The translations under genes were made by a program, and so were the position numbers. A DNA stretch of 25,933 nt from an uncultured bacterium. GTDB lineage: Bacteria > CSSED10-310 > CAZUFC01. The stretch spans positions 1-25,933 of the forward strand of contig CAZUFC010000111.1 of NCBI GenBank assembly GCA_964619725.1. The letters are read 5' to 3'. Below the pieces are notes generated by a model. That model worked only from the letters and a program-made list of their open reading frames with translations. It made no database searches and had not been told where the DNA came from. Below, in pieces: positions 1 through 25,933 of the stretch (within the stretch, counting starts at the first letter, position 1; every line of letters starts with the position of its first letter).

Positions 1-1
1 G

Positions 2-58
2 GAATACTTGGAAAAATTTTTCTCCAAAATCCTGCACAGCGGAAAAAGCTCAGAATGA
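2..58 (+). CDS. Possible 3' end of an upstream gene (EYLEKFFSKILHSGKSSE*), partial
   Basis: Open frame from the window edge to TGA at 56-58, followed by an AT-rich intergenic stretch. Too short to identify. Confidence 0.3.
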   Translation, partial: EYLEKFFSKILHSGKSSE

Positions 59-215
59 GATGCAATTGATCCTCATCGAAAATTGTGTTAGATTATTTCG
101 GCTATAATTGAATGCGGGTCTTCAGCGATGATTTTTGATTTAATTCTGATGCGTCGGTCAAGGTCCGTGAATCATTGTGGAATAATGATGAACCAGGTGA
201 AGGAGGGTGTAAGAA

Positions 216-1427
216 ATGAAAATGATATCACCGGAAAACAAGCTTGTGATAACGGGAGCGGTAAGAACGCCTGTCGGGGCTATCGGAGGCGGCCTGCAGA
301 AATTGCAGGCGTATGAGCTGGCGACTTTAGCCGTCAAGGAATTATTAAAAGTAACAGAGATTGATCCTGAGTTAATCGATTACACGAGCATCGGATGGGT
401 TATGCAGGACCCGCGGACGCCGAACCTGGCAAAGGTAGTTTCGGAAATGGCAGGTATTCCGCCCACAGTTCCGGGCACGACCATTCATGAAAATTGCGCA
501 TCTGGCGGGGCGTCCTTGCACGACATAGTCCGGCGCATAATGGTGGGCGATATTGAGATAGGGATAGCAGGCGGAACGGAGAGCATGAGCAATGTCCCCC
601 GGTATCTTTATGAAGCGAGGATGAAGGGTCGTCTGTATGGCGATTTCAAGCTTGTGGACGGAGTTATGGGGGCGCTGACGGATGTTTTTGTCGGTGAGAA
701 GGGCGAATTGATGGGTTATATGACGGAACGACTGGCGGAAAAGTATGAGGTAAGCCGGGAGCAGCAGGATGAAATAGCTTTTCGAAGTCATGCCAATGCG
801 TTGAAAAGCTGGTCGGAGGGATATTTTGACGATTATGTTTTCCCGGTGGAGATTCCTCAGAGAAAAAAGGAGCCCATCATTGTAAACAGGGATGAAGGTC
901 CGAAGGCTATAACCATGGAAGCTTTGCAGAGTCAACGACCTTATTTTAAACCCGGAGACGGGACGATAACTGCTGCGAATTCCTCAACCATCAACGACGG
1001 CGCCGCCATGGTTTTGATTATGACTGAAAAGAAAGCCCGGGAGTTGAATCAGACGCCCCTGGCTGCCGTCGTAGGATATCATAATATCGGCGTACAGAGA
1101 GAATACATGGGTGAAGGAGCATTCCAGGTCATTCCGCCTCTGGTGAAGAAACACGATCTGAACATAAGCGATCTGGATTTACTTGAGATCAACGAAGCTT
1201 TTGCGGCTGTTCTGGGCGGCGCTTTCAACTCACTTAAAGAACTCACGCCCGATAAAGTCAACCAATGGGGCAGCGGTATTTCCCTGGGTCATCCTGTCGG
1301 TTGCACGGGAGCCAGACAAATTGTGGATATGGTGCATCAGTTGAAACGTCGAAACAAAAAATTGGGCCTTACGTCACGCTGCGTCGGCGGCGGCATCGGA
1401 AGCGGAGAAATATTGATGTCATATTGA
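216..1427 (+). CDS. Acetyl-CoA C-acyltransferase (thiolase family)
   Basis: N-terminal GAVRTPVG; catalytic Cys in CASG; GGTESMS; NEAFA; GHPVGCTG; C-terminal CVGGGIG. GGAGG RBS at 202-206. Confidence 0.95.
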   Translation: MKMISPENKLVITGAVRTPVGAIGGGLQKLQAYELATLAVKELLKVTEIDPELIDYTSIGWVMQDPRTPNLAKVVSEMAGIPPTVPGTTIHENCASGGASLHDIVRRIMVGDIEIGIAGGTESMSNVPRYLYEARMKGRLYGDFKLVDGVMGALTDVFVGEKGELMGYMTERLAEKYEVSREQQDEIAFRSHANALKSWSEGYFDDYVFPVEIPQRKKEPIIVNRDEGPKAITMEALQSQRPYFKPGDGTITAANSSTINDGAAMVLIMTEKKARELNQTPLAAVVGYHNIGVQREYMGEGAFQVIPPLVKKHDLNISDLDLLEINEAFAAVLGGAFNSLKELTPDKVNQWGSGISLGHPVGCTGARQIVDMVHQLKRRNKKLGLTSRCVGGGIGSGEILMSY

Positions 1428-1597
1428 ACATTTTGATTCTGGCGATTATTCAGTAACGGATACTTTCAAAACGTTTCCAGGACTCAGCCTGAATAATCAT
1501 ATTTCAGAGCGAAATGCCGGACTGCGATATGCCGGCCGGTAAATTCAAAATGACGTAAAACGATATCCTGGAGCTCTTACTTTTAATCTAATAGAAG

Positions 1598-1648
1598 GCG
1601 CCTGTCCATAATTCATTTTTAACCCAACCTGGTCGGAAGGACAGGCGC
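1598..1648. repeat. Intergenic palindromic element, copy 1 (GCGCCTGTCC-N31-GGACAGGCGC)
   Basis: Perfect 10-bp inverted arms at 1598-1607 and 1639-1648. Related copies at 11684, 18381 and 20866. Confidence 0.8.
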
Positions 1649-1690
1649 TTCGAGATTTCACAGCTTACTCAGCGGTTATTTGTCCAATCT

Positions 1691-1733
1691 TGTCAAAGTT
1701 AAATTGACATACAAGAGCGGCTTTTCTTAATCT
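1691..1733 (+). promoter_or_regulatory. Putative sigma70 promoter (TTGACA-N18-TAATCT) with an overlapping TGTCAA-N7-TTGACA dyad
   Basis: TTGACA at 1704-1709, TAATCT at 1728-1733, TGTCAA at 1691-1696. Confidence 0.4.
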
Positions 1734-1809
1734 GATAGTCAGCCATCAGCACGGAAGAAGAGACTGGTGAGGTTGACTGATAATGTTACATCAAAGTGAA
1801 CAATAATTT

Positions 1810-3660
1810 ATGCAAACCGGTATAATGAGAAAGGGACAAACAAGGAATCAAAACTTAAGATCAGGAGTTTTTTCCCCTCGATACAGGGCTTTTCCGAGAT
1901 TAAGCCATAAGGCGGCCTTGGCGGCTCTGGCGATAATTTTATGCCTGTTGGAAGCGCTGGCTTACATTTACAGGTACGAACCGAAATCGCCGTGGTATTC
2001 TCATCCGTCGGGGTGGGGCGCACGCGTATGGCTGATCATGGGTATAGCCCATTATCTTGCGGGGGCATATTTTATTTTCAAAGCCCTGTTTGACGACTTC
2101 AAACGCATGCGCATCATCAGCCTGGCGGCGCTCGGACTTGCAGCATTCATCACGCTCTATGGTGCAGGCGATTCTTCCCTGGCTCGCATCAACTCTGAAG
2201 CTACTCAACAGCTCGCCGGGGGCATGCATGGATGGACAATGCCCGATTTCGGATACAGCGGCGCCTGTCATATCTTTCTGGGCTATCCCATGCGTCAGTA
2301 TTTAGTCGCCTCTCTCCCTTCGATAATCATAGGACCCGGCGCCCTGGCGCTCCATCTGGGCTGGGCGCTTCCTTTCCTTTTCGGATGCTTACTGCTCTAT
2401 GCGGGAATGAGGAAATTCTTCCAGCGCAGAGGAGTAGTTCCCGAAATTTCCGCTTGCCTGGTTCTGGCCATTTTCACATTTCCCTACATGATAAAATTTT
2501 TAAGACGGTTTGAGCAGGGCAGCATACCTTCAGCATTTGTCGCGGCAGCATTAGGCTGGGTTCTGCTTTTTTTATTGCGGCCTAATTTCATCCGGCTCAC
2601 AGGAGTAATCTGGAGCGGCGCCATGCTGGGCGCCAGTTACACCCCTTCGCTCAGCGCCTGGTCTTTATTGCTTGCCTTCGCAACCTTGATGGCCATACAC
2701 AATATCCGCAGTTCCGACTGGGGGCGCGTCTGGGGATGGTGCGCCGTATTCTTTCCCATCCTGTTCACGGGGGCATTCATTTTTTTACTTAGAAACGACG
2801 CTAATCTTCTGGGTTACAGCGGATATGTCAAAAAAGTATCCGTTTGGCCGTCTCTGGTGCAAGCGGCTGCGACCTACTTCCGTTTCGATTTTCCAGCAAG
2901 CGGAGAACCTGAATACAGTTACTTTTTCATCGCGCCCGTGCTTCTCCTGTTTATCGGTTACCTTTTTCTGGGACTTATGGGCCGCCTGGGTATAATTTCC
3001 GCCATGATATCTCTGTGGACGATAGCCGTATTCATGGCTTCAACCCTTATGGCGGGCACATCTTCGGCGCCGGCCCATATTCAGTTGCATCGGACGTTGC
3101 CGGCGGTTCCCATATTACTTTTCGACATAACGAGAAATATTGCTGATTTTTTGTATAACCGCAGGAAGACCGGCAAACGACGCGCACAGGTCTCGCTTTC
3201 ATTTCTCCTGCTGGCGATCTTCGGTTACAGTTCCATCCAATTATTTTTAAACGATCAGTCGCTTTTTTTGAGAACCTTGCCGCCCGTATTAAAAGCCTTT
3301 CAACCTGAACTCGAACGCCCCCCAAGCCCGTTATGCAGCAATTTACCGACGACCTGCCCTGTTCTCGTACTGAGCGAAGCTTATATGCTTAAAAATTTAA
3401 AGGATCGCTCCAAGTATTTTATTCCCGGAACGCCATTGTATGTATTCAGGGTTAACATACCTTCTGAATTGGACCTCAGCCGGGGACTGCGGCTGTATGT
3501 CGATTCCCGCATCGATGTTCCGGAAGAATATCGTCCGGTCATCGCCAAAGCCATTCCTGTCAAGACTATGGAATTCCGGTGTGAGAACAACAAGCAGTAT
3601 TTAATGCGTTTCGATTTGCCTGCCGGGATTTACTCGCACCTTTTATTGTCCGAAAGATAA
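1810..3660 (+). CDS. Polytopic membrane protein, probable GT-C fold (ArnT/PMT-like) glycosyltransferase; start uncertain
   Basis: Many hydrophobic segments plus a soluble C-terminal domain. The segment INSEATQQ...LGYPMRQYLVASLPSIIIGPGALALHLGWALPFLFGCLLLYAGMRKFF resembles the first external loop and following helices of ArnT-like enzymes. No clear RBS at 1810. Confidence 0.55.
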   Translation: MQTGIMRKGQTRNQNLRSGVFSPRYRAFPRLSHKAALAALAIILCLLEALAYIYRYEPKSPWYSHPSGWGARVWLIMGIAHYLAGAYFIFKALFDDFKRMRIISLAALGLAAFITLYGAGDSSLARINSEATQQLAGGMHGWTMPDFGYSGACHIFLGYPMRQYLVASLPSIIIGPGALALHLGWALPFLFGCLLLYAGMRKFFQRRGVVPEISACLVLAIFTFPYMIKFLRRFEQGSIPSAFVAAALGWVLLFLLRPNFIRLTGVIWSGAMLGASYTPSLSAWSLLLAFATLMAIHNIRSSDWGRVWGWCAVFFPILFTGAFIFLLRNDANLLGYSGYVKKVSVWPSLVQAAATYFRFDFPASGEPEYSYFFIAPVLLLFIGYLFLGLMGRLGIISAMISLWTIAVFMASTLMAGTSSAPAHIQLHRTLPAVPILLFDITRNIADFLYNRRKTGKRRAQVSLSFLLLAIFGYSSIQLFLNDQSLFLRTLPPVLKAFQPELERPPSPLCSNLPTTCPVLVLSEAYMLKNLKDRSKYFIPGTPLYVFRVNIPSELDLSRGLRLYVDSRIDVPEEYRPVIAKAIPVKTMEFRCENNKQYLMRFDLPAGIYSHLLLSER

Positions 3661-3665
3661 GGAAA

Positions 3666-3700
3666 AGCCCGGCAGAAGACTGAAATCTAACGGCCGGGCT
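3666..3700. terminator. Hairpin between convergent genes, probable terminator
   Basis: AGCCCGGC (3666-3673) pairs with GCCGGGCT (3693-3700), 19-nt loop. The A-run on the left gives a U-tract on the minus strand. Confidence 0.55.
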
Positions 3701-3719
3701 CTATTGGTTTACCGGTTGA

Positions 3720-6700
3720 CTACTTCCTTTCCTTCAACAGTTTTCTATTGCCCAGTATTGCACAGGCAAAGAGAACCAGCAGGGCGAAAATTCCCAATCC
3801 GCTGAAAGCGGGAATGGGTGCGGGAGTTGGTGTTTGAGTAATAGTAGGCGTCCAGGATGAAGTCGGCGAATAACTCGGCGTCGGGGTTTCCGAGGGAGTC
3901 AGCGTGGGAGACTGTGTAGGAGTGCCGGTACGAGTGGCCGTAGCTGTGCGGGTAGGACTTATGGTGGGTGTGTTTGTAATCGTCGGCGTCTGCGTGATTG
4001 TTGGAGTGCTGGTGACGGTCGGGGGTATAGTGATTGTCGGCGTCTGAGTGACGGTTGGAGTGAGAGTAACCGTGGGTGTTTGCGTTACGGTCGGCGTGAG
4101 CGTGAAAGTCGGAGTCATCGTTATGGTTGGCGTAGGAGTTTCGGTCGCTTTAACAAGCTCAAAGTCCTGGTTAACCAGAATGTTCATATCGACTTCCAGC
4201 CCTGAAAGAGTTTGCGGGACATAGCCGTCAGCGCCTGCCGTCACGTTGTATGTGCCGTTCTGCAGCCTGAGTATGTCATAGTATCCTGCGGGGTTGCTGC
4301 CGTCAGCGTCCGATTTTCCTCCTGAAGCCGTAACCGTGGCGCCTTCTATCGGCGACAGAGAACCGTATTCGCGGACGTATCCGGTTATCCCGCCGCCTAC
4401 ATGAAAGCTCCAGTCATATCCGGGACAGTCATAGCAGACTTCGTAATCGTCGGCATCATGCAATTCCAAAGCGACCATTATATCGGCAGATTCGTCGGTC
4501 ACCGGCCAATAGAAAGAATACCATTCATTTTCATTGGGATTCAGACTCATCATTCCGTCTTCATCTTCTTCGTGACTGTCATATTCGGGTTCGCTCAAAT
4601 TGCCGTCCGTATCGACTTTCATCGTGCAAGCCAGATCATAGGCGTTAAAGGGATGAGGATTCTCCGCCCGGACCTGTATTCTCGCCGTTTCACCCGGATA
4701 GAATACATTCATCGTATCACCCTCCGGATTCGTGATTTTCACTTCCAGTATCCGCGGCGGAAGATCGATAGAATATCCTTCGCAGAACTGCGGCAGCTCC
4801 TGAGCGATATCGTCGGCTTCCTGTTGGCTGCCTGCGCAGATATTGACCATTATTGAATCCAGTCTCAAAACGCACATGGAATTGGTCGATACCACGTAAT
4901 GACCTCCGTTGAAATGTTGAGTTCTGATGGAAAAAGTGTTTGACGCGGAACCGTCGGGATTGATGTTGAGGTATCCCGGGTCAAAAGCGAAGCCGTATGT
5001 ACCCCGCGGAATAAGGTCATTTAATTCGCCGATCAAGTGGTTGTTGATGTATAGTTTGATGTAATGTCTCCTTACGTCGGGTCTGGGATTGAACGTAGTG
5101 AACATTGCAGCTCCCACGACAGCTTCAGAACCGAGACTGACGTCGAAATGCATATTGATGTTCGGACGGTTGGTGCAGAACCAGTTAGCCATCGTGTAGC
5201 ATAGCTTGGGCTCTGCAACCACGGCCTCAAAAACCTGGCGAGGAGCTTCGCATTCAAACGTTAACGGCAAGGTTTGTTCGACGCCGCCTGCCTCCGCATG
5301 AAGGTCGCCCTGGATCAAGGTCTCGCCTAACTCGAACAAAGGTTCCACATAAAAGTCCAGGTTCGATCCTGCGCCCATTCGATAATGTTCGATTCGCGGT
5401 ACGAACAACACGTTTCCGATGAGTCCGTTCTGAGCAACGACAGTCATATCTGTGACCGGATCACTCATATTGGCCACCCTGCATTCTTTGATCTCCGAAA
5501 CAGGATCAGAATTTTCTTCAGTGACCAGAAAATAGACGTCAGGCCACTGTACGCAAATATCAGTGGGAGCGCTGTCCGTAATGGGGTCTCCGTCCTCATC
5601 CGCCACCAGCGTTAGCGTCGTTGCGAAACATACCTCCAGAGGCTTATCATTGCCGGCCTGGACATCCTGGGCATGAATGACCAGTTCAATATCCATCACT
5701 TCGCCCGGCAGCAAGGTTACGGTCTCATCCTCGCTTCCCGGTCCGACGAAATTGACGATCAACTCTTCGTGCGGATTATCGATGTGAAGTTCAACCGTAT
5801 GGCTGACCACATCCTGGTTCTCAACACCCACAAAAACATGCTGATCGTAATCCCTTTCCACAGTAAACACGTAATTATCCTCGGTAAAAACCACTCCGTT
5901 TCCGACTTCGAAGGTCCAAATTTCCGAATCAAACTCACCGCAAAGGGAAACACTATGAATAAACCATTCATAAGTCTCATTGCGAGCCAGGCTCTCCACT
6001 TCGAGCTCATGCTGCGTTTCATCCTGCCCCACAGGTACGATCAGCCAGACCGGTTCGCCCACGATCCTGTAATGGAGCCAGGTATTCGCAATATCGGACG
6101 TATGCCAACTGAACGTAACCTCATTGCTGCCGGAAGTTATTCCGTCCTGGGGATAACGCTGCGATATCTCGACATTCCCGCCGACGTCCAGGACGGCTTC
6201 ACATGAATAATCCTCGCCCAATACGGATGAAGCGGCGGTCACTTCAAACGGGTAGGTATCGACCGACGAACATGAATCTGGAATCTCGACAGTCAAAACG
6301 GCGACGCCCGATTCACCGGCGTTCAAAGTCAACTGTGCCGGTTCAAGGGTATGCCACGAAGCCGGCAAATCTCCTGATACGGCGAGATCGAATATATCAA
6401 TGCCCATATTCGAATTATCCACCGTTACGGTGAATTCAGCAACTCCTCCGACCGTCGCCGTATCTTCTTCCGGATCAATACCCACGGCAACGCCGCCGAT
6501 GCAGTATTGGATGGGATCGCCTTTTTCCGCTTCATTGTTGTTCTCATTCAATTCATCTATTTCTTCCAAAACATCAACTTCCACGATTATCCGAACGTCG
6601 CATGCTGCAGTCCAGAATTCCGCTGCAGTCGCTGTATCGTTTACCTCAAGTCCCCACATGAGCTGATCGCTCCCGATTTGAACAGGTCCTGTGCCGTCAT

Positions 6701-9700
6701 CCTCATAAAACCTCACAGTGAAAGGATCGCACGGTAAATTCCCGATGTTGTGCACTTCAACCGTGATGATGGTGAGTTCTCCTTCCAAAGGTGCAACAGG
6801 ATCAAAACTGATGCTCTGACTGGTAATCTCCAGGTCCGCGGCCGGGGTCGGCGTATCGGTGGGTAAAGGCGTAGGCGTGAAAGTCGGCATGGGAGTCGGA
6901 GAAAAAGTATCAGTGGGTAATGGCGAAGGCGTCCGGGTCGGCGAATTGGTCGGCGTTGAGGTTATCGTGGGAGTTTGCGTGATAGTCGGCGTTTCCGTTG
7001 CAGTCGCTGTCGGCGATTCGGTCGGCGTCTCCGACGGCGTTTCGCTCGGAGTTTCCGTCGGAGTGTCGGTAGGCGTATCTGTGGGAGTTTCTGTCGGAGT
7101 GTCGGTCGGAGTATCTGTAGGGACATCTGTCGGAGTATCGGTCGGTACCGGCGTCTCCGTCGGCTCAGGAGTGTCGCTCGGTACCGGCGTCTCTGTGGGC
7201 TCAGGAGTGTCACTCGGTACCGGCGTCTCCGTCGGCACAGGCGTTTCGGTCGGCACAGGCGTTTCAGACGGCGCAACTGTCGGCGTGTAATACACTACTC
7301 CCTCATCATCATGGAAACCCATATCCACAGTCCCCAGATCAGCAACCGCATCGGTCCTCGTCGTCAGCTCAGACAGGCATATCGAACCTGCCTCATTCGT
7401 ATAACAGATATTTGCAGACAGGTCGCTGCCGGCATCGACGCAGGGACTCGTCGTCATTTGTCCCGCAGCTATGTGACTTAAATCATAGTAACTGCCCGCG
7501 AATTCAGGATCGGCTTCGATATTCCCGGCGCCCCAGGTCAAAACGGACGTGCCGTCTACATAAACGCCGGCCTGCCCGCCCGCAACGTCGCAATGCGAAA
7601 CTGTAAAAGAGCTGCTTTCCTCAAGAGCCATCTCATCGTAATAACCGTAAACGGAAGTGTTCCCCCAGATAATATTGTTCGTAAACGCGCCTTCCGCCGA
7701 ATCGTAACCGTATACGGCCCCGACGTAATCGCTGCTGTTGTTCGTCATAGTGTTGTTCGTCACTGTCGGTGAAGCTGAACTCCTGATGTCCAGTACGCCG
7801 CCTCCCGTCGAAGTGCAGTAGTTATCAATGAACAAATTGTTCACGATTTCGGGATTGCAGAGACTCTCCATGTATACGGCTCCGCCCTGATCCCCCGTAT
7901 TCTTGGCAATAAAATTGTTGGTGATCGTCGGGGATGATTCGCTCGTACAGTAAATCCCGCCGCCCGACAATCCTTCGTTCTCCGAGATGTTGTTGTCTGT
8001 TATCAGGGGATTCGACGCCGTAAGATACACGGCGCCTCCATGACCGACTATATTGGTCGTGTTGTCCGTCATTAAATTATCGTAAACAGTCGGACTTGAC
8101 TGATCGCAATATAATGCACCGCCGCCTATGCTCCAGGTCCCGTTCCACCGGAATTCGTTTCCGTTTATTTCGCAATCGGAAGCCATTTCGCAATATATCC
8201 CGGCCCCCGCATCTCCTTCATTCGAATGAATCGTATTGCCGGTAATGTGCGGAATTGATACGTTCGTGCAAAATATGCCGCCGCCGCTATAAGCTGTATT
8301 AGCCTGAATCGTATTCCCGGAAATCAACGGTTCAGCAGAATTGTCGCAGAATATGCCGCCGCCCGACATCACCATCATCATCATACCGTTGTTGGAAATC
8401 GTGTTGTTCGTTACCGTAGGCGAAGCGCCGTCGCATGAAATTCCGCCGCCCGTACTGTCCGCTTCGTTCGAATCAATCGTGTTGCCGTGAATCTGAGGTT
8501 GACTCTCCGAACAGTAAATGCCGCCTCCTTCCGAGCCTGAATTCATCGATATCGTATTGTTCATGATAGCAGCGTTCGAGTCCGTTTCACAATTGATGCC
8601 GCCGCCCTGCATCGACATGTTTTCATTAATCGTATTCGGCGTCATTGCACCGATTTGAGGTGATGAATATTCAAGATAAATTCCGCCCCCGCCCGACATG
8701 GCCTCATTGCCGTTGATCTGATTGTCGTCGATCGGAGGATCAGAACTTGTGCAGGCTATTCCGCCGCCGTAATCGGAATAATTGTATTCTATCGTGTTCC
8801 CCTGTATCACGGGAACGGCTCCATTGGCGCAATATATACCGCCGCCGTACATTCCCATCATCATCATGAGATTGTTCATGGATATCTCATTGTTGGTTAT
8901 CGTCGGCGATGATCCGTCACAGTATATGCCGCCGCCGGATTCCGCCTGGTTATCTTCAATCGTATTCCCCTGAATCGTTGAATTCACTGAACCTGCACAG
9001 GCAATACCGCCGCCGTACATCCCCATCATCATCATGGCATTATTCTGCCATATATGATTATCGACGATATCCGGAGAACAATCCTCCAAATAAATGCCGC
9101 CGCCCATCGACGTCCCGTCATTATTCATGATCTCATTGTTGGTGATGGCGGGTTCGGAATTCCGGCATGCAATGCCGCCGCCCGCATCTGAATAATTTCC
9201 GTCCACATTATTGTTCGTTATCATCGCATTGGACGAATCCTCCAAGGCTATGCCGCCGCCGAACATACCCATCATCATCATTTGATTATTCATCGTAATA
9301 GTGTTCGTATCGATCAGGGGCGAGGAGCCGCTGCAGTATATGCCGCCGCCAGTGTCTCCGTTATTGTCCGATATCGTATTTCCCTGAATGGTCGGTTCAG
9401 CTCCTGACAGACAGGCGATACCGCCGCCGTACATCCCGTTCATCATGCCGTTGTTATAATCAATATTGTTGTCGATAATGTTCGGATTGCAGGATTCGAC
9501 GTAAATGCCGCCGCCGTAACTCTGTCCGTCGTTTGTCGTAATAGTGTTGCCCTCTATCTGAACGTCGGAACTCGAACAATAAATGCCGCCGCCGCTGTCG
9601 GAATAGTTCCCGTCGACGGTGTTATTCGTTATCGTAGCATTGGACATTGATTCGCAGGCTATTCCGCCGCCGTACATGCCCATCATGGCCATCTGGTTGT

Positions 9701-11483
9701 TGTAATTGATCTGATTCTGGTCGATCACAGGCATTGAACTGTTGCCGCAGTAAATCCCGCCGCCGGTATCCCCAACATTATTTTCAATAGTATTCATTTG
9801 AATAAGAGGACTGGAGCTTTTGTCGCAGGCTATGCCGCCGCCGTACATTCCCATCATCGACATCGAGTTGTTTTCGGAAATGGTATTGCCCGTTATCTGA
9901 GGCGATGAACCGTCCAGGCAGATTCCGCCGCCGGACGTCATGCCTTCGTTATACTGAATATCATTGTCGGTTATAGGCGGATCAGAAGACAGAAGGTATA
10001 TGCCGCCTCCCGAATCGCTGTAGTTCTCATAGATCGTATTGCCGGAAATGTTGAAACCGGTCGCATTTTCGCATGCTATGCCCCCTCCGTACATTCCCGT
10101 CATCATCGACTGATTATTCCGGGTGATCTGATTGTTCGTGATCCCCGGCGCAGCAGAATTGCAATAGATGCCGCCGCCCGTATCGCCGTAATTGTCCTCT
10201 ATGTTGTTATTGTCGATCACTGGAGCCGAACCGTTCTCACAGGAAATGCCGCCTCCGTACATGCACATCATACCCATGGTGTTGTTCCAGGAGATCGTAT
10301 TGTCGGAAATTTGAGGACTTGAACCGTCCAGGTAAATCCCCCCGCCGGACGTCATGGCGTCATTGTAATCGATATTGTTATACTGGATCGTCGCATCGGA
10401 GGAGTTGCAATAGATGCCGCCGCCCATATCGCTGGAATTATTGCTTATCATGCAGTAAGTGATCGTGGGCATTGACCCGTTCTCGCACGCTATGCCTCCA
10501 CCGTACATTCCCATCATGTATTCATTGTTTCTGTTGATCTGGTTGTTGTAAACCGTCGGGGATGAACTGTCGCAATAAATCCCGCCGCCCGTCTCGGCAA
10601 TGTTCTCCTCTATGGTGTTCCCCTCAATATTGGGACTCGAACCGTTCTCGCAATATATCCCTCCTCCGTAATTCCCCCAAAGGGCCGTCTGATTGTTGCG
10701 TACTATCTGATTGTTGCTGATTTCAGGCGAAGAAGCGTCCAGATAGATGCCGGCCCCACTCATTCCGTCGTTCTGATCAATCTCGTTGCCTGTTATCGTC
10801 GGCGTTGATGATGAACAGAGTATCCCGCCGCCGTATTCCGAATAACTGTCGCTGATAGTGTTGTCGCTTATTTGCGGGCCCGAATCGCTTTCACAACCTA
10901 TCCCGCCGCCTGCATATGCCTCATTATAATCAAAATCATTGTTCTGGATGTTCGGGGATGAACCAGAACAATATATGCCGCCGCCCAGATTGTCCGCCGT
11001 GTTGCTCTCCAGGTAATTCTCCCGGATGTCCGCATCGGCCCCGTTCATGCAACCTATTCCCCCGCCGTTCATCGCTGAATTATTGACGATATAATTATTC
11101 GTTATCGTCGGGGACGATCCGTCGCATAATATCCCGCCGCCTTCACTCATCGCCGCGCCGCTCGTTATTGTGAAACCGTTGATCACCGCAGCGGATGTCT
11201 CTCCGCTGCTGAAAACCACTGCACTGTCCGTCATGTCACCCTCTATTGTGCAGGAAGAGTACCCGTTCTCGCTCGTCAGGACGACATTCTTACCGTTGAA
11301 ATTAATGTTTTCGTTATACGTCCCGTCCTCAACGTATATCGTGTCCCCGTCCATGACCGACGGATCATCCAGCGCCTCCTGAATCGTTGAAAAATCCGTC
11401 ATTACATACCAGTCTGCGCCCTGCGCTGGCCAGACCAGCAGACTGGTGAGGATCAGCCCCAAAATACAATAGCGACCAGTCAT
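3720..11483 (-). CDS. Giant secreted/cell-surface protein: signal peptide, right-handed parallel beta-helix repeats, Pro/Thr stalk, CARDB, Ig/FN3-like, carboxypeptidase-regulatory-like domain, second Pro/Thr stalk, IPTL-CTERM-like sorting tail
   Basis: Signal peptide ending PAQG-A; dozens of GGGIxC..SSPxIxxNxIxxN coils; ADLEIT...DELNENNNEA (CARDB); ITGYVR...PIEGATVTA...GYY...GTYNVTAGADGY; C-terminal IPAFSGLGIFALLVLFACAIL plus RKLLKERK. AAGGAGG RBS upstream. Confidence 0.9.
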   Translation of the reverse strand: MTGRYCILGLILTSLLVWPAQGADWYVMTDFSTIQEALDDPSVMDGDTIYVEDGTYNENINFNGKNVVLTSENGYSSCTIEGDMTDSAVVFSSGETSAAVINGFTITSGAAMSEGGGILCDGSSPTITNNYIVNNSAMNGGGIGCMNGADADIRENYLESNTADNLGGGIYCSGSSPNIQNNDFDYNEAYAGGGIGCESDSGPQISDNTISDSYSEYGGGILCSSSTPTITGNEIDQNDGMSGAGIYLDASSPEISNNQIVRNNQTALWGNYGGGIYCENGSSPNIEGNTIEENIAETGGGIYCDSSSPTVYNNQINRNNEYMMGMYGGGIACENGSMPTITYCMISNNSSDMGGGIYCNSSDATIQYNNIDYNDAMTSGGGIYLDGSSPQISDNTISWNNTMGMMCMYGGGISCENGSAPVIDNNNIEDNYGDTGGGIYCNSAAPGITNNQITRNNQSMMTGMYGGGIACENATGFNISGNTIYENYSDSGGGIYLLSSDPPITDNDIQYNEGMTSGGGICLDGSSPQITGNTISENNSMSMMGMYGGGIACDKSSSPLIQMNTIENNVGDTGGGIYCGNSSMPVIDQNQINYNNQMAMMGMYGGGIACESMSNATITNNTVDGNYSDSGGGIYCSSSDVQIEGNTITTNDGQSYGGGIYVESCNPNIIDNNIDYNNGMMNGMYGGGIACLSGAEPTIQGNTISDNNGDTGGGIYCSGSSPLIDTNTITMNNQMMMMGMFGGGIALEDSSNAMITNNNVDGNYSDAGGGIACRNSEPAITNNEIMNNDGTSMGGGIYLEDCSPDIVDNHIWQNNAMMMMGMYGGGIACAGSVNSTIQGNTIEDNQAESGGGIYCDGSSPTITNNEISMNNLMMMMGMYGGGIYCANGAVPVIQGNTIEYNYSDYGGGIACTSSDPPIDDNQINGNEAMSGGGGIYLEYSSPQIGAMTPNTINENMSMQGGGINCETDSNAAIMNNTISMNSGSEGGGIYCSESQPQIHGNTIDSNEADSTGGGISCDGASPTVTNNTISNNGMMMMVMSGGGIFCDNSAEPLISGNTIQANTAYSGGGIFCTNVSIPHITGNTIHSNEGDAGAGIYCEMASDCEINGNEFRWNGTWSIGGGALYCDQSSPTVYDNLMTDNTTNIVGHGGAVYLTASNPLITDNNISENEGLSGGGIYCTSESSPTITNNFIAKNTGDQGGAVYMESLCNPEIVNNLFIDNYCTSTGGGVLDIRSSASPTVTNNTMTNNSSDYVGAVYGYDSAEGAFTNNIIWGNTSVYGYYDEMALEESSSFTVSHCDVAGGQAGVYVDGTSVLTWGAGNIEADPEFAGSYYDLSHIAAGQMTTSPCVDAGSDLSANICYTNEAGSICLSELTTRTDAVADLGTVDMGFHDDEGVVYYTPTVAPSETPVPTETPVPTETPVPSDTPEPTETPVPSDTPEPTETPVPTDTPTDVPTDTPTDTPTETPTDTPTDTPTETPSETPSETPTESPTATATETPTITQTPTITSTPTNSPTRTPSPLPTDTFSPTPMPTFTPTPLPTDTPTPAADLEITSQSISFDPVAPLEGELTIITVEVHNIGNLPCDPFTVRFYEDDGTGPVQIGSDQLMWGLEVNDTATAAEFWTAACDVRIIVEVDVLEEIDELNENNNEAEKGDPIQYCIGGVAVGIDPEEDTATVGGVAEFTVTVDNSNMGIDIFDLAVSGDLPASWHTLEPAQLTLNAGESGVAVLTVEIPDSCSSVDTYPFEVTAASSVLGEDYSCEAVLDVGGNVEISQRYPQDGITSGSNEVTFSWHTSDIANTWLHYRIVGEPVWLIVPVGQDETQHELEVESLARNETYEWFIHSVSLCGEFDSEIWTFEVGNGVVFTEDNYVFTVERDYDQHVFVGVENQDVVSHTVELHIDNPHEELIVNFVGPGSEDETVTLLPGEVMDIELVIHAQDVQAGNDKPLEVCFATTLTLVADEDGDPITDSAPTDICVQWPDVYFLVTEENSDPVSEIKECRVANMSDPVTDMTVVAQNGLIGNVLFVPRIEHYRMGAGSNLDFYVEPLFELGETLIQGDLHAEAGGVEQTLPLTFECEAPRQVFEAVVAEPKLCYTMANWFCTNRPNINMHFDVSLGSEAVVGAAMFTTFNPRPDVRRHYIKLYINNHLIGELNDLIPRGTYGFAFDPGYLNINPDGSASNTFSIRTQHFNGGHYVVSTNSMCVLRLDSIMVNICAGSQQEADDIAQELPQFCEGYSIDLPPRILEVKITNPEGDTMNVFYPGETARIQVRAENPHPFNAYDLACTMKVDTDGNLSEPEYDSHEEDEDGMMSLNPNENEWYSFYWPVTDESADIMVALELHDADDYEVCYDCPGYDWSFHVGGGITGYVREYGSLSPIEGATVTASGGKSDADGSNPAGYYDILRLQNGTYNVTAGADGYVPQTLSGLEVDMNILVNQDFELVKATETPTPTITMTPTFTLTPTVTQTPTVTLTPTVTQTPTITIPPTVTSTPTITQTPTITNTPTISPTRTATATRTGTPTQSPTLTPSETPTPSYSPTSSWTPTITQTPTPAPIPAFSGLGIFALLVLFACAILGNRKLLKERK
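3822..4150 (-). repeat. Thr/Pro-rich hexapeptide repeats (TPTxTx), C-terminal stalk
   Basis: TPTITMTPTFTLTPTVTQTPTVTL... in the translation. Confidence 0.9.
6845..7290 (-). repeat. Pro/Thr-rich stalk (TPVPTE, PTDT, TPTIT) with a near-perfect 36-nt tandem repeat at 7144-7236
   Basis: ggtaccggcgtctc(c/t)gt(c/g)ggctcaggagtgtc(g/a)ctc starts at 7144 and 7180, with a partial third copy at 7216. Confidence 0.9.
7660..11145 (-). repeat. Beta-helix coil array with a 414-nt (138-aa, 5-coil) super-repeat
   Basis: Equivalent Met codons of MYGGG lie at 10260, 9846, 9432 and 9018, each 414 nt apart. Confidence 0.85.
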
Positions 11484-11683
11484 TGAGTCCTCCTTCTGAA
11501 AATTGTCAATGTTCTTGAAAAAAATACATCAAAATCAAATACATCCCTACGCCAAACTCGAATCTCTGAAACTCTTCACCCTGCGATTGTTGCCCTTGAT
11601 TAACCCCGCAATTGGACCTTCATCATTTATTAAAGCAAAAAATTATTAAAAGCAAATTCTTCGCAACTTATTTTTTAATTTAA

Positions 11684-11730
11684 GCCTGTCCGGAAACTCT
11701 CCTTAACTCCGCATGCCCAAACAGACAGGC
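11684..11730. repeat. Intergenic palindromic element, copy 2 (GCCTGTC-N33-GACAGGC)
   Basis: 7-bp perfect arms at 11684-11690 and 11724-11730, about 20 bp after the stop of the ATP-grasp paralog. Confidence 0.7.
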
Positions 11731-11749
11731 GCCGATCCCCAAAAAAAGA

Positions 11750-12781
11750 TCAGCCGGATATATCTTTGAAATTTTTATGGTCCAAAAGATCGTCAACGGC
11801 ATAATGCGAAAAAACGATTCCTAAAGGATAATCCCCCCGTGATTCGTGATTCGCACTTTTACCTTGTACTGCTGACAGTATCCACTCAGCCGCCGGATTA
11901 TACCCCATTTGCGACCATATTCCGCTCCAGCTCGGAAAACCGGGCTCGATATTTTTCAGAAGATATCCATCACTCTGGGTCGAAAAAAAATTCACTGTAA
12001 AAGGCGCCGGGCAGCTCAACGCCTCACACAATTTCTGCAATATCGCCTCCAGCGAAGGATCGCGGAACGTTATCCCCATCCAGGGTATTCCGTAATCATT
12101 CTCAATTATGTGCCTGACCGAAAATGACTTAAGAAATGCGCCCTTCTCATCAGGCAGAATCAGAGCAGAACCTTTAAATCCTTCCGGTTCCTGGTAAAAA
12201 AACAGAAAATCTTGAGAGGCGAATTTTGCTCTTAAAGCTTCGACGTCCTGCCGCATAGATACTTTGTATCTTCGTCCTTCCGCGGTCTCGAGATAAATCG
12301 CTTTTGCAGAAGAAAAAATCTTCAGGTCTAAAGTATCCAGGGGTTTGAGCAATTGCCCGGGCACAAGAGGCAATCTTTCTTCCATCGCCAGGTTCCGGAA
12401 AAATTCCTGGAAAAATAAAGGAAGCTGATCCTTTGAGGGCAAGCGAACCCTCAAACCTCTTGAACGGAAATCGGCCTTTGCTGAAACGGCGGCGGTAATT
12501 TCATTTTTCCTTCCCGGAAGAAAAAGTTGAAAACGATCTTTCTCATGAGCTTGCAAAATAGCTTCTGCCCAACTGCCGGCATCATCATCAGGGTTCGGCG
12601 CATTTATCAAAGCATCCCATAATCCGGGATAAAATGCGCCGGATTCCTTATGATCTTCGACCACGCCCGTCAGTCTTACGGTAAATCGACTATTGCTTTT
12701 AAGGCTTAAAGCGAGTCCGACTGCTGCAGAAGGCGTATCGGAATTCATCAAACCTGAAAGAGCGATATGAAATTTTTTCAT
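11750..12781 (-). CDS. Degenerate ATP-grasp-like paralog (probable pseudo-enzyme)
   Basis: Aligns by eye end to end with 12778..13830 (FHIALSGLMNSDTPSAAVGLALSLK vs ITVGITGMDSLENPYPGLAVASCLK; FPSW vs FPAW; YPLGIVF vs YRPGALF). ATG at 12781 overlaps the upstream stop (ATGA). The ExNxR motif is replaced by NIEPG. Confidence 0.75.
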   Translation of the reverse strand: MKKFHIALSGLMNSDTPSAAVGLALSLKSNSRFTVRLTGVVEDHKESGAFYPGLWDALINAPNPDDDAGSWAEAILQAHEKDRFQLFLPGRKNEITAAVSAKADFRSRGLRVRLPSKDQLPLFFQEFFRNLAMEERLPLVPGQLLKPLDTLDLKIFSSAKAIYLETAEGRRYKVSMRQDVEALRAKFASQDFLFFYQEPEGFKGSALILPDEKGAFLKSFSVRHIIENDYGIPWMGITFRDPSLEAILQKLCEALSCPAPFTVNFFSTQSDGYLLKNIEPGFPSWSGIWSQMGYNPAAEWILSAVQGKSANHESRGDYPLGIVFSHYAVDDLLDHKNFKDISG

Positions 12782-13830
12782 TTTTTCCACGATATTGTCC
12801 CGCTGGAAGCAAGTCCGGCGAATTCTGAAAATTCAGCGGCGGCGATATTGATGTTTCTGAAGAACAGGGCTCCAGGGCGATACTCACTTTCCGGCAAATC
12901 CATCCCCAGAGCGCGACAAACGGTCATATAGGGGAAATTAATTCCTGCTTTCACACATAGGGCGACCCAGGCCGGAAATCTTGCGTTCATCTCCAGCAGG
13001 TAATAAGTTCCCGTTGAGGCTTCACGCATTAACTCAAGTTCACATGGTCCCACCCATTGCAGTTTTCTCAATGTTCGTTCGGCATATTCCCTTAGTTCTC
13101 CGGAATCAAGCGCTAACCCTGAAAAAGCTTTTCCCCGTCCGGTTATGCCGAATTTCCTCATGGGTAAAACAGCAAGCGGTTTATGATCCCTGTCCGCTAT
13201 CGCCATTATGTCATATTCGTCTCCGACGATGCGCCGCTGAACTATTACGGGATAACCCCAGTCATTCAATATACGCCGGTAAAAATATTTTGCTTCAGCA
13301 AGATTTTCAGCCTTTTCCGCATCAATTATCGAACCTTTTATATACAAAGGAAAACTGAATCTCTGTTCAATGCTGTCCAGTTGTTCCTCGTAATTTAATA
13401 TCTCCGTCAACGGCGTCGGGATGTTTTCTCTCCTGCAAGTGTGAAGCAGACTCGTCTTAGCCCTGCTTTTCACTGCACGCTCCGAAGGAATTAAAGTACG
13501 TATGCCCAACTCATCCAATTCGTTCCGGATTCTCGCGTAAAGCGCTATCTCTGAATCCAGCGCCGGAATAAGAACGTCAATAGGATTCTCCTTCTGCAAC
13601 TTCATATAACCGCTAAGCATGACTGTCTCCGAATCGCTAGGATAGGGAATCAGAACGACGGAATCAATCGCTTCCCGGCAGTATATGCCGGTCGTCGTAG
13701 GTTCATACGTCAACGCTCTTACATGGATATCCGCCCCCTTTACCGCCTTTAAACAGGAGGCTACCGCCAGACCGGGATAAGGATTCTCCAGAGAATCCAT
13801 TCCTGTTATTCCTACAGTTATCCTTCTCAT
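12778..13830 (-). CDS. ATP-grasp domain carboxylate-amine ligase
   Basis: IDVLIPALDSE; FPLYIKG (ATP-binding Lys); YPVIVQRRIVGDEY; GPCELE; YYLLEMNARFPAW (ExNxR). Start overlaps the PqqD-like stop (ATGA at 13827-13830). Confidence 0.9.
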   Translation of the reverse strand: MRRITVGITGMDSLENPYPGLAVASCLKAVKGADIHVRALTYEPTTTGIYCREAIDSVVLIPYPSDSETVMLSGYMKLQKENPIDVLIPALDSEIALYARIRNELDELGIRTLIPSERAVKSRAKTSLLHTCRRENIPTPLTEILNYEEQLDSIEQRFSFPLYIKGSIIDAEKAENLAEAKYFYRRILNDWGYPVIVQRRIVGDEYDIMAIADRDHKPLAVLPMRKFGITGRGKAFSGLALDSGELREYAERTLRKLQWVGPCELELMREASTGTYYLLEMNARFPAWVALCVKAGINFPYMTVCRALGMDLPESEYRPGALFFRNINIAAAEFSEFAGLASSGTISWKK

Positions 13831-14090
13831 TCCGTCTCAACCAGTCCCTTTCTTTCAAGCTCCAGAAAAAAATTTTTGACTTCTTCACGAACGTCGCACC
13901 CTTCAGTTTCGTACGTTTCATGAAGTTTTAAAACCGCTGCGTTCATTGCCGGATTCCGCTCAATCGCCTTCAGTAAAAAAACGCCTACTTCGTTGATCCG
14001 GTAGGCCCTCCCTCTCCTTCCGTCAAAAAGTACCCCCACATTTTGATCTAAACTGCAACGAACATCCGGCGACAACCTGATTTTTTCCAT
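13827..14090 (-). CDS. Stand-alone PqqD-family / RiPP recognition element (RRE) protein, 87 aa
   Basis: GVLFDGRRGRAYRINEVGVFLLKAI...LHETYE...VREEVKNFFLELERKGLVE matches the PqqD pattern of three strands then three helices. AGAGG RBS 7 nt before the ATG at 14090. The longer ORF start overlaps the TPR gene. Confidence 0.88.
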   Translation of the reverse strand: MEKIRLSPDVRCSLDQNVGVLFDGRRGRAYRINEVGVFLLKAIERNPAMNAAVLKLHETYETEGCDVREEVKNFFLELERKGLVETE

Positions 14091-14151
14091 GCGGCAACCT
14101 CTTTTTGATCTTATATGTTGAGCAGAAGTTTTTCCTCTTTTCTGAAAACAG

Positions 14152-16158
14152 TCACTGACTTTTCGAATTTTTATCCCGGGAGAGTTTCTTATCAAGTTCG
14201 CCAAGCCCCTCCTTCGCCTCCTGATATTCGGGCGCCAGACTTAGCGCCTGTTCGAAGGCCCTTCTCGCCTGTTCGAGATATGAAAGCTTTAAAGCGGCCC
14301 AGCCCAGTCCGTTCCACGCCTCGTAAAGGTCGGCCTTCGCCTGAGTAATTTCTTCAAATATTTTATGAGCTTCCAGATAATTACCCTGTTCGTAGAGAAT
14401 ATCCGCATATTGGATGCGATAATCAGGTTCATCGGGAAAATCTTTCATGAGGGACTGGTAAAGCTTGGCCGCCTGACTGTATTTATTCCGTTTCAATATT
14501 GTCTGTGCCAACCCGTCGCGGGCAAACGGATTCTCCGGGGATAACTCAATAACCTTTTTAAAAGCTTCTTCCGCTCGATCAAGTTCCTTGACCCTCAAAT
14601 AAGACCACCCCAGGCCGCTGTAGACCTTCCACTGTTCTTCTTCGTCCAGATGTTTCCAGTCATTTTCTATGCTCTTTTTAAACTGACCGATCGCTTCCTC
14701 GTAACGTTCTTCGTAAAAACTGCTCCACCCGCTGCTGTAATTCTGCTTGTAATGCTGCAATACCGCATTCTTCCCATTAATTGCGTCCTGATAATTAGGA
14801 TTTATGCTTAACGCTTTCGTAAAGCTCTCCAAAGAGGCTTCATACTCCTCTTTTTTCAGTTTGCACCATCCCAGTCCCGAAAGCAGGTCTATCCATTTCG
14901 GATGCGCTTCAAGACCTTTCTCGAACTGCTCCTCGGCTTCCTCATATTTTTCCTGGTAGTAGTAAGACCAGGCCAGGGTTGAACGGGCATTCGTTTTTAT
15001 GGTGAATGAACTTACCGATCCGGATAGCGTTACGTTCTGCTCGACTTCTATCGGATCGGAAATGACCGATAAATAATATTTCAGAGTATCGATCGCTTTG
15101 TCGTACTGTTCGAGCTGGAAATATGCATATCCCAGTCCTAGAAATAATCCTGAATCTTCCGGCATCTTCTGCAGACCATACATGAAAGTGTCCAATGCGG
15201 ACTTGTAATTTTCATACCGGTAATAACTCCAGGCAAAATCGCTGTACAAATCCCACCAATCCTCACGTCCGTTTATAACCTGAAATAAGAAAGAAACTGA
15301 CTGATGCTGAGGATTCAGTTCAATGGCTTTCCTGAATTCCTTTTTCGCTTCCGTAAATTCCGACTGCCGGTAACTGCTCCAACCGATGCCGTAATGAGCG
15401 TCCGCCAGGTAGGGATTCAATTCTGCTGCTTTCATAAATTCTTTTTCAGCCTGTTCATATTCATTTTTATAATAATAATTCCATCCGATAAAAGATCGTA
15501 CATCCGCCCATTCGGGTTCCTTTTCAGCCGTTCTGTTCAATATTTTCAGAGACTCATCATATTTTTGATGAAAAAACAAAGACAAGCCCTTGCCTTTCAA
15601 AGCATATGCGTTGTTCGGCGAAACAGCCAGAATCTTCTCAAATGATTCGATGGCTTTCTGATAATTCTGCAGATAATAATAAGACCAACCCAATCCGCTG
15701 TGTACCTGCCATGAATCGTCAGGAGGCAATCGGCCCGAATCGTCCTCCAATATCTCCTTAAACGCCTTGTACGCCTTATGATATTCTCCGTTGTAAAAAT
15801 GATTCCAGGCTGAGTTAAAGGGAAGGTATCTCCATTTTTTCACAGCGGTTATCCCCTCCATGGCGCTTTGATCCTGCGGATTCAATTTAAGCGCCTTTTC
15901 AAAAGCATGCTGTGCATCGATGTATTCCCCAAGCCAGTAGTAACTCCAACCCAATCCAGTGAGAGGTTCCGCTATGAAAGGATTCTTCTGTGCAGCCTTC
16001 TTGAATTCGACTACGGCTTTGGAATATTCTCTCTGCTGGAAAAACTTCCACCCCTCTTCCAACTCCGCAGCAGTTATTCTTAAAGCGGGTATGGCCGATA
16101 ATCCCAGCACGACGGCTTTAAAAAGCGACCTTTTTAATTGCTTCAATCTCTTTTTCAT
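14152..16158 (-). CDS. Tetratricopeptide-repeat protein with probable signal peptide; aromatic GLGWSYY-type repeats
   Basis: Basic then hydrophobic N-terminus; repeated GLGWSYY...Y..A...F.KA..LNP units; GAGGG RBS. Confidence 0.9.
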   Translation of the reverse strand: MKKRLKQLKRSLFKAVVLGLSAIPALRITAAELEEGWKFFQQREYSKAVVEFKKAAQKNPFIAEPLTGLGWSYYWLGEYIDAQHAFEKALKLNPQDQSAMEGITAVKKWRYLPFNSAWNHFYNGEYHKAYKAFKEILEDDSGRLPPDDSWQVHSGLGWSYYYLQNYQKAIESFEKILAVSPNNAYALKGKGLSLFFHQKYDESLKILNRTAEKEPEWADVRSFIGWNYYYKNEYEQAEKEFMKAAELNPYLADAHYGIGWSSYRQSEFTEAKKEFRKAIELNPQHQSVSFLFQVINGREDWWDLYSDFAWSYYRYENYKSALDTFMYGLQKMPEDSGLFLGLGYAYFQLEQYDKAIDTLKYYLSVISDPIEVEQNVTLSGSVSSFTIKTNARSTLAWSYYYQEKYEEAEEQFEKGLEAHPKWIDLLSGLGWCKLKKEEYEASLESFTKALSINPNYQDAINGKNAVLQHYKQNYSSGWSSFYEERYEEAIGQFKKSIENDWKHLDEEEQWKVYSGLGWSYLRVKELDRAEEAFKKVIELSPENPFARDGLAQTILKRNKYSQAAKLYQSLMKDFPDEPDYRIQYADILYEQGNYLEAHKIFEEITQAKADLYEAWNGLGWAALKLSYLEQARRAFEQALSLAPEYQEAKEGLGELDKKLSRDKNSKSQ

Positions 16159-16170
16159 TCGTTTCCCTCT

Positions 16171-16241
16171 TCACATGTGAGATGAGGAGAATATTCTCCC
16201 AGTCAGCATTTTTAATATCCCATCCAAGCTCATGGTGTCAA
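16171..16241 (-). promoter_or_regulatory. Putative promoter (TTGACA-N18-TATTAA on the minus strand) followed by two perfect palindromes (candidate operators)
   Basis: TGTCAA at 16236-16241, TTAATA at 16212-16217, GGAGAATATTCTCC at 16186-16199, TCACATGTGA at 16171-16180. Confidence 0.5.
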
Positions 16242-16376
16242 AAATAATTCGCCTGGCTCATCACACATTGTCTCATTTCTTGCATTCGTCTTTCAGTATT
16301 GAGAAACCATCGCCGTCAGCTCATCACGATTTTTATGGTTGACAATTCTTCGGGAAAAATGAAAATTATGATTACT

Positions 16377-18380
16377 ATGAGTGATGAAACCAAAGAAAAC
16401 AAAAAAATGGAAGCAGGAAAAAAAGACAACAAAAAAAGCAGAAAATTCAGGATCGCAATGATCATAGCGTTTTGCGCCGTTCTTTCCTTGGGATTCGCTT
16501 TTTATCTTGAGCTGGCCAAACGGGACCCGAGCAACTGGCCGAAAGATGTTTTTTTCAAAAATACCGAAGACTTGTTGGGCAAAAAGAAAACCGCAAAAGT
16601 GCACGATATTGTTGAAACAGGCTTTGAAAGATTTCCGGGGCGCAACGAATACATGGCGCGACTCTATTTTCTGGACGGTAGAGCTTACAGATTGGACGGT
16701 GAGCTGGAAAAGGCCCTGGAGCAATATGAAAAAGGATTGGCGGTAGAGGACGTGTTGGACCATATCAAAATTCCACTTCAGCAGGGAATTGTTGAAGTAT
16801 TGCGACTCAAAAGAGAGTATGAGGATGCATTCGAGAGATTGAAAACATACTTTGAAGAAATCAAAGATAATAATAACAAGCTGTGGGTATTTCACACCGC
16901 ATCGAATCTCATCAGGGAAACACGACGTTTTGAGCACATGGAATATTTTATTTCAAAGGGCAAGGAATATTTTGAAAACGATCCTGCGAAGTTGAAGGAA
17001 GTCAGAAGAATCGAAATGGACCTGGAGGTTTTATCAGGTCAGACTGAGCGGTTGCCTGATGATTTCGACGAAGATACTGCAGAAGCGCCGGCACATTCGG
17101 AAAAGGCTGAAGTTATCCTTAATCTTTTGCAATCGCTGGTGGAGAAGGATAATTTCAATGCCACCCGCGAAGCCGCGGATAAACTCAAAAACCTGAAGGA
17201 TTTGAATCCTGAGGAGCGTGGAAATTATTATATCCGGGCTGCTGACATATTCAAGGCTGCCGGTTTGCGCGAGGAAGCCGTCGACATGTATCGTCATATG
17301 ATAGACGAAGAAAACGTTTCCCGGCATTTCATCGCCAGAGCTTACCTGGAGTATGCAAATCAAGCTCGCGAGAGAAATGATTTTTCTACGGCTTTGGAAT
17401 ACTTCAAAAAAGCTGAGGATAAATTCAGCGATTTTCCTCAGTTTTCAGAGGAAGCGATGGGTCAGCGGGCCGTAACCCATCGTATTATGAATCAGCTTGA
17501 CCAGGCTCTGGAAATTCTTGAAAAGCTGATCGACGAAACGTCCGAATCCCGGCGGATCGTCTGGGCGCAAACCATAATGTCGGAAATATATCGACAGAAA
17601 GGCGAGACCGGCAAGGCTAAATCCATACTTGAAAAAATCATTCGGTCTTCCGGCGATAAAATAGACGTGAAAAACAGCGCCCGTTCCGGACTGGCCAATA
17701 TCTACAAGGCGGAAAAACAGTATGATAAGGCTTTGGAGCTGTTCGACGCTATATACGAAGAAGCGACGGATCGCTACAGAAAAGCCTGGGCTTTGGAATT
17801 GAAAGCCGTTCTCTTTAAGGAACGCGGTAAATTTGAGGACGCTGAAAAAGTGTATTCTCAAATCATCGAAGAATTCTCCGATCTATCCTCAATTCACACC
17901 AGAATTCAATTGGATCGCATTTATATGCTCCGAATGATGGGGAAAAACCAGGAAGCCGTAAAAGAATATCAAAAACTCAAGGAAACGACCCAAAGACCCG
18001 ATGAAGGCACGATGGTCTATGAAGCGCTGGCGAACACCTATCAGGGTCAGGGCAATTTTGAAAAAGCGCTTGAAGTTTTCACTGAAATCGAAGAGCAATG
18101 GCCCGGCAACAGGAAAGCGCGCCTGACTTCTTACCGCGGCCGAGCACTGGCTCTTAAAGGTATGAACCGCAATGAAGAAGCAGCACAGGAATTTGAAAAG
18201 CTGTTGAAACTTCAGCCTGACCCTTATATTAAAAGACTGGCTTTGATGAATCTGGCTGAACTTTATTGCGGACTACAGAAGCAGGAAAAAGCGAAAGAAT
18301 TCTATGACCGGTTAAAACAGGAAGCGCCTAATTCCGCCGAAGTCGGAAGGGTTCGGAACGCCTGCGGCTTTCAGGAGTAA
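16377..18380 (+). CDS. Membrane-anchored TPR protein (basic N-terminus, single TM helix); start uncertain
   Basis: KKDNKKSRKFR followed by IAMIIAFCAVLSLGFAFYL, then TPR units such as GLANIYKAEKQYDKALELFD and ALANTYQGQGNFEKALEVF. Several in-frame ATGs lie at 16335-16407. Confidence 0.85.
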   Translation: MSDETKENKKMEAGKKDNKKSRKFRIAMIIAFCAVLSLGFAFYLELAKRDPSNWPKDVFFKNTEDLLGKKKTAKVHDIVETGFERFPGRNEYMARLYFLDGRAYRLDGELEKALEQYEKGLAVEDVLDHIKIPLQQGIVEVLRLKREYEDAFERLKTYFEEIKDNNNKLWVFHTASNLIRETRRFEHMEYFISKGKEYFENDPAKLKEVRRIEMDLEVLSGQTERLPDDFDEDTAEAPAHSEKAEVILNLLQSLVEKDNFNATREAADKLKNLKDLNPEERGNYYIRAADIFKAAGLREEAVDMYRHMIDEENVSRHFIARAYLEYANQARERNDFSTALEYFKKAEDKFSDFPQFSEEAMGQRAVTHRIMNQLDQALEILEKLIDETSESRRIVWAQTIMSEIYRQKGETGKAKSILEKIIRSSGDKIDVKNSARSGLANIYKAEKQYDKALELFDAIYEEATDRYRKAWALELKAVLFKERGKFEDAEKVYSQIIEEFSDLSSIHTRIQLDRIYMLRMMGKNQEAVKEYQKLKETTQRPDEGTMVYEALANTYQGQGNFEKALEVFTEIEEQWPGNRKARLTSYRGRALALKGMNRNEEAAQEFEKLLKLQPDPYIKRLALMNLAELYCGLQKQEKAKEFYDRLKQEAPNSAEVGRVRNACGFQE

Positions 18381-18437
18381 CGCCTGCCCGCAAAATCCTC
18401 TTGAACGGCATATCCATTGACTGGCAGACAGACGCTG
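18381..18437. repeat. Intergenic palindromic element, copy 3 (degenerate; GCCTGCC-N38-GACAGAC)
   Basis: Starts immediately after the TPR stop. Aligns by hand to the reverse complement of 20871-20922 at about 43 of 57 columns. Confidence 0.7.
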
Positions 18438-18520
18438 CGGTTTCTGTGCCCACTGATGATTTTCGGCATTAGGATAACAGCAACAGATCATTGTTTTTAA
18501 AGCAAAAAACGTTAAATCGA

Positions 18521-20719
18521 TTATGAAGCGCCGCTTGTCTTGCAGAAACGTTTAAGGATGCTTCTCATGCTTAAATAGGAGTCAATATTATAATTCGCGG
18601 AGGTGGGTTTCCATCCTACCTTCAGCGAATAAGCGAATTCCGGCAGCGAGTTGAAAAGTTCTTCATCTGTCCACTCGTCTCCTGCTGCCAGAATAAAATC
18701 CCAATTTTCGCTGACGAGCCAGGAAGCTGCAGCCGCTCCCTTGTTGATGCTCGGATTCTTAATTTCCAGTCGCTTGCTGCCTTCCAATATTCCTAAATCC
18801 TGATGTGCTGTAAGCGCCAGGAGCGCTTCTTTCAGTTCGGCCGTTCTAACTGAGGCGAGTTTCGGATCAGCCTTCTGATATTGAAAAACCAGCGAGAATT
18901 CCTTTTCCTCAACGGTGGAACCGGGAGTGCGGTCAGCGTGCAATTGCACTATATTCCTCAATTCTCTTTTCCAGTTTTTATCCAGGTTTTTTAGAATTTT
19001 CCAATCATTACCTTTCTTTTTTATCCAGGCGCCGTTTTCAGCGATAAACGAGAGGTCAAAACCGGAAAACCAGTCTTCCAGCGTGGACCTTTGTCTTCCG
19101 CTGATTAAAATAATTTCGTTTTTCTCATCTTGCGTAAGCATCTGTAGAATATCAGTCAATTCTTTGTCCGGTCGCGCTTGTTTCAGAGTCCTGTTCGAGG
19201 GTATCAGGGTACCTTCGTAATCAAGCATCAGCAAACGTCTCTTCGATTCAGTATAATGCGTCACAAATTCCTCTTTCACTTCACGGGACAATTTTTTCCG
19301 ATAACGTTGCTGTTGTCTCTCCTTGACGTTAGATAGCCCCAGCATAAACTCATTAGCCCAACGCCCCACGTCATATCGCTCCAGTCGCTCCCGCATAGCC
19401 CCCATCTGTTTTTTCTGGACTTTAATACTACTTTCTAAGGCCCTCTTGATCGCGTTCGCAGTTTCATTCAAATTATTCGGATTCACGATATACGCTTCAC
19501 CGAGTTCTTTGGCGGCTCCGGTCATTTCGCTCAATATCAGACTTCCGCTGCCGTCGGTTTTTGCAGCGACATACTCTTTCGCAATCAGATTCATACCGTC
19601 GCGAATCGGAGTGACGAGCGCAACATCGCTGATGTTGTAGAATGCCGACAAAATGTGGAAGGGAAATGACCTGTAGAAATAACGCACGGGAATCCAGTTG
19701 ACCATCCCATGTTTCCCGTTAATGTATCCTATCAGCTCATCCAATTGCCTCTTTAACTCCCTGTAAGCCCCCACATTTGTCCTGGAAGGCACCGCAATCG
19801 CTAATAAACTCACCTTGCCCCTGAACTGAGGATTATTGTCCAGGAAATAATCAAACGCATGTAATCGATGCAATATTCCCTTAGTGTAATCCAAGCGATC
19901 AACCGATAAAATGATCTTCTGGTCCGGCATATCACGCAAAAGCCTTTTTATCTCTCTTTTAACCTCAGGCGATTGAGGCGCATTGGAAAATTTGGCGAAA
20001 TCTATGCCCATGGGATATGCATCCGCCTTTACGATCCGATCCTCCACTGAAATATAACCTAATGAATGTTCATATCCGCATATGTTCCTCACGCTCTCCA
20101 GAAAATGCTGCACATAATCGTAAGTGTGGAATCCGATAAGATCAGCGCCCAGCATCCCCTGCAACAACTCCTTCCGCCACGGCAGCAATCGAAATATCTC
20201 GTAAGAAGGAAAAGGTATATGAAGAAAAAAACCCAGGGGCGCGTTGGGAAAATTCTTTCTGACTAATTCGGGCAGAAGGAACAAGTGGTAATCATGAATC
20301 CAGATCGTATCCTCATCGCCGGCTCTCTCTGATAAAATATCACTGAATACTTTGTTCACCGATTTGTAATGACCCCATTGACTGTCGTCATATTGAGCAT
20401 AGTCTGAAAAATAATGAAATAAGGGCCAGAGAGTCTTATTGCTGAAACCGTAATAATATTGCTGTATTTGCCGACGGGACAGAAATACTGAATGACAGTT
20501 GTAATCCTTTTCCAACGTATCGCTCACGACGCATCTTTCATCCTTCTTTAAATTGTCCGTCGGCATCCCGCACCAGCCTATCCAGACACTGGTAAACTTG
20601 TCGTGAAACGATTTTAACCCTGTCGCCAATCCGCCTTCACTGAATTTATAATTGAGTTTCGACTTCCGTTTCGATACGGTGACCGGCAAACGGTTGGAAA
20701 CTAATAAAAGTCTTTTCAT
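18521..20719 (-). CDS. otsAB: Bifunctional trehalose-6-phosphate synthase (GT20) / phosphatase (HAD) fusion
   Basis: LLLVSNRLP, GGLATGL, WIHDYHL, FFLHIPFP, VDRLDYTKG, RDGMNLIAKEY, LSEMTGAA; C-terminal HAD domain (LDYEGTL, ISGR, NKG, GDEWTDE). Start placed at MKRLLLVSNR. Confidence 0.95.
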   Translation of the reverse strand: MKRLLLVSNRLPVTVSKRKSKLNYKFSEGGLATGLKSFHDKFTSVWIGWCGMPTDNLKKDERCVVSDTLEKDYNCHSVFLSRRQIQQYYYGFSNKTLWPLFHYFSDYAQYDDSQWGHYKSVNKVFSDILSERAGDEDTIWIHDYHLFLLPELVRKNFPNAPLGFFLHIPFPSYEIFRLLPWRKELLQGMLGADLIGFHTYDYVQHFLESVRNICGYEHSLGYISVEDRIVKADAYPMGIDFAKFSNAPQSPEVKREIKRLLRDMPDQKIILSVDRLDYTKGILHRLHAFDYFLDNNPQFRGKVSLLAIAVPSRTNVGAYRELKRQLDELIGYINGKHGMVNWIPVRYFYRSFPFHILSAFYNISDVALVTPIRDGMNLIAKEYVAAKTDGSGSLILSEMTGAAKELGEAYIVNPNNLNETANAIKRALESSIKVQKKQMGAMRERLERYDVGRWANEFMLGLSNVKERQQQRYRKKLSREVKEEFVTHYTESKRRLLMLDYEGTLIPSNRTLKQARPDKELTDILQMLTQDEKNEIILISGRQRSTLEDWFSGFDLSFIAENGAWIKKKGNDWKILKNLDKNWKRELRNIVQLHADRTPGSTVEEKEFSLVFQYQKADPKLASVRTAELKEALLALTAHQDLGILEGSKRLEIKNPSINKGAAAASWLVSENWDFILAAGDEWTDEELFNSLPEFAYSLKVGWKPTSANYNIDSYLSMRSILKRFCKTSGAS

Positions 20720-20865
20720 CTCTCCTTCTTTCTGTTTTACTTTTTCCATCTTCGATTTCTTCAATTTCGAGTCATCCTCGCTTTTAATGAGCTGATGAGG
20801 AAATCTCACCAAGTGTATCAATTTAAGCGTATCAGAACATTGACGATTTTTCAAAAAGCCTGACG

Positions 20866-20930
20866 CTCGTCATCGTCTGTCCGCCGGCGGATATTCCATT
20901 GAAAATGATTTGCGGACAGGCGATGAGGAG
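20866..20930. repeat. Intergenic palindromic element, copy 4 (19-bp arms; core GTCTGTC-N33-GACAGGC)
   Basis: CTCGTCATCGTCTGTCCGC (20866-20884) and GCGGACAGGCGATGAGGAG (20912-20930) pair at 17 of 19 positions. Confidence 0.8.
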
Positions 20931-20955
20931 TTATCATCAACCGGCTTAGCCGACC

Positions 20956-23900
20956 TTATCCCTCAGGGACATACTTGATTATTTTGCCTTCAAAACTCAG
21001 GAAGAACACTTGTCCTGATGCATCGATCTCCAGGTCGCGCCCCAGCGGAAGGTCGGGCGGTTCGAACAATCCCTTGCGGTCAGTTTTTCCTTTTTCCAGC
21101 AGAAGCTTGTTATCCAGCGAGAAAGTCCTTATCCAATGCGTTCTGAGGGCGCTGAAGTACAAACGTCCCTGCTTGTCGATACGCAACATGGGATTATCTT
21201 CCCGTTCAATATTTTCCATGCCGCCGACAACATTACCGTTCATGTCGAATATATGTATTCTTTCCCAGGACCCGTCATGAAAATAAACCCTGTTTCGAGC
21301 CGGATCAACAGCCATAGCCATCGGGTCCATCCCTTTCATCTTTTCATGAACATTAGGAAACAGCGGCCTGAATCCCTCGTCGGTCCATTTAAACGGAGCG
21401 TAACTTAATAACGCGTAAAGTTCACCCTCGAAAGTCGAATAAAAATAATGCAGATGGCCGGGAAGCTGCCTTACCGTCTTTTTTAGTTTTCCCGACTCAT
21501 CGTATATCCTCAAAACCTGTTCATGCGCCGGCACGGTAAAAACCTCTCCCTGCCTCGTCACTTTGAACAAAAACGGATAGTTACGCTCCCACGTTATCGG
21601 CTGTGGCGTCGTCCAGGAACCAATTTCCGGTTTTAACGGATGCCAGGCTCTCTCGAATTTAAAATCAGCGTCGTATTTCGCGATTGTAACTCGTTCGCTG
21701 TCGGAAACATAAATCGAACCGTCCGGACCGATCTCCAGAAATGTCGGCTTTATCGGCTCGTCAGTAAACGGCGACGGCAATTCAGGCGTCTCCTCCAGTC
21801 GAAAAGACAGGTCCGTCAATTCAATGGGTACGGCTTTAAATGGGTCGTCTCTCGGAGCAAAAGGAGTGAAAAACACGGCAGGCATTTTCATCCTGACGCC
21901 TACGAAAGGGAATTCAATTTGTAACGTATTGCAATTCTTTATTACTTCTGCACGAACCTGAATCGAATGGAATCCTTTCATCAAAAACCTCGCACGGCTC
22001 TCCTGCATCCGGGGATCGGACTTATTCAAAATCTCATTATCGTCAATATATAAAGCGCACGGGGTATCTCCTTTTGTCGTAAACCGGTATACGTTCGATT
22101 CGGGAGCAAACCAACTGCCTGTCCATAACACAGTGTAAGGTTTGGTCAACTGTATTTCGGACCATTGAGCCGTCGGCTTGATCCGCTTGGATTCCAATAG
22201 CGGCCGATTAAACGCAGGTTCTCCCCTGAATATCGTTTCCTTCAAACCCTGGGCAGCTTCTATGTCGTCATGGGGAATAAAAACCGTATAAAACATAGGC
22301 TGATCTTCCTTATTATAATGGGTAATCAAACGGCTTGAAGGATGATACTCGGAAAAAAGCGGTAGATATCGTTCAAATTCAGGTTTCTCTCTTATGGAAT
22401 ATAAAACGTTCTTTTCCGTTTCATAATGAATGGGAATGTTGTCCTGAGGATTGATCGTCTGGAGTTTGTATTGATTGTCGTCGATTTTATTGGAGTGCTT
22501 ATAGTAGTAGAGCAATTCCTGGTATTCTCCCAGATGCGTCATAAAAACCGTGAAATAACGACCGTTGGCCCTCACGAATTCTTGCCTCTGGTATTCCGGG
22601 CAGTCAGGATGTTCGAAAACGTTGTAGGTGCGAGTAAAAAACCTGTGAATGCCGAATCCGGATACGGTTAAAAGCGCAATAGTTACGAACAGCGCTTGCA
22701 TCGCTTTTCCGGTTTTGACGGGACGGTAAAAAATCATAGTCGCCAAACTCATCAGCGCGTTGCCGGCGAAAATGTAGAGCAACGGTTGAGTGACTCCCAG
22801 GCGCCTTGGAACCGGGTCCGATATAATGACCGGCAGAAACGATATGAGGAACCACAAGAGCAGGAACAGGTGCACTTTTTTTCTTTTTGAGAAAAAGGAA
22901 TTGAAGATGCTCATGCCGAGTCCGAACAGATATAGAACAGCCGTGAAAGGCAGCAACAGCGGCCCGTCGTCCCAGTAAGCCATATCGCCCCTGAATCGAT
23001 AATTGAAAAAACCCACTAGTTGACTTAAATACTCGCCCAGATCGCTCTTGTGACGATACATCTTGAAACTGTGTTCCTGGGCCGACACGAAATGATAAAT
23101 AAAAGCATTGATGTCCCACATCAGAGGAGTCATAACCACGATTGTGAATACGATCCAGTAAAGGATCATCTTATACCAGTTGAAACGCAGGAATTTTTTC
23201 TGACCGACGCTCCATAGGAACATCCCGCCTAACATAATGACGGGAACAACCCTGTAAGACGGAAAAGTATACATGCCCAGACCGCCGAAAAAACCCGCCA
23301 GTATCCAGCTTCCCGCCGTCTCCTTCTGAACGGCCCGAACGAACAGCCAGACTGCCAGAACCGTAAAAAGCGGCACGAAATTGAATCGCTCCGATATCCT
23401 GTTCATGGCCAGCAGCCACGGACTTATTCCAAACAGAAACATCCCCGCCAGCGCCTTTCGTGAATTGAACAATCTCTGCATCAGAAAAAACAGGAAAAAA
23501 ATCGCTAGTATCCCGCTCATTATGGATACGAACTTCAACGCCATCGGATTCTGGCCGAACAGCAGAATGGTCAAAACTTCACAATATATATACAGGGTTT
23601 CTCGCTCGCCCCAGTGACGGATAAAAGGCTTGTAAGGCGTTATACCGGTCAGAAAATCCATCGCCCATTGACCCTTGAATGCCTCATCAATCGTGCTGTC
23701 ACGACTGAAACAATACCGTTGCTCGAAATCGTCGATCCGATAAAACCGAAGTAGGGACGTCAATACGCTTATCAGTATGAATAATGTAAATACTTTCTTC
23801 TTATCCAAAAGTGAAACCCGTCTGCGCACAGGCGTATCATCTTTGGGACGAACCAGGATTAAATAGAGCGCCGGACCGCCGAGCAACAACGCTAAACCAG

Positions 23901-24198
23901 GCGCCCTATGCTTCCTCAGGATAAATTGACCGATCAAACTCGCTGCAAGAAACTGCAGACTAAAAAATGAGCGCACAGGTCGTTTGCTCGTGAAAATTAC
24001 CAGCGCAGAACAGAAAAAATCAGCGATCAAAAGCCAGAATGCCGTCGTGCCCAGATACCGATGAAAAGTTACCAGTACCTGATGAAGCTGCGAAATCCTG
24101 TAATTAAAAAAATGATCGGCAAAAGCCGCTGCCGCAAAACTCAGAAAAATCAAGCCCAACAAAAACCGAACGGCCATCTTTAAGATTTTGAATTTCAT
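20956..24198 (-). CDS. ArnT/PMT-family (GT-C) membrane glycosyltransferase fused to a PA14 domain and an NHL-like beta-propeller
   Basis: LLRFYRI...IDEAFKG, LFGQNPMALKFVS, ISPWLLAMNR, GLGMYTFPS; PA14-like YTVLWTGSWFAPESNVYRF...LYIDD...LMKGFHSIQV; propeller blades IGPDGSIYVSD, MAVDP..RVYFHD, LEIDASGQVF. AAGGA RBS. Confidence 0.85.
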   Translation of the reverse strand: MKFKILKMAVRFLLGLIFLSFAAAAFADHFFNYRISQLHQVLVTFHRYLGTTAFWLLIADFFCSALVIFTSKRPVRSFFSLQFLAASLIGQFILRKHRAPGLALLLGGPALYLILVRPKDDTPVRRRVSLLDKKKVFTLFILISVLTSLLRFYRIDDFEQRYCFSRDSTIDEAFKGQWAMDFLTGITPYKPFIRHWGERETLYIYCEVLTILLFGQNPMALKFVSIMSGILAIFFLFFLMQRLFNSRKALAGMFLFGISPWLLAMNRISERFNFVPLFTVLAVWLFVRAVQKETAGSWILAGFFGGLGMYTFPSYRVVPVIMLGGMFLWSVGQKKFLRFNWYKMILYWIVFTIVVMTPLMWDINAFIYHFVSAQEHSFKMYRHKSDLGEYLSQLVGFFNYRFRGDMAYWDDGPLLLPFTAVLYLFGLGMSIFNSFFSKRKKVHLFLLLWFLISFLPVIISDPVPRRLGVTQPLLYIFAGNALMSLATMIFYRPVKTGKAMQALFVTIALLTVSGFGIHRFFTRTYNVFEHPDCPEYQRQEFVRANGRYFTVFMTHLGEYQELLYYYKHSNKIDDNQYKLQTINPQDNIPIHYETEKNVLYSIREKPEFERYLPLFSEYHPSSRLITHYNKEDQPMFYTVFIPHDDIEAAQGLKETIFRGEPAFNRPLLESKRIKPTAQWSEIQLTKPYTVLWTGSWFAPESNVYRFTTKGDTPCALYIDDNEILNKSDPRMQESRARFLMKGFHSIQVRAEVIKNCNTLQIEFPFVGVRMKMPAVFFTPFAPRDDPFKAVPIELTDLSFRLEETPELPSPFTDEPIKPTFLEIGPDGSIYVSDSERVTIAKYDADFKFERAWHPLKPEIGSWTTPQPITWERNYPFLFKVTRQGEVFTVPAHEQVLRIYDESGKLKKTVRQLPGHLHYFYSTFEGELYALLSYAPFKWTDEGFRPLFPNVHEKMKGMDPMAMAVDPARNRVYFHDGSWERIHIFDMNGNVVGGMENIEREDNPMLRIDKQGRLYFSALRTHWIRTFSLDNKLLLEKGKTDRKGLFEPPDLPLGRDLEIDASGQVFFLSFEGKIIKYVPEG

Positions 24199-24490
24199 GG
24201 ATTATTCCTTACTTCACTTCGGATGAAATCGGAGCGAGCAGGTTCCGTCGTTCCTGCAATGCCCGTTAAACAAAAAATACTGATTTTTAAAGAAAGATCA
24301 AGAACAAGATGAATGGAATCGATGATATGCTTTTATTAAGAACGGAAAAGCCGCATTCCGGGCTGATGAATATGTGAAAACTATGAAGAATCAGCCTTTT
24401 CTGAACCTGAAACTTCTGTTTTCCTTGAATGTTATTGAAGTCCGGAGCACATTACAACAGAAGCGTATTTGGGGGCGATAATTCAATCAT

Positions 24491-25750
24491 TTACGTCGTA
24501 TTTTTCCTAATCCTCCTCTCCGGCAACAACCAGACGGCCAGCCCGCCTGCCGCCAGGTACGTTAAAGCGCAGGCAATGAAAACGTATCGCATCCCGAACG
24601 CATAAGAAACTGCCGAGCCGATCAACGGAGCTAAAGCTCGCGCCGCAGCATTGACTGAATTATCTATGCCGAAAACAGCGCCTTCTTCGCCGATTTGCGT
24701 GTATCCGGCGAGGAGAGCGCTCACGGCCGGCAATATTCCCCCCATGCAGATTCCTGCCATAGCCTGGAGAACGATCAACTGATAGGGATATTGAATGAAA
24801 TATTGGGGAACATAAAGAACGGCTGCGGTTAAAACGCAAAAGACGACTATTTTTCTATGCCCGATTCGATCGCCCAATCTGCCGAGAAAAAATGCGCTCA
24901 AAGTGGTGAACCCGGACATTATGCCGAACATGATGCCTGTATATGAGCCGGCGTGACTCGAATCCTCCAGCAGGGAAACGATGAACAGCGGGGCAATCGG
25001 CATGATCATCATACGACCCAACTGGCTGGAAAATCGCATGGCATAAGCCGTCTTGACTCCTTTCTCATTTATTATATTCTTCCATTCGTCTATAAAACGG
25101 ATATTCTTCATTTCTTTCCCGTTACGGTTCGAATCGAATTGTTCTTTCACTCCGAACAAAACCAGCAAACCTGCGATAACCAGCATAACCCCCGTAACAT
25201 AAAAAGCAGCGCTGTATCCATAAGCGTCAGCTATCGGCCCGCCGATAAGAGGTCCCAAAGCCAATCCGCTGCCTAACCCCACCTGCAGAACCCCCATGGC
25301 GAATCCTGTCCTGTCCCTCGGCGTAACCGATGCCGCAAGAGCCCCGGCAGCGGAAATCGTCCCTGTGATCAATCCCTGCGCCGCGCGCAGGAGAACCAGT
25401 TCTTCTGATGACCTCACGAAAGCCATTAAAAAAAGTATCACGCCCCCTCCGAACATGGCCCGTTCAACCATGATTTTCCGTCCGTAGCGGTCAGCCAGAG
25501 CGCCCCATACCGGTGAAGCGACCATCATGGTCATGGCCTGCGCTGAAAAAACCAATCCGGCCATTATTTCCAGATTTATGCCCCACTTGCTGCCGAGTGA
25601 ATTCACATACAAGGGCAGAAAAGGATATATGCTGGAAAAACCAACGGCAGTGACCAACTCAGCAAGAAACAGAAAAACGATGGTCCTTTTCCAATGAGTC
25701 CCCGAATTATTCTTAACCGAATTCAAATTATTTTCATTTCCTGCAGTCAT
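24491..25750 (-). CDS. MFS transporter, DHA1 / MdtG-like drug:H+ antiporter
   Basis: PFLPLYV, SPVWGALADRYGRKIMVERA (MFS motif A), LRAAQG, GPLIGG, GRLGDRIG; about 12 TM segments. Confidence 0.93.
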   Translation of the reverse strand: MTAGNENNLNSVKNNSGTHWKRTIVFLFLAELVTAVGFSSIYPFLPLYVNSLGSKWGINLEIMAGLVFSAQAMTMMVASPVWGALADRYGRKIMVERAMFGGGVILFLMAFVRSSEELVLLRAAQGLITGTISAAGALAASVTPRDRTGFAMGVLQVGLGSGLALGPLIGGPIADAYGYSAAFYVTGVMLVIAGLLVLFGVKEQFDSNRNGKEMKNIRFIDEWKNIINEKGVKTAYAMRFSSQLGRMMIMPIAPLFIVSLLEDSSHAGSYTGIMFGIMSGFTTLSAFFLGRLGDRIGHRKIVVFCVLTAAVLYVPQYFIQYPYQLIVLQAMAGICMGGILPAVSALLAGYTQIGEEGAVFGIDNSVNAAARALAPLIGSAVSYAFGMRYVFIACALTYLAAGGLAVWLLPERRIRKNTT

Positions 25751-25858
25751 CTATCCCCAACAAATTTTAACTTTTTTTCTCATCATTCAGGCCGCACATT
25801 CTCAATCATACCGACCAACGGGCATCCGTTATACAGCAATATCATAAAAAAATCATCC

Positions 25859-25933
25859 TTATACCGTTTTAATCACGATATCGTCAAAGTAATTAGTTTT
25901 TGTCCATAAACGGCGAATTTTTCCCAATACTGC
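25859..25933 (-). CDS. Possible 3' end of a gene entering from the right edge (AVLGKIRRLWTKTNYFDDIVIKTV*), partial
   Basis: Open minus-strand frame from the window edge to TAA at 25861-25859. Confidence 0.25.
   Translation of the reverse strand, partial: AVLGKIRRLWTKTNYFDDIVIKTV

Follow-up and report, generated by a model that had tools for sequence, protein, structure and literature searches.

Methionine-rich loops in one turn of a predicted surface beta-helix from an uncultured bacterium of the CSSED10-310 lineage

Ten methionine-rich loops, each lying immediately before a GGGI motif, are encoded by the minus strand ORF 3720-11483 of the window (the whole stretch of DNA analyzed, 25,933 nt) and are displayed on a long right-handed beta-helix. 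The methionine stripe formed by these loops is probably a sticky or soft-metal-binding strip. The earlier note had named the ten loops from the bare sequence, and all of them were found in this ORF right before GGGI. Annotations of uncultured bacteria include thousands of giant beta-helix proteins of the GGGI type that have no known ligand; the Met-loop subfamily is an unusually clear case of one helix turn used as a chemical display site, and its choice of residues (Met over Leu, Ile and Val, and no charge) narrows the search to a few ligands that can be tested.

Gene, domains and source of the sequence

The Met-loop array is not an assembly artefact, since it matches sequences of two sequencing runs with no differences: a Logan contig of run X1, which may be the source sample, covers positions 8629-11833, and pieces of run X2, which belongs to that study as well, span 8472-8831 and 10244-10928. 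Run X3 contributes only a small share. The sequencing runs containing this sequence are microbial-mat metagenomes of one study, and no RNA run was listed among them.

The gene (3720..11483; all features below are on the minus strand) encodes a 2587-aa product with secretion and C-terminal anchor features. At the 5' end of the ORF there are both a Shine-Dalgarno-like AAGGAGG (11489..11495), spaced 5 nt from the ATG, and an N-terminus (aa 1-23, 11415..11483) that by eye, in sequence and alignment, resembles a Sec signal peptide. The aligned mature start, DWYV, is common to this product and to two orthologs from another assembly, P0121 and P0122 (45-47% identity). A promoter and terminator scan of 11400-11900 found nothing. 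The right-handed parallel beta-helix has 43 coils with a GG motif, each 25-31 aa long, and extends from aa 115 to about aa 1285 (7629..11141), as indicated by sequence, models and fold matches; it is closed by a C-terminal cap (7314..7628) to which both orthologs are 50-52% identical. It is followed by a Thr/Pro-rich linker (6849..7286; 32% Thr and 25% Pro at aa 1390-1560) and a generic 895-aa stalk module (4164..6848) that consists of CARDB (aa 1549-1653), a stretch of some 700 aa that no Pfam family covers, and CarboxypepD_reg (aa 2366-2443). This module is carried, at 50-60% identity, by 15 other ORFs of the genome. Beside CARDB and CarboxypepD_reg, the ORF matches the Pfam family Beta_helix (PF13229, 355.2 bits against a curated cut-off of 25.9, nine stretches matched); a PDB sequence search returned a match to the Thr/Pro linker only.

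The C-terminus (3723..3815) has an exosortase-type (IPTL-CTERM-like) anchor signal formed by IPAF, a hydrophobic helix and the basic tail RKLLKERK. Such tails occur in 200 ORFs of the genome by a pattern of our own making, and exosortase PF09721 has one genome match above the cut-off (35.5 bits against 25.7); the protein and its genome thus show the motif, helix, basic tail and exosortase expected for an exosortase target. The TIGR04174 (IPTL-CTERM) model matched neither the protein nor anything else in the genome, and its controls were also at zero.

Methionine loops and the five-coil period

In order along the protein, the loops read EYMMGMY (10503..10526), TMGMMCMY (10257..10280), QSMMTGMY (10089..10112), SMSMMGMY (9843..9866), QMAMMGMY (9672..9695), GMMNGMY (9429..9452), QMMMMGMF (9261..9284), AMMMMGMY (9015..9038), LMMMMGMY (8847..8870) and GMMMMVMS (8364..8387); the sixth to ninth are placed by sequence and model, the others by sequence. 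The GGGI motifs that follow them start at aa 328, 410, 466, 548, 605, 686, 742, 824, 880 and 1041. A long loop of like shape, QTALWGNY (aa 265-272, 10668..10691), is free of Met. The lengthened turn leads from the third strand to the GGG of the next coil, recurs in every second or third coil, and is extended by some four uncharged residues, among which Met, Gly and Tyr/Trp are frequent. Met accounts for 41 of the 80 residues in the ten loops, each of which has three to five Met with MxxM spacing, eight also with MxM; at least three Met in MxM/MxxM spacing, as in Met-rich copper domains, are therefore present in every loop. The Met count climbs from 0 to 5 per loop along the array, with runs of up to four Met encoded by up to four consecutive ATG codons, while loop length is constant at 7-8 residues.

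Nine of the loops lie in five units of five coils each: unit 1 (aa 273-409, 137 aa, 10257..10667), unit 2 (aa 410-547, 9843..10256), unit 3 (aa 548-685, 9429..9842), unit 4 (aa 686-823, 9015..9428) and unit 5 (aa 824-959, 136 aa, 8607..9014). An exact 138-aa repeat, as claimed earlier, thus holds for three of the five units (2-4). Equivalent coils start their GGGI at nt 10256, 9842, 9428 and 9014, so that the reported 414-nt steps are correct and the positions given for them were 4 nt too high. The periodic pattern of Met loops likewise stands, except that unit 5 lacks its second loop and the tenth loop lies beyond the period. Lag 138 gives the highest amino-acid autocorrelation at aa 250-1050 (0.34); within aa 273-959, a stretch of 25 coils, the value is 0.397 against a shuffle maximum of 0.341, with none of 500 coil-order shuffles attaining 0.397. 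Long and short coils follow a pattern that recurs without exception every five coils (lag 5; permutation p 3e-5, a 28-aa Met-poor coil at aa 932 being counted as long). The units are mutually 53-65% identical, and their four-fold sites are 28-59% identical against 30% expected at random. The view of the exact super-repeat as the essential feature is not supported, as both orthologs have irregularly placed loops. Because these orthologs keep Met loops without a long periodic array, we infer that the 138-aa period reflects local amplification, the trace of tandem duplication of the five-coil unit, and not a ruler.

Predicted structure

A model of aa 662-959 was obtained with high confidence (pLDDT 92.2, pTM 0.92), and its three-stranded coils superpose on solved members of the pectin-lyase-like fold. 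The closest matches are polysaccharide lyase and epimerase beta-helices (AlgE, AlgG, PL6), for example the AlgE4 A-module 2pyg (Z 27.4, rmsd 2.0, 252 residues aligned). With the confident model, Pfam and solved-fold matches in agreement, the earlier assignment to the beta-helix fold is upheld. In the model, each of the four Met loops lies between one and the same pair of strands and has a non-regular coil conformation, predicted with less confidence (pLDDT 77-84 in blocks of ten residues). As to the proposal that the loops stack on one edge, every modelled loop does sit in the same turn, and stacking itself would follow from this common turn. A single-sequence model of aa 273-1040 has 14 segments with pLDDT below 50, and these include all ten loops. 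Foldseek with this 768-aa model gave no matches at E<=0.001, and antigen 43 tops the weak list (E 0.013).

Beta-helix adhesins such as antigen 43 self-associate, and the loops could accordingly be seen as adhesive patches of Met, aromatic residues and Gly through which rods on one cell or on adjacent cells join into bundles or a matrix. The uncharged Met-Trp/Tyr-Gly loops on a regular rod and the place of antigen 43 in the weak list agree with this idea, which we consider very unlikely: the rod is strongly acidic (79 Asp+Glu against 4 Lys+Arg and 2 His at aa 273-1060), and copies would repel each other unless bridged by cations. A homodimer prediction for two copies of aa 662-959 with a 6-row alignment scored 0.25 against a mark of 0.42, its controls remaining unfolded, and carries no weight for or against.

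Homologs and selection on methionine

The Met-loop feature is known from two genomes. P0121 and P0122 have loops of the Met/Trp-Gly-Met-Tyr type in an irregular pattern, several with one or two Met only and Trp instead; the expectation that Met would be conserved in homologs was thus borne out at 45-47% identity. Among 326 public relatives, at least three Met occur at the loop site in 9 of 5593 coils, all nine in P0121 and P0122, and such loops are absent from the other 324. Nor do any of the 823 coils in 64 paralogs of this genome have at least three Met in the eight residues before GGG. The paralogs place Tyr-rich or polar insertions in the same turn, which on this comparison is therefore a variable display site of the beta-helix family.

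The long loops of the three Met-loop proteins (n=31) contain 37.3% Met, 17.5% Phe/Trp/Tyr, 0.5% Asp/Glu, no Lys/Arg and 0.5% His, against 0.7, 9.9, 8.9, 3.7 and 1.7%, respectively, in the comparison set, 602 long loops taken from further public relatives. Leu/Ile/Val are depleted (3.7% vs 9.3%). Met stands two residues ahead of GGG in 24 of 28 loops, and position -4 is occupied by Met in 10 and by Trp in 9 of them. Over the whole helix, Met amounts to 5.3-6.3% in the three proteins and Lys/Arg to 0.6-0.8%; in the 271 public relatives that have at least eight coils, the Met content has a median of 0.75% and does not exceed 2.7%.

A full-length homolog search gave 2816 relatives at E<=0.001 among 7999 scored; its candidates were proteins of 1422-4528 aa, a range by which P0121 and P0122 were missed, and the 3445 coils among the 120 matches listed include no loop with at least three Met. 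Over 14 phylum genomes, the DNA pattern MGM[YF]GGGI matched G000 only, and the best non-self match of a loop profile over the phylum had 29.5 bits against 59-79 for this gene. In metagenome contigs, GMYGGGI.C yielded 29 single-match loci, of which 28 were inspected, with two generic beta-helices and no Met loop. A profile search of 1.84 billion representatives put P0122 on top, with no further Met-loop protein in the best 150 of 1144. The pattern MMGM[YF]GGG matched 105 single-match loci in genome contigs, none of them a beta-helix by inspection. All three DNA pattern scans missed P0121 and P0122, and their blanks are therefore weak. The 105 loci lie in Gly/Met-rich segments of non-beta-helix proteins (one, Gly-rich, has three GGGI-like words), and therefore the pattern is no copper signature.

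Because Met has been kept in orthologs of such low identity and despite four-fold sites near saturation between the units, the Met stripe is, as far as sequence comparison can tell, under selection. Neutral low-complexity drift, in which ATG slippage in a tolerant loop would have spread functionless Met through tandem duplication, could draw on the ATG runs, on the rise of Met along the array and on the frequency of Gly/Met-rich segments in unrelated proteins. However, the fixed loop length, the rarity in the loops of residues a single base away from ATG (Ile, Leu, Val, Lys, Arg), the persistence of Met just described, and the same turn never being Met-rich in paralogs all oppose drift; on these sequence grounds it is already weakened, and we regard it as very unlikely.

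Genome context and possible function

We tentatively favor, with somewhat less than even confidence, a cell-surface adhesin-like rod whose strip grips a soft apolar surface. The N-terminal 1,400 residues form one long right-handed beta-helix, which at the usual rise of 4.8 A per coil measures about 21 nm, presented on the Thr/Pro linker and the stalk module common in the genome and probably processed and anchored by an exosortase-like enzyme. The Met loops, given their shared turn, would align at intervals of 10-14 A and make up a flexible strip of 10-12 nm that could bind a repetitive soft, apolar target via many weak contacts (thioether, sulfur-aromatic and hydrophobic). Candidate targets are particles of metal sulfide or sulfur, organic surfaces of apolar character, or a surface protein of a partner, and tandem duplication of the five-coil unit would give a longer strip and higher avidity. 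The adhesin architecture (signal, helix, linker, stalk, anchor), the charge-free loops with Met swapped for Trp/Tyr, and the finding of no copper or Msr gene in the 10 neighboring ORFs scanned are consistent with such a rod. Against it are the restriction of the feature to two known genomes and the lack of genome support for a sulfur-particle target: dsrA, NrfD/PsrC and full-length asrC were not found (the genome is 90.9% complete), and no sulfur genes are linked to the Met-loop gene. The Leu/Ile/Val depletion also counts against a simple apolar grip; because of it, generic hydrophobicity does not account for Met being preferred. To judge by loop composition, it is the thioether that seems to count, which is also compatible with metal binding and with oxidant scavenging.

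The upstream PqqD/TPR/ATP-grasp genes were rejected as loop modifiers: in genomes G001 and G002 the cluster is present without Met loops, the genes after it encode a PLP decarboxylase and a urea-transporter/Sir2 product, and the 19 kb retrieved contain no beta-helix gene.

A Cu(I)/Ag(I) capture or buffer array, with Met-only sites in single or neighboring loops serving protection or the supply of exported copper enzymes, is possible, although we rate it as rather unlikely. The Met spacing in the ten loops, the Met kept two residues before GGG and the failure of Leu/Ile/Val to substitute for it argue for this function, as do the Cu(I)/Ag(I) selectivity of methionine-only motifs (PMC9117721) and the transient copper-recruiting Met-rich domain of CueO (PMC11494321). 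NosD, a beta-helix receiving Cu(I) (PMC13685413), ranks fourth among the fold matches (PDB 7o0y, Z 25.9, rmsd 2.4, 255 aligned, 20% identity), yet no higher than alginate epimerases and Vag8. Elsewhere in the genome there are three adjacent Cu-oxidase_3 matches, whose ORFs have signal-like N-termini, and two heavy-metal P1B ATPases that exceed the cut-off, but all of these copper genes are on other contigs. Moreover, there is a single His in 214 loop residues, no acceptor or catalytic site was recognized in the protein, and copper demand looks low, because no heme-copper oxidase was found in the genome (control positive in 9 of 14). The apolar strip of the adhesin-like rod fits better than discrete three-Met metal sites because Met and Trp swap at position -4 and many ortholog loops have just one or two Met.

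Exposed Met could also act as a sacrificial sink that quenches hypochlorite, peroxide or other oxidants in an anaerobe whose mat sees oxygen rise and fall each day, and is recycled by exported MsrA/MsrB, which we think quite unlikely. High Met and low Lys/Arg over the whole helix in three proteins, the lack of a detected heme-copper oxidase, the microbial-mat origin of the sequencing runs, signal-like hydrophobic N-terminal stretches in MsrA and MsrB of this genome, and the precedent of MrpX with YedY1 (PMC4436054) would all suit it. However, MsrA and MsrB are widespread in the phylum (13 of 14 genomes) and have a hydrophobic, exported-looking N-terminus in 11 of the 12 other Msr-bearing genomes, whereas Met loops occur in none of the 13 other phylum genomes. 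The msrA and msrB genes lie on contigs C52 and C90 and the Met-loop gene on C111, 60 Met in 788 residues (aa 273-1060) is a costly design, and a periplasmic Msr may not reach an extracellular rod.

More specifically, the protein may represent an undescribed small family of surface rods that, in anoxic mats, bind metal-sulfide or sulfur particles, or collect soft metals, through Met thioethers spaced at nanometre distances; on our analysis this is doubtful. If the array does bind metal sulfides, sulfur or Cu/Ag, it would be a novel way for microbes to attach to minerals or to capture metal, and would offer a ready-made scaffold on which thioether ligands are spaced. A sticky adhesin strip and nothing else would be a modest curiosity of two genomes.

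Comparison with known systems

The protein shares its fold with pectin-lyase-like right-handed beta-helices (PF13229; PF02415 Chlam_PMP-like; PfbA 4mr0, Vag8 7akv), with Z of 22-27 to many members. With the GG[GA]I-repeat beta-helices, including adhesins and its own 64 paralogs, it has in common the GGGI.C...N ladder, a signal peptide and a surface anchor, whereas Met-rich uncharged insertions in one turn are found in Met-loop proteins only. It also has no recognized autotransporter barrel and forms one unbroken 43-coil helix. A chlamydial Pmp autotransporter was rejected, as neither PF02415 nor an autotransporter family matched the protein at E<=0.001; P0121 has a weak PF02415 match (26.3 bits), and Atlas look-alikes are Chlam_PMP-repeat clusters (0.94, low recognition). 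The AlgE, AlgG and PL6 beta-helices, the best fold matches, have a catalytic cleft in which basic residues accommodate an anionic substrate, against the 4 Lys+Arg and 2 His of aa 273-1060.

NosD, which serves N2O reductase as an accessory protein, has a His/Met copper site on the helix surface and is not known to carry a Met-loop array. Identity with NosD was rejected on the TIGR04247 score (103.3 bits where 300 are required). The broad Pfam NosD model is matched (196.8 vs 23.6), as it is by most generic beta-helix relatives. None of nosF, nosY, nosL and nosZ is present in the 10 neighboring ORFs scanned, and a genome-wide NosZ search (PF18764) was uninformative, as no control gave a match. 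NosD (PF05048) and the Met-loop protein are alike as beta-helices outside the cytoplasmic membrane, and the former handles Cu(I) (PMC13685413), but the latter is six times longer and has ten His-free loops against one site. In the literature, with subscription journals thinly covered and supplements excluded, no description of a beta-helix with a Met-loop array and no residue-level description of NosD were found; the earlier statement that no such protein was known therefore holds, qualified by NosD as a Cu(I)-receiving beta-helix.

The Met-rich insert of CueO and the Mets motifs of Ctr1 (MxM, MxxM) are similar in being flexible segments with at least three Met outside the cytoplasm (PMC11494321, PMC9117721). 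The Met-loop protein differs by Met/Trp exchange, by periodic display on a rod, by loops free of His, and by the absence of a multicopper oxidase, transporter or chaperone domain, none of which was found in the neighbors scanned either. MrpX (PMC4436054) resembles it in having many exposed Met on an exported protein, but is small, probably unfolded, about 20% Met and 44% charged, and encoded beside its reductase. Membership in this type of oxidant sink was rejected: the Met-loop protein is a folded product of 2587 aa, its loops are 0.5% charged, and no msr gene is linked to it.

SRP54/Ffh, calmodulin and Get3 use Met 'bristles', flexible unbranched side chains that provide a mouldable apolar surface. 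There they line the groove of cytoplasmic helical proteins, while the Met discussed here would be on exposed loops of an extracellular beta-helix. Ice-binding solenoids display arrays of Thr, and the proposed Met array would be their genetically encoded, length-tunable analog with soft-ligand chemistry.

Architecture of the Met-loop protein

The Met-loop array is housed in a single ORF (window 3720-11483, minus strand), preceded 5 nt upstream by an AAGGAGG box and encoding 2587 aa. Its contig is part of a 9.17-Mb genome, G000 (completeness 90.9%, contamination 6.5%). Sequence of the window occurs in three metagenome runs from microbial mats, all of a single study; contigs from X1, which may be the source sample, and from X2 match the window in the loop region with 0 differences. 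From the N-terminus, the protein comprises a signal-peptide-like region and 43 coils with a GG[GA]I repeat (aa 115 to ~1285; Pfam Beta_helix, 355 bits). Behind a cap and a Thr/Pro linker comes an 895-aa module carrying CARDB and CarboxypepD_reg domains (window 4164-6848, aa 1546-2440), followed by a second Thr/Pro stretch and a C-terminus made of IPAF, a hydrophobic helix and a basic tail. The 895-aa module, common to 15 other giant ORFs of G000 (50-60% identity), is a candidate undescribed surface module: about 700 aa of it have no Pfam family, and its Atlas look-alike, an archaeal cluster without a name, scores only 0.77. The IPAF-type anchor tail pattern, as we defined it, is matched by 200 G000 ORFs, and one exosortase match lies above the Pfam cut-off; the curated IPTL-CTERM model gave no match in a search whose controls were also silent.

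All ten Met loops described in the earlier note are present, each immediately before GGGI. Met makes up 41 of their 80 residues; as the loops were picked as Met-rich, the controls carry the weight. The five-coil super-repeat, claimed to be exactly 138 aa long, proved to be a real period with some variation in length. Lag-138 identity is 0.397 against a maximum of 0.341 among 500 coil-order shuffles, and the long/short coil pattern (26/30/26/26/30 aa) recurs without exception at lag 5 (p 3e-5). Three units are 138 aa long, the first is 137 aa, and the fifth, which lacks its second Met loop, is 136 aa. The units are mutually 53-65% identical, with 28-59% identity at four-fold degenerate sites (random level 30%), so the duplications are old. 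The first long loop from the N-terminus has no Met; the count then rises along the array, and each of the last four loops has 5.

Rarity and conservation

Three or more Met among the eight residues preceding GGG occur in none of the 823 coils of 64 beta-helix paralogues in G000, and in 9 of 5593 coils of 326 public proteins fetched, all nine belonging to P0121 (a partial sequence of 1312 aa) and P0122 (1283 aa, ending in an anchor tail of the same kind). These are the two Met-loop proteins among the listed matches of a ten-loop profile search, and the search for homologues that the earlier note had proposed has yielded two orthologues: P0121 shares 47% and P0122 45% identity with aa 1-1390, and both caps match them best. 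They are probably paralogues within one assembly, as their accession numbers share a prefix. Their loops follow the pattern NN-x(2-4)-(M/W)-G-M-(Y/A), and the five-coil units can each be aligned with them at 47-56%. Since loop spacing is irregular in both, the long regular array is a local amplification. The 13 further genomes of the phylum, 60-96% complete, showed no Met loops. Further family members may exist, since homologue searches listed the best 120-150 matches and DNA scans missed both orthologues. The feature is real and conserved in two genomes.

Many paralogues carry long insertions, often Tyr-rich, at the turn used by the Met loops. In five giant paralogues with 35-42-aa coils (C19:56323-65004, C42:120-10661, C71:2-15295, C203:1-9156 and C216:3949-9570) these are long, Tyr-rich, alternating and graded in length, and are probably stacked beta-hairpins. 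A 301-aa frame (C68:13543-14445) with six Met-rich windows is, by our count, the second most Met-clustered ORF of G000. In a genome-contig scan, MMGM[YF]GGG recurred as a Gly/Met-rich segment in dozens of ~950-aa Planctomycetota proteins (L007-L111), at an equivalent place, preceded by a stretch with P[FY]P and followed by PKGD.

Loop chemistry and structure models

The 31 long loops of the three Met-loop proteins were compared with 602 long loops of other public relatives. Met accounts for 37.3% versus 0.7%, aromatic residues for 17.5% versus 9.9%, Leu/Ile/Val for 3.7% versus 9.3%, Asp/Glu for 0.5% versus 8.9%, Lys/Arg for 0 versus 3.7%, and His for 0.5% versus 1.7%. Among 28 loops, Met at position -2 relative to GGG is kept in 24, and Met (10) and Trp (9) alternate at -4. 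Judging from this composition and positional conservation, Met in particular is selected, accompanied by aromatic residues and with charge excluded, which argues against plain hydrophobicity and against neutral ATG slippage alike; we consider neutral drift very unlikely. The rod itself is acidic (79 Asp+Glu versus 4 Lys+Arg, aa 273-1060).

Modelled from the single sequence, aa 273-1040 form one uninterrupted beta-helix (pLDDT 71.3), with the ten Met loops among 14 segments of pLDDT <50. In a model of aa 662-959 from a six-row alignment (pLDDT 92.2, pTM 0.92), all four Met loops lie between the third strand of a coil and the GGG opening the next, as non-regular coil of lower confidence, and the Tyr/Phe preceding GGG makes a bridge. 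The modelled loops thus occupy a common turn and, as anticipated, should share an edge of the rod. At the standard beta-helix rise of 4.8 A per coil, the Met loops would be 10 or 14 A apart and span 10-12 nm of a 21-nm rod. The nearest solved folds are AlgE4 (Z 27.4, rmsd 2.0, 252 aligned), AlgG (Z 26.8), Vag8 (Z 26.4) and, both at Z 25.9, NosD and a phage tail protein, with dozens more above Z 21; the model is a generic pectin-lyase-like helix, its fold uninformative on function.

Our favoured, though tentative, reading of the Met loops is a multivalent adhesion strip. The beta-helix would serve as a scaffold and its variable turn as a display site, where flexible Met with Trp/Tyr could make the line of loops polarisable, mouldable and free of charge on an acidic rod that would otherwise repel; five-coil duplication would have lengthened the strip. 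That the loops mediate self-association of the rods is a reading to which we give little credence.

Gene neighbourhood and genome content

The ten neighbouring ORFs scanned encode a thiolase, a membrane protein without a family, two ATP-grasp-like proteins, PqqD, two TPR proteins, a trehalose synthase/phosphatase, a PMT-type glycosyltransferase and an MFS transporter. The membrane protein (1810-3660, plus strand) and the PMT_2 glycosyltransferase, which also matches PA14 weakly (20956-24198, minus strand), are both multi-spanning; one may speculate that they glycosylate the Thr/Pro linkers. Directly upstream of the Met-loop gene lie TPR, PqqD and two ATP-grasp-like genes (11750-16158, minus strand). 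A link between this cluster and the Met-loop gene was rejected: in two other genomes of the phylum (G001 and G002) the cluster has no beta-helix gene within the 19 kb fetched and runs on into a PLP-dependent decarboxylase, a urea-transporter/Sir2 fusion and a 487-aa gene. Close relatives of these three sit together on contig C44 of G000, so there the cluster is either split or present in two copies; C7 has another ATP-grasp match, a distant one. The fusion, with both domains in one protein, occurs at L209:12305-14173 in G002 and C44:26319-28187 in G000 (45% identity).

Capture of Cu(I)/Ag(I) by the loops is rather unlikely. MxxM spacing in 10/10 loops is consistent with it, as are the Met-only or Met-rich copper-binding precedents (PMC9117721, PMC11494321) and the receipt of Cu(I) by NosD, itself a beta-helix (PMC13685413); however, the ten loops lack His, the ten neighbours scanned include no copper gene, and no acceptor was recognised in the protein. 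Any three-Met cluster would be expected to bind Cu(I) in vitro, so such binding alone would be non-diagnostic. Elsewhere in G000, C130:6925-11385 contains a run of three ORFs that look exported and match Cu-oxidase_3, with a small exported protein after them, and two P1B ATPases are encoded off the Met-loop contig.

An oxidant sink is improbable. Its precedent is MrpX (PMC4436054), which differs from the Met-loop protein in size, charge and linkage. MsrA and MsrB of G000 have signal-like N-termini; however, Msr is general in the phylum (13/14 genomes), and 11 of the 12 other genomes with Msr share such an N-terminus. We found no heme-copper oxidase, dsrA, NrfD/PsrC or full-length asrC in G000 (90.9% complete), which suggests, within the limits of an incomplete genome, an anaerobe without these sulfur respirations.

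Relation to known systems

The literature searched, mostly open-access, does not describe any beta-helix with an array of Met loops, in line with the earlier note. Identity with Pmp autotransporters was ruled out, as was an MrpX-like identity. NosD was likewise rejected (103 bits against a family cut-off of 300). The Met-loop protein belongs to the right-handed beta-helix class.

What the first reader, a model, noticed from the sequence alone, without database searches (positions are those of the whole stretch)
11750..16158. Candidate undescribed system: exported TPR + stand-alone RRE + ATP-grasp ligase + pseudo-ATP-grasp, with no precursor peptide
Seen: four co-oriented genes, the last three translationally coupled by ATGA overlaps (13827-13830, 12778-12781). 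There is no radical SAM, lasso cyclase, protease or pqq gene, and no convincing precursor ORF in the adjacent gaps. Known: PqqD/RRE domains bind peptide leaders for RiPP enzymes; ATP-grasp enzymes form amide or ester bonds; characterised graspetide ATP-grasps recognise leaders without a stand-alone RRE. Inference: either a new RRE-dependent peptide/protein modification whose substrate is encoded elsewhere (or is a neighbouring large protein), or a non-ribosomal amino-acid polymer/ligation pathway in which the RRE is an adaptor and the TPR proteins scaffold export. From memory, similar ATP-grasp + PqqD + TPR neighbourhoods occur in other bacteria without an assigned function; this is unverified.
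Basis: partly seen in the sequence, partly recalled or inferred. Interest (0 to 1): 0.82.

Follow-up and report, generated by a model that had tools for sequence, protein, structure and literature searches.

The report
RRE plus ATP-grasp ligase operon, truncated variant
Four linked genes encode an exported repeat protein, a small peptide-binding adaptor, an active ligase and a dead copy of that ligase; they are the front half of a gene cluster found in hundreds of bacterial species, for which my searches found no described function.

Summary
On the minus strand lie a 668-aa TPR gene, an 87-aa PqqD/RRE gene, a 350-aa ATP-grasp gene and a 343-aa degenerate ATP-grasp paralog. The last three are joined by ATGA overlaps.

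- **RRE fold:** the predicted model (pLDDT 93) matches lasso-peptide B1 proteins at TM 0.87.
- **Active ligase:** it keeps 34 of 34 family-invariant residues. The paralog keeps 9 of 34 but still folds as an ATP-grasp (pLDDT 91).
- **Precursor:** no precursor ORF was found in the window or in 80 related loci.
this is a variant of a widespread cluster. At least 599 stretches in species-representative genomes encode a relative. In 77 of 80 loci a PqqD gene sits directly upstream of the ATP-grasp gene. A LysA/FslC-like PLP decarboxylase follows in 79 of 80, a urea-transporter::M23 peptidase fusion occurs in 68 of 80, and a small exported TPR protein in 61 of 80.
- **What the window lacks:** it has neither the decarboxylase nor the transporter-peptidase.
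- **Prior description:** no curated family model and no paper found in my searches covers the cluster.

Best reading (confidence 0.4): an RRE-guided amide ligase built from an active and a dead subunit, with its substrate encoded elsewhere or being the TPR protein. The window holds only part of the pathway.

The parts
14152..16158 (-). TPR protein, 668 aa, first gene of the operon. Its N-terminus looks like a Sec signal peptide. It is made of repeats of the same TPR type as the small TPR protein of the related clusters.
   Evidence: Pfam TPR_2 E 2e-75. It scores 288.4 bits (E 1.3e-86) against a profile of the cluster-associated small TPR family; the divergent TPR at 16299-18380 scores only 37.4 bits. 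The signal peptide is judged by inspection of the translation.
13827..14090 (-). Stand-alone PqqD-family RRE, 87 aa.
   Evidence: PF05402 at 37.8 bits against a cut-off of 23.4. It scores 65.3 bits against a profile of the PqqD genes of related loci. The model has pLDDT 93 and pTM 0.81. Best PDB matches are TbiB1 5v1v (TM 0.87, rmsd 1.6), TfuB1 6jx3 and PqqD 5sxy.
12778..13830 (-). ATP-grasp ligase, 350 aa, predicted catalytically competent. Its start overlaps the RRE stop (ATGA).
   Evidence: PF15632 at 32.6 bits against a cut-off of 29.1. It carries all 34 columns that are invariant in an alignment of 40 family members, of which it is one. It scores 414.8 bits against the family profile. The nearest solved sequence is 2pn1, E 3.7e-20.
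11750..12781 (-). Degenerate, predicted inactive ATP-grasp paralog, 343 aa. Its start overlaps the ligase stop (ATGA).
   Evidence: It scores 123 bits (E 4.6e-36) against the ATP-grasp family profile. It keeps 9 of 34 invariant residues; K125Q, K165E, K226H, E264T, E266N, E280N, N282E and R284G are changed. The model has pLDDT 91.3, and the best PDB match is 2pn1 at TM 0.75/0.83. No relative exceeds 29% identity among 1.84 billion representatives.
16214..16241 (-). Promoter-like site upstream of the TPR gene; a possible operon promoter.
   Evidence: A 10-of-12 match with TG extension. The scan found 9 sites against 7.6 expected by chance, so this is weak evidence.
11484..11749 (.). A 266-nt spacer after the dead ATP-grasp gene, at the position where related loci carry the decarboxylase gene. 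It holds no credible ORF.
   Evidence: Only three small ORFs of 23-48 aa overlap the spacer, and none resembles anything in the 80 loci. In L001, L007 and L004 the decarboxylase starts at or near the end of the second ATP-grasp gene. The window shows no decarboxylase or UT::M23 signal even at E <= 10.

Best explanation
The locus is the ligation module of a widespread, undescribed RRE-associated pathway.

**Shown**
- The 87-aa protein has the RRE fold.
- The 350-aa ATP-grasp has a complete catalytic residue set.
- The 343-aa protein is a fold-preserving, catalytically dead paralog.
- RRE and ATP-grasp genes are adjacent in nearly every relative.
- Active and dead halves also occur fused in one polypeptide elsewhere.

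**Inferred**
- The active and dead ATP-grasp proteins form a heterodimer with one active site.
- The RRE docks a peptide or protein segment onto it.
- The enzyme uses ATP to form an acyl-phosphate on a carboxylate and couples it to an amine, making an amide bond.
- In the full system the newly attached amino acid is then decarboxylated by the DAP-decarboxylase-clade enzyme. Relatives of that enzyme act on amino acids already joined to larger groups.
- The product is then handled by the urea-transporter-like channel fused to an M23 peptidase, together with the exported TPR proteins.
- No small precursor gene is conserved next to the cluster. The substrate is therefore encoded elsewhere or is one of the conserved exported TPR proteins.
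- In this window the decarboxylase and the channel-peptidase are missing. The pathway either stops at the ligated product or depends on genes outside the 25.9-kb contig.
For: **Fold and residues**
- RRE fold.
- Intact ligase (34 of 34 invariant residues) against dead paralog (9 of 34). The dead paralog still folds as an ATP-grasp.

**Coupling and synteny**
- ATGA overlaps.
- PqqD directly upstream of the ATP-grasp in 77 of 80 loci; decarboxylase in 79 of 80; UT::M23 in 68 of 80; cluster-type TPR in 61 of 80. All five parts occur together in 55 of 80 loci.

**Duplicated ATP-grasp**
- A second ATP-grasp gene occurs in 4 of 80 loci (L001, L004, L007, L064). These group with the window's ligase outside the 76-row main clade, which has SH-aLRT 97 in a quick tree.
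- 22 tandem-fused double ATP-grasp proteins of 704-734 aa are among the 149 relatives of the dead paralog fetched. In 7 of them the first half is degenerate, keeping 14-19 of 34 invariants.

**No precursor**
- No conserved small ORF other than PqqD itself among 1371 small ORFs of the 80 loci.

**Ligate-then-decarboxylate logic**
- The cluster's decarboxylase is closest to LysA (E 4e-66) and FslC (E 2.6e-64), below both cut-offs.
- Passages of PMC7857480 place FigC/FslC, SbnH, AcsE, MccE and BtrK in one clade with DAP decarboxylase. All of these act on amino acids already conjugated to citrate, a peptide-nucleotide or an 87-aa carrier protein.
Against: - No substrate has been identified.
- Nothing here shows that the RRE binds a peptide or binds the ligase.
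- The ATP-grasp belongs to the CPS-like/PylC-like neighbourhood (PF15632, PF02655, PF21360, PRK12767). That neighbourhood is known mostly for small-molecule ligases, not peptide-modifying ones.
- The window lacks two of the five conserved parts. The copy here may therefore be incomplete or decaying.
- Heterodimer formation is inferred only from the fused forms.
Confidence: 0.4

Rival explanations
1. This is a small-molecule pathway. The ATP-grasp ligates a free acid to Orn, Lys or DAP (or joins two amino acids). The decarboxylase then makes an amine-bearing product that leaves through the urea-transporter-like channel. The PqqD-like protein is only a structural or regulatory subunit of the ligase and binds no peptide.
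For: - The ligase resembles CPS-like, PylC-like and L-amino-acid-ligase enzymes rather than graspetide synthetases.
- The decarboxylase resembles FslC, which acts on N-citrylornithine (PMC7857480, passages).
- No precursor ORF was found.
- A urea-transporter domain (PF03253, E 1.4e-44) suggests a small solute.
Against: - The RRE fold is very close to the peptide-binding lasso B1 proteins (TM 0.87), and the gene is kept in 77 of 80 loci.
- The M23 peptidase domain and the exported TPR proteins are unexplained by a purely small-molecule route.
Confidence: 0.25
2. The window's copy is a decaying or rearranged remnant of the full cluster and no longer makes a product.
For: - The decarboxylase and UT::M23 are absent from the window, while the decarboxylase is present in 79 of 80 loci and UT::M23 in 68 of 80. 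The one decarboxylase miss, L064, ends at a contig edge.
- Contig-length matches suggest the closest ligase relatives keep the decarboxylase.
- The dead paralog is extremely diverged: its end branch is 7.86, and a word-based search found only itself.
Against: - All four ORFs are intact and the translational coupling is preserved.
- The ligase keeps 34 of 34 invariant residues.
- The RRE and the dead paralog both fold with high confidence.
- Degenerate second copies are a regular feature of this clade and of the fused forms, so they are not a sign of decay here.
- The missing genes may lie outside the 25.9-kb contig.
Confidence: 0.15
3. Carrier-protein logic, as in LysW/LysX or BtrI/BtrJ/BtrK. 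The 87-aa protein is itself the scaffold: the ATP-grasp attaches an amino acid to it and the decarboxylase acts on the tethered residue.
For: - The gene order small protein, ATP-grasp, AR-fold decarboxylase mirrors BtrI-BtrJ-BtrK. The gene order and the role of BtrJ are recalled from memory.
- BtrK acting on the glutamylated 87-aa carrier BtrI is stated in passages of PMC7857480.
- No separate substrate gene was found.
Against: - The small protein is an RRE, not an ACP or LysW fold.
- Its C-terminus is not conserved: by my reading of alignment A2, 21 of 32 members have Asp or Glu among the last three residues.
- Only two columns are invariant, and neither is an obvious attachment residue.
Confidence: 0.07
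4. An ordinary graspetide (macrolactone/macrolactam RiPP) cluster whose precursor gene was simply missed.
For: An ATP-grasp with an RRE-like partner and TPR neighbours. TPR proteins are among the families associated with graspetide loci (PMC8939145, passages). Partner-dependent graspetide synthetases are now known (PMC13097080, abstract).
Against: - No small ORF is conserved across the 80 loci, and the window's gaps hold none.
- The ligase matches CPS-like/PylC-like models; no RimK or graspetide-type model appeared.
- The described partner proteins are not RREs.
- The conserved decarboxylase and UT::M23 do not fit graspetide logic.
Confidence: 0.05

Closest known systems
Lasso-peptide B1 proteins (TbiB1, TfuB1) and PqqD: stand-alone RiPP recognition elements
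   Same: Same size and fold: three or four strands followed by three helices. Predicted-model TM is 0.87 to 5v1v, 0.84 to 6jx3 and 0.75 to 5sxy. The Pfam PF05402 match is above its cut-off.
   Different: The partner enzyme is an ATP-grasp, not a protease, cyclase or radical SAM enzyme. No precursor gene is adjacent. All NCBIfam lasso/PqqD models are below cut-off (best 29.8 bits against 70).
Graspetide synthetases, including the partner-protein-dependent ones (PMC13097080, abstract)
   Same: An ATP-grasp enzyme that may act on a peptide and needs a co-encoded helper protein. TPR genes are often nearby (PMC8939145, passages).
   Different: The ATP-grasp is from a different subfamily (PF15632/PRK12767/PylC-like). 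There is no precursor. The helper here is an RRE, and the conserved decarboxylase and channel-peptidase are foreign to graspetide clusters.
Ligase plus AR-fold PLP decarboxylase pairs: FigA/FigC (rhizoferrin), BtrJ/BtrK on the carrier BtrI, MccE in microcin C
   Same: Ligate first, then decarboxylate the attached amino acid. The cluster's decarboxylase is closest to LysA and FslC. That clade acts on conjugated amino acids (PMC7857480, passages).
   Different: The ligase type differs (ATP-grasp against NIS synthetase in rhizoferrin). The small protein is an RRE, not a carrier protein. The window itself has no decarboxylase. The role of BtrJ as an ATP-grasp is recalled, not tested.
PDB 2pn1, a structural-genomics 'carbamoylphosphate synthase large subunit'-like ATP-grasp of unknown function (PRK12767 family)
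   Same: It is the closest solved structure by sequence to the ligase family (E 3.7e-20). It is also the closest by fold to the dead paralog (TM 0.75/0.83).
   Different: No function is known for 2pn1. Its genomic context was not examined here.

Membership tests
PqqD / RRE (PF05402) | Sequence match to the family model above the curated cut-off | tested here: met
   E 2.4e-9, 37.8 bits against 23.4.
PqqD / RRE (PF05402) | Winged-helix-like fold of strands followed by three helices, superposable on solved RREs | tested here: met
   Model pLDDT 93. TM 0.87 and rmsd 1.6 to TbiB1 5v1v; the top six hits are all lasso B1 chains. This is a predicted model, not an experimental one.
PqqD / RRE (PF05402) | Binds the leader of a precursor peptide encoded in the same cluster | tested here: not met
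   No credible small ORF in the window's gaps. No conserved small ORF other than PqqD itself in the 80 loci. Binding as such cannot be tested with these tools.
Graspetide synthetase clusters | ATP-grasp of the graspetide/RimK-like clade | tested here: not met
   The Pfam and NCBIfam hits are PF15632, CPSase_L_D2, PRK12767, Ddl and PurD. No RimK or microviridin-type model was listed.
Graspetide synthetase clusters | Adjacent precursor with a leader and a Ser/Thr/Lys plus Asp/Glu core | tested here: not met
Unnamed conserved cluster PqqD - ATP-grasp - PLP decarboxylase - UT::M23 - TPR (defined here from 80 loci) | ATP-grasp of this family with a PqqD gene directly upstream | tested here: met
   The ligase scores 414.8 bits against the family profile and the window's PqqD 65.3 bits. 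The genes are adjacent in 77 of 80 loci. The window has the ATGA overlap.
Unnamed conserved cluster PqqD - ATP-grasp - PLP decarboxylase - UT::M23 - TPR (defined here from 80 loci) | LysA/FslC-like PLP decarboxylase downstream | tested here: not met
   Present in 79 of 80 loci. There is no hit in any frame of the window, even with filters off at E <= 10.
Unnamed conserved cluster PqqD - ATP-grasp - PLP decarboxylase - UT::M23 - TPR (defined here from 80 loci) | Urea-transporter domain fused to an M23 peptidase | tested here: not met
   Present in 68 of 80 loci; Pfam UT E 1.4e-44 and M23 E 1.5e-16 in L024. There is none in the window.
Unnamed conserved cluster PqqD - ATP-grasp - PLP decarboxylase - UT::M23 - TPR (defined here from 80 loci) | Exported TPR protein of the cluster-specific type | tested here: met
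   The window's TPR at 14152-16158 scores 288.4 bits against the profile of the small TPR family. That family is present in 61 of 80 loci.
Carrier-protein systems (LysW/LysX, BtrI/J/K) | Small carrier with a conserved attachment residue (C-terminal Glu, or a Ser for phosphopantetheine) | tested here: inconclusive
   In alignment A2 only F22 and G27 are invariant. By my reading, 21 of 32 members have Asp or Glu in the last three residues. The fold is an RRE, not ACP or LysW.

The most novel reading that the evidence does not exclude
A pathway spanning many phyla in which an RRE steers a non-graspetide ATP-grasp to attach an amino acid to a peptide or protein, possibly the cluster's own exported TPR proteins or a scaffold peptide encoded elsewhere. 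A DAP-decarboxylase-clade enzyme then converts the attached residue into an amine. An M23 peptidase fused to a urea-transporter-like pore releases or exports the product. The clade that includes this window has turned the ligase into an active/dead heterodimer. This would be a new class of RRE-dependent modification that lacks the usual cis-encoded precursor.
Probability: 0.2. Interest if true: 0.8.

Novelty: new variant of a known kind. Interest (0 to 1): 0.6.

Why it matters
RREs are used as class-independent beacons for finding peptide natural-product clusters, and ATP-grasp enzymes are a main route to amide and ester bonds. This cluster pairs a stand-alone RRE with an ATP-grasp from outside the graspetide clade, plus a decarboxylase and a channel-peptidase fusion.

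It recurs in at least 599 stretches of species-representative genomes. Among the 80 loci kept these include Cloacimonadota, Myxococcota, Ignavibacteriota, Bacteroidota, Planctomycetota and others. No curated model and no paper found in my searches covers it.

Working out its substrate would either add a new RRE-dependent chemistry or show that RRE-fold proteins serve outside peptide maturation. Either result changes how RRE hits are read in genome mining. The active/dead ATP-grasp pair, also seen as fused proteins, is a clean case for studying pseudoenzyme partners. The window itself is a poor model for this work because it lacks two conserved parts.

Tried and rejected
- **Complex prediction of the RRE with the ligase.** Score 0.02 against a mark of 0.32. 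The tool gives no verdict, so this counts neither for nor against binding.
- **Word-based homologue search with the dead paralog.** It found only itself. The full HMMER scan was needed.
- **Cluster-member look-up for the closest ligase relatives.** No organism names were returned. It did reveal a member on a 7922-nt contig.
- **Giant 2587-aa neighbour as part of the system.** Rejected: 0 of 80 loci encode a relative. The same holds for the trehalose synthase, PMT-like transferase, MFS, thiolase and 616-aa membrane protein. The divergent TPR at 16299-18380 hit 1 of 80 loci.
- **Riboswitch or other RNA leads.** One Rfam match, a tRNA in L044, across the window plus 6 loci. A first try with 11 sources was over the size limit.
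- **Terminator and promoter scan.** Counts were near the chance expectation.
- **Conserved small ORFs.** Every cluster spanning 3 or more loci, other than PqqD itself, lies on the antisense strand or out of frame within the PqqD, ligase or other coding regions.
- **PqqD-ligase fusion.** One 288-aa protein (P0234) among 393 fetched proteins joins a PqqD domain to an ATP-grasp N-terminal part. A single, possibly mis-called, case is not used as evidence.
- **Careful maximum-likelihood tree.** It did not finish in 300 s. Only the quick tree was used, and the placement of the long-branched second copies in it is unreliable.
- **Literature combinations that returned nothing:**
  - PqqD + ATP-grasp + urea transporter: 0 papers.
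  - ATP-grasp + 'RiPP recognition element' + 'PLP-dependent decarboxylase': 0 papers.
  - Urea transporter / M23 / ATP-grasp / diaminopimelate decarboxylase, at least 3 of 4 terms: 0 papers.
  - PqqD / ATP-grasp / decarboxylase / M23, at least 3 of 4 terms: 5 papers, 4 listed, none about this cluster judging by title and abstract.

Full report
**1. What is in the window**

Four minus-strand ORFs occupy 11750-16158:

| Gene | Coordinates | Length |
|---|---|---|
| TPR protein | 14152-16158 | 668 aa |
| PqqD-like protein | 13827-14090 | 87 aa |
| ATP-grasp | 12778-13830 | 350 aa |
| ATP-grasp-like protein | 11750-12781 | 343 aa |

- The sequence shows GAATGAGA at the first junction and AAAATGAAA at the second. 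Both ATGA overlaps are therefore real.
- A 61-nt gap separates the TPR stop from the PqqD start. An AGAGG motif lies eight bases before that ATG.
- A 266-nt spacer follows the last gene. A 2587-aa beta-helix protein gene then starts behind its own AGGAGG.
- Upstream, a second TPR gene (16299-18380) is transcribed divergently.

**2. Identity of the parts**

- **RRE.** The 87-aa protein matches Pfam PqqD above the gathering score. All NCBIfam PqqD/lasso models stay below their cut-offs. An AlphaFold2 model built on 32 family members reached pLDDT 93. Its best PDB matches are the leader-binding lasso B1 proteins TbiB1 (TM 0.87, rmsd 1.6 Å) and TfuB1, followed by PqqD.
- **Active ligase.** The 350-aa protein matches PF15632 just above its cut-off, and PRK12767 "carbamoyl phosphate synthase-like" models far below theirs. 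It carries all 34 columns that are invariant in an alignment of 40 family members, of which it is one. Its closest solved relative by sequence is 2pn1, a structural-genomics entry of unknown function.
- **Dead paralog.**
  - It has no Pfam hit. It matches a profile of the ligase family over its full length at E 4.6e-36.
  - It keeps only 9 of 34 invariant residues. The lost positions are the family-invariant Lys, Glu, Asn and Arg residues: K125Q, K165E, K226H, E264T, E266N, E280N, N282E, R284G. That these bind nucleotide and metal is from general knowledge of ATP-grasp enzymes.
  - Its model has pLDDT 91.3, and its best PDB match is again 2pn1. PurK, biotin carboxylases and L-amino-acid ligases follow.
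  - It is an ATP-grasp fold without the catalytic set.

**3. Relatives and neighbourhood**

The ligase has 134 relatives at E <= 0.001 among 3462 candidates scored. The best non-self hits are 49-50% identical. Sources name them only "ATP-grasp domain-containing", "biotin carboxylase" or "carbamoyl-phosphate synthase large subunit".

Eighty loci were kept. I called ORFs in these, clustered them, and built profiles of the recurrent neighbours.

| Neighbour | Loci with it (of 80) | Note |
|---|---|---|
| PqqD directly upstream of the ligase | 77 | Misses: L004 and L074 start at a contig edge; none found in L019 |
| PLP decarboxylase (~450 aa) | 79 | The miss, L064, ends inside the second ATP-grasp gene |
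| Urea-transporter domain fused to M23 peptidase (~720 aa) | 68 | |
| Exported TPR protein (~205 aa) | 61 | |
| All five parts together | 55 | |

- Pfam confirms Orn_Arg_deC_N/Orn_DAP_Arg_deC, UT plus Peptidase_M23, and TPR for representatives.
- NCBIfam places the decarboxylase nearest LysA and FslC, below both cut-offs. It has no model that claims any part of the cluster.

**4. Where the window differs**

- No frame of the window matches the decarboxylase or the UT::M23 profile. This holds at E <= 1e-3 and with filters off at E <= 10.
- The ligase groups with L001, L004 and L007 and with the closest metagenome proteins, labelled Planctomycetota and Omnitrophica. This group lies outside the 76-row main clade, which has SH-aLRT 97 in a quick tree.
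- This group is where a second ATP-grasp gene occurs, in 4 of 80 loci:
  - L001 and L007: TPR - PqqD - ligase - TPR - second ATP-grasp - decarboxylase - UT::M23.
  - L004: ligase - second ATP-grasp - decarboxylase - UT.
  - L064: TPR - PqqD - ligase - second ATP-grasp, then the contig ends.
- The window therefore equals the first four genes of the L064/L001 type.
- The closest relatives probably keep the decarboxylase. Decarboxylase homologues sit on contigs whose lengths equal those of ligase-bearing contigs:

| Ligase | Decarboxylase | Contig length (nt) |
|---|---|---|
| P0003 | P0307 | 26082 |
| P0121 (member of P0002's cluster) | P0301 | 7922 |
| P0005 | P0317 | 25782 |
| P0006 | P0277 | 31864 |
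| P0011 | P0286 | 41977 |
| P0014 | P0330 | 22872 |

- This is indirect.
- Whether this organism has the two missing genes elsewhere is unknown.

**5. The dead paralog is a recurrent partner, not debris**

- A scan of 1.84 billion representatives with the dead paralog gave 160 hits at E <= 0.001. None exceeded 29% identity.
- Among the 149 fetched, 22 are tandem double ATP-grasp proteins of 704-734 aa.
  - In 7 the first half is clearly degenerate (14-19 of 34 invariants) while the second half is intact.
  - In 2 the second half is partly degenerate.
  - In most of the rest both halves keep the key residues.
- Of the 128 single-domain hits, 52 keep 20 or fewer of the 34 invariants. Of these 52, 33 are at least 300 aa long; one is the window's own protein.
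- Fusion of the two copies in other organisms is the basis for inferring that the ligase and its dead paralog associate.

**6. Substrate**

- The window's gaps hold only ORFs of 23-48 aa with no relatives.
- I clustered 1371 small ORFs lying outside large genes in the 80 loci. The only family spanning many loci is PqqD itself. The other multi-locus clusters are antisense or out-of-frame shadows of coding regions.
- No conserved cis-encoded precursor is therefore detectable by sequence. Precursors that diverge quickly would be missed.
- The only conserved non-enzyme proteins are the exported TPR proteins. The window's TPR is built of the same repeat type (288 bits, against 37 bits for the divergent neighbour).
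- Passages of PMC12710340 note RRE-associated precursors that carry Sec signal peptides. An exported substrate therefore has precedent. This remains a lead only.

**7. Mechanism**

- Shown: the folds, the residue patterns, the synteny and the fusions.
- Inferred: an RRE-guided amide ligation by an active/dead ATP-grasp pair, followed in the full system by decarboxylation of the attached residue.
- The second step borrows from the DAP-decarboxylase clade. FigC/FslC, SbnH, AcsE, MccE and BtrK all act on amino acids already conjugated to a larger group (PMC7857480, passages).
- The stretch after the last membrane segment of the UT domain in L024 is basic. By the positive-inside rule this would put the M23 domain in the cytoplasm. 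This is my reading of the sequence printed, with no topology tool run. If it is right, the peptidase would act before export rather than on the cell wall.
- The complex prediction gave no verdict.

**8. Comparison with what is known**

- The 87-aa protein is a member of the PqqD/RRE family.
- The locus is not a graspetide cluster: the ATP-grasp subfamily differs and there is no precursor.
- It resembles the ligase-plus-AR-fold-decarboxylase logic of rhizoferrin and butirosin, but with different ligase and carrier types.
- Makarova et al. 2022 (PMC8939145, passages) mention PqqD only by analogy. Carter et al. 2026 (PMC13097080, abstract and outline) describe partner-dependent graspetide synthetases; the section headings name a PPIase-associated case and a MirC partner protein.
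- Searches for the gene combination returned no paper, and the 4 papers listed concern other topics. Subscription-only papers and supplements were not searched, so "undescribed" is limited to these searches and to Pfam and NCBIfam.

**9. Verdict**

- The interesting object is the family-wide cluster. The window carries an incomplete variant of it.
- Novelty: a new variant of RRE-dependent modification systems.
- Interest 0.6.

Noticed in passing
window 3720-11483 (-): A 2587-aa protein. It has many parallel beta-helix repeats carrying a Met-rich 'MMGMYGGGI'-like motif, Pro/Thr-rich linkers, CARDB and CarboxypepD_reg domains, and a C-terminal hydrophobic segment followed by basic residues. It has no relative in the 80 loci.
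   Followed up: partly
window 20956-24198 (-): A 1080-aa membrane protein. It has a PMT_2-type glycosyltransferase domain and a weak, below-cut-off PA14 match. It lies next to a fused trehalose-phosphate synthase/phosphatase at 18521-20854, which matches NF011071 at 954 bits against a cut-off of 634.
   Followed up: no
window 1810-3660 (+): A 616-aa multi-pass membrane protein with no Pfam or NCBIfam match.
   Followed up: no
proteins P0128-P0256: 22 tandem-fused double ATP-grasp proteins of 704-734 aa from this family. In 7 the first half is catalytically degenerate and the second half intact. This order is the reverse of the window's gene order, where the active gene comes first and the dead one second.
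   Followed up: partly
protein P0234: A single 288-aa protein joins a PqqD domain (residues 4-63) to the N-terminal part of an ATP-grasp. It may be a true fusion or a gene-calling read-through of the overlapping genes.
   Followed up: no
L017:2569-3636, L010:14651-15994 and other loci: Lineage-specific extras flank the core cluster. Cloacimonadota loci have a radical SAM gene upstream of PqqD, plus a TPR (~420 aa) and a ~910-aa lipoprotein downstream. Ignavibacteriota loci have an FG-GAP/FlgD-Ig protein upstream. Bacteroidales loci have DUF2202 proteins upstream.
   Followed up: partly
L024:16116-16730 and 44 other members: The small cluster-associated TPR proteins share a signal-peptide-like N-terminus. 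Right after it comes a conserved 'SYxxExxGxY' stretch with invariant Ser and Glu, followed by an 'LRLGWLxYL' motif.
   Followed up: no
L074: One related locus comes from a metagenome-assembled record titled as Leptospira interrogans. Its ligase sits on a long branch among environmental phyla. The label or the binning may be wrong.
   Followed up: no
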